Virus record (IMG/VR): IMGVR_UViG_3300045988_103986
Coordinates: 32,001 to 96,000 of that record
Source of the DNA: a virus
Length of the DNA: 64,000 nt
Strand: one strand, 5' to 3'
Shown here one piece after another: positions 1 through 64,000 of the stretch (positions are counted from its first letter, which is position 1; every line of letters starts with the position of its first letter). Position numbers and translations under genes: made by a program. Below the pieces are notes generated by a model that was not told the origin of the DNA, did not search any database, and was given only the letters and a program-made list of their open reading frames with translations.

Positions 1-75
1 ACGAGCAGCGGAGAGAAATGGAAGATTTCAGTCGGTGAATACTCCACAGACATCTGCAAGGACCTTGAAAAGTAA
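1..75 (+). CDS. 3' end of an upstream gene (partial, hypothetical)
   Basis: Open frame from window edge ending ...GEYSTDICKDLEK-TAA at 73-75; same strand as following genes. Confidence 0.3.
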   Translation, partial: TSSGEKWKISVGEYSTDICKDLEK

Positions 76-80
76 AAATA

Positions 81-120
81 TCTACCGGAGGCGGGACAAA
101 GTTCCCGCTTCCGGTAGATA
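81..120 (+). promoter_or_regulatory. Palindromic hairpin overlapping a variant copy of the GGGACAAA(T/G)-N11/12-GTAGA motif
   Basis: tctaccgga-g-gcggga-caaagt-tcccgc-t-tccggtaga (81-118) is a near-perfect inverted repeat. GGGACAAAG 93-101 and GTAGATA 114-120 lie 45 nt upstream of the ATG at 165. Confidence 0.4.
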
Positions 121-164
121 CAAAAGCAGAACAGGAAAACCAAGAAAACTGGGAGGTACATAAA

Positions 165-755
165 ATGGGTTGGACTTGGCAGTGTGCGAAATTTTACGAT
201 AGGAAGGGTAACATCGACCGCAAAGCAGAGTGCGACGATCTGTACACATGGAACAATGAAGAAACCGGAGACAAATGCCGCGTTTTGAAGTCCGCAATGG
301 TGGGCGCGACGTGGTACGGTGCTTGTGAGAGAACCAGACCCGGCCAGAATCCATACGTTTTCGCTGGCGTGTGCCTGACGAGCGTAGACAGCCGCGAATA
401 CTACAACTTTGGTTACAAGGACATGGATGAATCTATGGGGCCGTGTGAACGTGAGTGCCCGGTCTCCATCCTGAAACTGCTTTCCGCACGCGATGACAAA
501 TGGGCGATTGAGTGGCGTGCAGCCTGCCGGGAGAACGCAGCGAAAAAGTCTGCTGCCAAGAAAGACCCGAACAGCCTGCAAAATCTCCCGCTCGGTGCAA
601 AAATCACAGTGCAGAAACGTGGCCAGGGCATCGTGCTCGAAAAAGGAAGAATCAGCAACCGTAAGAATCCGGTATGGATTTCGCGGGCTGAGAATGTGTA
701 CTATCCTCTGTCCCACATCAAGCGGTACGGCTACACACTCTGCAATCCAGCCTAA
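165..755 (+). CDS. conserved phage hypothetical protein (Cys-rich; YKDMDESMGP...CP motif)
   Basis: 196-aa ORF with RBS gggagg 8 nt upstream of the ATG. No domain I can name with confidence. Confidence 0.7.
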   Translation: MGWTWQCAKFYDRKGNIDRKAECDDLYTWNNEETGDKCRVLKSAMVGATWYGACERTRPGQNPYVFAGVCLTSVDSREYYNFGYKDMDESMGPCERECPVSILKLLSARDDKWAIEWRAACRENAAKKSAAKKDPNSLQNLPLGAKITVQKRGQGIVLEKGRISNRKNPVWISRAENVYYPLSHIKRYGYTLCNPA

Positions 756-788
756 ATTTCCAAGTCATGTAGAAATTTCAGAATCCAC

Positions 789-1052
789 ATGTTAGAATGG
801 GATGAGATTGGGGGGTTGCCGATGTTCTACAAAGCCGGCGAGTACCGGATAAACCAAGAAAACGAATTTATTTCCGCCTCGACTGGATTGCCGCTGAAAC
901 CAGGCGATCTGGTGGCGCTGGAGGCTTTCTGTGACGCGAATGATATTTCGCCGATAAAATCCTATGGGAGGAAAATCGTTTCACAGAACCGCGAGGTAGT
1001 CGTTGTGAACGGTGTGAAGAAGCTGTACAAATCTGCCGTTGTTCAGATTTGA
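789..1052 (+). CDS. hypothetical protein
   Basis: 87-aa ORF on the operon strand. The start is uncertain; an alternative ATG lies at 822 after ggggg. Confidence 0.45.
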   Translation: MLEWDEIGGLPMFYKAGEYRINQENEFISASTGLPLKPGDLVALEAFCDANDISPIKSYGRKIVSQNREVVVVNGVKKLYKSAVVQI

Positions 1053-1060
1053 ATCATCTT

Positions 1061-1222
1061 CGTGAGGTCACGAAATAGATTGCAAGCAGGTTGCAAGTTG
1101 GTTGCAACATTCCAAGCGGTAATAGGAAAATAGCACGCGAAACGCACGGAAAACACACGAAAAACGCACGCAAGTTGTAAGCAAGTTGTAAGCAAGTTAC
1201 CATTTCCGCGAGGTCACGAAAA
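1061..1222 (+). repeat. iteron-like repeat cluster bounded by two CG(T/C)GAGGTCACGAAA palindromic boxes
   Basis: Boxes lie at 1061-1075 and 1207-1222. Between them are 3x GGTTGCAA-type, 4x (A)AACGCACG-type and 3x GCAAGTTGTAA-type direct repeats. No ORF. Confidence 0.55.
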
Positions 1223-1240
1223 TGGTTGAGAACCAAGAAA

Positions 1241-1280
1241 ACCAGAGCCATCCACGTTCGGACGGTTCTGGTTTTTTGTT
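1241..1280 (+). terminator. rho-independent terminator candidate
   Basis: accagagccatcc...ggacggttctggt stem followed by tttttgttt. Confidence 0.5.
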
Positions 1281-1289
1281 TGGAAATGC

Positions 1290-1317
1290 GGGACAAATGC
1301 GGATCTTGCGTAGAAAT
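1290..1317 (+). promoter_or_regulatory. GGGACAAAT-N11-GTAGAA motif copy
   Basis: GGGACAAAT 1290-1298, 11-nt spacer, GTAGAAAT 1310-1317. It points into the 3' end of the reverse-strand gene 1334-2857. Confidence 0.4.
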
Positions 1318-1333
1318 ACAAGCAGGCAAAACA

Positions 1334-2857
1334 TTAAGTGCCCCGCATTTTCATGCTCTCACGATATTGCTCGGCATCCGGCAAATACTTAAAGTCCACT
1401 GTTTTGTCATAGTTTTCTCGGACGACTTGCTCGATTTCCTTTAGGCTTACATGAAAAAATTCTTTTCTCCCATTCACCATATTGACCCGTTTGTCCGCAA
1501 AGGCATTGTGAAGCGCTGTTTCCAGTTTCGGAGCATCATCTGAGAAAATCAGCGCATGAATATCGAATCTAAACGGAACCGATGCGCCTCCGAGTTCGTC
1601 AATTCGGTCTTTCGGTTCTAAGCGTCTGGTCATACCTATTTTGTAGACACCTTCACCGAATGCCCCGATGTTCGATATCACATAGACGTACCCGGCTCTC
1701 TCATTTGCAGCGCGATAATCCACATCCTTTAGCGCCTTCTCCAAATCAGAAATCTCTCCATTGACGGCCTCAATTTTTTCTTGGATAAGCTTCTTCCGCT
1801 CGTCATTCGATTCGCTTTCCATTTGCTCATTCAGGCGCTGCATAAGGTTCTCGTAGTGAATATGTTCTTTTTCGATTCGTCTACGTTCTTCTTCGATTTC
1901 CTTTTGTACTTTGAGATTTTCACGTTCAATTTCTCGTTGCTCGCGCGCACGTTCTTTTTCTTCCTGCTTCTTGCGTGCGTATTCATACGCAAGGGCAAGC
2001 TCCTTGTGTTTAAGCTCCAAAAACTCAAAGGATATTTGAATGGCATTCACAGCATTTATCCCGTTGATTTTTTTGTAAATCTGGTCTATCCGTTTTTTCA
2101 TGCTATCAAAATTGTTGAATTTCACTTTGTCGATAGCATTTTCACACTCTGTATTAAAGGACAAAAGCGCAGATTTTATGTTGTCTTCAATCATCTTTCT
2201 GCCCTGTGACAGACTTCCATTTACCTTCCACTGCGTGGAACAATTTGCCGCGACGCCTAACCGTATCATTCGCTTTTGATTCTCACGGCAGTTTTGCAGC
2301 TCTGCTTTGTATTCCTCTGACGACGCAAAGTCGTACATCGGCTTATAGAGGCCAAATTCCTGCATCAGTTTTTCATCTTCAAGTTCTACGACCGCCTCTC
2401 GCAGTTCTGCCCCTTTGCCAGCAAGTTTTTCGATTTCTTTCTGTCTTTGCAAAATGTCGTGTTCAAGTCGAGATTCTTCATTTTTGAGAATTGCAATGTG
2501 TTCTTTCGCAGCAATGATCTGGCCGTGTTCATCGGTAAAAGCATTTTCATAAAACGCCTTGTCTTGTTGTAAGGACGCGACACTACTCTGCAGTGCCGAT
2601 ATTTCCGAACTCTGGGAATCTGAACGTTCCTGTAGTTTTTTGCGCTCCATCTCAGATTTCTTTAAAGCCAACGTCAAATCAGCGCACTCTTTGGCTTGTC
2701 TGGAAACTTCTTGTAACAAGTGTTTTTTCTGCTGGGACGCCTGATTGAGTGATTCAGATAACTCCGCGACTTTTCTTCTTAACTCGTCAGCTTCTTTCTG
2801 TTTCGCTGCAAGGTTGTCCTTTAACTCTTGTACTCTGAATAAATCCGTAACTCCCAT
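1334..2857 (-). CDS. DUF4041-type coiled-coil protein with C-terminal T5orf172 (GIY-YIG-like) domain
   Basis: 507 aa. Long heptad-rich N-terminal part. The C-terminus GYVYVISN..GVYKIGMTRRLEPKDRIDELG..PFRFDIHALIFSDDAPKLETALHNAF...GRKEFFHV matches the T5orf172/MUG113 pattern. Confidence 0.75.
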   Translation of the reverse strand: MGVTDLFRVQELKDNLAAKQKEADELRRKVAELSESLNQASQQKKHLLQEVSRQAKECADLTLALKKSEMERKKLQERSDSQSSEISALQSSVASLQQDKAFYENAFTDEHGQIIAAKEHIAILKNEESRLEHDILQRQKEIEKLAGKGAELREAVVELEDEKLMQEFGLYKPMYDFASSEEYKAELQNCRENQKRMIRLGVAANCSTQWKVNGSLSQGRKMIEDNIKSALLSFNTECENAIDKVKFNNFDSMKKRIDQIYKKINGINAVNAIQISFEFLELKHKELALAYEYARKKQEEKERAREQREIERENLKVQKEIEEERRRIEKEHIHYENLMQRLNEQMESESNDERKKLIQEKIEAVNGEISDLEKALKDVDYRAANERAGYVYVISNIGAFGEGVYKIGMTRRLEPKDRIDELGGASVPFRFDIHALIFSDDAPKLETALHNAFADKRVNMVNGRKEFFHVSLKEIEQVVRENYDKTVDFKYLPDAEQYRESMKMRGT

Positions 2858-2893
2858 TTCACATCAGCCTCATCAAATTATAATAAAAGTATA

Positions 2894-2922
2894 TTGACAG
2901 CATCATTTTATTATGCTATTAT
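2894..2922 (+). promoter_or_regulatory. sigma-A-type promoter
   Basis: TTGACA (2894-2899), 17 nt, TATTAT (2917-2922), upstream of the RBS aaaggagg and the ATG at 2946. Confidence 0.6.
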
Positions 2923-2945
2923 TATGCTTGAAAGGAGGATATTGC

Positions 2946-3104
2946 ATGGCACGACCGAAAGAGAACACTGAGCGGATAACCGTTTTCTTCCCGGCGGATG
3001 CACTTGAAAAAATGAAGGAAGAAGCTAAACGCCGTGGAATGACCGTAAGCGGATACGTTCGTTTTGCAGTTCTTGAATATCTCCGTGAAAGCCGAGATAA
3101 ATAA
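2946..3104 (+). CDS. ribbon-helix-helix (CopG/Arc-like) DNA-binding protein
   Basis: MARPKENTERITVFFPADALEKMKEEAKRRGMTVSGYVRFAVLEYL shows a beta-strand then two helices. Strong RBS. The track ORF start at 2913 is probably too early. Confidence 0.7.
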   Translation: MARPKENTERITVFFPADALEKMKEEAKRRGMTVSGYVRFAVLEYLRESRDK

Positions 3105-3199
3105 AAAATCGAGCAACCGTAGCTAAGTTTGGCGACCCACTACGATTGCTCTTGTGCCAAAACCGCAGGGGTTTTGTCTATTCAAGTATAGACGAAGCG

Positions 3200-3228
3200 C
3201 CCTGTAAAAGTCAAGCACTTTTACAGGG
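3200..3228 (+). terminator. perfect 12-bp hairpin (possible terminator or regulatory stem)
   Basis: ccctgtaaaagt-caagc-acttttacaggg. Only a weak T tract follows. Confidence 0.35.
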
Positions 3229-3315
3229 ATTTCTATACCCTTTTTCAGGAATTTCAGAATAGTTTTAAAAGCATCCGCAGCCCCTACAAATTTCGAACAT
3301 TTCGCCTATAAACGG

Positions 3316-3349
3316 TATGACCTAATTCATTTGGAGGCCGAACTATACT
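3316..3349 (+). promoter_or_regulatory. TATGACCTAA(A/T)TCATTTGGAGG box plus -10-like hexamer (copy 1 of 3)
   Basis: tatgacctaattcatttggagg...TATACT. The box-to-hexamer spacing (28 nt) is the same in all three copies. It lies 47 nt upstream of the ATG at 3396. Confidence 0.5.
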
Positions 3350-3395
3350 GAAATTAGATGGGTATTGCCACCAAACACGATTAAAGGAGAAAAAT

Positions 3396-4223
3396 ATGAG
3401 CTATTTAGAAACGATCAACAACACCAATATCGCAATCAAAGAGTATCAGGGGCAGCGCGTCGTCACGTTCAAGGATGTTGACACAGTGCATGGAAGACCG
3501 GATGGAACCGCGCGGAAGCGTTTCAATGACAACCGTGAACACTTCATCGAAGGCGAAGATTTCTTCAAAGTTAAGTGTTCTGAGGTGCGTCCGTTTTTCG
3601 GACAGACCCCGCCGAACGGTTTTAACCCCGATGCAGACATTGTTCTCGTGACTGAATCTGGCTACCTCATGCTTTCGAAGTCCTTTACAGACGATAAAGC
3701 TTGGCAGGTACAGCGGCAGCTTGTGAAGGGTTACTTCCGGGCAAAAGAAGCCGTGCAGCTCTCCCCTGCCGAACAGCTGCTTGCGCAGGCGCAGCTCATG
3801 GTCGAGCAGGAGCGTCGGATCAAGGCTCTGGAAGCCAGTAACGCCGAAAACGCACGGGCAATGGAGACGGTCAAAGACGCCATCGACATCATGGTAGCGC
3901 CGCCCGTAACGGCTGGCAACTGGCAGAGCCAGATGAACCGGAACGTCCGCGCATTCTGTATGCAGACGGGCCTCGACTTCCACGAAACGTTCAGACAGCT
4001 TTATGCGGAACTGGAAGTATCGGCCGGTGTCAAGCTTGGTGTCCGCGTTAAGTTCGCACGCCAGCGTCTGCAGGTCAACGGCGCAACACAGACCGAGATC
4101 GCGGCCGTCTCAAAACTCAGCATTGTCGCGCAGGACAAGAAACTGCGAGAGATTTTCAACAGCCTGTACAACCGTATGGTTGCCAGATACACAATCAATA
4201 CGGACAGAACACAGAATCGTTAA
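3396..4223 (+). CDS. phage antirepressor/regulatory protein with ORF6N (KilA-N-like) N-terminal domain
   Basis: N-terminus IKEYQGQRVVTFKDVDTVHGRPDGTARKRFNDNREHFIEGEDFFKV is typical of ORF6N/Rha-type domains. RBS aaaggag. Confidence 0.65.
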   Translation: MSYLETINNTNIAIKEYQGQRVVTFKDVDTVHGRPDGTARKRFNDNREHFIEGEDFFKVKCSEVRPFFGQTPPNGFNPDADIVLVTESGYLMLSKSFTDDKAWQVQRQLVKGYFRAKEAVQLSPAEQLLAQAQLMVEQERRIKALEASNAENARAMETVKDAIDIMVAPPVTAGNWQSQMNRNVRAFCMQTGLDFHETFRQLYAELEVSAGVKLGVRVKFARQRLQVNGATQTEIAAVSKLSIVAQDKKLREIFNSLYNRMVARYTINTDRTQNR

Positions 4224-4236
4224 AGGAGGTAAAAAC

Positions 4237-4800
4237 ATGGCAGAAAGACGCATGTTTGCAAAATGCGTTGTTCAATCCGCACAGTTTCTGAAAATGCCGG
4301 TCGCGGCCCGGCTTTTGTATTACGACCTTGGCATGGCCGCTGATGACGATGGCGTCGTCGAAGCATTCACCGTACTTCGTACAACGGGCGCGTCCAAAGA
4401 CGATTTGATGACCCTCGCAAGCAAGAAATTCGTTCAGGTCATAAACGATGATCTAGTTACGGTCATCCTTGACTGGAAACGAAACAACCAAATCCGTAAA
4501 GATCGATACCGCCCTAGCATTTACCGAGACCTGCTTTCTTCGCTTGGAGCGGTCGTAGAGGAGTCAGTTGTAACAGAGGAAAACGAAGAACGAGAGAAAA
4601 CAGAAAAATGCCCATTCTGCGGTGGTGACGCATATTTGCATTTTGCGCAAAGCCGTTATCTCTTCGTCAAATGCGACGTCTGTGGCGCAACCGGAAAATC
4701 GTATTATCAGAACCTGACAACAGAAGAAATGGACACCGGCGAATGGGTGAAGACAACAGCCGCTGTCAGTGCAGTTCGCGCTTGGAATCGGAGGAACTGA
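4237..4800 (+). CDS. phage replisome organizer N-terminal domain fused to a Lar-family zinc ribbon
   Basis: MAERRMFAKCVVQSAQFLKMPVAARLLYYDLGMAADDDGVVEAF matches the replisome-organizer N-domain. The C-terminus CPFCGGDAYL...VKCDVCGATG...AVRAWNRRN matches the Lar restriction-alleviation pattern. RBS aaaggagg precedes ATG 4237. Confidence 0.65.
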   Translation: MAERRMFAKCVVQSAQFLKMPVAARLLYYDLGMAADDDGVVEAFTVLRTTGASKDDLMTLASKKFVQVINDDLVTVILDWKRNNQIRKDRYRPSIYRDLLSSLGAVVEESVVTEENEEREKTEKCPFCGGDAYLHFAQSRYLFVKCDVCGATGKSYYQNLTTEEMDTGEWVKTTAAVSAVRAWNRRN

Positions 4801-4801
4801 A

Positions 4802-5746
4802 ATGGAAGAAGAGAAGAAAGCATTTTTGCTTTACCATGAGGGTATCGACGATATCCTCACCCTTCCAAGGGAAAGCGCCGGTGCAGTCATTCAGGCGATT
4901 TACGTCTACGTGAACACCGGCGCACTGCCGAAAGACTTTACCCCGCTTGAAGAAATGGTTTTCCGGCATATGCGTCAAGGGATAGACCGCAATGCGGAGA
5001 AGTGGGAGCGCGAACGAAAGAAGCGGCAGGACAGAGCCAGAAACGCGGCCAACGCCAAGTGGAAGAAGTTCGCAGAGGAACACGGGACAACCACTGACGA
5101 ACTGCAGCGCCTTATGGACACAGCTGCTAAAGCATGCAATAGCATGCAACCGCAGAATGAACCATGCTATAGCATACCAGAGCATAACAATGAATGCGCA
5201 AGCACGCCAAAGCAGGATATTTTATGCCAAAGCATGCACGAGCAGATTAAGCATAACACAGAAAAAAATAATTCTGCTAATAAAGTAAATGTAAGTGTAA
5301 ATGTACCTGTAAGTGTAAGTGGTAATGGTAGTGTACCTGTTAGTGGTAGTGTACCTGTAAGTGTAAGTGCCAATGATCCTGTACCTGTTAAAGAAGAAGT
5401 GGGAGTGGAAAAGGGAAAGGAAGAGGGTGCAGGGGGAAACCATTGGGAAGAACCGCGTCCTTCGCGTGCTGCGCCGATGTTGCGTATGAACGCCGTGATC
5501 GTACCTGACGAACCGCCGAAGTCGAAGGACGGGTTGGTTTTTGGAAGCGAAGATTATATCCGGATATTTAACGAAGAGTCCGACCGGTTTGCTCTGCCGG
5601 GAGAGAAGCCGCGCTATTTTGCCGACTTGACCGGTCCAATGCTGGTCAACCTCGAACGCTGCGAGCAATCCAGGCTGCAGAGTGGCCGTCCGAAGGAACG
5701 GTCTTCCCTTGTGAGAGATGAACTGATCGCACATGGTTTTTGGTGA
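4802..5746 (+). CDS. replication-module accessory protein with a low-complexity (V-x)n linker
   Basis: Start ATG 4802 lies 1 nt after the previous stop. The N-terminus KKAFLLYHEGIDDILTLPRESAGAVIQAIYVYVNTG resembles helper proteins that follow replisome organizers. Positions 5287-5390 encode VNVSVNVPVSVSGNGSVPVSGSVPVSVS. Confidence 0.55.
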   Translation: MEEEKKAFLLYHEGIDDILTLPRESAGAVIQAIYVYVNTGALPKDFTPLEEMVFRHMRQGIDRNAEKWERERKKRQDRARNAANAKWKKFAEEHGTTTDELQRLMDTAAKACNSMQPQNEPCYSIPEHNNECASTPKQDILCQSMHEQIKHNTEKNNSANKVNVSVNVPVSVSGNGSVPVSGSVPVSVSANDPVPVKEEVGVEKGKEEGAGGNHWEEPRPSRAAPMLRMNAVIVPDEPPKSKDGLVFGSEDYIRIFNEESDRFALPGEKPRYFADLTGPMLVNLERCEQSRLQSGRPKERSSLVRDELIAHGFW

Positions 5747-5763
5747 GAAGGAGGTTTTGCGCC

Positions 5764-6135
5764 ATGAACAACAATGAAATTCAGAAGGAGTTGTCCCGTC
5801 TGACGAAGCGCTATGCAGATGTCGGGGCCACAGAAGAAAAAGTCCTTGAACTGTTCGAGGCAATGAAAATCCGTTTCGCTGGTCGAGGCGACGAAGCTGC
5901 CGTGCTGGGTGTCCGTATGTCGCTGGGCGAGTATTTCCACCGGGAGGAAATTTTCTCCCTCGATGATGTCTGCTGCATGGTCGCACGACCGAAAGAGGAA
6001 GTCATTGCACACATAATCGCGATGGGGCCAGAGGTCATGCGCAGGCACATTGTCACCGTAGAGCCGTCGCCATATTTGGTCGAATACCTCAAGCGAAAGC
6101 ACGAACGCGAAAACCGGCAGGACGGCCAGCAATGA
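5764..6135 (+). CDS. hypothetical protein
   Basis: RBS gaaggagg 5747-5754, then ATG 5764 (MNNNEIQKEL...). Confidence 0.6.
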   Translation: MNNNEIQKELSRLTKRYADVGATEEKVLELFEAMKIRFAGRGDEAAVLGVRMSLGEYFHREEIFSLDDVCCMVARPKEEVIAHIIAMGPEVMRRHIVTVEPSPYLVEYLKRKHERENRQDGQQ

Positions 6136-6160
6136 TGTTTCCAAAAAGTGCAGAACCCGT

Positions 6161-6188
6161 GGGACAAATTTGGATTTTGTGTAGAAAC
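6161..6188 (+). promoter_or_regulatory. GGGACAAAT-N11-GTAGAA motif copy
   Basis: GGGACAAAT 6161-6169, 11 nt, GTAGAAAC 6181-6188. Confidence 0.45.
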
Positions 6189-6251
6189 ACAAATAGGGGC
6201 CACACCGCCAAGTGGCTTTGAAAAAACTCTCCCAGACCTTAATCTTCCCTA

Positions 6252-6280
6252 TTGACTTTTGGGGCTACATGAATTATATT
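6252..6280 (+). promoter_or_regulatory. sigma-A-type promoter
   Basis: TTGACT (6252-6257), 17 nt, TATATT (6275-6280), upstream of the small RHH gene. Confidence 0.55.
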
Positions 6281-6313
6281 GTATTCATGGGCTACAAGAA
6301 GTGAGGTGAAAAC

Positions 6314-6481
6314 ATGAGTCCACGCACTGGACGCCCGAAATCAGAGAATCCCAAATCAAACCCGCTTCACGTCCGTTTGGACGATAAGACGCTGAAAGTT
6401 CTTGACGATTACTGCGAAAGAACCGGCAAGAAGCGCACAGAAGCCATTCGGGACGGGATTCTCTTATTGGAAGGTAAATAA
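6314..6481 (+). CDS. small ribbon-helix-helix (CopG-like) protein, 55 aa (below the ORF-track cutoff)
   Basis: Translated by hand: MSPRTGRPKSENPKSNPLHVRLDDKTLKVLDDYCERTGKKRTEAIRDGILLLEGK. RBS gtgaggtg. The HVRLDD..L...C pattern is RHH-like. Confidence 0.6.
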   Translation: MSPRTGRPKSENPKSNPLHVRLDDKTLKVLDDYCERTGKKRTEAIRDGILLLEGK

Positions 6482-6656
6482 GAATCCCCCACGCTGTTCG
6501 ATCTTGGCGGACTGACAGCATGAGGGATGGTGTCCACATCTTGCGGAAGATGGGGAGCGTAAATATATTACTACGCTCCCCGGAAAAGGTCAACCTTTTT
6601 GCGGGGATTTTTCTGTACATATGGAGAAATCCAGGAAAAGTAAAAGGAGAAATTTT

Positions 6657-7382
6657 ATGAATGAATTGGCGAAAATTATTCCCATCAACACCGAAAACCC
6701 CGAACGAATCACGGTCTTTGCCCGTGACCTGCACGCATTCTTGGAAGTCGATACGCGCTTCAATGACTGGTTTCCCAGAATGTGCGAATTTGGTTTTGAA
6801 GAGGGAAAAGACTTTTACTCATTTTTGAGTAAAACCCAAAACGGCGGTAGACCGTCCAGAGACGCAGAACTCACTATTGATATGGCAAAAGAAATCTGCA
6901 TGTTGCAGCGCAACGAAAAGGGCAAAATCGCGCGCCGCTATTTCGTCGAACTTGAAAAGGCGTGGAACAGTCCGGAGAAGGTCATGGCGCGGGCTTTGCA
7001 GATTGCAAACAATCAGGTAAAGCAGTTACAGGCGAAAATCGAAGCCGACGCGCCCGCCGTGTTCTTCGCCGAAGCCGTAACTGGCGCGGACACAAACATC
7101 CTCATCCGTGATATGGCGAAACTGCTTGCGCAAAACGGCGCAGACATTGGTGGGAACCGTCTGTTCGAGGTTTTGCGCCGGGATGGATATCTCATCAAGT
7201 CGGGCAGCGATTACAACATGCCCACGCAAAAGGCCATGGAACTCGGCCTGTTCTTCGTAAAGGAAACGCCGCGCATTGCCAAGGAAGGAGCCGTCATTGA
7301 TCGGACGACCAAGGTAACACCGAAAGGCCAGAAATATTTTATCAACAGATACGCGCCGAAGAAAGCGCTATTGGAAAATTGA
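6657..7382 (+). CDS. phage antirepressor (AntA/AntB-type N-domain plus KilAC/Ant C-domain)
   Basis: VFARDLHAFLEVDTRFNDWFPRMCEFGFEEGKDF...LTIDMAKEICMLQRNEKGKIARRYF in the N-half, and ILIRDMAKLLAQNG...MPTQKAMELGLF in the C-half. RBS aaaaggag precedes ATG 6657. Confidence 0.75.
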   Translation: MNELAKIIPINTENPERITVFARDLHAFLEVDTRFNDWFPRMCEFGFEEGKDFYSFLSKTQNGGRPSRDAELTIDMAKEICMLQRNEKGKIARRYFVELEKAWNSPEKVMARALQIANNQVKQLQAKIEADAPAVFFAEAVTGADTNILIRDMAKLLAQNGADIGGNRLFEVLRRDGYLIKSGSDYNMPTQKAMELGLFFVKETPRIAKEGAVIDRTTKVTPKGQKYFINRYAPKKALLEN

Positions 7383-7404
7383 AAAACGAAAAGGAGAAGC
7401 AAGA

Positions 7405-7611
7405 ATGAATATCAAAGAAATCTATGAGCACACACAGAATGTCGACGGCTGGATTCTCGGCATTGATGGCAGCGCAAGCCCGGTGGATCTGAGCAATCCG
7501 GCAATCATGGCCGGTGTCGGGAAATTCCATGTGAAGACGATCTATCCGGAATTCGACGACGGCAAAATCATCGTCGAGCTGGACGTTGCCACCACGGTTG
7601 AGACCGATTAA
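7405..7611 (+). CDS. hypothetical protein
   Basis: 68-aa ORF with RBS aaaaggag. Confidence 0.55.
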   Translation: MNIKEIYEHTQNVDGWILGIDGSASPVDLSNPAIMAGVGKFHVKTIYPEFDDGKIIVELDVATTVETD

Positions 7612-7728
7612 AAAATATTTTTTCGGCTTCCTCGCGGCACTTCGGCTGCGACAACTCCAAATATTCTTCGACAAGTTCCGAATTTTCCTTCTCTTTTGGA
7701 GATATCTGAACTTCTTCGACAGTTTTTA

Positions 7729-7762
7729 TATGACCTAAATCATTTGGAGGCATGAGTATGCT
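7729..7762 (+). promoter_or_regulatory. TATGACCTAAATCATTTGGAGG box plus -10-like hexamer (copy 2 of 3)
   Basis: tatgacctaaatcatttggagg...TATGCT, upstream of gene 7832. Confidence 0.5.
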
Positions 7763-7831
7763 GAAAATAGAGGCAGGTAACAAACGAAGCCAAGCAAACA
7801 AGCAAACAAACAACAACAGGAGGAAAAAGCA

Positions 7832-14596: not shown

Positions 14597-15055
14597 ATGA
14601 ACGGAGAAATAATTCCTGTTGTTCTTCTTGGAAGTCTCTTCTTTGTACTTCCACTTGTCCTTTATGTGGAATGCGAAATCAATTGTGATGTTTTCGGTGA
14701 CGAGCACGACGGCCATGCACACCTGACTTTTGAAGAATTCTACGCTTACTATCTCATTTCCCCAAACAAATGGGATATCGATCTGGATTCGCTGTATTAC
14801 AACAGAGGGGAAGATTTCATCCGGAAAAAGGTCACGTTTCTTCGTGTCAGAGACGTCATTCGATACAGAAGGTTTGCAAAAAAACGCCACGATCAATGTC
14901 TTTGTGAATACTCTGATATTTCAAAACTTGCCATCATAAAGGGCATGAGTGAAGATGCCGGAAAACTGCAAGAGTCCGCATTGAAAGATATCGAACGAGC
15001 AACCAAAAGGTACATAGAAATCGTTCGTAGATGTGTAGAGGTGGACCAAAGATGA
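14597..15055 (+). CDS. hypothetical protein with N-terminal TM helix
   Basis: RBS aaaatggagg, then ATG 14597 (MNGEIIPVVLLGSLFFVLPLVLYV...). Confidence 0.6.
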   Translation: MNGEIIPVVLLGSLFFVLPLVLYVECEINCDVFGDEHDGHAHLTFEEFYAYYLISPNKWDIDLDSLYYNRGEDFIRKKVTFLRVRDVIRYRRFAKKRHDQCLCEYSDISKLAIIKGMSEDAGKLQESALKDIERATKRYIEIVRRCVEVDQR

Positions 15056-15309
15056 GTGATAATGGCACAGCGTACTGCATCAGGTGCGGTAAGAAGACAG
15101 AGTATTCGATAAAGCTTCAGCGCGTGAGGGTGAATGTTTGTGGGGTGCGTTTCAGTTATATTGAGAAGGACCCCTGTTGCACGAACTGTGGAGAAAGCGT
15201 CTACATCTCGGAAGTCGAAGATCAGAATGTTGATGCCAGAACGCTCGAATTCAACAAAGCGAGGGAAAAGCTCAGACACAAGATAGATTCAAACGGAGGT
15301 AAATCATGA
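15052..15309 (+). CDS. small zinc-ribbon protein (YgiT/MqsA-N-like CxxC...CxxC)
   Basis: MSDNGTAYCIRCGKKTEY...VRFSYIEKDPCCTNCGESVYISEVEDQN. ATGA overlap with the previous stop. Confidence 0.55.
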   Translation: MSDNGTAYCIRCGKKTEYSIKLQRVRVNVCGVRFSYIEKDPCCTNCGESVYISEVEDQNVDARTLEFNKAREKLRHKIDSNGGKS

Positions 15310-15623
15310 GTCTTAATATTCGTTACTTAACCAACGGCACAAAAAACGTCTACGTTGTTATCGACAGTCGCCCGATTACTGTCAACTGCTACGAAACGCG
15401 GGATGAGATTCCGGTTCAGATCCGGCACTATGCGCCCGAAGGAGAGCCGATGTTTGTCGGTCCTGACGGAGCGCGGCTTCTTTTCGCAATGAAGGCGCTG
15501 TATCCAGAGCTGATGTGCGAATACTGCGGAAAGCCCGGATATTCAGGTGCTGTTTGCATATTTGAATCGTGCGTCGAGCCGTGGAAAACGTGCAAGTACA
15601 GGTACACGGGGTCAGGAGCATGA
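15306..15623 (+). CDS. hypothetical Cys-containing protein
   Basis: 105-aa ORF with a 4-nt overlap to the upstream gene. Confidence 0.55.
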   Translation: MSLNIRYLTNGTKNVYVVIDSRPITVNCYETRDEIPVQIRHYAPEGEPMFVGPDGARLLFAMKALYPELMCEYCGKPGYSGAVCIFESCVEPWKTCKYRYTGSGA

Positions 15624-15943
15624 ACGATATCAGGTCGGTTGATTTCAGCGACGCGCAGCTTAAATCGTTCCTGTTTGAGGTGTACAGTGCAGGATTTGAA
15701 GCCGGATATTCCCGATGTACAGACATACACACTGGTTTCAGCACATGGTATCGTAATGTAATTCAGAAAGACAATCTGCCGGTCTATGCGGCACTTGACA
15801 GTACCAACAAGGACGTGCAGAATGCGATGGATAGCGTCCTCTGTATCAATCAGATTCTGTATTCGGGCCGCTATGAGTCCATCCGGCCGCAGATTGGATT
15901 TGCAGAAAAAGTATTGAAAGATTTCATCGCCGAAAGGTGTTGA
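15620..15943 (+). CDS. hypothetical protein
   Basis: ATG 15620 overlaps the previous TGA (MNDIRSVDFSDAQLK...). Confidence 0.55.
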   Translation: MNDIRSVDFSDAQLKSFLFEVYSAGFEAGYSRCTDIHTGFSTWYRNVIQKDNLPVYAALDSTNKDVQNAMDSVLCINQILYSGRYESIRPQIGFAEKVLKDFIAERC

Positions 15944-16233
15944 GATACCATCCGAGTTTGGCTAGTTCGCACAAGCGTTCCGCTGTGTAGAAAATCGGAA
16001 CCCATGAAAGTCCTCGTTGCGCTGGTACGCCAAACACAACAGCGCGGGCAAAAATCGTTGGTGAATATCGCGCGTAACACGCAACGTTGACTGCTGTTCA
16101 ATAATTCGGGAAACAGACAAAGAGCAGGCTTGGTTAAAGGCTCATAGTGCGGTGACCAGGAAACAGCCCACAAGCCCCTGCCTTTAGGCATGGGGTAAAG
16201 GGCTGCAAGTCTACTTATTGTTGGAGATGAAAC

Positions 16234-17346
16234 ATGGGATATTCCTACAAATTTAGGCTGTACCCAAATACGGAGCAGGAGAACTTAATACAGCGTACTT
16301 TCGGCTGTGCTCGATTTGTGTATAACCACTTTCTCTCTGAACGCATCACGCAGTATCGAGAAACCGGGAAATCTCCTACACGTTTTCAACAGGACAAAGA
16401 ATTGACGCAGCTGAAGAAATCGGTTGAGTGGCTGAAAGAGGTTGATGCAACCGCACTGCAATCTTCTTTGCAGAGCCTTGATGCCGCCTATCAGAACTTC
16501 TTCCGTCGAGTGAAATCCGGTGAAAAGCCAGGATTCCCACGGTTCAAGAGCAAGCATGACCACCGCAAAAGCTACAAGAGCAAAGCCGTTGGAACAAACA
16601 TCAAAGTATTGGACGGTGCGGTCCAACTGCCGAAACTCGGCAAAGTCAAATGCCGTATCAGCCGAAAGGTTGAGGGCAGAATCCTGTCTGCTACGGTATC
16701 ACAAAATCCGAGCGGCAAATACTTTGTATCGCTCTGCTGCACTGATGTGGAGATTGAGCCGCTTCCAAAGACAGGCTGTGTTATCGGCGTTGACATGGGG
16801 CTGAAAGCATTCGCAATCACGTCCGATGGAACGGAATATCCAAACCCGCGTTATTTAGCCAAGAACCAGAAGAAACTTGCCAGATTACAACGGCAACTCT
16901 CCCGAAAATCAAAGGGGAGCAACCGACGCGAGAAAGCGAGGATTCAGGTGGCGCGGTTACATGAGCACATCGCAAGCCAGCGCAGCGACATGATGCACAA
17001 GCTGTCAACGCAGCTCATCCGGGAGAACGATGTAGTCTGCATCGAAGACTTAGCACCGAAGAACATGGTCAAGAATCATCGCCTTGCGAAGTCCATCAGC
17101 GACGCATCGTGGGGCGAGTTCAGGCGGCGGCTAGAGTACAAGGCCGCGTGGTATGGAAAGAAAGTCATAGCGATAGACCGGTTCTTCCCATCCAGTCAGC
17201 TATGTTCCTGCTGCGGGTATCGGAATACCGGAACAAAGAATCTAGCGGTGCGGGAGTGGACGTGCCCCAAATGCGAAACACACCACGACAGGGACATCAA
17301 CGCCGCGAAAAACATTTTAAGTGAGGGCTTGCGCCTGTTGGCCTAG
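16234..17346 (+). CDS. tnpB: TnpB (IS605 OrfB-family RNA-guided endonuclease)
   Basis: 370 aa: [27 protein letters not shown]; RuvC motifs [18 protein letters not shown]; zinc finger CSCCG...CPKC. Confidence 0.92.
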
Positions 17347-17355
17347 CCAAAACAC

Positions 17356-17472
17356 ACGGTAGGGCGGGACACGCCCGAACCTATACGCTCGTGGAGACTA
17401 TGTAAGACGCAACTACGGCGCAACGGTCAGCGAACCGAGAATCCCCCGGCTTTAGCCGTGGGGAGTGTCAAA
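17356..17472 (+). ncRNA. omega-RNA (reRNA) scaffold of the TnpB element; guide would continue into 17473-~17490
   Basis: Conserved blocks are shared with the other two copies (gggcgggacacgcccga, acgctcgtggaga, gagaatcccccggctttagccgtggggagtgtcaa), with a divergent central stem. The 5' boundary is not determinable by eye. Confidence 0.55.
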
Positions 17473-17511
17473 GGTTGGTTCGGCGGGACGCCGCTGCATG
17501 AGCCTGCATAC

Positions 17512-17588
17512 AGGGGTATCGCCAAGCGGTCTAAGGCATGGGACTTTGACTCCCATATGCGCAGGTTCAAATCCTGCTACCCCTGCCA
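17512..17588 (+). tRNA. tRNA-Gln (anticodon UUG)
   Basis: AGGGGTA-TC-GCCAAGCGGTCTAAGGCA-TGGGA-CTTTGAC-TCCCA-...GCAGG-TTCAAAT-CCTGC-TACCCCT-G-CCA. It resembles Firmicutes tRNA-Gln (GGGGTATCGCCAAGCGG). Confidence 0.8.
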
Positions 17589-18244
17589 GCCGCCCGTTGG
17601 GGTTCTCCGCGCGACTACATTTAACATGGGGAAAAATACGGCTATCCATTCACGCACGCAATAGAGTGATCGTGAATCGTAGCGGCCCCGGCTAAAGGCG
17701 CTGTACCCGCGGCGTCCAAGGAGAACGAGGCAAAAATGCAGCTATATGGGCCAGAAAACGGGATAGTAGCCACGCTGCAATATATGATGGTGCTACGAAG
17801 CTGTAGACGATGAACGCCTGGTAATACAGGACGGCTCAGCCGATAATGAATGAGTAAGATAGCGTCTACGGAAATAGGAGCTGTAGTAAATGGAGTGAAA
17901 TTAACAGCCATCATATCCCCTGCGCTTGATGCGTGGGCTGCCGAAACCAATGCGTGTTTCGGCCAAAAAGGTAAAGGTCAAGCGGATATAGACCTTCGTA
18001 GAGACGGCACAAGTCCATTTTGGAACGTCCCGTTCAGCTTGCCGGGAAAGACTCACTAGTGGTCGAACTGGATGAATCCGCACTTGTTCGTAATGCTTGG
18101 GGCGAACTGAAATCCGCCAAGCTAGGCAGCACCTTTGGGAACGCTTTCAGGACTGCTGATACATAAGCGCCGGTGCGCAACCACCTAATTTGCCGTTGGT
18201 TTGCGCGCAAAACCTCACGTCCGGTACGTTAAGCCGGGATTGAT
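17589..18244 (+). ncRNA. unassigned ~650-nt non-coding region between two tRNAs (candidate large structured RNA)
   Basis: Only short RBS-less ORFs on either strand. Multiple hairpins (attcacg...cgtgaat 17648-17677; ccgaaac...gtttcgg; gcgcaacca...tggtttgcgc). Flanked by tRNA-Gln and tRNA-Met. Confidence 0.35.
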
Positions 18245-18319
18245 GGGCCGTTAGCTCAACGGTAGAGCAAGCCGCTCATAACGGCTCGGTCGTAGGCTCG
18301 ACACCTACACGGCCCACCA
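18245..18319 (+). tRNA. tRNA-Met/Ile2-type (anticodon CAU)
   Basis: GGGCCGT-TA-GCTC-AACGGTA-GAGC-A-AGCCG-CTCATAA-CGGCT-CGGTC-GTAGG-CTCGACA-CCTAC-ACGGCCC-A-CCA. The T-loop has C at position 54, which is unusual. Confidence 0.8.
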
Positions 18320-18346
18320 TTCATTCTTGAGAAAGGAGGATTACAC

Positions 18347-18622
18347 ATGAACAAGGAAGAACTCGTTCAGGCAGTTGCCAGCAAGACCAACATGCCGAAG
18401 ACCGCCAGTTTGGAGGCCATCGATGCCGTTTTCGCAGCAATCGAAGAATCTCTCATTGCGCACGAAGATGTCACTATCGCTGGTTTCGGCAAGTTCACTG
18501 CGAAGTACCAGAAGGCCAGAACCGCGAGAAACCCGGTCACGGGTGGACCGGTCGACGTTCCGGCAAAATTCTCGGTCAAGTTCTCGGCAAGCAGCGTGCT
18601 GAAAAAAGCAGTTGCAAAGTGA
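18347..18622 (+). CDS. hup: HU/IHF-family DNA-binding protein
   Basis: MNKEELVQAVASKTNMPKTASLEAIDAVFAAIEESL...GFGKF...RTARNPVTGGPVDVPAKFSVKFSAS is the classic HU pattern. RBS aaaggagg. Confidence 0.9.
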   Translation: MNKEELVQAVASKTNMPKTASLEAIDAVFAAIEESLIAHEDVTIAGFGKFTAKYQKARTARNPVTGGPVDVPAKFSVKFSASSVLKKAVAK

Positions 18623-18678
18623 ATCATGGGGCTATTTTGCCCCTCTACATAGTAAAATCACAGAAAGGATGCAATTTC

Positions 18679-19224
18679 ATGTTAGATATCAAGATCCATC
18701 GCGGCGATATTTTCTGGATTCGTCAGGACTATAGTGCCGTTGGCTCCGAGCAAAAAAAGAATCGTCCGGCGATCATTGTCAGCAACGACAAAAATAATAC
18801 ATATTCCGAAACTGTAGAGATTGTTTATCTCACAACCGCTGAGAAAAAGCCCATGCCAACACACGTTGCTATCGAAACGATGGGCAAGCAGTCTACTGCA
18901 CTTTGCGAGGCCATCTACACAATCGATAAGGAACGCTTGGAGAACTACTACTGTACATTAACGACCGAGGAAATGAAACTCGTTGACCAGGCTGTTCTCG
19001 TCTCCTTGGGGCTTACGGCCCCCCCTATTTGTACCGTAGCCGCATCACAAGAGCCAGAACCCGAAAAGGTCTGTGTTCCGATCAACCCGCCATTTGGTTT
19101 GGAAGATGCACTCCGCGCAGTGCAGAAGGAACGCGATACACTGCTTGCGCAGAAGGAGATCTACGAGAAAATCTGTGCCGCCGCACTGCCGCGTTGGCCG
19201 AAGGAGGTTGAGTTGGGCGCATGA
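18679..19224 (+). CDS. PemK/MazF-like toxin domain protein with ~70-aa C-terminal extension
   Basis: RGDIFWI...GSEQKKNRPAIIVSNDKNN..SETVEIVYLTT...PTHVAI...ALCEAIYTIDKERL...LTTEEMKLVDQAVLVSLGL matches the MazF/PemK pattern. No canonical antitoxin ORF lies immediately upstream. Confidence 0.7.
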   Translation: MLDIKIHRGDIFWIRQDYSAVGSEQKKNRPAIIVSNDKNNTYSETVEIVYLTTAEKKPMPTHVAIETMGKQSTALCEAIYTIDKERLENYYCTLTTEEMKLVDQAVLVSLGLTAPPICTVAASQEPEPEKVCVPINPPFGLEDALRAVQKERDTLLAQKEIYEKICAAALPRWPKEVELGA

Positions 19225-20306
19225 TTTATCTTGACCACGCAGCTACTTCTCCTGCGCTTCAATGCGCGAAGGTCGCCTTCAACGCGGTTTCAGCAACAAT
19301 ATGGGGAAATCCGAACTCTCTGCATTCCTTCGGGCAGGACGCCAGAAAGATGCTGGAATCCTCCAGAGAGAGTGTGGCGCGGTGCTTGGGGTGTGAGCCG
19401 GAACAGGTGTTCTTCGTTTCCTCTGCAACAGAAGCTTGCAGGATTGCAATCACGAGAATGACGGAATCATGCAAAAAGGTCCATGTAACGAAAGTAGAAC
19501 ATGCAGCCGTAACCAGCATGACAGACCGCAAGGTATATAGTGACCGCCGGAACGATAATCGTGGTTTTGTGCATATCCACACTAACAACGAAACTGGCGA
19601 AATATACGATTTGAAAAGTGCTTTTTCAGGGTATGATTTGACGTTCTCCGACTGTACCGCAGCCATGGGGAAGCAAAAAATCAACTTCCGTGAAAGCGGC
19701 ATAAACTTCATATGTGGATCAGGGCATAAGATCGGCGCTCCGGTTGGAATTGGTGTTCTGATTGCAAAGAACCCAGCGGACATCACTGAACGTTTCCATT
19801 TTGGCACACCATCTGTTCCCCTTGCTGCCGCATTTGCATCGGCATTGGAGTTCCGCACCAAAGAGATAGATTTGTTTGCTGGCGTAACAGAATTCTTGCA
19901 TGACCGCCTGATTGATGGTATCATGAATGAAATACCAGACGCGCAGTTCAACGGTTGTCCGTGCTTCAGGCATCAGATGAAGCAATCTCCGTACATTGCA
20001 AACATCTCTTTCCCAGGCATCGAAAACCACGCGCTTGTCCTGCGGCTTGCCGCTGATGGCCTGATGGTTTCTTCCGGCGCGGCGTGTTCCAGCGGTGACA
20101 ATGAGCCATCTCGCGTGCTTCTTGCTTCCGGGTATTCTGAGGAACGTGCACGGTCAGCTATCCGTTTCAGTTTCGATTACAAGCTTGATTTCGATGCAAA
20201 CGATATGGGCAACAACTACGGGTTGAACCTTGAACGCGATGCAAGAATCATCGACGAGGCCGTGAAGATCGTGGCTCAGAACGTGCGGGAAATGAGGGGT
20301 ATATAA
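19221..20306 (+). CDS. cysteine desulfurase (NifS/IscS-like, class V aminotransferase)
   Basis: IYLDHAATSP...GNPNSLHSFG; PLP-lysine motif SGHKIGAPVGIGVL; active-site SSGAACSSG. ATGA overlap with the upstream gene. Confidence 0.85.
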   Translation: MIYLDHAATSPALQCAKVAFNAVSATIWGNPNSLHSFGQDARKMLESSRESVARCLGCEPEQVFFVSSATEACRIAITRMTESCKKVHVTKVEHAAVTSMTDRKVYSDRRNDNRGFVHIHTNNETGEIYDLKSAFSGYDLTFSDCTAAMGKQKINFRESGINFICGSGHKIGAPVGIGVLIAKNPADITERFHFGTPSVPLAAAFASALEFRTKEIDLFAGVTEFLHDRLIDGIMNEIPDAQFNGCPCFRHQMKQSPYIANISFPGIENHALVLRLAADGLMVSSGAACSSGDNEPSRVLLASGYSEERARSAIRFSFDYKLDFDANDMGNNYGLNLERDARIIDEAVKIVAQNVREMRGI

Positions 20307-20307
20307 T

Positions 20308-20811
20308 ATGCCGCGCAAAAAGCTCAATTACACAGACAACTATTACAAGCCATTCCCCACTCGTCTTCGTAGGCTCATGCGTGGGGACGCAGGGAAAATC
20401 AACAGAACTGTATCGCAGCAAGAATTAGCGGATTATCTCGGCCTGAAGGCAAGACAGTCTGTATCTGCATACTGTGACGGTTCTGGACAGCCCAGTTGGG
20501 AGAATATCGCCAAAATCGCAGAATACTTCAGCGTATCTACGGACTGGCTGCTAGGTGTAACAAACATTGAAAGTGTTGAGCGAAACATTCAAGTTGCAGC
20601 TTCTACACTCGGCATTTCTGGGAAAGCTGCTGAGAATCTCGCAAGGATTTCAACTGAAACCGAAGATGATAACATATTTATTTCCCTCAAGAAATCAGCG
20701 GCACATGATGCACTAAATAGGATTCTGGAATCAGAAGATGTGCTTTGGGTTGCGGAAGCTACAGATCATTTGTTGGACATAGAAAAAGCACGTCCGCGAA
20801 ATATACTTTAA
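20308..20811 (+). CDS. XRE-family helix-turn-helix protein with C-terminal extension
   Basis: TVSQQELADYLGLKARQSVSAYCDGSGQPSWENIAKIAEYFSVSTDWLLGV is an HTH_XRE pattern. It starts 1 nt after the previous stop. Confidence 0.75.
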   Translation: MPRKKLNYTDNYYKPFPTRLRRLMRGDAGKINRTVSQQELADYLGLKARQSVSAYCDGSGQPSWENIAKIAEYFSVSTDWLLGVTNIESVERNIQVAASTLGISGKAAENLARISTETEDDNIFISLKKSAAHDALNRILESEDVLWVAEATDHLLDIEKARPRNIL

Positions 20812-20818
20812 TCCACGC

Positions 20819-20846
20819 GGGACAAATCTGATTTCCCGGTAGAATC
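20819..20846 (+). promoter_or_regulatory. GGGACAAAT-N11-GTAGAA motif copy
   Basis: GGGACAAAT 20819-20827, 11 nt, GTAGAATC 20839-20846; 51 nt to the ATG at 20897. Confidence 0.45.
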
Positions 20847-20896
20847 ATAACTGTAAGCCCTCACGGGCACATCAAAAAATATAGGAGGAAAAACAA

Positions 20897-21241
20897 ATGG
20901 CAATGGATATTCAGGATATGGTGGCTGCAATGCTGGCCAAGGATGAGGCTTTCCACGGAAACGAGCTGGTTCCCGCGAAAGTTGAGGTCTACAACAAACT
21001 CAAGGAACACGGAGCTGCGATTGCGAAGGCGCTGCGTACTCCGTGGCACGCGGACGATCTGGAGGTACGGGATCGGAACACGTTCGTCTACGTCGACTTC
21101 CCTCTCCCAGTCAACATCCTCAATGACAGCATCCGCAACCGCATTTCTGAAATGTACAAGCTGGCTGATATGGTAACGCTCGCAGATGTCAACTGTCGGC
21201 TGCGTATGACCTTCACGGTCGCAAACGTCTGGAAAGAGTGA
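20897..21241 (+). CDS. hypothetical protein
   Basis: 114-aa ORF with RBS taggagga. Confidence 0.6.
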   Translation: MAMDIQDMVAAMLAKDEAFHGNELVPAKVEVYNKLKEHGAAIAKALRTPWHADDLEVRDRNTFVYVDFPLPVNILNDSIRNRISEMYKLADMVTLADVNCRLRMTFTVANVWKE

Positions 21242-21250
21242 GTGGATATT

Positions 21251-21445
21251 ATGACGAAACAGGAACGCCTTATCGTATCGGCTTATACTGGCGTGTTGAT
21301 GTGTGGCTTTTGGGAGTTTCACAACTATGTGGAACAGCTTTTGCAGCGTCCAGTTTTCACGCACGAGTTTGCAACGGAAGATGTGCAAAAAGAGATTAAG
21401 GAAAAGGCGCGGCCGGCATTTTTGATGTTATGCCAGGAGGATTAA
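21251..21445 (+). CDS. hypothetical protein
   Basis: ATG 21251 (MTKQERLIVSAYTGVLMC...). An alternative GTG lies at 21242. Confidence 0.5.
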   Translation: MTKQERLIVSAYTGVLMCGFWEFHNYVEQLLQRPVFTHEFATEDVQKEIKEKARPAFLMLCQED

Positions 21446-21476
21446 GAGAGATTTAAATAGAGAATTGGAGGCAGCC

Positions 21477-22019
21477 ATGAAGAAACTTTCAGAGATCATC
21501 CCCGGAAAAACTTTTGAGTTCGCAGGTGAGAGATTCGTTGTTTTGCTTCAGGGTGATGGCGCTACGCTTGTACTGCTGGCGCAGAGCGCGGAAAAGCTTC
21601 CCTTCAATGACAGAGCGGACATAGAAAAACTCAGCGATTATACCTGCTCTGATTTGAAGGAGCACATTGACAAATGGGTAGAAAAACTGCCGCGTACTCC
21701 CGAGGAAGCTGCAGCCATTCTCCCGTTTGAAGTTGACCTGAGTTGCCTCGACCGCGGTATGACTTATGGAAATATCACGGTCAAAGCAGCGCCCCTTACG
21801 CTTTGGCAGCACCGACAATTCGAAGACATAATTCCCGAAAACAAGGATGACTGGTGGCTCGTCACGCCGGCGGTCAGCACGCGGGTTCCCATTACGAACC
21901 CCGATGTATTCTGCCTTGTGTGGCGTGTCTGGAAAAGCGGAGACAGGGGCATTGGAGTTGCGTATATGCCGCAGGGCGTCCGCCCCGCCTTGCTGCTCAA
22001 ATCTGATATCAACGTATAG
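21477..22019 (+). CDS. protein with WW(L)xTP...VRPALLL module (same family as the RBP C-terminal modules)
   Basis: RBS ggagg, then ATG 21477. Motifs ...DDWWLVTPAVST... and GVRPALLLKSDINV resemble the modules in 26716-28518, 28535-30808 and 49782-50699. Confidence 0.55.
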   Translation: MKKLSEIIPGKTFEFAGERFVVLLQGDGATLVLLAQSAEKLPFNDRADIEKLSDYTCSDLKEHIDKWVEKLPRTPEEAAAILPFEVDLSCLDRGMTYGNITVKAAPLTLWQHRQFEDIIPENKDDWWLVTPAVSTRVPITNPDVFCLVWRVWKSGDRGIGVAYMPQGVRPALLLKSDINV

Positions 22020-22030
22020 GGAGTGAATGT

Positions 22031-22228
22031 ATGGGAGGTAAACTCCACACGAACGTTGTCAAGAACCGCTACACATTCCTTGTTGTGTACGATGACAAAG
22101 ATAATGAAGAACTCACGGTCGAGGCCGAAAGTGTAGGTGCAGCAGCGTTAATGTTGCCGCATCATCGGAGAGGCGCAGTGCTTTTGAACAGCACGCCATT
22201 GGAAGTAGAGGGCAATAAACATGGATGA
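22031..22228 (+). CDS. hypothetical protein
   Basis: 65-aa ORF with RBS agggag. Confidence 0.45.
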   Translation: MGGKLHTNVVKNRYTFLVVYDDKDNEELTVEAESVGAAALMLPHHRRGAVLLNSTPLEVEGNKHG

Positions 22229-22511
22229 AAATCAGGAAATGAAGCGGTTCGCCGACCGGCTCTGGGACTACTTCAAACCGAAAATTGAAGAACTGACAAG
22301 ATCGAACATTTGGTATTTCCGGGCGCAGGTCACACGAGTGGCTGCAAACGGCAAGATCACCATTCAGCGAGCATTCGATAAAGAAATCGCTCTCCCCTAC
22401 GTCTCCAGCATGGAGAATGCAGCTGTCGGCACGCAGGTCACTGTCTTCGTTCTCGGAAGCAGCATGACAAACGCTGTTATCGTCGGGGACGGGACGTTGA
22501 GCAATCTTTAA
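22221..22511 (+). CDS. hypothetical protein
   Basis: 96-aa ORF, the last + strand gene before the convergent terminator. Confidence 0.55.
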   Translation: MDENQEMKRFADRLWDYFKPKIEELTRSNIWYFRAQVTRVAANGKITIQRAFDKEIALPYVSSMENAAVGTQVTVFVLGSSMTNAVIVGDGTLSNL

Positions 22512-22551
22512 AGATTGGAGCGTGAAGACGATTTCTGCAGTTGTGGCGAAG

Positions 22552-22585
22552 AAAAAACCGGGAGGAATTAACCTCCCGGTTTTTT
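22552..22585. terminator. bidirectional rho-independent terminator
   Basis: aaaaaa-ccgggagg-aattaa-cctcccgg-tttttt, between convergent genes. Confidence 0.8.
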
Positions 22586-24102
22586 CATACCTTTTTCACG
22601 TATGCTTTGTAGACATAGCCTTCCTTGCCGGACACGGTTCTGACGTAGTACCAGCTCTTCGTCTGATATCCGTACCATGTGACCGTTTCTCCGTATTTCA
22701 GGACAAATCGGACTTCACTGCTGGTAGATGCGGATGCACGAAGATTCAATTCACTGGCCGTGACCTTCATCTTTACGCCGTTCGCTGCGGATTTATCCGT
22801 CTCAATCCAGTTTTCCGACTTCACGGGCTTCGGCTGAACGGCATGATTGCCATATTGCCGTTTGCTAAGATAGTTGCCCTTACCGCTTTTTAGCCAGATC
22901 GCGACAAATCCACGAAGCTTGTTGGGGCGTGCCCACGCAGCAGTTGGTGTGACGTAGCTGCTGGAAGCTCCGCCGTCAAGGTTGATTGCGAATTCGTACT
23001 TCTCAGCGACGAACTTGTTTGCAACAACGTCCATCGGGACCTGTTTCTCTGTGACGATGATGCCGAGCACCTTACCCTTCAGCCCCATGGCCGTCCGGTA
23101 CTTGTTGCCTTCAAGGCCCTTGGGAACCGTGAATCCCTTCACACCGTTCTGGACTATAGCGGGGTAGCCCCCGACTGCATCGGGCGACGTGACGGCTCCA
23201 CGGGCCTCCTGAATGGGCATCTTATAGTCCTTGAAGCCGATGAACGGCTGCCACCCTTGATATTCCATTGTTCCCTTGTGCTTTACGCCGGATGCCGGCG
23301 TGTACTTGCCGTAGTTGAAGAGTTCCGCATTGATGACGATATCGGGGAATCTGTCATTCCATGTAGCGCGAATTGCAACACTGCCGGTTGTTTCCCCTCT
23401 CGCGTCTGCCATTTTGATATGCTCAATTCGGTCAATACGGGAAAACGGGATCTCGGCGAAGATGCCACCTTGGAACTCAGAATACTTCACTGTCGTTGGG
23501 GTTGAAGAAGTTGACGTAGTGGGCTTAGAATCTTCGCTGCCAAGCACGTCCCACTTGGGACGGCCAATTCCACCGATGGAGGCAGAATTTCTGTAGTACC
23601 ACTTTTTAAAAACGCCGCCGCCATTCGCAATCACAGTGTTGCTGCCGGAACTGGTGTTCCCCTCAATGGTATAGATCCGCGCATTATCGACCTTATACAC
23701 GATGCCAGTGTGCGTCATGCTTCCAGGCTTGCCAAAGAAGATCTGGTCGCCTTCCTGCACTTCTGCGACAGGAACGGCCTTCCCTGCGGCTTTGTAGTAG
23801 TTATACGATTCCGTACAGCCAGCACCATAGCCGCCCTTCGGTTGACAGGTTGCTTTCATGCCGAGTGCAAGACCGAATGCCTTGATAAAGCACCAGTCCA
23901 CAAACATATCACACCAAGGGAGTCCCTGCTTGGGGGCATGGTAGGTCCCCCATTTGGCATGGTCACGAGCGTACTTCGTGTAGTTGTTTCTGCCGGCATT
24001 CGCAGTCTTGCTGTCGAGCTCTGCGTTCGTCGCTTTTTCCAGATAACCCTCTTCAGTTGCCGCAATGTCGAGCAGCTTTTTCTTTGCTTCCTGAATGGTC
24101 AT
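22585..24102 (-). CDS. endolysin: CHAP-like amidase/peptidase + phosphodiester-glycosidase (NAGPA-like) domain + SH3
   Basis: N-terminus has LPWCDMFVDWCF...GDQIFFG..MTHTGIVY (Cys/His of CHAP). The middle has FAINLDGGASSS. The C-terminus VTASELNLRASAS...YGYQTKSWYYVRT.SGKEGYVYKAYV is SH3-like. RBS aaggagg precedes ATG 24102. Confidence 0.8.
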   Translation of the reverse strand: MTIQEAKKKLLDIAATEEGYLEKATNAELDSKTANAGRNNYTKYARDHAKWGTYHAPKQGLPWCDMFVDWCFIKAFGLALGMKATCQPKGGYGAGCTESYNYYKAAGKAVPVAEVQEGDQIFFGKPGSMTHTGIVYKVDNARIYTIEGNTSSGSNTVIANGGGVFKKWYYRNSASIGGIGRPKWDVLGSEDSKPTTSTSSTPTTVKYSEFQGGIFAEIPFSRIDRIEHIKMADARGETTGSVAIRATWNDRFPDIVINAELFNYGKYTPASGVKHKGTMEYQGWQPFIGFKDYKMPIQEARGAVTSPDAVGGYPAIVQNGVKGFTVPKGLEGNKYRTAMGLKGKVLGIIVTEKQVPMDVVANKFVAEKYEFAINLDGGASSSYVTPTAAWARPNKLRGFVAIWLKSGKGNYLSKRQYGNHAVQPKPVKSENWIETDKSAANGVKMKVTASELNLRASASTSSEVRFVLKYGETVTWYGYQTKSWYYVRTVSGKEGYVYKAYVKKV

Positions 24103-24133
24103 TTGATATTCCTCCTTTTGCGAGGCCAAAGCC

Positions 24134-24355
24134 CTATTCCTGACTACCGTTCGGTGTGCTGTTCTTATCTTCGCTCTTGGCGCTCTGATAGCCGAAGTAG
24201 AACGTCAGAACCATCACTATGATGGAATAAAAGTCCTTCGGTTCTACCTTGTCACGAAGTGCCATTGCAACAAACGCACCCGTGAGTACAATCGTTACGA
24301 GTGACTTGACCTTAAAAAGGTTCTCGATGATGACTTGCCACCAGCTGTTTTTCAT
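24134..24355 (-). CDS. holin-like small membrane protein
   Basis: 73 aa, two hydrophobic segments (SLVTIVLTGAFVAMAL, FYSIIVMVLTFYFGY) and a charged C-terminus. Immediately upstream of the lysin. Confidence 0.65.
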   Translation of the reverse strand: MKNSWWQVIIENLFKVKSLVTIVLTGAFVAMALRDKVEPKDFYSIIVMVLTFYFGYQSAKSEDKNSTPNGSQE

Positions 24356-24369
24356 AATAGTTTCCCTTC

Positions 24370-24636
24370 TCAGTCTTTAAGGACTGCTTCAATGATTCGT
24401 GCGGTTGCATCCAAGCCATGCTTTTCCGCCAGTTCCCGTACAAATATGAGTGCGTACTTGCTTCTATTTTCGTTCTTTGCTTTCCAGAAATAAAATCCGG
24501 TAGCTGCAGAAACCTCTACGATCCACCCGCAGAGTACCGTTGCAGCAGCTGCTTTATCGTCAGCAGCCAGGAAAATGACGATAAACACAACAAGCATCAG
24601 ATACGAGAAAATGAGAATGCGTTTGCTCCATTCCAT
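24370..24636 (-). CDS. membrane protein of the lysis cassette
   Basis: MEWSKRILIFSYLMLVVFIVIFLAA...LCGWIVEVSAATGFYFW. The start is chosen after the upstream stop; the track start 24660 overlaps. Confidence 0.55.
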   Translation of the reverse strand: MEWSKRILIFSYLMLVVFIVIFLAADDKAAAATVLCGWIVEVSAATGFYFWKAKNENRSKYALIFVRELAEKHGLDATARIIEAVLKD

Positions 24637-24641
24637 TCCTT

Positions 24642-24947
24642 TTAAGACACCACTTCCCATTCGTCCACTTCCTTCTTGATTTTTTCGATGAAAGAATTGC
24701 CCTTGAGTGCCTTGTATGCCTTGTACGAATATTCGAAATTTTCGGCTTCGTACTGGCGGATCTTTTGTGTGTCCTTATTCTTGTAATAGGTGTGCAGCAT
24801 GTCAGAACGAAGTTGACACTTCATTCCGGCCTTGATCGCGCTATCCCCCATGACCCACTCACGGATTGGCTTAACCAGAACCACCAGTACAGCGCCAATC
24901 GTAGTAATCCCACCAAAGATGGTCACGATATCTTTGAAAGTTTCCAT
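24642..24947 (-). CDS. membrane-anchored protein of the lysis cassette
   Basis: The N-terminal TM helix IVTIFGGITTIGAVLVVLV is followed by a charged soluble part. Confidence 0.55.
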   Translation of the reverse strand: METFKDIVTIFGGITTIGAVLVVLVKPIREWVMGDSAIKAGMKCQLRSDMLHTYYKNKDTQKIRQYEAENFEYSYKAYKALKGNSFIEKIKKEVDEWEVVS

Positions 24948-24974
24948 TGCTTTTCTCCAATCATTCGATATTGA

Positions 24975-25060
24975 CGAAGCAAAAGAGAGCCGCGAACGCA
25001 GCCATCTTTTGCTTCGCTCGCGGCCCTCTTCGGCCCTTCTGCGCCGCCCTTTCAGCGCAG
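24975..25060 (-). promoter_or_regulatory. module-leader element, copy 3 (small GC hairpin - GAAGAG - terminator-like hairpin + U tract)
   Basis: Minus strand: ctgcgctgaaagggcggcgcag...GAAGAG-ggccgcgagcg...cgttcgcggctctcttttgc. Same architecture as 43365-43444 and 63661-63738. Confidence 0.4.
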
Positions 25061-25201
25061 GACACTATGGTTTTTTATTTCACAGCGGGAGGTGGAATCC
25101 ACTTGCCGCAGAAGAAATGAATACAGGCACTGATTCCGTATGCTGTGTCGGTGAATGATCTGCACAGTTTTGCTCCATGGTTGTTGAGCACGGGACCAAT
25201 C

Positions 25202-25373
25202 TCACTCATCGTTTGCGCCCTTTCTGGCTTTTCGCCGTGTCACACGTTCAATCTGCCTGCTTGTCTTCTTGAACTGGGTTCCTTTGCAGACCCAGTACAA
25301 ATTCGTTTCCTCAATTACGTCGAAGGTCTCTCCGGATTTGAGTTTGAGAATGTATTGCGCAGTTTTCCTTTCA
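25202..25373 (-). pseudogene. small gene split by the TnpB element (remaining 5 nt ATGGC at 26695-26699)
   Basis: Deleting 25374-26694 joins RBS ggaaggggg-N7-ATGGC to TGAAAGGAAAACT..., giving an in-frame 58-aa ORF MAERKTAQYILKLKSGETFDVIEETNLYWVCKGTQFKKTSRQIERVTRRKARKGANDE. Confidence 0.55.
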
Positions 25374-25485
25374 TTGACACTCCCCACGGCTAAAGCCGGG
25401 GGATTCTCGTTTCTACGACCGCTGCCTGCACCTGCGAGGTCTACGCAATCTCCACGAGCGTTAATTCGGGCGTGTCCCGCCCTAT
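25374..25485 (-). ncRNA. omega-RNA (reRNA) scaffold of the second TnpB element
   Basis: It shares the conserved blocks with the 17356-17472 copy but has a different central segment (ttgcgtagacctcgcaggtgcaggcagcggtcgtagaaac). Confidence 0.5.
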
Positions 25486-25510
25486 TGTTGATTTCCATAA
25501 TGATTCCTTT

Positions 25511-26614
25511 CTACGCCATTAGGCGCATTCCTTCGTGCAAAATGTTCTTCGCGGCGTTGATGTCCCGATCATGACGCGTCCCACATTTGGGGCACGTCCA
25601 CTCCCGCACCGCCAGATTCTTTGTGCCGATGTTCCGATATCCGCAACAGGAGCATAGCTGGCTGGAAGGGAAGAAACGGTCTATCTGTATGACCTTTTTC
25701 CCATACCACGCGGCTTTGTATTCTAACTGCCGTCGGAACTCGCCCCATGATGCGTCGCTGATGGACTTCGCAAGGCGATGGTTCTTGACCATGTTCTGCG
25801 GTGCTAAGTCTTCGATGCAGACTACATCGTTCTCCCGGATGAGTTGCGTTGACAGTTTGTGCATCATGTCGCTGCGCTGGTTTGTGATATGCTCATGCAG
25901 CCGTGCCACCTGAAGCCTCGCTTTCTCGTGCCGGTTGCTCCCCTTTGGTTTTCGGGAGAGCAGCCGTTGTAGTCTGGCAAGTTTCTTCTGGCTCTTGGCT
26001 AAATAACGCGGGTTTGGATATTCCGTTCCATCTGACGTAATTGCGAATGCTTTCAGCCCCATATCAACGCCGATAACACAGCCTGTCTTTGGAAGCGGCT
26101 CAATCTCCACATCAGTGCAGCAGAGCGATACGAAGTATTTCCCGCTGGGATTCTGAGATATCGTGGCCGATAAAATGCGCCCTTTGACTTCCTTTGAAAC
26201 CCGACACTTGACATGTCCCAACTTTGGAAGCTGGACTGCATTTTCAAAAATCTTGATGTTGCAATTCGTCGTGTAACTCTGTCTATGGTCGCGCTTGCTT
26301 TTGAACTTTGGAAAACCGGGCTTCTCACCGTTCTTTACTCGGCGAAAAAAGTTCTTATATGCAGCGTCCAAGTATTTCAGCGCATTTTTTAAAGCGCACT
26401 TATCTGGTTCTTGTAGCCATTCGAGTTCCTTTTTTAGTGCAGTGAGTTCCTTGTCCTGCTGAAAACGTGTAGGAGATTTCCCAGTTTCTCTATACTGCGC
26501 GATACGCTCAGCGAGAAAGTAGTTATACACAAACCGGACACATCCGAAAGTGTGCTGTATTAAGTTTCTCTGAGCCGAATTTGGGTACAGCCTAAATTGA
26601 TAGGAATATTCCAT
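25511..26614 (-). CDS. tnpB: TnpB (IS605 OrfB-family RNA-guided endonuclease), second copy
   Basis: 367 aa. The N-half is diverged from the 16234-17346 copy; the C-half is nearly identical. [18 protein letters not shown] and CSCCG...CPKC are intact. Confidence 0.92.
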
Positions 26615-26715
26615 ACTTTCACTGCTCCTCGCATTCAGTGGACTTGCAGCCCTTTACCCCATGTCTAAAGGCAGGGGCTTGCGGGCTCCTTTCAGCCATT
26701 TCAGCACCCCCTTCC

Positions 26716-28518
26716 TCACTTCGGCCAGCTCGTGATCGTCGCAATCGGGAAGTCAGCAACCGATACGGCGTTGATTGTCATTGTCCCGTTGCTGGTAAGT
26801 GGACGTGTGAATCCTTGAATCAGATGCCGTTCTACCGGTGAAGACGGTTTGTCCGTCCTAACGATTTCAACAAGACTGTTTTCAAATATATGCATCATCT
26901 GTATGCACTGAATTGATACTGCTTTCTGCAGAACTGTCGTTCTTTTCAGTTTCCACTCAGCGAGATCTCTGCACTGCGTCGTGGTATAGTATCCGGACGC
27001 AGTTTCCCGATAGGTTTTTCTACCTATGAGGTTGATGTTTGTATCGCTGCTCGGGTCAAGATTCTGCGCTCTTCCGGACGCCTGCGGATAGTTATCAGTC
27101 TGCTCGCCAAGGACGATATAGTCATTGAAAACCTCCGTGTTTTTGACCGTGTAAGTCGCACCAAGAAGCTGTGCCTCATCCATTGAGAACTGCCAGAGAA
27201 TCGGCTTGTCCGTATCAACGATGTCATCCTGCGACGGTTCCATTCTGAATGTTCCCGTTTGGTCGTACCCTACCCATGCGTTTACCATCTCCGCCATGCC
27301 GAGTGCAACATCCGCGATTGTTCCGTCGTCGCTGTCTACACGCAGCGTGTATGGCGAGTCTGTCAGCGCAGCTGTCGTGCCATCCGGAAGCGCCTGCGTC
27401 TTCCCATTGTAGTAGTTCGTGAAAACCGGCGTCACATGGTCAATGGGGTATCCGTTGCCCTTGTCGAGCTTCAGGAGCGCCGCCACGGGTTCAAAGATAT
27501 TCGTCCCTACCGGAACCTCATATGTTGCTTCAAGCCGCCCAAACAGGCTTCCATCAATGTATGCCCACTTGTCTACAAGCGGGTACGTCATGGTTCGAAG
27601 ATTTGGGTTCATCGTCTCCTGCGGCTCTTGGATGTAAAAGACGCCCTGCTGGATGTAGTATTCCGAACCATCCGAGAGAATGAGTCCTTCATCGATTGCC
27701 ACCTGCTGACCGAACCAGATATTGTTGACATTATAGTCATACTCGGCATCTACGTTCGAAAGCGTTATGCTCGCTGTCCTTCTCTGGCCGTTTTGCAGAT
27801 TGCAGGTGATGCTTCCCTCTTGAATAAACGTGCCATTTCTCCGTCCGAGCGGATTATTATCGAGCGCAAAGGCTGTACTTCCGTCCGGTTGCAGGAAACG
27901 AATCCGACAGAGCTTTGTAAATGGCGTGCGCAGCTGCGCAAGATAGTCTCTGACTCGTTCTGCGTGCTCGCCAGCATAAACATATCCGGGTGTCGGATCA
28001 GGCGTAGGAGGCTGCGGCGCATTCTTTTGCCAAACCGGATAAAACGTAGCAACTGAGTCTGTCATGTATGTGCCGCCAAGGTCATATGCTTTCTCCCCGC
28101 CGTCCGTTGTGGCCCAACCGACTTGGGTGTAGCCATCACGGCCGAAGATGGCTCCGGCAAGTGTAAGCGGTTCACCTTGGTTTTTGGTCACAGATTGCGC
28201 CGTTCCCGTGCCGTTCATTCCGGGGAGGTAGGTTATGACATACGTTGTGGCTATCGAGTAGCTTCCATCATCGTTCTTGATGACCTTTGTATCTGATTTA
28301 ACGACGAACGCAGGCCGGATGCCTTTGGATTCCGTCTGCGCGGCCCATCCGCCGCTACCGGCCGTATCCTGATACCAGACTGTCGTTGCTCCGGTATCGG
28401 GCTGCGTTCGTGTCCACCAGTTCGCCGCCGCCCCGTTCAGATAGGCAATGAGCGCTTCTTTGCTGCTGTTTTGTTCGAAATATTCAAGCTTTGCACCGTC
28501 GATTGCTTTTGCACACAT
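26716..28518 (-). CDS. tail/baseplate protein with N-terminal WWTRT...IRPAF module and a Listeria-Bacteroides (Flg_new-type) repeat
   Basis: 600 aa. ANWWTRTQPD...GIRPAFVVKSD; YVITYLPGMNGTG...GRDGYTQVGWATTDGGEKAYDLGGTY...FYPVWQ matches the Flg_new pattern. The remaining ~400 aa are tail-tip-like by position only. Confidence 0.6.
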   Translation of the reverse strand: MCAKAIDGAKLEYFEQNSSKEALIAYLNGAAANWWTRTQPDTGATTVWYQDTAGSGGWAAQTESKGIRPAFVVKSDTKVIKNDDGSYSIATTYVITYLPGMNGTGTAQSVTKNQGEPLTLAGAIFGRDGYTQVGWATTDGGEKAYDLGGTYMTDSVATFYPVWQKNAPQPPTPDPTPGYVYAGEHAERVRDYLAQLRTPFTKLCRIRFLQPDGSTAFALDNNPLGRRNGTFIQEGSITCNLQNGQRRTASITLSNVDAEYDYNVNNIWFGQQVAIDEGLILSDGSEYYIQQGVFYIQEPQETMNPNLRTMTYPLVDKWAYIDGSLFGRLEATYEVPVGTNIFEPVAALLKLDKGNGYPIDHVTPVFTNYYNGKTQALPDGTTAALTDSPYTLRVDSDDGTIADVALGMAEMVNAWVGYDQTGTFRMEPSQDDIVDTDKPILWQFSMDEAQLLGATYTVKNTEVFNDYIVLGEQTDNYPQASGRAQNLDPSSDTNINLIGRKTYRETASGYYTTTQCRDLAEWKLKRTTVLQKAVSIQCIQMMHIFENSLVEIVRTDKPSSPVERHLIQGFTRPLTSNGTMTINAVSVADFPIATITSWPK

Positions 28519-28534
28519 ATGGTATCACCACCTC

Positions 28535-29110
28535 CTAGAAACACCATGCCGCTGTGATGCCGTCCACCTCGGACGCGACGCTCCAGTCCGCTTCACCGCT
28601 CCATCCAGTTCTGTCAAAGCAGGTGGTGCTGTTGAGTCTCGGCGAGCGCAAATACCATGCGCGGTTTTTCTTCCGGTTCGCGGCCGTCTTGTAATACTCG
28701 TACTGCGTGCCCTCGCCTGGATAGGAGAATGTCCGTGTGCCCTGCACCTCGATCTCCGACAACAGGAACAGCGTGTCCTCCGTCGTGTCGATGGTCGAGC
28801 TGGCGCTGCCTGCCGAGGTTTTCTTCGTCACGGCTTTCATCGCAGCCACGACCTCTGCCGGCATCACCTGTCTCAGCTTCGGGAATGCATTGTACGTTCG
28901 CACCAGACAGTTCACCCAACCACAGCTATTGCTCTCTGCACCGTTCATCTTATACTGCGTCGCGTAGGTCGTGTGCATCTGGAATGTCAGCGGAGCCTTG
29001 CCCGAGCCGTCGGCATAATCGTCGTGGTTCTTGCCGATGATGTCGATTGCGTAGGTCGTGTTGTTGATCGTCATGTTGCAGCTGTCGCCGACGTTCCATG
29101 TGTCAGGAAC
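28535..29110 (-). repeat. 576-bp near-identical direct repeat, copy A
   Basis: Collinear with 49782-50357 with no indels and ~2% mismatches by eye. Identity stops abruptly after ...ccatgtgtcaggaac. Confidence 0.85.
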
Positions 29111-30808
29111 CGTTTTTGTCTGACAAGCAAGGATAATGTCTGCCCAGCTATTCTCTCCAAAGTTCTCGCTGAGTCCGTTCTGCAAGCCAAGTTCCAGCGC
29201 AGAGAGCAGGAAAACCTTTGATTCAACTCCGCTTGTCCCTGCTGAAACTGATGTTCCGCTCGCATATGGAATCTTGGCTGTTTGCAGAGCATTCCGAAGG
29301 TTCGCACTGAGAAGATTGTAGAAATCTCCGTTCAGATAAGAAGCAATCTGACTTCCAGAATAGATGCTTGTGCTGCCGCTTCCATTCCAGACCTGTTGAT
29401 TGTAGAGCTGCTTCAGCATCAGCCACGTTCCGTTGCAGCTGCTGTCATACAGGCTGCTTTGCTGCGGGACACCTTGGTTGACCACGATGAACTCAAACTC
29501 AGCTCCATCTATCGTGTCTTTGACGATGGTGCCGGCTGGAAGATTGTCAATCGTCGTTACGTCTGCAGCTTCCTTCTGCCAATACGGATAGAGCGTCACG
29601 CTGGCATCCTGCGTGTATTGGGCTCCAAGACTATAGGCTTTCGCTCCGCCGTCAGTCAGGCTCCACCCGGTCTGTACATAGCCATCACGCGTGAATGTAA
29701 CCCCACGAAGCGTGATAGCCGTCCCCTCCGTTTTTGTCTGCGTCTGCGTGCTGCCGACACCGTTTGCTCCGGGTGCATATGTAACGGTATAGGTGGCAAG
29801 TACAGTGGCCGTTGCTTTGGCTGTCAACGCCAAATTCGAGCTAATACCGGAAACCGTGTACCTTTGAGCGGAGGACACCTTCACGTCAGAGGCGTTGTAC
29901 CATCCATCAAACGTTACCTGATAGCCAGACTGTGAACTCAGCGTGCAGTCCACCCAGCAAGATGTTTGGGTGTTCCCGTTGTAATCGATAAACGGGATGC
30001 CCTGATACTGCCTGGATACGTTTGCAATGTAGTCCCCCGCTATCACGTCGACCGAATACTGATACCACTCGGCCGTCAGCTCAATATCTTCCGGCGTGGT
30101 GCCTAACGTCTGTCCTGGGCTAACAGACATTGTGTATCCGCTGGTAAGACCTACGGCGACCCAATTTGCGAAGGTATAGCCCGGCCGGCTCGGAATCGTT
30201 GTTGAGATTTGAACGTTTGTGTCTTCTCGCACGGTTTGCGAAGAAGGTGCGCCATATCCCCCGTTTGCGTTGTAGGAAATCGTGTGCGTCGGTACAGTGA
30301 TCTCCTGCCAGACGCAGTAGAATACGCGGTCTACATATACCGTTGTTGTCTGCCCCGGCTGCCATTGGGCTGAGGTTGCACTGGCTGTGCCAGCATATCC
30401 GGCGAAGGTTTTTCCGGGCGGAGCGGAGAACGGACAATCCGGGATGGTGATGGTGGTGCCAAACGGGAACGTATTGCTCACGGATTGGCCGGTCCCATCA
30501 TTGGCATAAATCGTGACTGTTTTATCCCCCTGCAATGTGGTAACAGGAGTTCCATTTCCTTCGATCTTCCCGCCATTTGCATCATAGAGCGTGCCAGTCA
30601 GATAATAACTCTTATTCGCTGTCAGTCCGGTAAACGTGACGGCATAATTATTCGACTTGTCAGAAGTCCTTTGACTTCTGGTCGATTCCCCGTCTGCATT
30701 CAGCACCCATTGCAGGTATGCAGCATCTGACGATGATCCGTCCGAAATGCTTTCGTAGTATTCCGCACTGATGGAGTTAGCAGTTGTTTCTAAGATTTTA
30801 ATGCCCAT
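28535..30808 (-). CDS. receptor-binding-type tail protein (Flg_new-type repeats + C-terminal AWYLRSP module)
   Basis: 757 aa with several ~70-aa repeats (TISYNANGGYGAPS...RPGYTFANW; YTVTYAPGANGVGS...RDGYVQTGWSLTDGG...LYPYWQ). The C-terminal 190 aa are almost identical to those of 49782-50699. Confidence 0.65.
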   Translation of the reverse strand: MGIKILETTANSISAEYYESISDGSSSDAAYLQWVLNADGESTRSQRTSDKSNNYAVTFTGLTANKSYYLTGTLYDANGGKIEGNGTPVTTLQGDKTVTIYANDGTGQSVSNTFPFGTTITIPDCPFSAPPGKTFAGYAGTASATSAQWQPGQTTTVYVDRVFYCVWQEITVPTHTISYNANGGYGAPSSQTVREDTNVQISTTIPSRPGYTFANWVAVGLTSGYTMSVSPGQTLGTTPEDIELTAEWYQYSVDVIAGDYIANVSRQYQGIPFIDYNGNTQTSCWVDCTLSSQSGYQVTFDGWYNASDVKVSSAQRYTVSGISSNLALTAKATATVLATYTVTYAPGANGVGSTQTQTKTEGTAITLRGVTFTRDGYVQTGWSLTDGGAKAYSLGAQYTQDASVTLYPYWQKEAADVTTIDNLPAGTIVKDTIDGAEFEFIVVNQGVPQQSSLYDSSCNGTWLMLKQLYNQQVWNGSGSTSIYSGSQIASYLNGDFYNLLSANLRNALQTAKIPYASGTSVSAGTSGVESKVFLLSALELGLQNGLSENFGENSWADIILACQTKTVPDTWNVGDSCNMTINNTTYAIDIIGKNHDDYADGSGKAPLTFQMHTTYATQYKMNGAESNSCGWVNCLVRTYNAFPKLRQVMPAEVVAAMKAVTKKTSAGSASSTIDTTEDTLFLLSEIEVQGTRTFSYPGEGTQYEYYKTAANRKKNRAWYLRSPRLNSTTCFDRTGWSGEADWSVASEVDGITAAWCF

Positions 30809-30825
30809 CTCAATTCACCCTCCCA

Positions 30826-33800
30826 TCAGTACGGCCATGCTCCGTCAGACTTTGTGATGACGATTCTCGCGTCATCCGTACCTCCAACTTCGACCCAGGA
30901 AATTTTGGCTGTTTGTGCTTGCGTTGGAGAGTTGTCCATTGTGCTGACCTCAATAGCAGCACTTATCCGGATTCTCAGCAGATCACCCTTCCGGCTCTTC
31001 AGAAACAGCGTATTCCTCGTTGTTGACAGCTCCATTATCTCGTTCCGCAGGTTTACAGTGTCAGAATATTTTCCGTCGGAGATCGTTCCAATCAAACTCG
31101 TCAGCGTACCGCTCTTGTAGTTGAACGGTGCCGTCTGGACCGTCGGGTACTGTGTGAAGTTCTGCAAGATCTGAGGCGTGTTGTTGTTGCTGATATCCCC
31201 ACTGGACAGATTCTTTCCGAAGAAGAAAATCTTTTGCGGGTGGAAAACCCCGTTTGCGTCCTTCGTGCATGACAGAACAGACCAATTCCAAATACAGGTT
31301 GTGATTTGATTGCTGATAAGAGCAGCCGAGGACGCCGAGTCATTGATTCCGAACGCATAGTACGTATATGCCTCTGCGTTTTTGCTTCCACAGTCAATCA
31401 CGACGTTGCCGTCCTCCGGACTTGTGTCAAAGACATGCGTAAGGGTCAGACTTCCGGCCAGATAGCGATAAATCGCAAATTTGGTAAACCCGGTGTTTCC
31501 AAATCCTCCGCCATTCAGATCTGTGTCAAAGTCTGCGAAGAACTGCCCCGAAACGTCCGTCGGGTGGTATCTCGGTTCTGCCAAGATGTTATTCCGCACT
31601 GTGCTGGTCAGCTCGTTTTTACTTACCAATACATAGTCACACGTCTGCGAGCCCTCCATCTGCAGAGAAGTGAGTGAATCAAATGAGAAATCGAGAGGAA
31701 TTTCTGTTTTACTCACGAAGCCGGAAGACGTATATGCATTGGTGTTATCCACCCAAACAAAGCTTCCGCCGAACGCCAGTTTCACCATCGTTGGGTTGAC
31801 TGACGAAGATGCCGGGATTGGGCTATCGCACGCAGTCCAGTTGATCCCGTCTTTGCTCTTACCTGCGCTTCCAGCGTAGACCGACAGGAACCAACCTTGT
31901 GCGAATATGATGTTTGGCCCAGAGTGCTCATTGCTGTAAACGTCCCATGTGATTCCGTCATAGCTGCACAACGTTATCCGTGTGTTGTTGTCGCCGACGA
32001 TTACAAATCGATCACCGGAAAAACAAATATCATATAGAAATAAGACCGGTGAACTGACGGTATAGTGTGGCGTCAGTTCAACAACTGAAACGACTGTCCA
32101 ATTCATTAAATCTTTTGAGTAAGCGATTGCTCCACCGTTTGGTGCAGTGGCCTGTGGTGCAATCACAACATATACGCCATTGCCATACACAATCTTTCGC
32201 CAACCATTGTCAGCCGCAGGCATTGCTGATACAATCTCCCAACTTTCCCCGGTTTCTGAAACTGCAACGACGATGCCGCCGTCATTCATTCCGAAAAGTC
32301 CAACGAATTGGTTTTTTGCAAAGAACAAGTCAATCGGCTGTGCATTCGCAACGGCCTCGCTATCTTTCCACGCTTTCACGTCGGTGGAAACAAAAGAGTG
32401 CGTTCCAAATGGGGACACATAGGACAGCGCAACAAATTTTCCACCACCAAAACATGCCGGTTCATAAGGCGTAAAGCTGCCATAGCCGCCCGAGTTCCAG
32501 TTAACTCCATCATCGCTGTAAGCACTTTGATTGTACGAAAAGGCAACATACAGACCGTTGCCATATAAGACTTTGCTACTGGCGAACTGCACACTAGATT
32601 CGTGCTGTTCCCACGTCAGATCATCCGCATCTGTCGAAACGACAATTTTATGTCCTTCGTTGAGATGCAAAACACTGAGAATCTGCGTGCTTGGGAGGCT
32701 CAACGATGCCAGCACGCCGTCGTGCGCATGGATTTGCATCGAAGCCGACGTTGAGTCAGTTCCATACACGTTTGCTGCGCCATATGGCATTAAAAGCAGA
32801 TTTCCATTGCCATAACATCCAGCCCAGCAGGCATTTCCAAGCGGTATTGCATTCCAAGTCTCACCATCTGTGGAGGTGAAAATGTGGTTCTCCCCTGCGC
32901 AGCAAATGAACTGTGCGCCACTATAAAAGACATGCGCCCCATAAGATTCGCTGCTTCGCCCCAAGACATTCTTATAAACCGTCCAGTTCAAGCCGTCAGA
33001 GCTGACCATGACGTCCGAGCTATAGCCAACTGCGACGAAAAGCGTTCCGCCGAATGCTATATCGCTGGCGTGGATCATATTCTGAGTTGCAGAATGCCCC
33101 CACGACTCTCCATCATACGAATACACAACCGCGCCGTCTCCATGTTGTGGAATAGAAACATAGATTCCATTCCCAAGCACTGGCGCTGTATAGTCCCCGC
33201 TGAATACAGTGCTCCAGTTCTCCAGGTTCGAAGAAACGTCAACTGTCCACGCGTTCAGGTTGGACACAAAAAACTTACCGTCAACGAACGATACATCGGT
33301 AATCGCACCAATCTTCGTTTTCGCCGTCCACGTTGCTCCGTCGCTGCTGGTGGCAATATCACCCGCATAGGAGAAAGCGTAGAAAGTTTGGTTCGCATAG
33401 ATCACGAAACCCCATGCCGAAGATACAGGCAGTGTAGCTGCAGTCCACGTTTTCCCGTCAGTCGAGTAAGCCGCAGAGTCTGAGTTATACTGCAGCGCCA
33501 CATATTTGCCATTTCCGTAGGTGACAGACCGCCATTCCCCCGCGCTCGGCAGCTCTCCGTAAATTCTTGGATTCAGGTCCGGTGCGCTTACCTCAATACC
33601 GAGACTATCGTTCATAGGCTGGTTGACACTGATAGCAGTTTTTACAATTCCGCGATTGGAAGAAGCGAAGAACTTCCCATTCCCATAAAAAACAGAGTCA
33701 AACACCTCGTTGGAGTATCCGGTGTCCAGTTTCGTTGCCATCCAGTTCTTTGCGTCGTAGCTGTAGAATGCATAATTTTGTTGGGAGCCGTTATTGTACA

Positions 33801-35478
33801 AGACTATGAAGTAATCTCCGCCGTAGCAGACGGAGTAACTAGACACATAAAAGTGCTCTTCTATGCTAGGAAAGAAGTCCTGCGGCTTGACGTTGCTCCA
33901 ATCAGTTCCGTTCGTGGACACAAAAAATTCAGTGTTCGGATATATGGAAACCATCAGGTATATTCCGTTTCCGTAGCATAGCGCATTTGATTGAAATCTC
34001 TCTTCAAAACTGTGTATTTTCGTCCACGTTTTCCCGTCTTCTGACGTAAAAATGCTTGTTACTTCATTCTGTGAAGTGTTCGAATTGTAAGTGGCAAGCA
34101 TAAACTTCCCGTCACCAAAGGTGAGGCTATTTATACCAGCGCCACTGTCAATACCGACTGTGACCTCTTCCCACGTCACGCCATCACTGGATACGGCAAT
34201 TTTATTGCTTCCGTCGATTGCAGCAAAAACATTATTGCCAAAACAGAGCTGTTCGAGTTCTACTGTAATGGTCAGTGTGTGTGCTGTCCACGTGATTCCG
34301 TCTTCCGACGTCGCAGAATATCCAGCTTTAATCGCGACATATTTTCCGCTGCCATAAGCAACTTCGCCCCACCCGAGGAGATCTTGGCCGTTGTTCTGCG
34401 GTGGGTTCGCTTCTGCCCAAGTTGTTCCGTCTTCGCTGTAGTAAATACGGCCGCTTGTTGCAACGAACTTGTCTCCGTAGCAGCCATATGTCAGACGCTG
34501 GTTAAGTATCTGTTCAAAGGTGAACCGTTCCGCCACTCCGTTTTCTTGGAGGATCATTCCATTGGCATTTCCAAGGCCACGCCACGCCGCGTCGAACGGA
34601 GTTTCAAGGTTCATCTGCTCGCCATCTTGTTTTTCCCACTTCACGCTGGTTCCTTCCGGAAGTCGGAGGTAACTGTCCGAAACTGTGTATGATCCGCTTG
34701 CCTCGCCAGGAATATTTGTGACAGACGGGAACGTCAGTTTGACGCCACTCCCCTTTCCGCTTTGACAAGCAGTGAGTGTGCCGTTCAGCAGCTCAGATTG
34801 ATATTCAACAGCAAACTCAATCCAGCCCGTAGTGGTCTCAACACCGTTTTCCGTTTGCACAGAACATCTGACGGCATATGTGCTTCCAGTGAAGAATCCA
34901 TCGTAAGAAAATTGAAGTTGCGAGACCCCATAGAGTTTTCCGGTATCTTTAAGGACGTCATACGACGTTGAATTCTTCAGTGCAACTTCCCAACGGACCC
35001 AGTTCAGAACGTCTCCTTCAGCCTGCGCGTAAACAGCATAGAACGTGAACATCCGATATGGGACCGGATTTGGAAGTGTGGAGATTGTGAGCGTCGGCGC
35101 AGTGCGCGTAATAAACGCGCTTGCGCTGGACTGCGAAACCGAGTTGCTGTCCGACCACCATTGCGTAATGATAAGCTTATAATCATTCCCGTTCGTGATG
35201 CCGGCGCTCAAAAGCTGGCTGGCCGAGATAACGTAGCTGAAGTATTGCACGTTCCCCGCATAGTCCACGCCGTAGAACGGACAACCATCTGTTATCTTTC
35301 CGGTTGAAAACCGCTGCGTCGAAGTCGGATTGTTGTCGTATATCACGATCTGGAATGCAGTCAACGGCGAATTGCCGTTGACTTGCCAGCTAACAGTGAG
35401 ATTCCCGTTGGCATCGACAACACCGTTTCCGAGTGCGCCGGTCATGCTGGGATATACGTTGGTCGGCTGATAAAGCAT
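30826..35478 (-). CDS. giant tail protein: N-terminal Ig/FN3-like region, ~20 Asp-box (SxDGxTW) beta-propeller repeats, C-terminal distal-tail-like region
   Basis: ~1550 aa from ATG 35478 (RBS ggagga). Recurrent (Y/F)G(N/S)GK(F/Y)V...S(S/T)DG(I/V/K)TW units (SEDGITW, SSDGVTW, SEDGKTW, STDGKTW, SSDGATW, TDGETW...). Directly downstream of the tape measure. Confidence 0.7.
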   Translation of the reverse strand: MLYQPTNVYPSMTGALGNGVVDANGNLTVSWQVNGNSPLTAFQIVIYDNNPTSTQRFSTGKITDGCPFYGVDYAGNVQYFSYVISASQLLSAGITNGNDYKLIITQWWSDSNSVSQSSASAFITRTAPTLTISTLPNPVPYRMFTFYAVYAQAEGDVLNWVRWEVALKNSTSYDVLKDTGKLYGVSQLQFSYDGFFTGSTYAVRCSVQTENGVETTTGWIEFAVEYQSELLNGTLTACQSGKGSGVKLTFPSVTNIPGEASGSYTVSDSYLRLPEGTSVKWEKQDGEQMNLETPFDAAWRGLGNANGMILQENGVAERFTFEQILNQRLTYGCYGDKFVATSGRIYYSEDGTTWAEANPPQNNGQDLLGWGEVAYGSGKYVAIKAGYSATSEDGITWTAHTLTITVELEQLCFGNNVFAAIDGSNKIAVSSDGVTWEEVTVGIDSGAGINSLTFGDGKFMLATYNSNTSQNEVTSIFTSEDGKTWTKIHSFEERFQSNALCYGNGIYLMVSIYPNTEFFVSTNGTDWSNVKPQDFFPSIEEHFYVSSYSVCYGGDYFIVLYNNGSQQNYAFYSYDAKNWMATKLDTGYSNEVFDSVFYGNGKFFASSNRGIVKTAISVNQPMNDSLGIEVSAPDLNPRIYGELPSAGEWRSVTYGNGKYVALQYNSDSAAYSTDGKTWTAATLPVSSAWGFVIYANQTFYAFSYAGDIATSSDGATWTAKTKIGAITDVSFVDGKFFVSNLNAWTVDVSSNLENWSTVFSGDYTAPVLGNGIYVSIPQHGDGAVVYSYDGESWGHSATQNMIHASDIAFGGTLFVAVGYSSDVMVSSDGLNWTVYKNVLGRSSESYGAHVFYSGAQFICCAGENHIFTSTDGETWNAIPLGNACWAGCYGNGNLLLMPYGAANVYGTDSTSASMQIHAHDGVLASLSLPSTQILSVLHLNEGHKIVVSTDADDLTWEQHESSVQFASSKVLYGNGLYVAFSYNQSAYSDDGVNWNSGGYGSFTPYEPACFGGGKFVALSYVSPFGTHSFVSTDVKAWKDSEAVANAQPIDLFFAKNQFVGLFGMNDGGIVVAVSETGESWEIVSAMPAADNGWRKIVYGNGVYVVIAPQATAPNGGAIAYSKDLMNWTVVSVVELTPHYTVSSPVLFLYDICFSGDRFVIVGDNNTRITLCSYDGITWDVYSNEHSGPNIIFAQGWFLSVYAGSAGKSKDGINWTACDSPIPASSSVNPTMVKLAFGGSFVWVDNTNAYTSSGFVSKTEIPLDFSFDSLTSLQMEGSQTCDYVLVSKNELTSTVRNNILAEPRYHPTDVSGQFFADFDTDLNGGGFGNTGFTKFAIYRYLAGSLTLTHVFDTSPEDGNVVIDCGSKNAEAYTYYAFGINDSASSAALISNQITTCIWNWSVLSCTKDANGVFHPQKIFFFGKNLSSGDISNNNTPQILQNFTQYPTVQTAPFNYKSGTLTSLIGTISDGKYSDTVNLRNEIMELSTTRNTLFLKSRKGDLLRIRISAAIEVSTMDNSPTQAQTAKISWVEVGGTDDARIVITKSDGAWPY

Positions 35479-35500
35479 GTTCTGTGTCCTCCGTTTCGTA

Positions 35501-38500
35501 TTAGCTGAAGTTCCCAAGCCCGAGCGCGAGATCCGCAAAGCGCTTGACACTCATGTTGCTTGCCTGCTGTTCACTGATCGTCACGCTGCCGAACTGATAC
35601 GTGTTTCCGTTGTGCTGAGTGCCAATGCTATGGTTGTCATAGGAAGCCGTGGAGACCGTTTCAGCCTCGTGTTTCGTACTCAGGCAACTCCGCAGCGCAT
35701 CCATATTGCGGTCGAAGTTCGCGTCTCTGACAGGCGACAGGAGCCGTTTCTTGAGCAGTTCCGTCACATCAGGAGGTGTGACACCTTCGTCCTGCATGGT
35801 CGCCTTGATGCCGCCCATGCCGTGCAGGATGCCGCCCTGGTCATAAACCGTGTAGTGACGGCCGTACCGGTCTGTAATGGAAGTTGTACCATCCGCGTTT
35901 TTGACCCAGTAAGACTTATCTCCGCCGGTCATGGACGCGCCAGCCGGTTTATTGTTCAGGAAGTCAAGGCCGCTCGCGCTGGAGATCTTGTAGCGCTCTC
36001 CCTGCCCATCATCGGGCTCTGCGTAGACAACACCAGAATACCGTTGACCGCCGTTCGTGGTGTCACCCGTGGTATCACCGGTGGTCTGGTTGGGATTGAC
36101 CGTATAGGAAACGCCGTCCTTATCCACAATGGTGACAGTTCCGTCGGGATTCTTTGTCCATGTTGAACCATCGCCGCCGGTCATGGTAGACCCTGCAGGC
36201 GCGTTGTTTACGAAGTCAATGCCCTTGTCACTACCAATTTCATACTTGCTTCCGTTGGAAGAAAGACCATACAGTTTCTTGGCCGTTTCCTTGACCGCAT
36301 CGGAAAGCTCCGAAACATCAAATCCGAACTGTTTGAAAAGCTCTGCGTTTTCCTGAATAATCTTCTTGAGCTCCGGCGTGGCGTTCTTCCAGATATCCTG
36401 CAGGATTTCGCCGATTCCACGCGTCTTCTCTTTCAGAGATTTCAGGAAGTTGTTGTAGCTCTTTTCGAGCGCATCGTACTGCGCGTTTATAGCGTCCTTC
36501 TTGGCTTCCAGTTCGGCCAGCGCGGCTTCGTAGGCCATGTTTGCCTTGAAGTCTTCGAGATCCTTTTTGGCGTCATCCAACGCTTCTTGCGCACTGTCCA
36601 CTTCCTTCTGGTCCGCCACCCACTCCCACTGACCGGTGCGAGCGTTGTACTGCCGGATGGTTCGCTCATTTTGTGCATTGGCAAGCTTGGCCTGTGCCTG
36701 CTGGACGGCGAGGATTTTTTCTTCGAGGTCCAACTGCTCGTCGCGGGTGTCTTTCTGCTGTTTGAGCGCATCAATCTGCGCGTCGATGGCATCCAGCTCA
36801 TTTTGCCGCTGGTCAGAGAGGTCGGAGAGTTTGTCGGACATGACGTCCTGCAGTTCGCTCAAAAGCTCATCTGTACTTTTAAGCGTGCCATTGATTTTCT
36901 CTTGCCACTCCCACCATTCGGCAGAAAGCGCGTTGATATCCGCTTGACTGCCTCCGATGGACCGCAGATACTGTGCCTGCGCATGAAGCGCCTGCTGGAT
37001 CTGCCGCATTTTGTCCTTCTGCGTGTCTTCGCTGGCATTCTGCTTTTCCAGCAAGGTCAGCTCGGACTTCAGAAGTTCGACTTTCTGTTTATGCGCTTCA
37101 AGGTTTGCATCGGAAGAGCTGCCTCCGCCGCCACCGGTCGAAGTCCCGGTATAGTCGGAGGTGTACTTTGAAAGCTCCTCCATCTGCTTTTTGTATTCTT
37201 CCTGCTGTTTTTTGTAATACTCGGAAGACTTGTTCAGCAGATATTGAGAAGACCACTGCGCGTAATCCTCTGCGTCCTTCTTCCAGTTCTTCCCCGTCTG
37301 CTGGTTGAACAGACGGCGCATATTGAACTCTTGATTCTCGGCTGACCACGTATTCGTTGTCAGCCCCGGAATCAAGCCGATCATCTGCTGAAGCTGCTGA
37401 GAAGTAATGATTGCAGAAGAACCAACCGCCTGAATCTGGGCAATCAGATTGTTATAGTTTGCGGTCGCAGCCGCATTTTGCAGTTCGAGCTCCTTCTTTG
37501 CAAGATCTGCGAGGGCGGTGTTGGTCGTGAGAGCCTTTTTCGCGTGCTCGGTCAATTTTCCGTTCGCGTCGAACAGAGACTTCGTGAGCTTTGCAGCAGC
37601 GGTGTTTTCGTTGTAGGTAGCGACCTCGACTTCTTCGAGAGAATCTGCAAGTTTGTCCGCGCCGTCCGCAGCACCGGTCTCCGCCGTTTTGAGTTTGAGC
37701 GTACCGTCTGTGGCGGTCTCCACTTCATTGCTCATCTCGCGGATATTCGGGTTTACCAGCCCGATGTGTTGCGCAAACCTCAGTGCTTCCGCCGCAGAGA
37801 TTCCCAAGGCATTACCAATAGTGACGACAATCTCCGCAGGATTATCATATTCTTTGAGAGACACGAAAGCTGCAACCATCGATTCAAACGAATCAACGTA
37901 GTGCTGCTGCTCGACAGTCAGGTCTTTAAGACCCTTGAGATATTTGTATCTACCGTCGTCTGCATCAATGAAAGCCTGATATTGTTCTTTCATGGTCTGG
38001 CTCATCTGAGTGCCAGACGATTTCGCTTGGGAAATGTACTGTGTGACCTGGTCCATGCCGGTCGCCTGAGACTCGGCGAACTTGTCCGCGCTGACAGTCA
38101 CTTCGTCGAAGGTTATTCCAATCTGACGAAGCGCCTTTTCCATTTCCTCATATGCTTTTGCTGTGTTGCCGGATTCAATAAGTTCAGCTATTTTCTTCTT
38201 CGACGTCTCGCTGATATAATCATCAAATGCAGAAATGTTGGCGCGAACGGCCTCTTCGACATTGTTATATTCAGTTGTGAGCGCTTTAAGCTGCTCTTGT
38301 GTCAGTTTGATCGAACGGACATTTGTGCCACCACTAGACAGATTTATGCGGCTTTCGCCCTTCTCATTTTGGGAAATATCTCCTGCATAAGAGATGGCTG
38401 TTGTAACGTCCGCAGAAAATGCCTTTTCAGCTGTTCTATTCGCCTCATTTTTCCGGAGTTCAAGAAGATATTCATACGCATCTATCGTTTGCTGAAGCTC

Positions 38501-40729
38501 TTCTTTTTCCTTCCGCCATTCCTCCCCTCGTTCTGCGTAAGGAGTCTGGTTGAGCTCATCGAGTTTTTCCTTTGCTTCCGCCAAATTGGCAGATGTTTCT
38601 TTTACCTGTTCCGATAAATCATGGAATGACTCAATTAGATTCTCGTACTTCTGAGACTCTGCATAATCATTGAGCGCCTTTATTCCCGCAACAACGACGC
38701 CAATAGCTACACCAATAGCTACAATCGTTCCAAGCGTGGGATTTGAAAATAATTTGACAGCACCGGACGCAAAAGCTCCTGACGTTTTCAAACTGTTCAG
38801 GGTTACAAGCAGCCCATCAAGTGCCACGCCGGCTTTTTGGAAAGCAATTATAGCTTTGTAGAGGGCTGTTATCGATACTGCCACGCCGGCTACCGTAGCC
38901 ATGAACTTTCCGAATCCGCTGTCAAGCGCCTCGACGAGTTTAATCAGTCCGTCAAGGGCACCTTTTATCAAGTCGGTGTCCGTCATGTGGCTGATGAATT
39001 CCGTCCACTTGTTCTTGAGAATATTGGTCTTACTTTCCCAAGAATTCAGCATAATGCTGACTTCTTTGTCAGCGCTGCCGGCAGACTCCGCGACCTTATC
39101 CAGCATCGCGGCGTACATATCATAGTTCTTGATAAGCGCGTCGAGCTGATTGGTGCGGAGTTTGCCGCCAAGATCGGATTCAAGGCTTGCCAGCTCTGAT
39201 TGGGTCAAGAGTCCGTCCTTGTACGCTTTGGAAAGGCTTGCGATTGCCTGCATGGGGTCTACGAGTTTTCCGGACGCCTGCGCGGCCTTCATCGCGTCTT
39301 CAGCATAAATCCAGAGGGCGTCGTTGAGGCTGTTGATTTCTTCCTTTGTCCAAGAAACGCCGTCTTCAATTTCCGTCTCGGTGTCACCGATGATGTTCAG
39401 AATCAGCGCACGGAGAGCCGTCGCAGCCTTTGTACCGGACTCCTGCGTGACTGCGGTGATCGTGCCGAGCGCCGCCATCAGTTCATCGATGGACATATTC
39501 GCCATCGATGCAACGTTCGCAACAATCGGGAAGCCTTCGGCCATCTTCTGAATGGACGTGGCGTAGTTGTTTTCAATTTCGTTAGCTTTGTCGAGAACAT
39601 CGTTGAGTTCTTCAACATTGCCCTTCATCTGGTACGCCGCATCGGCCGAAAGAATGAACTGGTTCGCAATATCAGAGGTCACGTCGCCGACGAGCTGCGT
39701 CTTCGTTGCCAGCTCTGCCATGTCTTCTGACATTTCTTTATAGCCAGCCTTTGCGAATGTGCCGACAGATTCCAGATAGTCGGTGACAGCAACGCCGTAC
39801 TTGGATGCAGCCTCATACGCTGTATTGCCCAGTTTCTCCATTTCGGCGGCAGTGTTGCCAGTAACCTTCTGGATAGCCGTCATTTCCGTATCGACCTGTT
39901 TCATCGTATCGATAGCTTCAGTAAACGACCGCTTTACCTTTGCAACAGCCGCATTTACGACCTGCCAGACGGTGATTTTACCGACAATGTGGCTGAACGT
40001 GTCACCAAGGACATTGGTGGAGTTTGTGAGCTTATCCGTCTCGTTGCGGGTCTGCGCGTAGTTTGCACGAAGGTTTTTCAGCGAACCAGAAGCATCCTTT
40101 ACGCCAGCGACAAATTCCTTATCGCTGATAGCACCGCTTTTCCAGCTGCTATACAGGTTTTCGAGTGCAGCACTCGCCTGTTTTGCGTCGGATTCTATTT
40201 CAGAGAATGTACCGGTTGGATATTTCTCTGCTGCGGATTTCATCTGCAAGCCGAGGTCTGCAAAGCCTTTGCGGAGTGTATCGACCTTGGATGCAGCGTT
40301 TTCAGTTTCTTTTGCCTGTTCTTTCGCAGCCTTCTCAGCCTTTTCAGCGGCTTTCTGCGCCGCTTTTGCCATCGCATCGTAGTTGGTAGTTGCCTTTGTC
40401 TGAACCGTCGTGTACTGCTGCGTTTCTTCGTCCAGAGTCCGAATAATCTCAGTAGTCCGGCCAAGCCCTTCGTTGACGGTTTCAATCGTTCTGGTCGGTG
40501 CGCCATCTGCTGCGCCAGCCCAAACCTTTGTAAACTTTCCGCTCAGACCATCGACATTCTGCGTAATAGCCTGCACAGAGGTATTGAATCGATTGATTGC
40601 TTCCAGTCCGGAGGAATCAACAGTGAGTTTCAGTTTCTGATCCTTCAGGCCGTTTACATCCTTCACCAGCGAATCAAGCTGCGTGCGGATAACCTCTACC
40701 TGAAGTTGAACCTTTTCAAAATCTGCCAT
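35501..40729 (-). CDS. tail tape measure protein
   Basis: 1742 aa, largely coiled-coil, with a central hydrophobic/Gly-rich stretch (VAGVAVSITALY...GTIVAIGVAIGVVVAGI). Position fits between the tail genes and the distal tail proteins. Confidence 0.85.
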   Translation of the reverse strand: MADFEKVQLQVEVIRTQLDSLVKDVNGLKDQKLKLTVDSSGLEAINRFNTSVQAITQNVDGLSGKFTKVWAGAADGAPTRTIETVNEGLGRTTEIIRTLDEETQQYTTVQTKATTNYDAMAKAAQKAAEKAEKAAKEQAKETENAASKVDTLRKGFADLGLQMKSAAEKYPTGTFSEIESDAKQASAALENLYSSWKSGAISDKEFVAGVKDASGSLKNLRANYAQTRNETDKLTNSTNVLGDTFSHIVGKITVWQVVNAAVAKVKRSFTEAIDTMKQVDTEMTAIQKVTGNTAAEMEKLGNTAYEAASKYGVAVTDYLESVGTFAKAGYKEMSEDMAELATKTQLVGDVTSDIANQFILSADAAYQMKGNVEELNDVLDKANEIENNYATSIQKMAEGFPIVANVASMANMSIDELMAALGTITAVTQESGTKAATALRALILNIIGDTETEIEDGVSWTKEEINSLNDALWIYAEDAMKAAQASGKLVDPMQAIASLSKAYKDGLLTQSELASLESDLGGKLRTNQLDALIKNYDMYAAMLDKVAESAGSADKEVSIMLNSWESKTNILKNKWTEFISHMTDTDLIKGALDGLIKLVEALDSGFGKFMATVAGVAVSITALYKAIIAFQKAGVALDGLLVTLNSLKTSGAFASGAVKLFSNPTLGTIVAIGVAIGVVVAGIKALNDYAESQKYENLIESFHDLSEQVKETSANLAEAKEKLDELNQTPYAERGEEWRKEKEELQQTIDAYEYLLELRKNEANRTAEKAFSADVTTAISYAGDISQNEKGESRINLSSGGTNVRSIKLTQEQLKALTTEYNNVEEAVRANISAFDDYISETSKKKIAELIESGNTAKAYEEMEKALRQIGITFDEVTVSADKFAESQATGMDQVTQYISQAKSSGTQMSQTMKEQYQAFIDADDGRYKYLKGLKDLTVEQQHYVDSFESMVAAFVSLKEYDNPAEIVVTIGNALGISAAEALRFAQHIGLVNPNIREMSNEVETATDGTLKLKTAETGAADGADKLADSLEEVEVATYNENTAAAKLTKSLFDANGKLTEHAKKALTTNTALADLAKKELELQNAAATANYNNLIAQIQAVGSSAIITSQQLQQMIGLIPGLTTNTWSAENQEFNMRRLFNQQTGKNWKKDAEDYAQWSSQYLLNKSSEYYKKQQEEYKKQMEELSKYTSDYTGTSTGGGGGSSSDANLEAHKQKVELLKSELTLLEKQNASEDTQKDKMRQIQQALHAQAQYLRSIGGSQADINALSAEWWEWQEKINGTLKSTDELLSELQDVMSDKLSDLSDQRQNELDAIDAQIDALKQQKDTRDEQLDLEEKILAVQQAQAKLANAQNERTIRQYNARTGQWEWVADQKEVDSAQEALDDAKKDLEDFKANMAYEAALAELEAKKDAINAQYDALEKSYNNFLKSLKEKTRGIGEILQDIWKNATPELKKIIQENAELFKQFGFDVSELSDAVKETAKKLYGLSSNGSKYEIGSDKGIDFVNNAPAGSTMTGGDGSTWTKNPDGTVTIVDKDGVSYTVNPNQTTGDTTGDTTNGGQRYSGVVYAEPDDGQGERYKISSASGLDFLNNKPAGASMTGGDKSYWVKNADGTTSITDRYGRHYTVYDQGGILHGMGGIKATMQDEGVTPPDVTELLKKRLLSPVRDANFDRNMDALRSCLSTKHEAETVSTASYDNHSIGTQHNGNTYQFGSVTISEQQASNMSVKRFADLALGLGNFS

Positions 40730-40744
40730 TCAATCTTCCTCCTT

Positions 40745-41209
40745 TCACTTGGGGTCGAATCCGTCTCTTTTGAGCTGATACCGGAGAGCGTCAGAGAACA
40801 TACCCTCACGCATTACCATGCTCTGCGCTTCTTTGTGGAACGGACGCGCCTGCTTCGTTTTGTAGATCGTCGACTTTTTCCACTGATATCCCTTGCCGCT
40901 TTCTACAACCGGCGCAATCAAACGTCCGGTATCATCGTCACGGCTCATGTTCTGGACTTCCAACATCATGGTCTCAGGGTCATACTTCGACTCCATAACG
41001 TTCCAGTCCTGAAGGCCACCACTCTTCCCTACCTCGTCGCGGCGTATGTACGGAAGATAATCTCCGCGCTCGTAGACGTCGTAGACTTCTGTCTGAACGG
41101 CTTCAACAATGGCCGCTTTCACGCTGTCCGTCACAGGACCTTCTATTGCTCTGTGGATGGATTGGTCGAGCGCGGCATTGAATTTAATCACAAAATCTTC
41201 AATCGACAT
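40745..41209 (-). CDS. hypothetical tail-module protein
   Basis: RBS aggagg, then ATG 41209 (MSIEDFVIKFNAALDQ...). Lies between the putative tube and the tape measure. Confidence 0.5.
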   Translation of the reverse strand: MSIEDFVIKFNAALDQSIHRAIEGPVTDSVKAAIVEAVQTEVYDVYERGDYLPYIRRDEVGKSGGLQDWNVMESKYDPETMMLEVQNMSRDDDTGRLIAPVVESGKGYQWKKSTIYKTKQARPFHKEAQSMVMREGMFSDALRYQLKRDGFDPK

Positions 41210-41324
41210 ATCTGCCTCCTGAATGCGAAAAATGCGCAAGCCTACCAACATCTCGCTTGCACTGAATATTGATCGGTTTGCGCATTTCCCGGAGGGGATT
41301 TCTCCCCTCCGAGTAGCAGGTTAT

Positions 41325-42455
41325 TTAGGTCGAAGTGACCTCGACCTCGCAGGTGTCCTTGAACGTGGACTCGCCTGCGGTATAGCTGACCTCAACCGTG
41401 AAGTCACCGGCAGTAGCGCCGGCGGTAATCAGACCAGTGTTTGCACCAACGGTCGTACCGTCGGGAGCGCCAGTCGCGGTATAGGTGAAGGTATTCGCGT
41501 CGCCCTTGACCAGTTCGCCATTCTTCATGGCGATACGGGGCTGCATCTGATAGGTGGTGGACGCCTTGAGGGAAATGCCGCCGATGTTGGCAACAACGCC
41601 CTCGATCTCTTCCTCACCAGAAGCGCACGGCTGGTAGATGTAGTACGCAAGGTCACTGCCCGCGCCGGCGCATTCGTCGCAGCCATCGGTGATGACGTCC
41701 GGGTCATAAGCGATAGCCTGACCAGACAGAGACGTGGTGTCGTTGTTGGTCTGGTCGCCGGTAATGCCGCCGTTTGCGCCAAACTTCAGGGACGGGATGA
41801 TGATGTACAGCGTGCCAACACGAGTGCCCTCGTTCTGAGAGGAACCAGCAGACGTGGAGAAGACCGCCACAGTCGCAATGAAGTGAACGACCTTCGGGTC
41901 CATAGCCGTGGTGATGGTGGCAATCTGCGCAGTGGCCTTGTTGACGAAGTAGAAGACCTTGTAAGTCTTACCCGTAGTCGCGGTGAAACCGGAAACTGCG
42001 CCGTCAGTCGGGTTGATGTCATAGGCAACACCACCGGTTGCGACCGGGGACGCAGCGCCGACTTCCTGGACATAGCAGAAGATCTTGGAGAAGCCCTTCT
42101 GCGCGACCGGCGTGCCTTCCTTGAGATCGATGGACAGTGAAGCAGTTGTAGCCGTGATAGTCTGGCACACCATGACCGGCGCGTTGTGCTGCAGCATTGC
42201 GCCCATCTGCGCTGCCTTCGCCCAGAGGTTGAAGTCGGCAGCAGTGAACTCGACGTTGACAGAAGCGTCGGAAGGAAGCGTGGTTGCGATAGCGTTGCCA
42301 AGGCCAGCGCGGATTTCGCCGATGGTGACGCTCGGCGTCACGTTACCGGTCTGGAACTTGTTGGAGAAGTAAAGAATCTGGCCGGTAGTCTTGTCCGTAC
42401 AGATTGCTTCGCCGATGCCCTTCGCGTAAAGGCGGGAGTCAGTAAAACGAATCAT
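41325..42455 (-). CDS. putative major tail (tube) protein with C-terminal Ig-like domain
   Basis: 376 aa upstream of the tape measure. The C-terminus FTYTATGAPDGTTVGANTGLITAGATAGDFTVEVSY is Big_2-like. The call rests mainly on position. Confidence 0.5.
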   Translation of the reverse strand: MIRFTDSRLYAKGIGEAICTDKTTGQILYFSNKFQTGNVTPSVTIGEIRAGLGNAIATTLPSDASVNVEFTAADFNLWAKAAQMGAMLQHNAPVMVCQTITATTASLSIDLKEGTPVAQKGFSKIFCYVQEVGAASPVATGGVAYDINPTDGAVSGFTATTGKTYKVFYFVNKATAQIATITTAMDPKVVHFIATVAVFSTSAGSSQNEGTRVGTLYIIIPSLKFGANGGITGDQTNNDTTSLSGQAIAYDPDVITDGCDECAGAGSDLAYYIYQPCASGEEEIEGVVANIGGISLKASTTYQMQPRIAMKNGELVKGDANTFTYTATGAPDGTTVGANTGLITAGATAGDFTVEVSYTAGESTFKDTCEVEVTST

Positions 42456-42498
42456 TCTTTTGTCACTCCTTTGTGTGTTTCAAAAAGATGTTTGTGTG

Positions 42499-43332
42499 TT
42501 ATGTGGTCTTGTTTCCTGCATTCTGGACAGCCCGCATACCAGCTCCTCCAGCGAACGTTGACATATCAATCAATCCGCCGCAGTAGTCGATCTCACGGTC
42601 ATACAGAGGGCTCGGGTACGGGTTTCCATGCTTCCATTTCCCGCCCTGCGACTCTGCAAAACTGCATGTGATATACCCAACGAGCCGCTGCACTGCATCA
42701 CGTCTGCACATCAGCTTCAAGATCGGCCAGTTTTCCATTTCCGACTCGTCTGCGCCGGAGACCGTCGCGATTGTCGCTTTCAGTGCTTTCACGTCGTAGA
42801 TCAGTTTGGGCGCATTCATCTCCGCAAGGTCTCGTTCCGCCTGCACCAACTCAGGGTTGGCATTCTCAGATACCAGATCAATGCCGTTCTGAGCTGCCAA
42901 AATTGGCCGCAGACGCTGAAACTGCATAGGGGTGATTCTTTTGACTTCCCTGCCTGCGAAGACAAGCACGCTTTTCAGACGCATTGGGTCTTTCTCATTC
43001 GGTTCAAGCTCCACAAGCTCCATCCGTTTTTCGGCCGTTAAGCCTTCCCCTGCTTGCAGCGCAAGCAGAAGAAACAGGATGCTCTTGTAGAAAAGCCCGC
43101 TTCCGGGCTGTCCGTTTGCTGCCGCGTCAAGCTCCATCTGGTAGTACGCCTGCAAAAGAGGCTTAGACAGCAGCGCCACAGGGAGACTCTGCTGCATAAA
43201 CTCGATGGCTGGCCTTGCCATGGTGAATTCGTTGATTTCCTTGACGCAGATTGGATATAGGGTCAAGCCTTCGGTCTCGATTGGTTCAAATCGCCGAACA
43301 GCCTTTGCCATCTTTGGAGAAAGGTCTTGCAT
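42499..43332 (-). CDS. hypothetical structural-module protein
   Basis: 277-aa ORF, the first gene after leader element 43365-43444. Confidence 0.5.
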   Translation of the reverse strand: MQDLSPKMAKAVRRFEPIETEGLTLYPICVKEINEFTMARPAIEFMQQSLPVALLSKPLLQAYYQMELDAAANGQPGSGLFYKSILFLLLALQAGEGLTAEKRMELVELEPNEKDPMRLKSVLVFAGREVKRITPMQFQRLRPILAAQNGIDLVSENANPELVQAERDLAEMNAPKLIYDVKALKATIATVSGADESEMENWPILKLMCRRDAVQRLVGYITCSFAESQGGKWKHGNPYPSPLYDREIDYCGGLIDMSTFAGGAGMRAVQNAGNKTT

Positions 43333-43364
43333 TTTTTATTCCTCGCCTTTCTGGTTGCCGTATG

Positions 43365-43444
43365 AAAACGAAAAAGAGCCGCAAACGCAGTTTTTCTGCG
43401 TTCACAGCTCCACTAGCTCTTCCTCGCCGCCACTTCGGCGCGGG
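43365..43444 (-). promoter_or_regulatory. module-leader element, copy 2 (contains the exact 18-mer GGAAGAGCTAGTGGAGCT)
   Basis: Minus strand: cgcgccgaagtggcggcg-ag-GGAAGAGCTAGTGGAGCT-gtgaacgcag-aaaaa-ctgcgtttgcggctc-tttttcgttttc. The 18-mer (+ strand 43406-43423) is identical to 63701-63718. Confidence 0.45.
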
Positions 43445-43461
43445 TCAAATATTGTTCTGTG

Positions 43462-44148
43462 CTATTCCTCTGGCAAATCCATCTCCGAGTCGCACCACTC
43501 AACGCTCATGTGTGGCATACGACCGACGTGGTTGCCATAGTCGAAGATACTCTTGCTGCCGTTATCGGCATGAGCATACCGGTCGAAGTCGATAACGCCG
43601 ATGCCGGTAATGTTTACGCCGTGCAGGGCCTCGATGATGCACTGCTCGATGTTATACGCTCTGGAATAGGCATCAGTCCGCGTGGTATTCTCCATGTTGA
43701 CATTCACAAGGACCTCAAACTGCAGGCCGAGGACCGTATGGAAATTATCTTTTGCAATCGTGCGGCCCATGTAGAGTTTCAGTATCGTATCCGCCTCTGT
43801 ATCGCTCTGACCCCAGACTCTCTGCGGATAGATGCGATATCCTTTCGGGTGCCGTTCTTTCTCTTCCTGCGTGTTGAGCACGGGATTGTCCCCATCAAAC
43901 AGCATGGACAGCTTTTCAGCCGGCGTAGGCAGCGGATTCGCCAACGGCCTAGCGCCATCGTGCCACAGATACTTCATCAGCCGCACGCGGGCGCGGTCGT
44001 TGTCATCAACCGGCATGTACCCCGGCAGAGGAAGGTCCATCAGATACTTTAAAATCTTGATGGGGATTTCCTCTGTGCCACGAAGCCTGTTGAAACCCGG
44101 ACTGACGCGGCTATAGGGATAAGTGTCCGAGTTCACCGATACCGCCAT
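43462..44148 (-). CDS. hypothetical structural-module protein
   Basis: 228-aa ORF, contiguous with 44150-44728. Confidence 0.5.
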   Translation of the reverse strand: MAVSVNSDTYPYSRVSPGFNRLRGTEEIPIKILKYLMDLPLPGYMPVDDNDRARVRLMKYLWHDGARPLANPLPTPAEKLSMLFDGDNPVLNTQEEKERHPKGYRIYPQRVWGQSDTEADTILKLYMGRTIAKDNFHTVLGLQFEVLVNVNMENTTRTDAYSRAYNIEQCIIEALHGVNITGIGVIDFDRYAHADNGSKSIFDYGNHVGRMPHMSVEWCDSEMDLPEE

Positions 44149-44149
44149 A

Positions 44150-44728
44150 TCAAGCTCCCTCCGGCTGTTTCTTCCGGCTTTCCATGTAGTCAGCGAATGC
44201 CTTCTGCGCGTCCTTCAGCTCGTTCAGCGCGCCGCTGACAGCCTCTGGCGTGGTCTGCTGCTGCAGCGCCATGATGATGCGTGTGACCGGCTCGTTCATG
44301 ACCTGCGTGAGGCCGTAGATTTCGGTATTCAGCCGCTTTTCGAGGTCGCGCATATCTGCAACCACGTCAAATGCCTTATCCCGAACCTCTCCGTCGTAGC
44401 GCTTCAGGCGCTCAATCTGGTTCATGATGTGGCTCGCGGCAAAGCGGTCGAAATCCGGAGTTGACATAATCCAAGGATTCTTCTCTGACTCGAATGCCTC
44501 GCCCAAGTAGAGCTTCGCATATGCCGCCATGAGCACACGACTCTTGATTGCCGTGTTTTCTTTATAGAGCGGCGGCATCGGCATACTGTCCAGTCCGCTA
44601 TCAATCTTCAGCTCCACGCGGTCAAAGCAAAGATCCGCCGCCTCTTTGACGAGCTGCATCTTCTCAAGCAGCGGAACATAGTCCGGCATCTGCATGAGTT
44701 TTTCCTTCGTAATAACGATCTTTTCCAT
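44150..44728 (-). CDS. hypothetical structural-module protein
   Basis: 192-aa helical ORF. Confidence 0.5.
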   Translation of the reverse strand: MEKIVITKEKLMQMPDYVPLLEKMQLVKEAADLCFDRVELKIDSGLDSMPMPPLYKENTAIKSRVLMAAYAKLYLGEAFESEKNPWIMSTPDFDRFAASHIMNQIERLKRYDGEVRDKAFDVVADMRDLEKRLNTEIYGLTQVMNEPVTRIIMALQQQTTPEAVSGALNELKDAQKAFADYMESRKKQPEGA

Positions 44729-44772
44729 ACCTTCACGACTCCTTTCGGTTGTATGGCTCAGTTTATTGTATG

Positions 44773-44949
44773 CTAGGTTTTAATCTTGCAGTGGGCTTCT
44801 CCGTCGGAAACCTCCCACTTTTTTGTCCTTGCGCACAAATATTGATGTGCGCACCAATCATGTCGTTCGCCTTTTTCTGTAAGATACCGGCAATGCAGAC
44901 TCACGTCGCCGTTTTTACGGTAGGCGTATTCGCAGTAATGTGCGCCCAT
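44773..44949 (-). CDS. small Cys/His-rich protein, 58 aa (below the ORF-track cutoff)
   Basis: Hand translation MGAHYCEYAYRKNGDVSLHCRYLTEKGERHDWCAHQYLCARTKKWEVSDGEAHCKIKT. Weak RBS ggaagga. Confidence 0.4.
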   Translation of the reverse strand: MGAHYCEYAYRKNGDVSLHCRYLTEKGERHDWCAHQYLCARTKKWEVSDGEAHCKIKT

Positions 44950-44958
44950 GTTTTCTTC

Positions 44959-45383
44959 TCATCCTTCCGTGATATCCGCTCTGTAAGAGTAACGGTAAAA
45001 CTTCACAGTGACGTCTTTTTTCAGGACGTACTCGTAGTTTATAAAGCTTTTCTGTTCAGCGACTTTGTTCCCGTTTAAATACACAGAGCAGTTTGCTTTG
45101 TCTGCATTCGATATGATGATGCTGATTTTGGCCCCAGAAGGCAGCACTACACTTTCAGAAAACAAGTATTGGTTGTTGTAGTTCACCCACATATAATACG
45201 TAGAGCCGCCATTCCAGCCGTCTACGACTGTAAGAATCACTTCTTTTGGCGCGAATGCGATCTCATATGTGGTCCCCTCGACCTGCGTCCACCCCCCCCG
45301 ATATGGAATATAGTTCCATCTACGAGGTTGGTCCCGCCGGTGATGTCATAGCTCGTACCGGCGATTATGGTTTTATGGCTCAT
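44959..45383 (-). CDS. cassette paralog P6 (beta-type leader), frame broken at a G8 tract
   Basis: RBS ggagg, then ATG 45383: MSHKTIIAGTSYDITGGTNLVDGTIFHIGGG. The tract is the + strand C8 at 45292-45299. The long downstream ORF (WTQVEGTTYEIAF...ILTVVDGWNGG...) needs 9 (or 6) G to be in frame. Confidence 0.6.
45292..45299 (-). repeat. G8 homopolymer (C8 on + strand) in P6
   Basis: Counted directly: accccccccg. Confidence 0.95.
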
Positions 45384-45410
45384 GTTGCCTCCTAGTTCGC
45401 GCTTTGTTTT

Positions 45411-45877
45411 TCATTCTGTGACGTATGTGTTGTAAACATCTATAGCAATTGCACCGTCTCCCCATGGGTTTGCCGTCTGAATAGAGTCATAAAGCGTAAC
45501 GGTCACGTCTGAATTTACTGTGTAATCGTACCAAAGCACGCTGCTGCTAGAGTCGGCTTTACGGACGTTGTTTATAAAAACTGATCCGGTATGATTGTAT
45601 TCTCCGCCGTACTTCAACTGAATGACTTCGCCTTTTTCCACTGTCAGGGTTTTCGGCGCAGAGTACAGGGTGCCGTTATACTTTACCCGATTGGTATTGT
45701 AGCCCGAACCGCCGTTAACGATCGTTACCGTCACGTACTCGGTTTTCTTCAGTACGATATCGACGGCTGTCCCATCAATCAACGTTTTGCCTTGTTCAAT
45801 TGAATATACCGTTCCACCAATGAGGGCTTTACCCCCCCCACTTGGTAATTAGTACCATTCACAAGTGCATTTGCCAT
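45411..45877 (-). CDS. cassette paralog P5 (alpha-type leader), frame broken at a G8 tract
   Basis: ATG 45877: MANALVNGTNYQV, then G8 (45832-45839). The downstream frame GKALIGGTVYSIEQGKTLIDGTAVDIVLKK... needs 9 (or 6) G. Confidence 0.6.
45832..45839 (-). repeat. G8 homopolymer in P5
   Basis: Counted directly: acccccccca. Confidence 0.95.
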
Positions 45878-46338
45878 CATGCCACCTCAGTGAAATACTG
45901 GCCGATCAGCTCGTGCGGGAGATACTGCAGGGTGATCTTGTCGCCGGCCGTTGCGCCGGTGCGCTCGCAGAGGTAGAGTTTGCTGTCTTCCGGGTCGGTA
46001 TAGTACAGGCCGTAGGTGTACTCCATGCCTCTGGACGCCGGGATCGGGTCTTCCCGCGTGCCGGCGTGCTGCTCATCGATGACGGTGAAGAGCGCAGGAG
46101 TCTTATCCGGCTCCCAGCCGGTTTGAGTGGTGTGGCCCTGGCCTTTGTTGACGCGGTACAGCTTGTCCACGCCGTCGGTCGCGAAGACGAGCCGGTCGCC
46201 GGGCTTGACCACCATATCGGGGGCCCAGCGGGCGTAGAGTTCCTTCGCCTGCAGCGCGTCTGCGTCATCCAGATATGCAGACGCCTTCACGATGAATGGG
46301 CGCAGGGCCCGTGCGCGTTCGGTGTATGTAGTAGCCAT
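45877..46338 (-). CDS. hypothetical protein (unrelated to the cassette paralogs)
   Basis: 153-aa intact ORF whose stop overlaps the P5 start. Confidence 0.6.
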   Translation of the reverse strand: MATTYTERARALRPFIVKASAYLDDADALQAKELYARWAPDMVVKPGDRLVFATDGVDKLYRVNKGQGHTTQTGWEPDKTPALFTVIDEQHAGTREDPIPASRGMEYTYGLYYTDPEDSKLYLCERTGATAGDKITLQYLPHELIGQYFTEVA

Positions 46339-46730
46339 TATTCTGCCTCCCCCATCAAGATTTTTGCCGCCTGTTCGGCGTCCGCTGCCTGCTCGCGGGC
46401 AAGCTCAAGTTCGGTCTTTTTGCCCATCTTCGCCGTCACGGTCCCGTCTCGATTATCGGTAATAGGGCCTGCGACAGCGTAGTCGGCGTTGTCCCATTCC
46501 TGCACCTGCTCCTCGGTCGCGCCGGTGGGGTTGCCGTCGGTGTCGTAGACGGGGACGGTATCGCGCTGGATGATGGACCAGCTCAGTCCGTCCACAAACA
46601 GCTGCGCGGCGGCAGCGTGGGTCATGGTCAGCGTGACGGCCTTGCTCTCGCGCCCGCCCCAGTCCCGGTCGGTGACTTTCCCGGCGATCGACGCCGGATA
46701 TTCGGTGTTATTTGTCTTAAAATAAATCAT
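46338..46730 (-). CDS. hypothetical protein (unrelated to the cassette paralogs)
   Basis: 130-aa intact ORF whose stop overlaps the next start. Confidence 0.6.
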   Translation of the reverse strand: MIYFKTNNTEYPASIAGKVTDRDWGGRESKAVTLTMTHAAAAQLFVDGLSWSIIQRDTVPVYDTDGNPTGATEEQVQEWDNADYAVAGPITDNRDGTVTAKMGKKTELELAREQAADAEQAAKILMGEAE

Positions 46731-46734
46731 GTTG

Positions 46735-47197
46735 TCATCCCTTTCTTTTCAGTATGACTGTGCAAACTATATAAGACGCTGCCATTGGCCACCCTATGTA
46801 GCTTGCTCCCGTTGAATATTTGGCGTTTATCGTCAGCTTCCCGTTTACAGTCGCGTTTTCTGTTATTTTATAATTGAGAAGTTCATATCCCGAGCTCATA
46901 GCATTGGTGTACGCTCTGTTAAACCTAATCGAATTTTCTATGGATGTTTTTACGGCTATGAAACGTGAAGATTGTTGTCCGAAAACAAAGTATTCAGCAA
47001 GATCGTATTTCGTCCAGTCAAACGCAGCATTTTCGAGCGTCATCACTTCCTTGCTGATCGACGTCGGGTTCATCTCAACAACAACCGTGTCGTTCACTTC
47101 GCGGGTAGCCATGATACTGTAGACTGTGCCGTCGATCATGACTTTACCCCCCCCCAACTTGGTAATTCGTACCATTTAAAAGTGCAACGTGTGCCAT
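46735..47197 (-). CDS. cassette paralog P3 (alpha-type leader), frame broken at a G9 tract
   Basis: RBS ggagga, then ATG 47197: MAHVALLNGTNYQV, then G9 (47147-47155). The downstream frame GKVMIDGTVYSIMATREV... needs 8 G. The track ORF start (ATGGTACGA) is an internal out-of-frame ATG. Confidence 0.6.
47147..47155 (-). repeat. G9 homopolymer in P3
   Basis: Counted directly: tttacccc|cccccaac. Confidence 0.95.
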
Positions 47198-47210
47198 GCT
47201 GATTCCTCCT

Positions 47211-47733
47211 TTATGCTGGCTCGAAAGATAAAACCTTCACATACGCGCTTAAATCGCCCAAGCACGGATTTATCATGTTGAAATTAGGTCTATAGGTTCC
47301 TTCTTTTGTCGCTTGTATAGTAAAAATCATTGATTTGTTGTCACTCGCCTCATGATAATCAGTGACACCATCGCCAGTAATGGTATTGCAGTTTCCTGTG
47401 ACCTGTAATTGCAAAATGCCAGGCGTCATCTGGATTGTCATCGAGTTTCTACTTAGATACACGTATTGCGCTTTCGAACCAAATGATACGCTCCCCTCCG
47501 TGCTCGGGTAAGTGAGCGTAGGCATTTGAATGTCTTTAGTGCTGTCGTATTGACTAAGCACGTAACGCCACGACATATCAATCGTGTACGATCCTTTTGA
47601 GAACAGGATGTCATACCTGGTCCCGTTTACAAGTGTGCGACCCCCCCCCGATTTGGAATATAGTTCCATCTACGAGGTTGGTCCCGCCGGTCACGTCGTA
47701 GCTCGTACCGGCGATTATGGTTTTATGGCTCAT
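47211..47733 (-). CDS. cassette paralog P2 (beta-type leader), frame broken at a G9 tract
   Basis: RBS ggagg, then ATG 47733: MSHKTIIAGTSYDVTGGTNLVDGTIFQI, then G9 (47641-47649). The downstream frame GRTLVNGTRYDILFSKGSY... needs 8 G. Confidence 0.6.
47641..47649 (-). repeat. G9 homopolymer in P2
   Basis: Counted directly: gcga|cccccccccg. Confidence 0.95.
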
Positions 47734-48184
47734 GTTTTTGCCTCCAAGACGATGGTGTATATGCTACCCTCAACAAGTAAATTTGCAGATGGGAGCGCTG
47801 GGAGCACCGCTTTTCCGTTTTGTGAAAAATTGAACATTGATGTTACACTTGGGCTATCTGCAGATGAGACACCGCTGTAATGTCCGCCGGAAACTATTCC
47901 ATTCATTTTCTGATAATTTTTCTCATACACAATTAAGACCGTCACTCCGGTCATATTGTAATATCCGGCAGTTGCGTACAGCGCTTGCACGACTTCATAT
48001 TTGTCGTAATCCAAGCGTGCATCATTAACCGTGAAGCTGCCATTTACAGTAGACGGCAGTTTGCCAGTAACAACAATGGTCTTCTCCACTTCCTTGGTCG
48101 TCATGATCGAGTAGGCCGTTCCATCAATGAGAGCTTTACCCCCCCCACTTGGTAATTCGTGCCATTTACAAGTGCATTTGCCAT
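47730..48184 (-). CDS. cassette paralog P1 (alpha-type leader), frame broken at a G8 tract
   Basis: RBS gaggtg, then ATG 48184: MANALVNGTNYQV, then G8 (48139-48146). The downstream frame GKALIDGTAYSIMTTKEVEK... needs 9 (or 6) G. Confidence 0.6.
48139..48146 (-). repeat. G8 homopolymer in P1
   Basis: Counted directly: tttacc|ccccccactt. Confidence 0.95.
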
Positions 48185-48193
48185 AATTTCACC

Positions 48194-48574
48194 TCATGTT
48201 GCATCCGATTTCGGAATAGCGATATAGTAGTAGGTAGAGCCATTGTAACTGTCATTAAAATACGCGGCACTTGAAGCTGAATTTGCTTTTAACGTTACCG
48301 ACTTTCCATCCCACACGACCGTTCCCAATCTATCAAAAGACGTATTTCCACTACGTTGTCCGGTTAAGCCTGTTTCTCCATTTATCAGTTCAATCTCAGA
48401 TTCAAGATACCCAGAACTGATCCAATGAATTTTAAAAAGGGCTAGTTCAAAGTCAAAAGCAAATGTTCGGCTTAAATTTCCATTTCCTTTATAAGACCCG
48501 ATAACTGCGCCTTTGTCACCGCTTCCTCCGCCTATTGTATATATGGTTCCGTTGACTAAAGTCTTACCGCTCAT
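48194..48574 (-). CDS. cassette paralog P0 (intact; Gly linker encoded by mixed codons)
   Basis: RBS ggagga, then ATG 48574: MSGKTLVNGTIYTIGGGSGDKG... The GGGSG is encoded as ggcggaggaagcggt, with no homopolymer. Confidence 0.7.
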   Translation of the reverse strand: MSGKTLVNGTIYTIGGGSGDKGAVIGSYKGNGNLSRTFAFDFELALFKIHWISSGYLESEIELINGETGLTGQRSGNTSFDRLGTVVWDGKSVTLKANSASSAAYFNDSYNGSTYYYIAIPKSDAT

Positions 48575-48592
48575 TACATATATCCTCCACAA

Positions 48593-49759
48593 TCACTCAT
48601 ATTGCCAAGCAATGGTTCCGTTGATGGAAGGCGTCGTCTCTGCTGAGAACAGTGCCTCGCCACGGGCCATGTAGGTCGTATAGTTGCTATCCGCAATATT
48701 TACTGCATTATTACGATTAAGCGCCGTATTGATATTGCTAGTCGTTGCTGCGCCCACATCGGCCGCAGAAAGTGACACCACGCCGGTCTTATTGTTGACA
48801 CTGGTTACAGGGGCAGATTTAATATAATCCACACCTTCTTCAGCGATTTCCCATGCGGTTGGAACGCCACTGGAATCTACAGATTTTACCTTAATAAGGT
48901 CTCCGACCGCCGCGCCGGACGAGATGAGCGTGTCTTGCTTCTTTGCAAGAGCTGTGTTGAGGTCGCTTTCCGTCTGGAATTTCGCATCGTTGTCGAGGTC
49001 AGAAGACTTTCCGCTGAATGCGACCGTCTTCAAATCCGAGAACCATTTTGCGATTTTTCCAAAGAGGACGGAAAGCTTGTCGCCGGAAGCGACGTTTTCG
49101 CGTACCGCCGCCTGTTCGAAAGTCGCAGTCGTCTCGGAAGAATCGCCAGTCTTCTTGAGGTAATCAGTGGTAACAAAGTCTTCCGTGGCGAGTTTCTTCG
49201 AGCCGTTGTCCATGCCGGTGCCGCTGGTAGATCCGACGTAGACGTCGCCGGCATACCATGCGTTGCCGTTCCAGTCCATCGTATGGGCGTTGGAGCGGTT
49301 CGAATTGGAAGTTCCATTGCCCACGATATGCTGATAAGTACCACGTCCGGAAGGCTCATTCCCAGACGGGTCCTGAACGTTGTACTCACCCTCTACATGC
49401 TGAGAGCGATTTGCTGCGACAGTTCCGGTCCCTTCGGCGTGTGCGGCCTGTCCGGAAGCCTCCGTGGAGGAACCTTCTGCATGAGAACAATCGCCAGAAG
49501 CCTTTGTGCCGCTGTTCTGCGCATGGGAAGCGCTGCCGGACGCGACTGCTCCGTTACCTTCTGCATGAGCACTGGCTGCGGATGCAGACGTACCGGAGCC
49601 AAACGCCGTCGCGTTTGCACCGGAAGCAGCTGCTGCACCCGCTTGCTTCAGCGCGCCAGCTCCGGCCCCGTTCTCAAGGTTCGTCGCAGTGGAGCGCTCT
49701 TCCACGTCTTTCTTGCGAGGAATCGATAAGTCCTCATTGTATTTCGTAAGGTTTCTCAT
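48593..49759 (-). CDS. tail fibre protein with YadA-head-like (Hep_Hag-type) repeats and SVNxKTGxVxL motif
   Basis: ASAHAEGNGAVASGSASHAQNSGTKASGDCSHAEGSSTEASGQAAHAEGTGT (repeating xAxGxxS units); ...VTSVNNKTGVVSLSAADVGA. Confidence 0.7.
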   Translation of the reverse strand: MRNLTKYNEDLSIPRKKDVEERSTATNLENGAGAGALKQAGAAAASGANATAFGSGTSASAASAHAEGNGAVASGSASHAQNSGTKASGDCSHAEGSSTEASGQAAHAEGTGTVAANRSQHVEGEYNVQDPSGNEPSGRGTYQHIVGNGTSNSNRSNAHTMDWNGNAWYAGDVYVGSTSGTGMDNGSKKLATEDFVTTDYLKKTGDSSETTATFEQAAVRENVASGDKLSVLFGKIAKWFSDLKTVAFSGKSSDLDNDAKFQTESDLNTALAKKQDTLISSGAAVGDLIKVKSVDSSGVPTAWEIAEEGVDYIKSAPVTSVNNKTGVVSLSAADVGAATTSNINTALNRNNAVNIADSNYTTYMARGEALFSAETTPSINGTIAWQYE

Positions 49760-49781
49760 GTGATTTCCTCCTACATGTTAA

Positions 49782-50357
49782 TTAGAAACACCATGCCGCT
49801 GCGATGCCGTCCACCTCGGACGCGACGCTCCAGTCTGCTTCACCGCTCCACCCAGTTCTGTCAAAGCAGGTGGTGCTGTTGAGTCTCGGCGAGCGCAAAT
49901 ACCACGCGCGGTTTTTCTTCCGGTTCGCGGCCGTCTGGTAATACTCGTACTGCGTGCCCTCGCCTGGATAGGAGAATGTCCGTGTGCCCTGTACCTCGAT
50001 CTCCGACAACAGGAACAGCGTATCCTCCGTCGTGTCGATAGCCGAACTGGCGCTGCCTGCCGAGGTTTTCTTCGTCACGGCTTTCATCGCAGCCACGACC
50101 TCTGCCGGCATCACCTGTCTCAGCTTCGGGAATGCATTGTACGTTCGCACCAGACAGTTCACCCAACCACAGCTATTGCTCTCTGCACCGTTCATCTTAT
50201 ACTGCGTCGCGTAGGTCGTGTGCATCTGGAATGTCAGCGGAGCCTTGCCCGAGCCGTCGGCATAATCGTCGTGGTTCTTGCCGATGATGTCGATTGCGTA
50301 GGTCGTGTTGTTGATCGTCATGTTGCAGCTGTCGCCGACGTTCCATGTGTCAGGAAC
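49782..50357 (-). repeat. 576-bp near-identical direct repeat, copy B
   Basis: See copy A at 28535-29110. Confidence 0.85.
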
Positions 50358-50699
50358 TTCTTTGTTATGCACAGCGGCAATGATGTCGGGCCAGCTGTTC
50401 TCGGAGAATACAGCCTTGATTAAAACGACGCTAATCGCTTGCGTCGTGGTCGCAGTAACACCGAACTCTGTAAAGCTGATTGTGATCGCGGTATCACCCG
50501 TCGCGGCGACCGTGGGCGAGTATGTGAATCCAGTTGTCACTTCTCTGGTCGCGCCATTGGAATACGTTGCTTCCAGTACCATTCCGGAAACGTCTATGGT
50601 CTCGTCCACTTTATATTCAGTCACTGTCGGTGGTGTCTTTACCGCAATGCTGGAAAGCTCAATTCCTCCAGACTTCTTATAAATCGTGTTTACAATCAT
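49782..50699 (-). CDS. receptor-binding-type protein (N-terminal Ig-like region + C-terminal AWYLRSP module duplicated from 28535-30808)
   Basis: 305 aa. The last ~190 aa are nearly identical to the C-terminus of the 757-aa protein (…NVGDSCNMTINNTTYAIDIIGKNHDDY…LFLLSEIEVQG…AWYLRSPRLNS…AAWCF). Confidence 0.7.
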   Translation of the reverse strand: MIVNTIYKKSGGIELSSIAVKTPPTVTEYKVDETIDVSGMVLEATYSNGATREVTTGFTYSPTVAATGDTAITISFTEFGVTATTTQAISVVLIKAVFSENSWPDIIAAVHNKEVPDTWNVGDSCNMTINNTTYAIDIIGKNHDDYADGSGKAPLTFQMHTTYATQYKMNGAESNSCGWVNCLVRTYNAFPKLRQVMPAEVVAAMKAVTKKTSAGSASSAIDTTEDTLFLLSEIEVQGTRTFSYPGEGTQYEYYQTAANRKKNRAWYLRSPRLNSTTCFDRTGWSGEADWSVASEVDGIAAAWCF

Positions 50700-51025
50700 A
50701 TAGCAGCCTCTTGAATGCTAACCAAGATATTGATATCGCCAGTGGGGATTTTATCGCATGTGAATGTCAGAAGATTTGCCGCCTGTGAGCGAAGCCAGAC
50801 ACCGGCTTCGTAGTATGCGTCCTGCATGGATGAAACAGGAGCAGCCTCAATCCGCTGCTTCGTTTCATCAGCGGAGATTCCGTCAACAACAATAGATTGC
50901 TGCATTGTCGCGCTGTCCCACGCGGAAGCCGGAAGCGTTGCCTGTACGATCTTCACCATAGCAAGGATGACTTTTTCTTTCGTCGGGACCGCTAGATCGT
51001 TATCGTATTTTGAAAGGTTCTTCAT
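50696..51025 (-). CDS. hypothetical structural protein
   Basis: 109-aa ORF with an ATGA overlap to the downstream gene. Confidence 0.55.
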   Translation of the reverse strand: MKNLSKYDNDLAVPTKEKVILAMVKIVQATLPASAWDSATMQQSIVVDGISADETKQRIEAAPVSSMQDAYYEAGVWLRSQAANLLTFTCDKIPTGDINILVSIQEAAI

Positions 51026-51122
51026 TCCGCACCTCCGCTTTTTGCATCAAACAGCACCTCAAAAGAATTTCTGAGGTGTTCTTTGATGCCCCCGGATTTC
51101 TCCGGGGGCTATAACGTGCAAA

Positions 51123-52658
51123 TCAGCCGATTGCAACGACCTTGTAGGTGCCAGCCGCCAGCGTGGTAGCAGTGGAATCAGTCTGGTTGATAACAACAGT
51201 GATGCTGTTGTCCTCGTTCAGAGAGACATCCGCAATTACCATGTCGTTGGTAGCAACTTCGTACACCTGAACCAGCATCGGGAACGTGGGGCCGTTATCC
51301 TGTGCCGCAATGGTCCACGTGTAAGCGCCGCCTGCAGCCGTCAGGACGGGGTTGTTAGTGCTGTACTTCTTGAGGTGTACCGGCATAGCCTGCCAAGTCG
51401 GGGCATTATCCGCGCCGCCGGAGACCAGAATCTGACCGGCCTCACCGGCCCCAGTGGGAGCAAAGAAGGACGGGTCCTTCGTAGCCGTACCATTGAGCGT
51501 GATGGTGTTGTTGGTAGCACCTTCGGCAACAGCATCCAGTTTGTTCTTGTCTTCCTTACTGAACTGCGTGTAGGTGGTGCCTGCGCCGATGTCATCCTGC
51601 GTCAGGACAACGACACCAGTCTTGCCGTTGACAGAGTTGACGTCAGACGGGTTGCAGAGCACGTAGGTCGTGCCGCCCCAACGATACTGCTTGTTCTGGT
51701 AAGCACCTTCCGTCATAACAACGTAGATCTTACCAGTCTCCGGAGTCAGGGCTTCGCCGCCAGCGGTCAGGGACAGCCAGTCAGTTGCAAGCGGGGTCTC
51801 GCCGACGATGTAGGCTTCCACAACGTCATCGACGTAGCTGGGCAGCTGGGCAGCCGGAACAAGGCCGTCAGCGCCGAGGGTCGCAACGCCGTTCGCCGCG
51901 CCTTTCTCGGAAGCAGGAATCTTGGAGTCGAGCTGTTCCTGCGCGTCAGAGGTGAGGCCAGTGATGTACTGTGCGCCAACGATCTCCTTTGCCTCAATGG
52001 CAGTGACGTGGCCGGCAGCGTCAACAGTGACGCCTACAGTGTGCGTGGCATCGCCGTATGCGCCTGCAGTTGCACCGGAGAATGCGTGACCGACGGTGAT
52101 GGTCTTCGCCGTAGGATCAGCAGCAACATGCGTCCACTTGTCACCAGAGGCCAGCGTGAAAGTGTCCGTCTTGGAGCTCGCGGAAACGGTAGCTGCAGCA
52201 GCCTGACCGGCGACCTCAGTCGTATCGTTCTCACTCTGCTTCGGGACATTGATGTTCGACCATGCGTTCTGGTTGACTTCGCCGCCGCCAGCAACCGCGT
52301 TCTTGACCGCAGTGTCGAGGGCTGCCATAGCCTGCTGGATTGTCATGTCCTTTGCGACATAACCATCGTCAACAGGCGTATAGCCGGTCAGAGTCAGTTC
52401 GACGACATTCTTGGTGGTTACAGTGCCGGTGGAATCGAGGCCAACGATGACTGCACCGGTGCTGCCTTCCTGGTTGTAGACAACACCTACGGGCTTCCAG
52501 CGTTCGCCATCAAACTGATAAATGACCTTATCAGTGCTGTTGGTGTAAATCTGACCGAACTTCGGGTTCGCAGGCGCAGTAGCCAGCGGCTGAATGACAG
52601 CATTCTGAAGTTCATTTTTGCTGAGGTCAAGATTTACGAGGAAGGTTCTTTTGCTCAT
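51123..52658 (-). CDS. tail fibre protein
   Basis: N-terminus LDLSKNELQNAVIQPLATAPANPKFGQIYTNSTDK..Y.FDGERW is a common fibre N-terminus. Internal motif DVNSVNGKTGVVVLTQDDIGAGTTYTQFSKEDKNKLD. Confidence 0.7.
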   Translation of the reverse strand: MSKRTFLVNLDLSKNELQNAVIQPLATAPANPKFGQIYTNSTDKVIYQFDGERWKPVGVVYNQEGSTGAVIVGLDSTGTVTTKNVVELTLTGYTPVDDGYVAKDMTIQQAMAALDTAVKNAVAGGGEVNQNAWSNINVPKQSENDTTEVAGQAAAATVSASSKTDTFTLASGDKWTHVAADPTAKTITVGHAFSGATAGAYGDATHTVGVTVDAAGHVTAIEAKEIVGAQYITGLTSDAQEQLDSKIPASEKGAANGVATLGADGLVPAAQLPSYVDDVVEAYIVGETPLATDWLSLTAGGEALTPETGKIYVVMTEGAYQNKQYRWGGTTYVLCNPSDVNSVNGKTGVVVLTQDDIGAGTTYTQFSKEDKNKLDAVAEGATNNTITLNGTATKDPSFFAPTGAGEAGQILVSGGADNAPTWQAMPVHLKKYSTNNPVLTAAGGAYTWTIAAQDNGPTFPMLVQVYEVATNDMVIADVSLNEDNSITVVINQTDSTATTLAAGTYKVVAIG

Positions 52659-52676
52659 TTTACTTTCTCCTTTGCG

Positions 52677-53135
52677 TTAATTTAGATATGCAACTCCAGA
52701 AAACGGAGATGCAAACAACAGAATGACATTGTTGCTATCCACATACTGAACTTCTCCAACAACCTCAGAGCCGGCGCTGTCAGCAACCGTTACAGACGGA
52801 TATTTACCCATATTATGAGCGATTTCCCACTTCTTTTCGGCGGTTGCCTGTGTAAATGTGAAGCTCTTGTCTCCACCTCCACCGGATTCAGCCCCTAGAT
52901 GCTTCAGCGTTTTATCAGGTTGGATGATATACGCGTCGGCTGAAGAATCTGTCAGAACGTGAATGATTTGGCTGTAAAAGTACAGTGTGTCGGTCGAGCC
53001 AGGAGGACCAGCAGTTGCAGCAGCAGCTTGCGCTTCTTCGAGCGATGAGAAATACGAGTTGTATTCTGCTGGAATCGCAGACGTCATTGCGAAGGACACG
53101 CTCATGCCAAGCTTCGGAACGTTTGGAAGTGCCAT
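52677..53135 (-). CDS. hypothetical structural protein
   Basis: 152-aa ORF. Confidence 0.5.
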   Translation of the reverse strand: MALPNVPKLGMSVSFAMTSAIPAEYNSYFSSLEEAQAAAATAGPPGSTDTLYFYSQIIHVLTDSSADAYIIQPDKTLKHLGAESGGGGDKSFTFTQATAEKKWEIAHNMGKYPSVTVADSAGSEVVGEVQYVDSNNVILLFASPFSGVAYLN

Positions 53136-53151
53136 CTTTGTTCCTCCTTTC

Positions 53152-54177
53152 TCAAATGGTTACGTTGTAGGTGTTCTTTGTGTCGTTTGGAGTTGCAAAA
53201 TCCAGGGTGTAGACTTTGTAAGGAATCGATAGATACGATGCCGCGCCCTCGACTTCTACAGTTGCCTGTGTAAATGCGGTCGTAATGTCGGCGTTCAGGC
53301 CATTTACGTCCTTGATGCTCGTTACATCTCGCAGGGTTGCCGGGTATGCAATAATGACCCGCAGTGCGCCAACCGGAATCGTTACGCTGAACGTCGAGCC
53401 GTTTGCGTATGCTCGGTTCGATTTCTGCGCAAGGCCACGAATCACAGCACTATCCGTTGCTGCTTCCTTGTCGGTCGTCGTTCCGTAGAAGGAATTGCGG
53501 TATCCGGTGATTGCACCGGTAGCGGCAGATTTCGTTCCACCCTTGATTTGACCAGCCGGATATTCCTGATCTAGTGCGGTAAATGGAATCTCACCATCGC
53601 TGTATGTGCAGTTGAGCGTAATCCTGTAGTTTGCACCATCTGGTACGATATAGGCCGCAAACGCGCCGCTCTGCGCCGCGATTTGTTCAGATGTAACGTT
53701 GTTGACAGCGGACCAGCTTTGTGCAACAACACCTGTCGGCTTTGGTTTGTATTCGTAGGCCCCCGGATTCAGCGACCCATTGTATGCAGGCGTGACACTT
53801 GTTCCGACTTCATATGCCCTTGCCGTAGAACTCGATACACTTACAGATGGCTGTGTAATCGTCGGATTTTTATCCTGGGAAAAAGCGTCAAGGACTACTG
53901 CCTGCACACTTATGTTTTCTGCGGGAACCGTGACTTTACCGTCAACAGGCACATATCGGCCAAACTGTTCCGTGAGCACAAGATCTTTCGTGAATAGAAC
54001 TTGGTCTGCCGTCGGGGTCTCACCCGTACCGCCGCTGCCCGGCTTATACCAAAGAGCGCCGGTCTCATCGACTCCGACTTGTGCCGTCATCTCGTCGGTC
54101 TTCGGAATCGCCTTTACGCCGCCGAGCGCTTCTTCGCTGGCGACCGGAAGCTCATAAGCCTCCGGTTTATCGGTCAA
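53152..54177 (-). CDS. fibre-like protein, probably the 3' part of a gene split from 54273-54818
   Basis: The only start is TTG 54177. The same frame stays open upstream to 54318 and encodes AVKTTAQALSDAEKQQARENIGAGTSDFDGSYNSL with no start codon. Confidence 0.55.
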   Translation of the reverse strand: MTDKPEAYELPVASEEALGGVKAIPKTDEMTAQVGVDETGALWYKPGSGGTGETPTADQVLFTKDLVLTEQFGRYVPVDGKVTVPAENISVQAVVLDAFSQDKNPTITQPSVSVSSSTARAYEVGTSVTPAYNGSLNPGAYEYKPKPTGVVAQSWSAVNNVTSEQIAAQSGAFAAYIVPDGANYRITLNCTYSDGEIPFTALDQEYPAGQIKGGTKSAATGAITGYRNSFYGTTTDKEAATDSAVIRGLAQKSNRAYANGSTFSVTIPVGALRVIIAYPATLRDVTSIKDVNGLNADITTAFTQATVEVEGAASYLSIPYKVYTLDFATPNDTKNTYNVTI

Positions 54178-54272
54178 ACTGTTGTACGAGCCATCAAAGT
54201 CCGACGTGCCAGCGCCGATGTTCTCCCTAGCCTGTTGCTTCTCTGCGTCAGAGAGTGCCTGCGCCGTTGTTT

Positions 54273-54818
54273 TTACCGCGTGCGTCTGAAGATGTATCCA
54301 GCTCCGTTTTTGAGGTCCTTATTGTCCGTTGGAACAGTTATGTCAACCGTCTTATTATTGATTGACTGTTCAATCCCATTGACCGAGATGGTGTCGATTT
54401 TACCGCCGTTCTCCGAAACGAACTTCGATATGCCGCCAGCTTCCGCGACAGTTCCATCCGGGTCGTAAGTGGCCTTCAGCATATCTCCGCCGCCAGCGTT
54501 TTCGATTGCATCCGCGACGGCCTTTTCGCTCGGTACTTTGTCTGCGCTCGTTCCAAGCTGTTGGGTGATGTCATCCTTCGAAACCGCACCAACATCAGAA
54601 GCATTGAGCTCGACTGCCCCCGTTTTCCCGTTTACGCTGGTTACGGGAGTGGCAGTGGTTTCCCATTCTGTCGGGTTTCCATTTTCATCGACGCTCTTTA
54701 CTACCGGGATTTGACCAGGAGTAGCACCGGTGATGCCAAGGGAAGGATCTCCGCTTTCGACTACGTAAGTGTCCGGAAGGCCCGGAAACTTTATTGTTTT
54801 TAATGGAACATTCGCCAT
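54273..54818 (-). CDS. fibre-like protein (SVNGKTGAVEL and DLKNGAGYI motifs), probably the 5' part of a split gene
   Basis: 181 aa. PVTSVNGKTGAVELNASDVGAV...VPTDNKDLKNGAGYIFRRTR-stop. The frame ends 5 codons after the GAGYI motif. Confidence 0.6.
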   Translation of the reverse strand: MANVPLKTIKFPGLPDTYVVESGDPSLGITGATPGQIPVVKSVDENGNPTEWETTATPVTSVNGKTGAVELNASDVGAVSKDDITQQLGTSADKVPSEKAVADAIENAGGGDMLKATYDPDGTVAEAGGISKFVSENGGKIDTISVNGIEQSINNKTVDITVPTDNKDLKNGAGYIFRRTR

Positions 54819-54836
54819 AGTGCGGCCACCTCTTTC

Positions 54837-55535
54837 TCATTCCCAAAAAATACTTATATTTCCGGCTCCGTCGTCCTTCGCTCCAGCTCCGGGAATGCTG
54901 GTAATCACAACGTTCCCGTCGCCAAGGTCTGCCGCACCAAACGTGCCGGCACCAATGTTTTCTCGCGCCTGCAGTTTCTGTTCTGCGGTCAGATCTTGTG
55001 CTTGATCGTACAGGACAGCGCCGGTCCCGGCCTTATCTGCGCCGATGTTCTTACGTGCCTGTTCTTGCTGTTCTTCCGTGAGATCTTGCTGGATGTCATA
55101 TCGTACTGTGCCTTCTGGAGTGACCGTAACGCCGGCCGCGTTGATTCTGATATAAATCAGCCCGGTAACGCCGCTGTTATCAGAAGTGTTTCGGTTGACA
55201 CTGCTACCTGTCGAGCTGTCTTTTCCGATGATTCCTCGGCTCAAAGCTTTCGCCACGTCAATCGACTCGCCAGAACCGCCAAAGATTGAGCCGTCCGAGA
55301 ACTCCACTCTTGCCTGCGGCTCAACATAGCCGCGCATGGCAAATGTCTGTTTTTGCGTGAGCGGCATCATCCACTTTCCGTTTTCATAGGTGACGTTTCC
55401 TGGATACTGCCTTGAAAGACTGCCGAGGTTCAAAACCACGGTCTTCACGATATCTGGCGTAATGAGCGTCCCATCCAATGCCTGCAGCATAAAAGGGACT
55501 GCGTATTTATCTCCCTGTGTCATTGAAACAGCCAT
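54837..55535 (-). CDS. fibre/baseplate-type protein with (E)Q(x)QAR(K/E)NIGA repeats
   Basis: LTEEQQEQARKNIGADKAG...LTAEQKLQARENIGAGTFG, a motif common in phage fibres. Confidence 0.6.
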   Translation of the reverse strand: MAVSMTQGDKYAVPFMLQALDGTLITPDIVKTVVLNLGSLSRQYPGNVTYENGKWMMPLTQKQTFAMRGYVEPQARVEFSDGSIFGGSGESIDVAKALSRGIIGKDSSTGSSVNRNTSDNSGVTGLIYIRINAAGVTVTPEGTVRYDIQQDLTEEQQEQARKNIGADKAGTGAVLYDQAQDLTAEQKLQARENIGAGTFGAADLGDGNVVITSIPGAGAKDDGAGNISIFWE

Positions 55536-56854
55536 CAGATCCCCTCCAGTTTGATTTTTGTGCTTACGCTCTTATCGCCATAGGTTGCTGTAACGATCAG
55601 CGGTTTTGTATCTCCCTGCCAGCATGTAATCGTCACAGAGTTCTCGCTGATATCTGCACTGTACGCCATTGTGTCCGGACCTTCGAATGTGTACGTGACT
55701 ATATCTTCCGTCTGCTCGCCGAGGTCAAAGTATGCTGCCGTCAGCGTGCAACTTTCATAGGATTTCAGCCGTTCCGGAGTAGTCCCAAGGAATGCGATTT
55801 CCGGCTCTTCCGAAATAGGCTCAACCATCAATTCATAATCCATAAAAATGTCCTGATTCTGTGCCAGCGAGCATCGGATCACACATTTTCCTCCGGAGAC
55901 GGCCGTAACGAGTCCATCCGGTCTCACGATTGCCACCTCATCATTCAGTGACGTCCAAATGTAATTCACCGGGTGTGCTTCTGTGCTCGCTGCGTATTCT
56001 CCGCAGCGGATACTTGTAGCGGTCAGCAAGCCCTTCTGGCCGGCTTTTATCTTTGGTTGTCCGTTCACTCGAATTTCCCAAGAAAACGTCTTGCCGCCCG
56101 CCACATGGCGCTCCATGTCGTCTATTTCTTCGTTCGGTGGATCATATCTGGCCGTGAATTCAAGCAGCCGGACAGAATCATAGTCGCCGGTGAATTCCTG
56201 TGCATAGTCACCAAAGCCTGTGATGTGATAGGCAGCTGACCCCAGAATGATTCTGCTGTTTGTGTTCAGTTTCTTCGTCTCTTCGTTTCGCTGGCATGTG
56301 ATATTGACATAGCCCTTCGTGATAAGGGCATATTCCTGCATGTCGCTTTCGTTCGCGGTCAAGATTGCCTTTTCAACGCAAATTGGCTCTTTCAGGAGAT
56401 TGCCGTACCAGTCCAGATGGTTCCACGTCGACCGGCAGCGCTGTATGACTCCGCCGCCAATCGCGTTTGAGATGTTCTGTGGATTCGTGACCAGCCAGAT
56501 ACTTCCCATTGCCTCGATTTTCGTTCCTTCTGGAACGTACTCGATGCTTTCGTCCGCAAAGATGATGTTCTTGTAGTCATCCTGTTTCCGGAGCGTAGAC
56601 GCTGTTTCCGGTGCGATATCCGCCATGCGGATCATCGTTGTTTCCCATTCATACGGCGCATCCGGGTTTAGGCCCTGCACGCGGGCTGCAAAGAAGTCTG
56701 TAGCGTACTTTGCGTACTGATGTACAAATTCTGTGCTGGGGTCTCCAAGGTATTGCCGCTGTCGGCCAGCATATTGCGCCGGAGCATTTCGAATCGCCGT
56801 CTTCAGTCGGCCAGACACAATCAGGCCGTTCGTGATGTTGTCCGAGATCGGCAT
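55535..56854 (-). CDS. structural protein with Ig-like (Big_2-type) domain
   Basis: 439 aa. LTATSIRCGEYAAST...YIWTSLNDEVAIVRPDGLVTAVSGGKCVIRC. Confidence 0.55.
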   Translation of the reverse strand: MPISDNITNGLIVSGRLKTAIRNAPAQYAGRQRQYLGDPSTEFVHQYAKYATDFFAARVQGLNPDAPYEWETTMIRMADIAPETASTLRKQDDYKNIIFADESIEYVPEGTKIEAMGSIWLVTNPQNISNAIGGGVIQRCRSTWNHLDWYGNLLKEPICVEKAILTANESDMQEYALITKGYVNITCQRNEETKKLNTNSRIILGSAAYHITGFGDYAQEFTGDYDSVRLLEFTARYDPPNEEIDDMERHVAGGKTFSWEIRVNGQPKIKAGQKGLLTATSIRCGEYAASTEAHPVNYIWTSLNDEVAIVRPDGLVTAVSGGKCVIRCSLAQNQDIFMDYELMVEPISEEPEIAFLGTTPERLKSYESCTLTAAYFDLGEQTEDIVTYTFEGPDTMAYSADISENSVTITCWQGDTKPLIVTATYGDKSVSTKIKLEGI

Positions 56855-56884
56855 GATATCCAGCCACCTCTTTCCGAATTTGAA

Positions 56885-57598
56885 TCAGAGCATCGAGAAT
56901 ACGCGCCGCATGGGGTTGACTCTGCGCATGTAGGCACATTCCTGCTCATATCCGCGCAACTCCGAATAGAAGAGCTGCAGATTTTCTTTGTACCGTGCCG
57001 TCGACTCCTTCATCGTTGTGTTCTCGTTCGGCGTGTTGAAACTCTTATCCTTGACCTTCGGCTGGATGTTCAGCCACTCCCGGTTGAACCGGTTATCCCA
57101 TGTCACAGCGATTGCCAGCCCGAGAAGTCTCTTTTGCCGGAATGTCAGGTCATGAGCGAACTGACCATCCGTGTAAAAGTCCAGCCTGTACTCCACGTCG
57201 GCGCTGTCCTGCTGTGGGAATGTCACCATGCCGGTTTCTGGGTCATACGTAAAGTCTGTATATGGGAAGAACGCCGCATCTCCGTTTCGTGCATACTGGA
57301 CGCTCACGCAGTTGCAAAGCTCATAGCCGACCTTTCCGGTTTCGACGACAGTCTCCTGCGTTGTGCTGATCTGGTCGCTTGTCCACTCAAAGTCAGCATA
57401 CTGCGGCTCTACGAGGCCATCTGTCAGGTAGACCAGCAGTTCAGGTGGACTTTTTAGCATTGGGATTGCCATCCCCATCCAGGAGCTCATGCGGCGGAAG
57501 AAGAGTGCCGCATCGGTTCTCAGATCGTCTTGCATCCGGTCATCGCCGATTACTACCATTGCAGAATTTGTAATGATGTCGCTCCAAGCAGTCCCCAT
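56885..57598 (-). CDS. hypothetical structural protein
   Basis: 237-aa ORF. Confidence 0.5.
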   Translation of the reverse strand: MGTAWSDIITNSAMVVIGDDRMQDDLRTDAALFFRRMSSWMGMAIPMLKSPPELLVYLTDGLVEPQYADFEWTSDQISTTQETVVETGKVGYELCNCVSVQYARNGDAAFFPYTDFTYDPETGMVTFPQQDSADVEYRLDFYTDGQFAHDLTFRQKRLLGLAIAVTWDNRFNREWLNIQPKVKDKSFNTPNENTTMKESTARYKENLQLFYSELRGYEQECAYMRRVNPMRRVFSML

Positions 57599-57747
57599 TA
57601 TTCCCAGTCCTCGCTTTCATACGAGTCTCTATCCATGACTGCCATGTACTCTTCCCGAATACAGTTCGCGGCGGTTTCATCCTGAATCAGTTCCAGAAGT
57701 TCCTCAATTACGCCGCAAAGCGCTTCGATTTTTTCCTTGCTGTCCAT
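57598..57747 (-). CDS. small acidic protein, 49 aa (below the ORF-track cutoff)
   Basis: Hand translation MDSKEKIEALCGVIEELLELIQDETAANCIREEYMAVMDRDSYESEDWE. RBS aaaggcggcgg. TAATG overlap with the next gene. Confidence 0.45.
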   Translation of the reverse strand: MDSKEKIEALCGVIEELLELIQDETAANCIREEYMAVMDRDSYESEDWE

Positions 57748-57774
57748 GATGTGACCGCCGCCTTTCCTATAACG

Positions 57775-58770
57775 TTAAGCCGTGACAGTGACAGTGCATT
57801 GTGCCTGTCCCGCCAGATAGTTTTCATTTTCATCCTGCGTGACAGTGATAACCGTCTCGCCGGCAGTCAGCGCTTCAACAGTGACGTTCGAACTTTCATC
57901 TACATCGCCAAGCGCTGCGACCTCTGGCACGCTGTTCTCAACGCGCATCTCCCCATTGGAGCTGGTCGTGATTTTAAATGTATCGCTCGTTCCGGCCGAC
58001 ATCTCCAGCGCATCCGGACTGACGCTCAGTCCAGCAGCTGCCTTTGCAATCGCCCACGGAACGATAATTGTTCCCTTGTAGTCCCCCTTGCCGTCAATAC
58101 GCAGAGAATAGGCCCCAGCATTCGTACCGGTATTGTCTGCGACGGCATAGTCTGTGTCTTCCGTCAGCGCATTACCGCCGAGTGTTACGCTTTTAACCTC
58201 TTTGGTCTGCTCGCTGCCGGTATAGGTGAGTGCATCTCCGACAACGACATCGGCGTTTTCCAGACTCAGTTTGACGGTCATAGATTCTTCGAGGTTGTAG
58301 AAGAATCCAGCCCGTACTCCATTGGCCGTGATGATATAACCGCCAATCGCCAGCTCATATTCGCCAGCTTTTGTCTGTGGGATCTCATATCCGCCACGAG
58401 AGATCTTCGCGCCCGAGACAGTTGAAATCGCTACAACGCCGTGTGTTTTGTTCGCCATCCCCCACCGGACGTGCAGATAAGTAAGCGTTGCAGCCGCGTT
58501 GAAGACAATGTACTCAATCGGGCCGTTGTATCGAACGGTATAGACCGTTCCTTCCTGCACGGCGGTCAGTTGTGTCTCTCGGTTGAGTTTCACGGTAAAA
58601 GCTGCCGCCGATTGCATTTCGACGCCGAGGATATCTGCTTCTGAGCCGCGCCAGTCAAGGCCGGGGAAGCCATTCTGTACTGCAGTGCGGATATCCGGCA
58701 GGACGTTCATATTCGCCGCGTATGCGGACGCAGGCACAAAGGAAAATTCACTATAGGCAGGACTACTCAT
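57775..58770 (-). CDS. structural/decoration protein with MBG-type and Big_2-type Ig-like domains
   Basis: RBS aaagagg, then ATG 58770. LTYTGSEQTKEVKSVTLGGNALTEDTDYAVADNTGTNAGAYSLRIDGKGDYKGT (MBG pattern); the C-terminus LEMSAGTSDTFKITTS...VTVEALTAGETVITV is Big_2-like. Confidence 0.6.
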   Translation of the reverse strand: MSSPAYSEFSFVPASAYAANMNVLPDIRTAVQNGFPGLDWRGSEADILGVEMQSAAAFTVKLNRETQLTAVQEGTVYTVRYNGPIEYIVFNAAATLTYLHVRWGMANKTHGVVAISTVSGAKISRGGYEIPQTKAGEYELAIGGYIITANGVRAGFFYNLEESMTVKLSLENADVVVGDALTYTGSEQTKEVKSVTLGGNALTEDTDYAVADNTGTNAGAYSLRIDGKGDYKGTIIVPWAIAKAAAGLSVSPDALEMSAGTSDTFKITTSSNGEMRVENSVPEVAALGDVDESSNVTVEALTAGETVITVTQDENENYLAGQAQCTVTVTA

Positions 58771-58809
58771 GTTAAAACCTCTTTCCTGCGCCCGGATACG
58801 GCGCAAAGT

Positions 58810-59706
58810 TTACTGCGCGTCGCGCGCGTTCATTTCTTCAATGATGGAGACAAAATCACCCTTCGGATTCTTTGCAGTCTTACTCAGCTCGTTCAGCTGA
58901 ACCACAATGTTACGAGTCACATAGGGGCTTCCGCTCTGGTATGCCTCGGCATATCGCTGTGCAACCATTTTCTTGTGGCCTTCGCAGAGGTTCGGGTAGA
59001 TCTCCAGCATCTTATCGCCGAGCTCGACCATCTTTGCAAACGCCTGTTTATCCAGCAACTCGCCATCCTTATAGTCAACGCCAAGGACTTCACGTTCCTC
59101 ATCTGTCAGGCCGGACACGATAATGAGCCAGCGTTTCTTGAGGAAGTACCGGTTGAGCTCCGTGAGCACTCTGGACAGATCTTTCTTGGGAACATAGAAG
59201 CTTCCGGTTTTGCCAGTGACCTGACCATACAGGCCGCCTTCGCCAAAGAAAACCGTATTGTCTTCCGCGACTTCGGCCTGCCAGAGGAACTGCACCATTT
59301 CCGTATCACTCGATACCTGTACGATCTGTGGCACGACTGCGGGCTTCGCTTGGAAATCAGCAGCTGCTTTTGCAACCGCTTCCGCAATCATCTTCTGGAC
59401 ATCTGCCATCGTAAAGGTCGGTTCTGCTGCAATCGGAGCTTTCTTTGGAACTTCCACAGTCTCGCCTTTCAACGTGGGGTCCAGAGTAGTCAGCGGCGTT
59501 TCGCTGCCATCGTGTCCGATTCCGACCACGTCTTCTGCGTTAACAGTCAGAACGTTATCTTCGCCAGATGCTGCTTTCTCCGCAGTGTTGGTCGTCTGAC
59601 CCTCTTCCGGGACATCGAAAAAAGCGACTTCTTCCTTGACTTCCTCTGCTACAGGTGTCTTCTTCGGTCTTCCGGGTTTCTTTCCAGTGTTCTTGCTTTC
59701 AGCCAT
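58810..59706 (-). CDS. hypothetical head-module protein (basic/acidic disordered N-terminus)
   Basis: RBS ggaaggag, then ATG 59706 (MAESKNTGKKPGRPKKTPVAEEVKEE...). Confidence 0.55.
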   Translation of the reverse strand: MAESKNTGKKPGRPKKTPVAEEVKEEVAFFDVPEEGQTTNTAEKAASGEDNVLTVNAEDVVGIGHDGSETPLTTLDPTLKGETVEVPKKAPIAAEPTFTMADVQKMIAEAVAKAAADFQAKPAVVPQIVQVSSDTEMVQFLWQAEVAEDNTVFFGEGGLYGQVTGKTGSFYVPKKDLSRVLTELNRYFLKKRWLIIVSGLTDEEREVLGVDYKDGELLDKQAFAKMVELGDKMLEIYPNLCEGHKKMVAQRYAEAYQSGSPYVTRNIVVQLNELSKTAKNPKGDFVSIIEEMNARDAQ

Positions 59707-59751
59707 ATCGCACACTCCTTCCAGATTTTATGGCTATTCCTCCACAAATGT

Positions 59752-59798
59752 TGGCTCCGAACGGACTCGAACCGTCTCTTACAGCACCATGCGGAGCC
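59752..59798 (-). other. tRNA-like minihelix (acceptor stem + T-arm only)
   Basis: Minus strand: GGCTCCG-catggtgctgtaaga-GACGG-TTCGAGT-CCGTT-CGGAGCC-A. Canonical T-loop, no D or anticodon arms, no encoded CCA. Confidence 0.4.
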
Positions 59799-59805
59799 AT
59801 ATGGT

Positions 59806-59837
59806 GCGGGACGGGCTGGAGGTAAGACCCGCCCCGC
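59806..59837 (-). terminator. GC-rich hairpin just after the capsid gene stop
   Basis: gcggggcggg-tcttacctccag-cccgtcccgc (minus strand). No clear U tract. Confidence 0.4.
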
Positions 59838-59851
59838 AAAAGGAGGAACGC

Positions 59852-61075
59852 TTAAATCGTGAAGTGCGCAATTCGATTGCTGAAGATGGAAACCGAATCC
59901 AGCGCAATCGTGAGGTTGAGACCGATCTCGAAGTTAGCGGTACGCGTGGGATCAATCTCGAGGGTGATGGGCGTCGCGGAATTGTAAGCGATGGTCATCG
60001 GCTTTCTGCTGTTCGCGGCCATCATCCAAATGTCGTTTGCAGACAGGATGGTGGTGGGAGCAGTGTTGAGGTTGACCGGGCTGACAGCATCACGCAGCGG
60101 CATCAGGCGCACACCAAGGAACTCGCCCAGCATACCAGTGCTGTTGTAGCGTTCGCCGAGCAGCATAGCCAGCGCAGCGTCCATGTTGACGTTGGTGGAG
60201 CCGGTGGCCTGCGTCGGCAGGACCTTGCCAAGAGCGACCGCAGAGCCAGTGGCGAACAGGTTGGAAGTAACCGTGTTGTTGAGGGCAGCGATCTTGTTGG
60301 CAGCTGAGAGCCAGTTCTGGTTGGAGAACGTGAAGTTCAGGTTGGCCGGAATCAGGGTGGTGTCTGCGGCAGCCGCAGTCAGAGCGGCATTCCACATGCC
60401 CATCGTCTTGGCGTACATACCGGCAACGATGTTGGCAAAGAAGACGCCGAAGTCCTGATTGTTGCCCACCAGCTGGAACCACTTCGCAACGATCTGAGCG
60501 GTCTTGGGCTGCGGGTTGAGGGTGTAGTCCTTGGAGTAGAAGCGGTTGCTAGGAACGCTTCTGGACGCGCCCCAAGAGGAATCCTGGAACACGGGGATAT
60601 CGTTGGAGCCAACGGAGATTGCGTAGGTCTCGCCGAAGCCGACCTCAACGACATCTGCGAAGCGATCAACAGCCTCGGAATAGACGGAAGCGATGATTGG
60701 GGTCACGATCTCCTGATAGATGCCCTGCAGGACGCGATAGAACGCAGAGTTGCCATAGAAACGCTGACCGTTGCGCTTGAAGTCATCAAAGTCAACGGGG
60801 GCAGCTTCGCCGGTCTGTGCGCAGCAGATCTTGGCTGCATACATCAGGTGCTCGCGCTGGAACTTCTCGTTCAGTTCCTTGTAGCCCTTCGGAGTCAGCA
60901 TGTGCTGAACACCGGCGGAGCTCAGGCCATTGGCCGCCATGATAGCAGACTTGCCGTTGGCTGCGTGCTCATAGAAGAGGACTCTGCCCTTCGACACGAT
61001 ATCGGCGCGCTCATCGTTGGCCGCATTGACCATAAAAACAGACGGAGAAACGCTGTTCAGATTGATTTTCGGCAT
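59852..61075 (-). CDS. putative major capsid protein
   Basis: 407 aa with a strong RBS, followed by a stabilising hairpin, and adjacent to a scaffold-like gene. The call rests on size, position and composition, not on a recognised motif. Confidence 0.55.
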   Translation of the reverse strand: MPKINLNSVSPSVFMVNAANDERADIVSKGRVLFYEHAANGKSAIMAANGLSSAGVQHMLTPKGYKELNEKFQREHLMYAAKICCAQTGEAAPVDFDDFKRNGQRFYGNSAFYRVLQGIYQEIVTPIIASVYSEAVDRFADVVEVGFGETYAISVGSNDIPVFQDSSWGASRSVPSNRFYSKDYTLNPQPKTAQIVAKWFQLVGNNQDFGVFFANIVAGMYAKTMGMWNAALTAAAADTTLIPANLNFTFSNQNWLSAANKIAALNNTVTSNLFATGSAVALGKVLPTQATGSTNVNMDAALAMLLGERYNSTGMLGEFLGVRLMPLRDAVSPVNLNTAPTTILSANDIWMMAANSRKPMTIAYNSATPITLEIDPTRTANFEIGLNLTIALDSVSIFSNRIAHFTI

Positions 61076-61092
61076 GTTAATTCACTCCTTCC

Positions 61093-61674
61093 TTATGCGT
61101 AGACCTTGCAAGCCTGCACGTCGACATACTCGAAGCTGGCAGTCGTACCTTCGGTGAACTTTCCGGTGTCGAGCAGTTTGAAGTACAGCGCGCCATTTGC
61201 AGTCGGAGCGGCTGCGGCGGGCTTCAGCTTGCCTGCATCGATGGTGAAGAACGTGTTGGTGCTGATTTCAGCGTTGACGTTGCCAATGCCGAAGCGGTAC
61301 GCATGGTCGCCGTCGAAGACGATCTTGGTGAACGTGCCGTCGCGGCCAGCGGGAATGCCAAGGCCAAGAGTCTCGGTGCCGACAGCGTACATGTTGCCGT
61401 GCTTACCCTGAAGCATCTGAACTTCGTAGGTGTTCGCGGCATAGACGACCTCACCAGCATTGGTGGTGGAAGTCGCGTCATTCATGTACCACGCGTTCTC
61501 GTTCTTGACACCGGTGAATCCTTCACACGGAAGCTGACCGTTGCGAATGACCAGACGGCCGGCATCGCAGTCCGCATCAGCGCTGGAAGCCTGGTATCTA
61601 CCGGTGACATTGATGAGGTCATCGCGGAAGTTGTTGGTCACGCGAGCCTCGAATGCAGTTTTTTCAGTAAACAT
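61093..61674 (-). CDS. hypothetical head protein (between scaffold-like and capsid genes)
   Basis: 193-aa ORF with RBS gagaggag. Confidence 0.5.
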   Translation of the reverse strand: MFTEKTAFEARVTNNFRDDLINVTGRYQASSADADCDAGRLVIRNGQLPCEGFTGVKNENAWYMNDATSTTNAGEVVYAANTYEVQMLQGKHGNMYAVGTETLGLGIPAGRDGTFTKIVFDGDHAYRFGIGNVNAEISTNTFFTIDAGKLKPAAAAPTANGALYFKLLDTGKFTEGTTASFEYVDVQACKVYA

Positions 61675-61691
61675 TTCGTTTCACTCCTCTC

Positions 61692-63104
61692 TCACTTTTC
61701 AGTGGCAGCTTCGACGCCCCACTTGGCGATCAGACCAGCCATCGTACCGTCATCCGCTGCGCCGCTGTTCTGATTGAACTTGTCCCATGCGTAGACCGTC
61801 TTGTTCCGGTTTGCATTCGCAGCATCCAGTCTTTCAACCGCTTCGCCGCAGACGGCGTAAACAGCCTTGGCGACTTCTGCTTCGCCAATCCAGTTCCGGT
61901 CCTTGTCGCACTTGTTGGTGTAAAGGCCGGCTTCGATATCAGTCAGGATGGGTGCGATCTCACTCTCAGCGACCTTCTGCTCACGGTTCGCATTGAACTT
62001 CGCAAGAGTTGCCTTCGCCTTGTCCTTGGCCGCATTCAGACGACGCTTGTCCTCGAACTCCTGCATGGCATTAAGCTGTGCCTTGGCCTCGTCAAGTTCT
62101 CTGCTCAGAGAAGTGACCTTCTCTTCAGCGGCGTTCAGGCGAGTGGTGTTTTCCATGCCGACCAGCTCCATGAAGTCCTGAGTTTCCATGGTGATGCAGT
62201 CCTCGCCCATCTGCATGGCGGTGTTGACAGACATGTTCTGGTAACGTTCGGGGACGATGGTCTCGGCCGCGTTCTCGATGACGTAATACTTGTAAGCGCC
62301 GTCTTTCGCCATCAGGCAGACAAAGACCTTACCGTCCTTCTCGCCTGCGGCCAGAACCTTATAATCCGTGAAACGCGCTGCCAGTTCCGCAAGCTGTCTC
62401 TTGTTATAAGTTTTCAAGTCTTTCACTCCTTCGTGTGATAAGCTCCCGTTATTCGGGGCGTTGTTTGTATCCGGGGCCTTCTGCAAAGATGCCGCTTTGA
62501 GCTTCAAAGTCTTAAATTCTTCGTCCAATGCGGCAAGTCGAGCGATGTTGGCCCCCGGAACAGCCGGAGCAACGCCCGCACCGAGGATCGTGACCCCCAC
62601 TCCCGACCAGACATCCTCAACTTCGATGTCTCCGTCCATGTGGTTTTCGTCTATCAAGGTCTCCACAGACACATCCATGCGCCCTGTTCGCACGATTTCA
62701 TCCACGGTTTCCTTCGCATAGAAAGCGAAGAGCTTTCCACGCGCCACGATCCAAGTCTGACCATCCCTCTTCTGGAGGGAGAAATCACGTTCATCGTCTG
62801 ACAGCGTGCCGACAATGCGTTCCGCCGTTCCGTCTGTGTAGGAGTAATACTGTTCGCCCGTTCTGGGATCTGTCTTGAGCTGGCTGTTATGGCCGTCACC
62901 GATTTTTCCCATGACGTAGGCGATCAAGATTGGTCTCCCTACGAACGTCTTGTAGTATTTTTCTAGGTTCTGGTAATTCCATTTGTTCCGGTTGACGCCT
63001 TCGCGCATCAGCCACAGCTCAACTCCGAACTCGTAGGGGTTCAGCTTTTGGAGAACCTTGAGCTGGCCGGTCGCCACCGTTTTCTGGTTCTTTGTCAGCG
63101 GCAT
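61692..63104 (-). CDS. putative prohead protease/scaffolding protein
   Basis: 470 aa: an N-terminal globular ~200 aa followed by long coiled-coil, Ala/Lys/Glu-rich segments typical of scaffolds. Upstream of the capsid gene. Confidence 0.4.
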   Translation of the reverse strand: MPLTKNQKTVATGQLKVLQKLNPYEFGVELWLMREGVNRNKWNYQNLEKYYKTFVGRPILIAYVMGKIGDGHNSQLKTDPRTGEQYYSYTDGTAERIVGTLSDDERDFSLQKRDGQTWIVARGKLFAFYAKETVDEIVRTGRMDVSVETLIDENHMDGDIEVEDVWSGVGVTILGAGVAPAVPGANIARLAALDEEFKTLKLKAASLQKAPDTNNAPNNGSLSHEGVKDLKTYNKRQLAELAARFTDYKVLAAGEKDGKVFVCLMAKDGAYKYYVIENAAETIVPERYQNMSVNTAMQMGEDCITMETQDFMELVGMENTTRLNAAEEKVTSLSRELDEAKAQLNAMQEFEDKRRLNAAKDKAKATLAKFNANREQKVAESEIAPILTDIEAGLYTNKCDKDRNWIGEAEVAKAVYAVCGEAVERLDAANANRNKTVYAWDKFNQNSGAADDGTMAGLIAKWGVEAATEK

Positions 63105-63106
63105 TG

Positions 63107-63640
63107 TCAGTCACCGTCCTCTTCAAAGAGCTCGTCGATCCAGCCGTCAAAGCTGGTCGCGCTCATCTCGTGTTCGGAGTACATTTGCCACGCATACAGG
63201 AACTTCTCGTAGCTGGCACTGTTCTCCATCTGGAGGTTTTCGAAGCCCCGTCCGAGCGGATAAAGCCCATTTTCATCGCAGACCTCCACGCATTTGCGCA
63301 GGGCATCTTCGATTTTCTGAAGCATGTCGATGATGGACCCAAACACACCATCCAGATCGTCCGGCCGGCCATCGTACTCGGCAGTCGCCGGATAGACTTG
63401 CAGGATATGCCGTTGATGCAGCAGGTCCCCGACAACATCGAAGCGTTGCGGCTGCAGGTGGGCCAGTTTGTGAATGGCATCTGCTGTATTCGGCATTCCA
63501 AACTCGATCAGCACCCATTCCTTCAGCGTGTCGAGTCCGCGCGCCGCATCCTGATACGCGCCGGTCACGTCCTTTGCGGCATCTCTCACGGCAGCGAGAG
63601 CACCGTTTTCAAAATCAAACCGTTCTTTCAGTCGAGCCAT
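63107..63640 (-). CDS. hypothetical protein
   Basis: 177-aa acidic ORF, the first gene after leader element 63661-63738. Confidence 0.5.
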   Translation of the reverse strand: MARLKERFDFENGALAAVRDAAKDVTGAYQDAARGLDTLKEWVLIEFGMPNTADAIHKLAHLQPQRFDVVGDLLHQRHILQVYPATAEYDGRPDDLDGVFGSIIDMLQKIEDALRKCVEVCDENGLYPLGRGFENLQMENSASYEKFLYAWQMYSEHEMSATSFDGWIDELFEEDGD

Positions 63641-63660
63641 TTCAGATCTCTCCTTTCCGT

Positions 63661-63738
63661 GAAAATGAAAAAAGAGCTAACGGCACATTCCTGTGTCGTT
63701 AGCTCCACTAGCTCTTCCACACCGCTGCTCCGGTGTGG
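63661..63738 (-). promoter_or_regulatory. module-leader element, copy 1 (contains the exact 18-mer GGAAGAGCTAGTGGAGCT)
   Basis: Minus strand: cacaccggagcagcggtgtg-GAAGAGCTAGTGGAGCT-aacgacacaggaatgtgccgttagctc-ttttttcattttc. The 18-mer is at + strand 63701-63718. Confidence 0.45.
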
Positions 63739-63782
63739 GATTCTCTATTAACCCAGCCTTGCCTACCTAAACACCTCGCGCA

Positions 63783-63962
63783 TCAGCGCAAGCCTTCGGC
63801 TTGGATGGGAGAGTCTTTTACAAGGTCCCGCTTTGCAAGGACTTTTACCGTATCTTCTACGATGCGGTAGCCGTCCTTTGTGCGTTGTATCCTTATATCT
63901 CTGTTATTATTAAGCGCCATATTGATAATGTGGAGGTCTTCTTTTCGTACAAATTCAATCAT
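63783..63962 (-). CDS. hypothetical small protein
   Basis: RBS ggaggg, then ATG 63962 (MIEFVRKEDLHIINMALNNNRDIRIQRTKDGYRIVEDTVKV...). Confidence 0.45.
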   Translation of the reverse strand: MIEFVRKEDLHIINMALNNNRDIRIQRTKDGYRIVEDTVKVLAKRDLVKDSPIQAEGLR

Positions 63963-64000
63963 TTGTCCCTCCGTATTGGTCAATCATGGTTTCGCTGCCG

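Follow-up and report, generated by a model that had tools for sequence, protein, structure and literature searches.

Large, intricately folded RNAs are rare in bacteria and their phages, and one of them, ROOL, self-assembles into a homo-octameric cage. The spacers in ordinary bacterial tRNA operons are short and are not conserved. ROOL and GOLLD are both large RNAs of phages and prophages that are often found close to tRNA islands, and both form RNA-only cages, the role of which is unknown (PMC12286853). GOLLD combines a 3' region that is conserved with a 5' region that varies (PMC12286853). Structured RNAs in IMG/VR have been surveyed, and that survey lists motifs of 29-151 nt only (PMC10690425).

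The locus described here was found in a stretch of viral DNA of 64,000 nt, analysed as a whole and referred to below as the window. It derives from a temperate tailed phage, as seen from genes for a tape-measure protein, a tyrosine integrase and a CHAP/NAGPA/SH3 lysin. The host is probably a member of the Oscillospiraceae, judging from the closest relatives of the TnpB sequence (70-79% identity), which belong to Oscillibacter, Pseudoflavonifractor, Flavonifractor and Butyricicoccus. The initial annotation had drawn attention to a gap of ~650 nt between a tRNA-Gln and a tRNA-Met gene, with an HU gene next in line, and this arrangement was borne out. The genes for tRNA-Gln(UUG) (17512-17588, +) and tRNA-Met(CAU) (18245-18319, +) both have an encoded CCA, were both identified by ARAGORN, and match the Rfam tRNA model with 64.8 and 62.6 bits, respectively. 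Because the first ends at 17588 and the second begins at 18245, the gap is exactly 17589-18244, or 656 nt. The HU-family gene follows at 18347-18622 (PF00216, E=8e-27) and has a strong ribosome-binding site. The gap had also been called GC-rich, which we do not see: its GC content is 52.0%, compared to 51.2% in the window. Its + strand is purine-rich (55%). The description of the gap as the longest gene-free stretch is roughly right, but when ORF-poor stretches are defined by ORFs of at least 110 aa, the surrounding stretch 17347-18618 (1272 nt) ties with 24223-25510 (1288 nt). In relatives, small genes are called within the latter, which in the window adjoins a second TnpB gene (25511-26614, -).

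We propose that the gap encodes a functional, structured non-coding RNA of ~650 nt that belongs to a family absent from Rfam, and we put the probability of this reading at roughly 70%. The candidate RNA, taken as a whole unit of 656 nt (17589-18244, +), shares its strand with the flanking tRNAs and is conserved beyond the adjacent protein genes. It consists of invariant blocks and of swappable modules that retain their closing helices.

Directly after HU lies a gene with a PemK/MazF-like toxin domain (18619-19224), which has a C-terminal extension of ~70 aa and no obvious antitoxin gene adjacent to it. Downstream of the toxin gene is a class-V aminotransferase or cysteine-desulfurase-like gene (19221-20306), with a called length that ranges from 272 to 374 aa among relatives.

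The locus was compared with the covariance models of Rfam 15. At gathering thresholds, the whole window returned tRNAs only, and a search of 17200-18500 with permissive filters and E<=10 returned only tRNAs and chance-level matches. When the gap loci of ten relatives were searched, there was again no match to ROOL, GOLLD or any other family, with tRNAs as the only hits. As a positive control, the same tool detected GOLLD (RF02032) in Caulobacter phage phiCbK with 165.3 bits and E=6.6e-46, at the coordinates published for it (PMC12286853). As Rfam gives no match up to E<=10, the gap is not a detectable member of ROOL or GOLLD, and the suggestion in the initial annotation that the gap belongs to one of these families fails for the window and for the ten relatives alike. 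The broader idea of a large structured non-coding RNA fared better, in that the gap is non-coding, is conserved beyond its neighbours, and gives a fold signal in two of its three domains. The candidates tmRNA, RNase P RNA, group I and II introns and riboswitches were rejected, since neither covariance models nor ARAGORN gave a match. Queries of the GenBank phage collection with the whole gap and with the 3' domain gave no match or chance-level matches only, and a scan of representative isolate genomes with the core motif gave 0 matches. In the literature, which we covered in part, we found no description of the candidate RNA; an earlier description is possible.

The Rfam models could have missed a member of ROOL or GOLLD that has diverged strongly, and such a member would fit the setting in a phage tRNA island, a size within the ROOL range and a GOLLD-like layout, conserved towards the 3' end and variable towards the 5' end. 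We nonetheless consider it improbable, given that neither the window nor its relatives produced a match at E<=10 with permissive filters when the phiCbK control reached 165 bits, and that no GenBank phage proved similar in sequence.

The gap is non-coding. Three overlapping ORFs had been noted on both strands, all without a ribosome-binding site, and we confirm that none is preceded by a Shine-Dalgarno motif: they encode 102 aa (17642-17950, -), 69 aa (17850-18059, +) and 60 aa (17901-18083, -), and none of the three matched a family in Pfam or PHROG. Over the 39 distinct versions of the locus, variable columns are distributed over the codon positions as 77/80/72 (p=0.81), which means that there is no periodicity. 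Most indel runs (248/276) break the frame, their lengths not being multiples of 3, and the ORFs seen in the window are intact in just 3-17 of the 39 versions. Long open frames, of up to 190 codons, are found only on the pyrimidine-rich minus strand of the gap. In one relative, L048, three overlapping minus-strand frames are open simultaneously, and because up to three frames can be open together in one sequence, we ascribe the openness of this strand to its composition.

Gene callers annotate an 89-aa product antisense to the candidate RNA (window 17642-17911, -), and this exact product is recorded in 32 blocks of public assemblies. We reject this 'protein' as a spurious call from a stop-poor, pyrimidine-rich strand. 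Short transcript-like contigs were sought by means of the 89-aa ORF, and only long genomic contigs were recovered. A 48-aa ORF in the gap has a weak match in PHROG (E=0.0048), which we dismiss because the start codon is not conserved, a ribosome-binding site and codon periodicity are absent, and the E-value is borderline. The notion that the gap encodes one or more small proteins can thus draw on the presence of ORFs of 48-102 aa, on the recurrent 89-aa product and on one PHROG match, but it is contradicted by the lack of periodicity, the frame-breaking indels, the unconserved ORFs, the want of any ribosome-binding site or Pfam family, the unconserved start of the 48-aa ORF and the compositional origin of the minus-strand frames, and we find it barely credible. 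There is a more general problem of annotation here, as the purine-rich strand of the RNA causes gene callers to predict spurious proteins on the opposite strand, one of which now recurs in public assemblies.

Relatives of the locus were collected by exact-protein and motif look-ups, and a complete interval from tRNA-Gln to tRNA-Met was required. This gave 57 loci in 39 distinct versions of 360-982 nt, all from human-gut assemblies, with full-length relatives of the candidate RNA measuring 616-785 nt. Both tRNAs flank the candidate RNA in every complete locus and are its sole constant neighbours; TnpB is missing from 21 of the 33 loci that have enough flanking sequence, and HU/PemK from 9 of ~49. 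Among phages in which nucleotide identity is down to 80% for HU, 80% for PemK and 73% for the aminotransferase gene, the median is 93% in the RNA core and 95.5% at the RNA 3' end, values close to those of the flanking tRNAs. A search based on HU for remoter phages led back to the same lineage only, and two scans of viral contigs with shorter motifs found mostly unrelated coding sequences. As far as the searched databases show, the candidate RNA is probably confined to one human-gut phage lineage. Because all homologs come from this single lineage and are 80-100% identical, they represent few independent evolutionary events, and recent recombinational spread of the tRNA island could account for part of the high identity. 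Two natural deletion forms have lost the conserved core but retain both tRNAs (L035:6789-7148, 360 nt, and L041:1487-1928, 442 nt), and in L041 the deletion is bordered by short direct repeats (CTTG). The core is therefore dispensable in at least some genomes.

It could be argued from these data that the interval merely spaces the genes of a tRNA operon, with no function or one in cis only, that its sequence identity stems from recent recombinational spread of the tRNA island and not from selection on the RNA, and that its helices arise by chance. Such a spacer would be compatible with flanking tRNAs that are equally conserved, and with the retention of both tRNAs in the deletion variants. In neutral DNA, however, one would not expect to see, within 650 nt, blocks that hardly vary next to several cassettes that cannot be aligned, and the spacers of phage tRNA arrays are normally tens of bases long, not 650. 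The structural data that bear on this reading are given further below.

The upstream neighbour of the tRNA island in the window is a TnpB gene (16234-17346, +; OrfB_IS605 and Cas12f-like TNB domains), with a presumed guide-RNA region, both within 16234-17471. We place the right end of the TnpB element at 17471 because homology to another TnpB copy stops there, and phages that lack TnpB become homologous from 17472 onwards; this end abuts the 40-nt leader of tRNA-Gln. As TnpB is encoded on the same strand, 240 nt upstream, the candidate RNA might be taken for a guide (omega) RNA or for some other portion of the insertion sequence, and an omega RNA was considered with regard to overlap with the 3' end of tnpB, the right end of the element and co-occurrence. 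The loci without TnpB refute it. The candidate RNA is not a TnpB guide RNA, since it lies beyond the right end of the element, which stops ahead of tRNA-Gln, and since it occurs without TnpB in 21/33 loci; we regard any membership in the TnpB element as next to impossible.

Since the phage is temperate and the gap is conserved, non-coding and only a few kb from an integrase gene, it might also act at the level of DNA, serving as an origin of replication or as a site of packaging or attachment. The gap was searched for direct repeats, iterons and tandem arrays, and none was found; an origin-like or array-like element is unlikely for this reason. Nor is the gap AT-rich, the integrase lies 4 kb away with genes intervening, and in domains 1 and 2 (see below) the fold signal is stronger on the tRNA strand. 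We judge a DNA-level element to be very improbable. Just downstream of the integrase gene is a tRNA-Gly(UCC) (14008-14081), overlapped by a called minus-strand ORF of 246 aa that is probably spurious, and the region 12565-14214 may be the attachment-site region.

In the alignments of the candidate RNA we see near-invariant blocks interrupted by modules that are swapped wholesale, and three domains can be distinguished on the + strand. Domain 1 (17589-17781) is supported by its alifold z-score, a compensatory hairpin and the folds of its cassette. It starts with a 5' block that is invariant in the alignment (17589-17613), followed by the swappable cassette A (~17614-17692), for which there are three alleles, unrelated in sequence, that fold alike, each with an outer helix, an internal loop and an inner helix. 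The hairpin at 17697-17703:17710-17716 has 3 double-sided pairs, and although 5 of its 7 pairs vary, its pairing is 100% canonical. Domain 1 also contains the conserved segment AAGGAGAACGAGGC...GCAGC/GCUGC.

Domain 2 (17782-17965), supported by both single-sequence and alifold z-scores, has an invariant 10-bp helix (17782-17791:17907-17916) stacked on a covarying closing helix (17792-17796:17883-17887) with 3 double-sided pairs. The latter closes variable domain B (17797-17882), of which there are at least 7 alleles of 44-104 nt, and these alleles, though unrelated in sequence, keep the same closure when folded independently. Two hairpins follow, at 17919-17937 and 17940-17963, the second having a loop that accepts an insertion after 17950. 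An optional insertion of 68 nt is carried in this loop by 23 of 36 sequences, and it comprises a hairpin capped by GAAA and a stem that covaries (GCGAG/CUCGU versus GCAAG/CUUGU). A further optional insertion, of 103 nt, is found after 17781. In one relative, the variable domain of the RNA contains a 329-nt insertion (L020:6136-6458, corresponding to ~17798 in the window) with a ribosome-binding site and a small ORF rich in Cys (MEELTFKVCDHCHGKM...).

Domain 3 (17966-18244), with its near-invariant blocks, is the most conserved part in sequence. It comprises hairpins at 17974-17979:17991-17996 and, at its terminus, at 18221-18225:18233-18237, a helix at 18173-18185:18195-18208, and a near-invariant core at 17997-18085. 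A pairing of AAGGUC with GACCUU in this domain becomes AAGAUC with GAUCUU in 4 sequences. Adjoining the core is module C (18086-18122), a candidate H-type pseudoknot in which helix a (18086-18091:18102-18107) crosses helix b (18095-18100:18117-18122). Module C has two main alleles and 14 distinct versions, and both helices are kept in crossing order in 14/14. Helix a exists in two versions of unrelated sequence, GUUCGU/GCGAAC and CUCGUU/AACGAG.

How strongly the data support a conserved structure differs between the domains and between the methods used. The initial annotation had spoken of many local stems, but the single-sequence MFE z-score of the whole gap, -0.33 (+) and -0.95 (-), is no better than for shuffled sequences. 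By domain, the + strand values are -0.06, -2.74 and -0.20 for domains 1, 2 and 3, respectively, and the structure predicted from the window sequence alone was preserved no better than in coding controls. Tests in which the RNA and the controls were handled alike did yield a signal. Column-shuffle alifold z-scores are -4.32 (+) versus -2.50 (-) for domain 1 and -5.02 (+) versus -3.24 (-) for domain 2, and the + strand values of both lie outside the range of six coding controls (+0.31 to -1.98). Domain 3 gives no consensus-fold signal on the + strand (-1.11) and a stronger value on the minus strand (-2.54). A scan for conserved local stems gave counts of 14 for the + strand of the RNA, 9 for its - strand and 2-11 for the coding controls; among all of these stems, the hairpin 17697-17703:17710-17716 alone had two or more compensatory pairs.

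RNAalifold predicted 143-180 pairs from the alignment. In its structure pairing is kept in 97.2% of cells, and double-sided changes are seen at 16 pairs (119 cells), which is well above slid and shuffled controls. The identical procedure of prediction and counting, applied to coding DNA of equal length from the same genomes, gave 97.1% with 9 pairs and 80 cells in one case and 93.5% with 24 pairs and 160 cells in another. Raw covariation counts are therefore not discriminating, as coding controls reach comparable figures. The check for covariation in syntenic regions that had been recommended for this locus yields one hairpin with 3 compensatory pairs, but its raw counts are equalled by coding DNA. 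Two global folds conflict on their long-range helices. A comparison of all columns against all was discarded as too noisy, because the cassette haplotypes are linked. We give little weight to a mirror-structure strand test (97.2% versus 87.5%), since it used a structure that had been optimised on the + strand, a source of bias.

The structural data return us to the tRNA-operon spacer. That coding controls equal the covariation counts, and that most MFE z-scores are insignificant, is as expected if the helices arose by chance. Chance helices would not, however, place the consensus-fold z-scores of domains 1 and 2 far outside the controls, nor would the closing helices and the pseudoknot be expected to survive replacement of the modules. 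We consider a functionless or cis-acting spacer unlikely, if less so than a divergent member of ROOL or GOLLD. For the structured RNA that we prefer, conserved structure in the 5' two-thirds and in the pseudoknot module is well supported, while in the invariant 3' core, domain 3, it is unproven, because there is too little variation to test it and pseudoknots defeat folding tools. Overall, the evidence for structure is good but not overwhelming.

The arrangement of the locus suggests how the candidate RNA may be made. No promoter-like or terminator-like site was found between tRNA-Gln, the candidate RNA, tRNA-Met and HU, and because nothing of this kind separates them, we infer that they are transcribed rightward as a single transcript. 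The RNA would then be freed by tRNA processing, with 3' maturation of tRNA-Gln producing its 5' end and an RNase P cut at 18244/18245, the 5' end of tRNA-Met, producing its 3' end. It would fold into three domains, the first two peripheral and tolerant of module exchange, insertions and deletions, and the third an invariant 3' core with the pseudoknot. By analogy with ROOL and GOLLD only, the RNA might act in trans during phage growth, and the invariant core might contact a partner, which by the same analogy could be another copy of the RNA, a protein, or the translation or tRNA machinery.

Some relatives contain a second conserved, modular non-coding stretch flanked by tRNAs, of 830-1165 nt, which is absent from the window. 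It was located at L001:4001-5165, L004:4301-5165, L006:4086-5205 and L056:9152-10301, bordered by tRNA-Pro (or a second tRNA-Gln) on one side and by tRNA-Gln on the other. Compared to L001, the window lacks ~1.4 kb, comprising tRNA-Pro and this stretch, at the junction of TnpB and tRNA-Gln. The second stretch lacks codon periodicity (31/28/27), and its consensus fold is very stable. It is not similar to the gap RNA and has no match in Rfam; over the tRNA island of L001 (L001:3900-6000), a search at E<=10 detected no ROOL, no GOLLD and no other family. It may be a second large RNA of the same tRNA island.

There is a little under an even chance, in our estimation, that phage tRNA islands harbour, besides ROOL and GOLLD, a third class of large RNAs that is structurally unrelated to these two, with the candidate RNA as its first member. 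If so, and if the RNA self-assembles or engages the translation or tRNA machinery, giant RNAs would be a recurrent, convergent strategy of phages; the alternative is to see ROOL and GOLLD as two isolated curiosities. A third unrelated large RNA would also provide an independent system in which to ask why phages put giant RNAs among their tRNAs. The candidate RNA is abundant in human-gut phages of Oscillospiraceae, and natural variants with swapped modules, insertions and deletions already exist.

With regard to known systems, the locus can be compared with the punctuated processing of tRNA operons by RNase P and RNase Z cuts. As in such operons, the candidate RNA fills the exact interval from the 3' end of one tRNA to the 5' end of the next and has no promoter or terminator of its own; the difference is that for the candidate RNA such processing is deduced here from the layout. 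The likeness to ROOL (RF03087) begins with the location in a phage beside tRNAs, a mark of that family which the gap shares. The length of 656 nt fits that of ROOL (~550-660 nt), and there is no linked protein partner gene. The candidate RNA is also, like ROOL, heavily base-paired by prediction, and one pseudoknot is supported in it; ROOL has multiple pseudoknots. A long terminal helix like that of ROOL is predicted in only one of the two alternative folds of the candidate RNA and is missing from the other. The two differ in that no covariance-model match was obtained at any threshold tried and no sequence similarity can be detected.

GOLLD (RF02032) differs from the candidate RNA in that the model of its conserved 3' region gives no match, and in that it is typically >800 nt and sometimes has nested tRNAs, whereas the candidate RNA has 656 nt and no internal tRNA. 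What the two have in common, as a matter of layout only, is the phage tRNA island and a conserved 3' part, here domain 3, preceded by the cassette-bearing domains 1-2. The window RNA stands alone, as the upstream non-coding stretch is absent, but in relatives a tRNA lies between two large non-coding stretches, an arrangement reminiscent of the nested tRNAs of GOLLD. The candidate RNA probably belongs with the large RNAs of phage tRNA islands, outside the ROOL and GOLLD families.

What the first reader, a model, noticed from the sequence alone, without database searches (positions are those of the whole stretch)
44959..48592. Cassette of six paralogous small tail-module genes; five are gated by G8/G9 homopolymers and every one is out of frame as sequenced
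Cassette layout:
- Six small genes (P0 48194-48574, P1 47730-48184, P2 47211-47733, P3 46735-47197, P5 45411-45877, P6 44959-45383) lie between the fibre block and the neck/tail genes. Two unrelated genes lie between P3 and P5.
- They share tandem ~14-aa units of the type G(K/R)(T/A)L(V/I)(N/D)GTxYxI, followed by divergent C-terminal domains.

Leaders and tracts:
- Five of the six begin with a strong RBS and an ATG, then a leader that is almost identical at the nucleotide level within two classes.
- The alpha leader is MA(N/H)(A/V)ALVNGTNYQV in P1, P3 and P5.
- The beta leader is MSHKTIIAGTSYD(V/I)TGGTNLVDGTIF(Q/H)I in P2 and P6.
- Each leader is followed by a run of 8 or 9 G (C-runs on the + strand at 48139-48146, 47641-47649, 47147-47155, 45832-45839 and 45292-45299). 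The run encodes the GGG linker of the motif.

Frame status:
- In all five, the tract length given here separates the leader from the long downstream ORF.
- P1, P5 and P6 have 8 G and need 9 (or 6).
- P2 and P3 have 9 G and need 8.
- The sixth paralog, P0, encodes the same linker as ggcggaggaagcggt, has no homopolymer, and is intact.

Interpretation:
- The other very long ORFs in the window (1742, ~1550, 757 aa) are uninterrupted, so generalised indel error is unlikely. Errors specific to homopolymers remain possible.
- The required corrections go in both directions, which argues against a single programmed ribosomal frameshift.
- Slipped-strand or transcriptional slippage at the G tracts fits better. 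Each virion or lineage would then express a stochastic subset of alternative C-terminal domains on a common N-terminal adaptor.
- That would be a contingency-locus style host-range or surface-variation system in a phage, distinct from DGRs and invertible (Cin/Gin-type) fibre switches.
- The conserved leaders would additionally allow recombinational shuffling of the cassettes.
Basis: partly seen in the sequence, partly recalled or inferred. Interest (0 to 1): 0.88.

Follow-up and report, generated by a model that had tools for sequence, protein, structure and literature searches.

The report
Poly-G phase-variable mini-fibre gene cassette
A temperate phage of human-gut Clostridia carries six related small virion-module genes, five of which are switched on or off by the length of a run of 8-9 G bases that varies between otherwise near-identical phages; this mechanism was previously shown only in Campylobacter phages.

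Summary
Five G8/G9 runs (window 48139-46, 47641-49, 47147-55, 45832-39, 45292-99; sense strand is minus) are the only G/C homopolymers of 8 or more in 64 kb. Each separates an RBS+ATG leader from a 105-142-codon body, and a 1-nt change fuses them.

It is not an assembly artefact:
- Two independent Illumina assemblies are 100% identical to the window, including all five tract lengths.
- About 35 related contigs keep the homopolymer at orthologous sites, with lengths of 6-11.
- About one third of these sites are in frame.
- Near-isogenic pairs differ at tracts while their flanks are 99.98-100% identical.
- Intact "ON" proteins exist widely, for example P0040 for P1 and P0001/P0045 for P5.
- More distant relatives have one intact gene with mixed-codon linkers.

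Best explanation: these are slipped-strand contingency loci that gate alternative beta-sandwich head domains on a shared beta-hairpin N-terminus. Read-level heterogeneity and protein function remain untested. The precedent is Campylobacter phage polyG receptor-binding proteins (Sorensen 2021), so this is a new variant of a known kind. It is new in being a paralogous multi-switch cassette in a Gram-positive gut phage.

The parts
48194..48574 (-). P0: intact 126-aa paralogue with one beta-hairpin repeat (GKTLVNGTIYTI). Its linker GGGSG is encoded by mixed codons, so it has no switch.
47730..48184 (-). P1: alpha leader MANALVNGTNYQV, G8 tract and 135-codon body. OFF as sequenced; G9 gives a 151-aa protein.
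   Evidence: The ON protein P0040 (151 aa) differs from the repaired P1 at 3 positions (35% identity reported is to the P5 query).
48139..48146 (-). P1 poly-G tract, G8 (ON would be G6 or G9).
47211..47733 (-). P2: beta leader MSHKTIIAGTSYDVTGGTNLVDGTIFQI, G9 tract and 142-codon body. OFF; G8 gives 173 aa. The leader is a P6-type copy, whereas orthologues use MSHKTLISGTAYEVVGGAQMIDGTKFQ.
47641..47649 (-). P2 poly-G tract, G9 (ON would be G8 or G11).
46735..47197 (-). P3: alpha leader MAHVALLNGTNYQV, G9 tract and 136-codon body. OFF, with TAA directly after the tract; G8 gives 153 aa.
   Evidence: In the orthologue of L111 the tract is G8 and ON, with identical flanks.
47147..47155 (-). P3 poly-G tract, G9 (ON would be G8 or G11).
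46338..46730 (-). Unrelated 130-aa gene. GC-rich (about 60-65%), with a weak Ig-like (Invasin_D3) hit. Part of the conserved backbone.
45877..46338 (-). Unrelated 153-aa gene (phrog_27545, weak CBM_5_12 hit). GC-rich and widely conserved in Oscillospiraceae prophages.
45411..45880 (-). P5: alpha leader (M)MANALVNGTNYQV, G8 tract and 139-codon body. OFF; G9 gives 155/156 aa.
   Evidence: ON proteins P0001, P0002 and P0045 exist. The structure model shows three hairpins plus a beta-sandwich.
45832..45839 (-). P5 poly-G tract, G8 (ON would be G9 or G12; both are seen elsewhere).
44959..45383 (-). P6: beta leader MSHKTIIAGTSYDITGGTNLVDGTIFHI, G8 tract and 110-codon body. OFF; G9 gives 141 aa.
45292..45299 (-). 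P6 poly-G tract, G8 (ON would be G6 or G9).
48593..49759 (-). Upstream flank: 388-aa fibre-like protein with Ala/Gly/Ser-rich repeats and a tail-protein-like C-terminus.
44150..44728 (-). Downstream flank: conserved 192-aa helical protein. It is followed by YomW-like (43462-44148) and YomU-type tail-tube (41325-42455) genes.

Best explanation
The cassette is a set of five independent simple-sequence contingency loci in a temperate, SPbeta-like siphovirus of gut Oscillospiraceae.

Anatomy:
- Each gene encodes a small virion-module protein of about 140-175 aa.
- The N-terminus has 1-3 beta-hairpin repeats of the type (G-K/R-x-L-I/V-D/N-G-T-x-Y-x-I).
- The C-terminus is a variable beta-sandwich or jelly-roll head of about 100 aa.
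- The loop after the first or second hairpin is Gly-Gly-Gly, written as an uninterrupted run of G.

Mechanism:
- Replication slippage adds or removes a G in the prophage or during lytic replication. This is inferred, by analogy with bacterial and Campylobacter-phage polyG tracts.
- Translation from the strong RBS/ATG then either reads through into the body (ON) or stops within 0-20 codons (OFF).
- Five switches plus the constitutive P0 allow 32 combinations of head domains on a common N-terminal module.
- Nearly identical leaders also allow recombination to re-pair leaders and bodies.

Shown: real tracts, tract-length polymorphism that is decoupled from flank divergence, both ON and OFF alleles with intact bodies, and leader swapping.

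Inferred: slippage at the DNA level as the cause, incorporation of the proteins into virions, a glycan- or host-binding role, and any bet-hedging benefit.
For: (1) The tracts are non-random.
- They are the only G/C runs of 8 or more in 64 kb, all on the sense strand at the same linker.
- GGG makes up 11% of Gly codons, and other GGG tripeptides use mixed codons.
- The cassette is AT-richer than its surroundings (39-49% GC).

(2) It is not an error.
- L193 (ENA SPAdes contig, 19x coverage) and L194 (Logan) are 100% identical to the window over 8372 and 2327 nt, including tract lengths.
- In conserved alignments to relatives, uncompensated 1-nt indels in coding DNA occur only at the tracts.

(3) Tract length is polymorphic.
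- 56 leader-tract-body sites were found in 22 contigs. Lengths were 6-11, with 19 ON and 37 OFF.
- A sister lineage of 15 loci shows mixed ON/OFF combinations at 2-4 sites per locus.

(4) Tract change is decoupled from substitutions.
- Pairs with identical leader and body DNA differ in tract: G9 vs G8, G7 vs G8 and G7 vs G8.
- L201 and L205 are 99.979% identical over 9356 nt but have G7 vs G8.
- Among 15 pairs at 99% identity or more, half of the tracts differ against 0.6% nucleotide divergence.

(5) Protein clusters hold ON and both OFF-frame ORF calls with the same body.
- For example P0064 (147 aa, ON) is on 23 contigs, P0062 (140 aa, G7) on 39 and P0063 (120 aa) on 31.
- GGGG variants (G12) also exist: P0056 and P0072.

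(6) Bodies stay open in all alleles, and only one tract of about 70 is interrupted (L145).

(7) More distant relatives carry one intact gene with KGG/KQG-type linkers. The homopolymer is therefore a derived feature of the expanded clade.

(8) Structure models show N-terminal hairpins plus a confident beta-sandwich. The weak top matches are lectins, galectins, CBMs and pilins.

(9) Precedent exists for polyG phase variation of phage receptor-binding proteins (PMC10877375 ref 59; PMC11868660; PMC10579305).
Against: - No reads were available. Length heterogeneity within one population, and the switching rate, are not shown.
- All seven contigs carrying the window's exact P5 body appear to share one configuration, so switching is not fast enough to scramble a strain's consensus.
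- dN/dS of the bodies is high (0.3-0.8, and above 1 in two pairs with few differences). This fits diversifying selection but also relaxed constraint.
- About two thirds of alleles are OFF, which is what neutral drift of frame would give.
- No protein family, solved structure or cultured phage homologue assigns a function.
- Virion location is inferred from gene order only.
- Some sites are OFF in most contigs sampled (RTQVDG body: G7 in 4 and G8 in 1).
Confidence: 0.78

Rival explanations
1. Programmed recoding. The bodies would be expressed mainly by RNA-polymerase slippage on the G run (or by -1/+1 ribosomal slippage on G_GGG_GGG / GGG_UAA). 'OFF' DNA alleles would then still yield a set fraction of full-length protein, and DNA length variation would only tune a rheostat.
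For: - Runs of 8-9 identical bases are the substrate of transcriptional slippage in other systems (general knowledge: Thermus dnaX, IS elements).
- Two thirds of alleles are out of frame, yet the bodies stay intact.
- In P3 the OFF frame puts TAA directly after GGG, a context that resembles prfB-type +1 sites.
- The window strain keeps all five genes OFF in several assemblies.
Against: - The frame relation is not conserved. The same gene occurs in all three frames and frequently in frame, unlike known recoding sites.
- The corrections needed go in both directions.
- No shared downstream stem-loop was found (z-scores from +0.97 to -2.28), and there is no Rfam match.
- G/C runs are poorer substrates for slippage than A/T runs (general knowledge).
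Confidence: 0.12
2. Homopolymer sequencing or assembly error. The genes would really be intact, and the frame breaks would be consensus artefacts.
For: - Homopolymers are the classic site of indel error.
- A C-run in a terminator hairpin also varies between relatives: C5, C7 and C9.
Against: - Identical tract lengths were recovered by two assemblers and two datasets for the window strain.
- SPAdes-style contig names (NODE_…_cov_…) suggest that at least some of these contigs are Illumina short-read assemblies, yet about 66% of sites are out of frame. That is far above any plausible consensus error rate.
- Each length class recurs on tens of contigs.
- No indel noise appears at A/T 6-7 runs or elsewhere in coding DNA.
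Confidence: 0.04
3. Decaying paralogues. The cassette would be a graveyard of duplicated genes inactivated at a mutational hotspot, with no selected switching.
For: - The ON fraction is about one third, as expected from neutral frame drift.
- dN/dS values are fairly high.
- One allele has an interrupted tract and is out of frame (L145).
Against: - No second frameshift or stop occurs in any of about 70 bodies.
- The homopolymer is preserved as a perfect run against codon bias in nearly all alleles.
- Strong RBS and leaders are conserved.
- ON alleles are common.
- New leader-body combinations remain open.
Confidence: 0.06

Closest known systems
Hypermutable polyG tracts in Campylobacter (Fletchervirus) phage receptor-binding protein genes (Sorensen et al., Cell Rep 2021;35:109214; seen only as cited in PMC10877375, PMC11868660 and PMC10579305)
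   Same: Both have poly-G runs inside phage structural or host-recognition genes. In both, +/-1 G changes switch the reading frame ON or OFF and create mixed phage populations. The concept of phage-encoded phase variation is shared.
   Different: - The host is Gram-positive gut Oscillospiraceae and the phage is temperate and SPbeta-like, not a lytic Campylobacter myovirus.
- The proteins share no detectable family.
- Here five switches sit at the same linker of paralogous genes in one cassette, with shared and exchangeable leaders.
- The phenotype is untested.
Bacterial contingency loci (polyG/C tracts in Campylobacter, Helicobacter, Neisseria, Haemophilus and Bordetella surface genes)
   Same: Both place a homopolymer near the 5' end of the ORF, show length polymorphism between near-identical genomes, have ON and OFF alleles, and contain several loci per genome that give combinatorial 'phasotypes'.
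   Different: This system is encoded by a phage. The tracts are clustered in tandem paralogues rather than scattered, and the switching rate has not been measured.
Phage contingency loci in T2/T4 (agt, rIIA; bioRxiv 10.1101/2025.10.21.683753)
   Same: Both involve reversible frameshifts at short homopolymers in phage genes, interpreted as bet-hedging.
   Different: - The T-even tracts are mostly A/T runs of 6 or more, spread over all gene classes.
[quoted passage not shown]
- They are kept ON in the consensus.
- Here the G8-9 tracts are confined to one structural paralogue family and are frequently OFF in the consensus.
Other phage tropism-diversifying systems: diversity-generating retroelements (DGRs; BPP-1 Mtd) and invertible fibre segments (Mu Gin, P1 Cin)
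   Same: Both produce alternative C-terminal binding domains on a constant N-terminal part, and both diversify within a clonal phage line.
   Different: The cassette has no inverted repeats, and no reverse transcriptase was found among the ORFs scanned. The switch is frame-based, not based on sequence rewriting or inversion.
Programmed frameshifts that append domains to phage structural proteins (tail chaperone G/GT; frameshift-appended Ig-like domains) (from memory)
   Same: A frame change at a defined site decides whether a C-terminal domain is made.
   Different: Those sites have a fixed frame relation and fixed efficiency. Here the frame relation varies between alleles.

Membership tests
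SSR-mediated contingency locus (phase-variable gene) | A homopolymer or SSR inside the 5' part of the ORF (or in the promoter), over-represented relative to chance and codon usage | tested here: met
   The tracts lie 13-29 codons after the ATG. There are 5 tracts against 0.85 G8 matches expected. GGG is 11% of Gly codons.
SSR-mediated contingency locus (phase-variable gene) | Tract length differs between closely related genomes and toggles the reading frame | tested here: met
   (for example L201 vs L205: 2 mismatches in 9356 nt, G7 vs G8)
SSR-mediated contingency locus (phase-variable gene) | The coding potential of the gated ORF is retained in OFF alleles | tested here: met
   All bodies are open in about 70 alleles. 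dN/dS is only moderately below 1.
SSR-mediated contingency locus (phase-variable gene) | High-frequency, reversible length change within a clonal population | not testable with these tools
   This needs raw reads or fluctuation assays.
SSR-mediated contingency locus (phase-variable gene) | A switch in phenotype (virion composition or adsorption) | not testable with these tools
   This is an experimental question.
Campylobacter-phage polyG receptor-binding protein system | The polyG tract lies in a gene for a receptor-binding protein | tested here: inconclusive
   The genes lie in the structural operon beside fibre-like genes. The models show a beta-sandwich head with only weak lectin/CBM-like matches. 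No receptor-binding protein family was hit.
Campylobacter-phage polyG receptor-binding protein system | Homology to the Fletchervirus proteins | tested here: not met
   tblastn of an ON protein against 50,697 phage records found only two unannotated faecal phage contigs, matching the N-terminal repeats only.
Programmed ribosomal frameshift | A conserved slippery site with a fixed frame relation between the upstream and downstream ORFs across orthologues | tested here: not met
   All three frame relations occur for the same gene.
Programmed ribosomal frameshift | A downstream stimulatory RNA structure | tested here: not met
   z-scores were +0.97, -0.67, -1.61, -0.65 and -2.28, with no common fold. 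There is no Rfam hit.
Programmed transcriptional slippage | Heterogeneous transcript tract length produced from a fixed DNA template | not testable with these tools
   This needs RNA data. The homopolymer length (8-9) is compatible.
Invertible-segment (Gin/Cin) fibre switch | Inverted repeats flanking alternative C-terminal exons, plus an invertase | tested here: not met
   There are 0 inverted repeats of 20 nt or more in 44700-48700. The leaders are direct repeats.
Diversity-generating retroelement | A reverse transcriptase plus a template/variable repeat pair | tested here: not met
   The only direct repeats in the cassette are the leaders. No reverse-transcriptase domain was found among the ORFs scanned, but the scan did not cover every ORF.

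The most novel reading that the evidence does not exclude
This would be a combinatorial, five-switch poly-G 'phasome' carried by a widespread temperate phage of human-gut Oscillospiraceae. Slippage in the prophage or during lytic growth would pre-diversify which lectin-like mini-fibre heads are displayed on a common beta-hairpin adaptor. Near-identical leaders would let heads be re-paired by recombination. If so, it is the first SSR-based tropism or surface-variation system in a Gram-positive or gut phage, and the first organised as a paralogous cassette.
Probability: 0.5. Interest if true: 0.8.

Novelty: new variant of a known kind. Interest (0 to 1): 0.7.

Why it matters
Phase variation by simple repeats is a textbook bacterial bet-hedging device. 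In phages it has been demonstrated only for Campylobacter phages, and more recently proposed for T-even phages.

Here it appears in a common, uncultured phage lineage of the human gut. Tens to hundreds of metagenome contigs carry it. It takes an unusually designed form: tandem paralogues, one switch each at the same structural loop, a constitutive sixth copy, and exchangeable leaders.

Three consequences follow:
- It offers a third route to phage surface or tropism diversity in the gut, alongside diversity-generating retroelements (DGRs) and invertible segments.
- It is a warning for annotation pipelines, which currently split these genes into fragments.
- It provides a directly testable model, because ON/OFF genotypes can be read from metagenomic reads and correlated with host strain dynamics.

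Tried and rejected
- A megablast of the cassette against INPHARED phages found no match.
- Pfam and PHROGs scans of the six (repaired) proteins found no family. Only sub-threshold noise appeared.
- A Rfam scan of 44000-51500 found nothing.
- PDB sequence searches with the neighbouring 341-, 511- and 388-aa proteins found nothing useful.
- The first genome-contig scan, with the 192-aa flank protein, found no relative. The second scan, with the 153-aa protein, gave the Oscillospiraceae prophage context but no locus from the poly-G clade.
- Fold searches gave no significant PDB match for either head domain, so no function could be assigned.
- A literature search on SPbeta Yom proteins, meant to place the cassette in the virion, found nothing.
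- A regex census of mixed-codon versus homopolymer linkers was too restrictive to be informative.
- The programmed-frameshift idea was examined and rejected as the main mechanism.
- Generalised indel error was rejected.
- An invertible-switch mechanism was rejected.

Full report
**1. Observation**

The region 44959-48592 lies on the minus strand. It holds six small ORF systems, P0, P1, P2, P3, P5 and P6, exactly as described.

A homopolymer census shows that the five C-runs on the + strand are the only G/C runs of 8 or more in the 64-kb window:

| Gene | Coordinates | Length |
|---|---|---|
| P1 | 48139-48146 | 8 |
| P2 | 47641-47649 | 9 |
| P3 | 47147-47155 | 9 |
| P5 | 45832-45839 | 8 |
| P6 | 45292-45299 | 8 |

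- The only other run of 7 is C7 at 19019-19025, and no A/T run exceeds 7.
- Dinucleotide shuffles expect 0.85 G8 matches. Seven overlapping matches (five tracts) are observed, and 0 of 100 shuffles reach that number.
- Each tract follows an ATG with a Shine-Dalgarno sequence and a leader of 13-29 codons. Each precedes an open body of 110-142 codons in another frame.
- Changing G8 to G9 (P1, P5, P6) or G9 to G8 (P2, P3) gives uninterrupted proteins of 151, 173, 153, 156 and 141 aa.
- P0 is intact and writes its linker as ggcggaggaagcggt.
- The leaders fall into classes that are almost identical at the DNA level. P2 and P6 are 96% identical over 95 nt. P1 and P5 are 87% identical over 91 nt. The bodies are unrelated.
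- GGG is a minor Gly codon in the backbone genes (11%). All seven other Gly-Gly-Gly tripeptides there use mixed codons.
- The cassette is AT-richer (39-49% GC) than both its flanks and the two GC-rich genes it encloses.

**2. Context**

- The cassette sits in a long minus-strand structural operon.
- Downstream lie a conserved 192-aa protein, a YomW-like 228-aa protein, a 277-aa protein, a YomU-type tail-tube protein (376 aa), a 168-aa protein, the 1742-aa tape measure, and large distal tail proteins with DUF6273 and Listeria-Bacteroides repeats.
- Upstream lie fibre-like proteins of 388, 305 and 511 aa, and a YomX-like 439-aa protein.
- The window also has a CHAP+SH3 endolysin, a tyrosine integrase, an antirepressor, a MazF-like toxin and two TnpB genes.
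- This is therefore a temperate, SPbeta-like siphovirus of a Gram-positive host.
- Relatives of the enclosed 153-aa gene are prophage genes in Oscillospiraceae genomes and MAGs, including Oscillibacter, Pseudoflavonifractor, Subdoligranulum and Intestinimonas.
- No cultured phage matches.

**3. Is it an artefact?**

No.
- An ENA SPAdes contig (L193, coverage 19x) is 100% identical to the window over 8372 nt. A Logan contig from another run (L194) is 100% identical over 2327 nt. Both include every tract length.
- In alignments of conserved coding DNA to relatives (94-99% identity, several kb), unpaired single-base indels occur only at the poly-G tracts. The rest are intergenic or lie in a terminator C-run.

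**4. Relatives**

*Survey of related contigs.* Leader DNA patterns and flanking proteins retrieved the clade from IMG/VR and metagenome collections.
- Across 22 contigs I found 56 leader-tract-body sites. Tract lengths were 6 (3 sites), 7 (10), 8 (15), 9 (25), 10 (2) and 11 (1).
- 19 sites were in frame and 37 were out of frame.
- A third leader class (MGTHHILKDGTSYAIKGGTDLIAGTSYQI) and at least 20 body types occur.

*Pairs with identical flanks.* Pairs with identical leader and body DNA nevertheless differ in tract length:
- P3-type: G9 OFF in contig 079350 versus G8 ON in L111.
- G7 versus G8 in 079350 and 087411.
- G7 versus G8 in 101145 and 079356.

*Protein clusters.* Clusters in the 15-billion-protein collection contain the in-frame product and both kinds of out-of-frame ORF call with the same body:

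| Protein | Length | Tract state | Contigs |
|---|---|---|---|
| P0064 | 147 aa | MANALVNGTNYQVGGGK..., ON | 23 |
| P0062 | 140 aa | alternative-frame MVLITKWGGK..., G7 | 39 |
| P0063 | 120 aa | internal start | 31 |

- G10 (P0073) and G12, which gives a GGGG linker (P0072, P0056), also occur.
- Full-length ON versions of the window's own genes exist. P0040 (151 aa) differs from the repaired P1 at three positions. P0001, P0002 and P0045 are 92-97% identical to the repaired P5.

*Sister lineage.* Fifteen further loci from a sister lineage have two to four tracts each and show mixed ON/OFF combinations across loci.
- L201 and L205 differ by 2 substitutions in 9356 nt but have G7 versus G8.
- Among 15 pairs at 99% identity or more, half of the shared tracts differ in length while nucleotide divergence is 0.6%.
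- One caveat applies: the three query alleles fixed the state at one of the sites.

*Other points.*
- Only one allele of about 70 has an interrupted tract (L145, gtgtgggaggt).
- No body has a second frameshift or stop.
- More distant relatives carry a single intact gene of the same architecture whose linkers are KGG, KQG or SGK in mixed codons. The homopolymer is therefore a derived feature of the clade in which the gene family expanded.

**5. Mechanism**

*DNA-level slippage.* The pattern has four elements:
- a perfect homopolymer maintained against codon bias;
- placement early in the ORF, in a loop that tolerates GGG or GGGG;
- length polymorphism decoupled from flanking divergence;
- a mixture of ON and OFF alleles with intact bodies.

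This is the signature of slipped-strand contingency loci. DNA-level slippage is inferred, not observed.

*Fixed programmed ribosomal frameshift.* This is unlikely.
- The same gene is found in all three frame relations.
- Both directions of correction are needed.
- There is no common downstream structure and no Rfam match.

*Transcriptional slippage.* Slippage on G8-9 could add leaky expression from OFF alleles and cannot be excluded. It remains the main rival or complement.

*Other switches.* There are no inverted repeats, and no reverse transcriptase was seen among the scanned ORFs. Gin/Cin-type and DGR mechanisms therefore do not apply.

*Leader exchange.* This is real. The window's P2 body carries a P6-type leader where its orthologues carry MSHKTLISGTAYEVVGGAQMIDGTKFQ. 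P0007 joins a P5 body to that leader.

**6. What the proteins are**

- AlphaFold2 models of ON alleles give two or three N-terminal beta-hairpins with low confidence, as expected if they oligomerise.
- The C-terminal domains are confident: a beta-sandwich in the P5 type (pLDDT 75-90) and a jelly-roll-like sandwich in the P1 type (mean pLDDT 77).
- Foldseek finds no significant PDB match. The best, non-significant matches are Gram-positive pilins and Ig-like domains, and legume lectins, galectins and CBMs.
- BFVD matches are uncharacterised proteins of uncultured gut phages.
- My inference is that these are miniature fibres or decoration proteins with a shared attachment/shaft module and variable, possibly glycan-binding, heads.
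- Whether they sit on the head, neck or tail is unknown. The label 'tail-module' is not established.

**7. Comparison with known systems and novelty**

- PolyG phase variation of phage receptor-binding proteins was demonstrated in Campylobacter phages (Sorensen et al. 2021). It is cited as the example of phase variation in phages in PMC11868660, and also in PMC10877375, PMC10579305 and PMC12823448.
- A 2025 preprint proposes widespread contingency loci in T-even and other phages. [quoted passage not shown]
- I found no report for gut Firmicutes phages.
- The present system works like those but is not homologous to them.
- It differs in four ways: host, temperate lifestyle, arrangement as tandem paralogues each switched at the same structural loop, and exchangeable leaders.
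- I rate it a new variant of a known kind.

**8. Verdict**

- The contingency-locus interpretation is supported by comparative evidence, with confidence of about 0.78.
- Function and within-population dynamics remain to be shown.
- Interest is 0.7.

Noticed in passing
window 51090-51115 (minus strand), downstream of the 511-aa gene: A terminator-like hairpin (agCCCCCgg agaaa tccGGGGGc) has a C-run whose length differs between relatives: C5 in the window, C7 in L005/L008 and C9 in L004/L007. This is another unstable G/C run outside the cassette, and the two arms become unequal.
   Followed up: partly
window 47600-47752 vs 45250-45402: The window's P2 leader is 96% identical to the P6 leader. 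Orthologues of the P2 body in L001, L002 and L003 carry a different leader class. This looks like gene conversion between cassette members, and it changed the tract length needed for ON.
   Followed up: partly
L145 2434-2475: One metagenome allele has the tract interrupted (GTGTGGGAGGT instead of GT+G8/9) and is out of frame. It may be a locked-OFF allele, or low-coverage noise (coverage 7.8x).
   Followed up: no
window 16234-17346 (+) and 25511-26614 (-): Two TnpB/IS605-OrfB (Cas12f-like) genes lie inside the phage. One lies between the endolysin gene and the distal tail genes.
   Followed up: no
window 18619-19224 and 19019-19025: A MazF/PemK-like toxin ORF contains the only other long G/C run (C7). 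It is followed by an aminotransferase class-V-like ORF (19221-20306), which is unusual cargo for a phage.
   Followed up: no
window 45877-46730: Two GC-rich (58-65%) genes are embedded in the AT-richer cassette. One is 130 aa with a weak Ig-like/Invasin_D3 hit. The other is 153 aa, matching phrog_27545 with a weak CBM_5_12 hit. They are the conserved backbone shared with many Oscillospiraceae prophages, and the P genes appear to have been added around them.
   Followed up: partly
window 48593-49759 and 50696-51025: The 388-aa fibre-like protein and the 109-aa ORF start with the same N-terminal motif, M(R/K)NL(T/S)KY(N/D)(E/N)DL(S/A)(I/V)P. This suggests a second shared adaptor used by other fibre genes.
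   Followed up: no
L208 (ENA ERZ28644703 scaffold_86) 2363-8476: The same 130/153-aa pair and poly-G genes occur in a different phage backbone. There they are followed by holin, ELLD and ToxN genes instead of the 192-aa/YomW/YomU genes. The cassette therefore moves between genomes as a module.
   Followed up: no
(public gene calls): Automatic gene callers split these genes into 30-48-aa leader ORFs plus truncated or alternative-frame bodies (for example MVLITKWGGK...). Protein databases therefore hold three 'versions' of each gene.
   Followed up: yes
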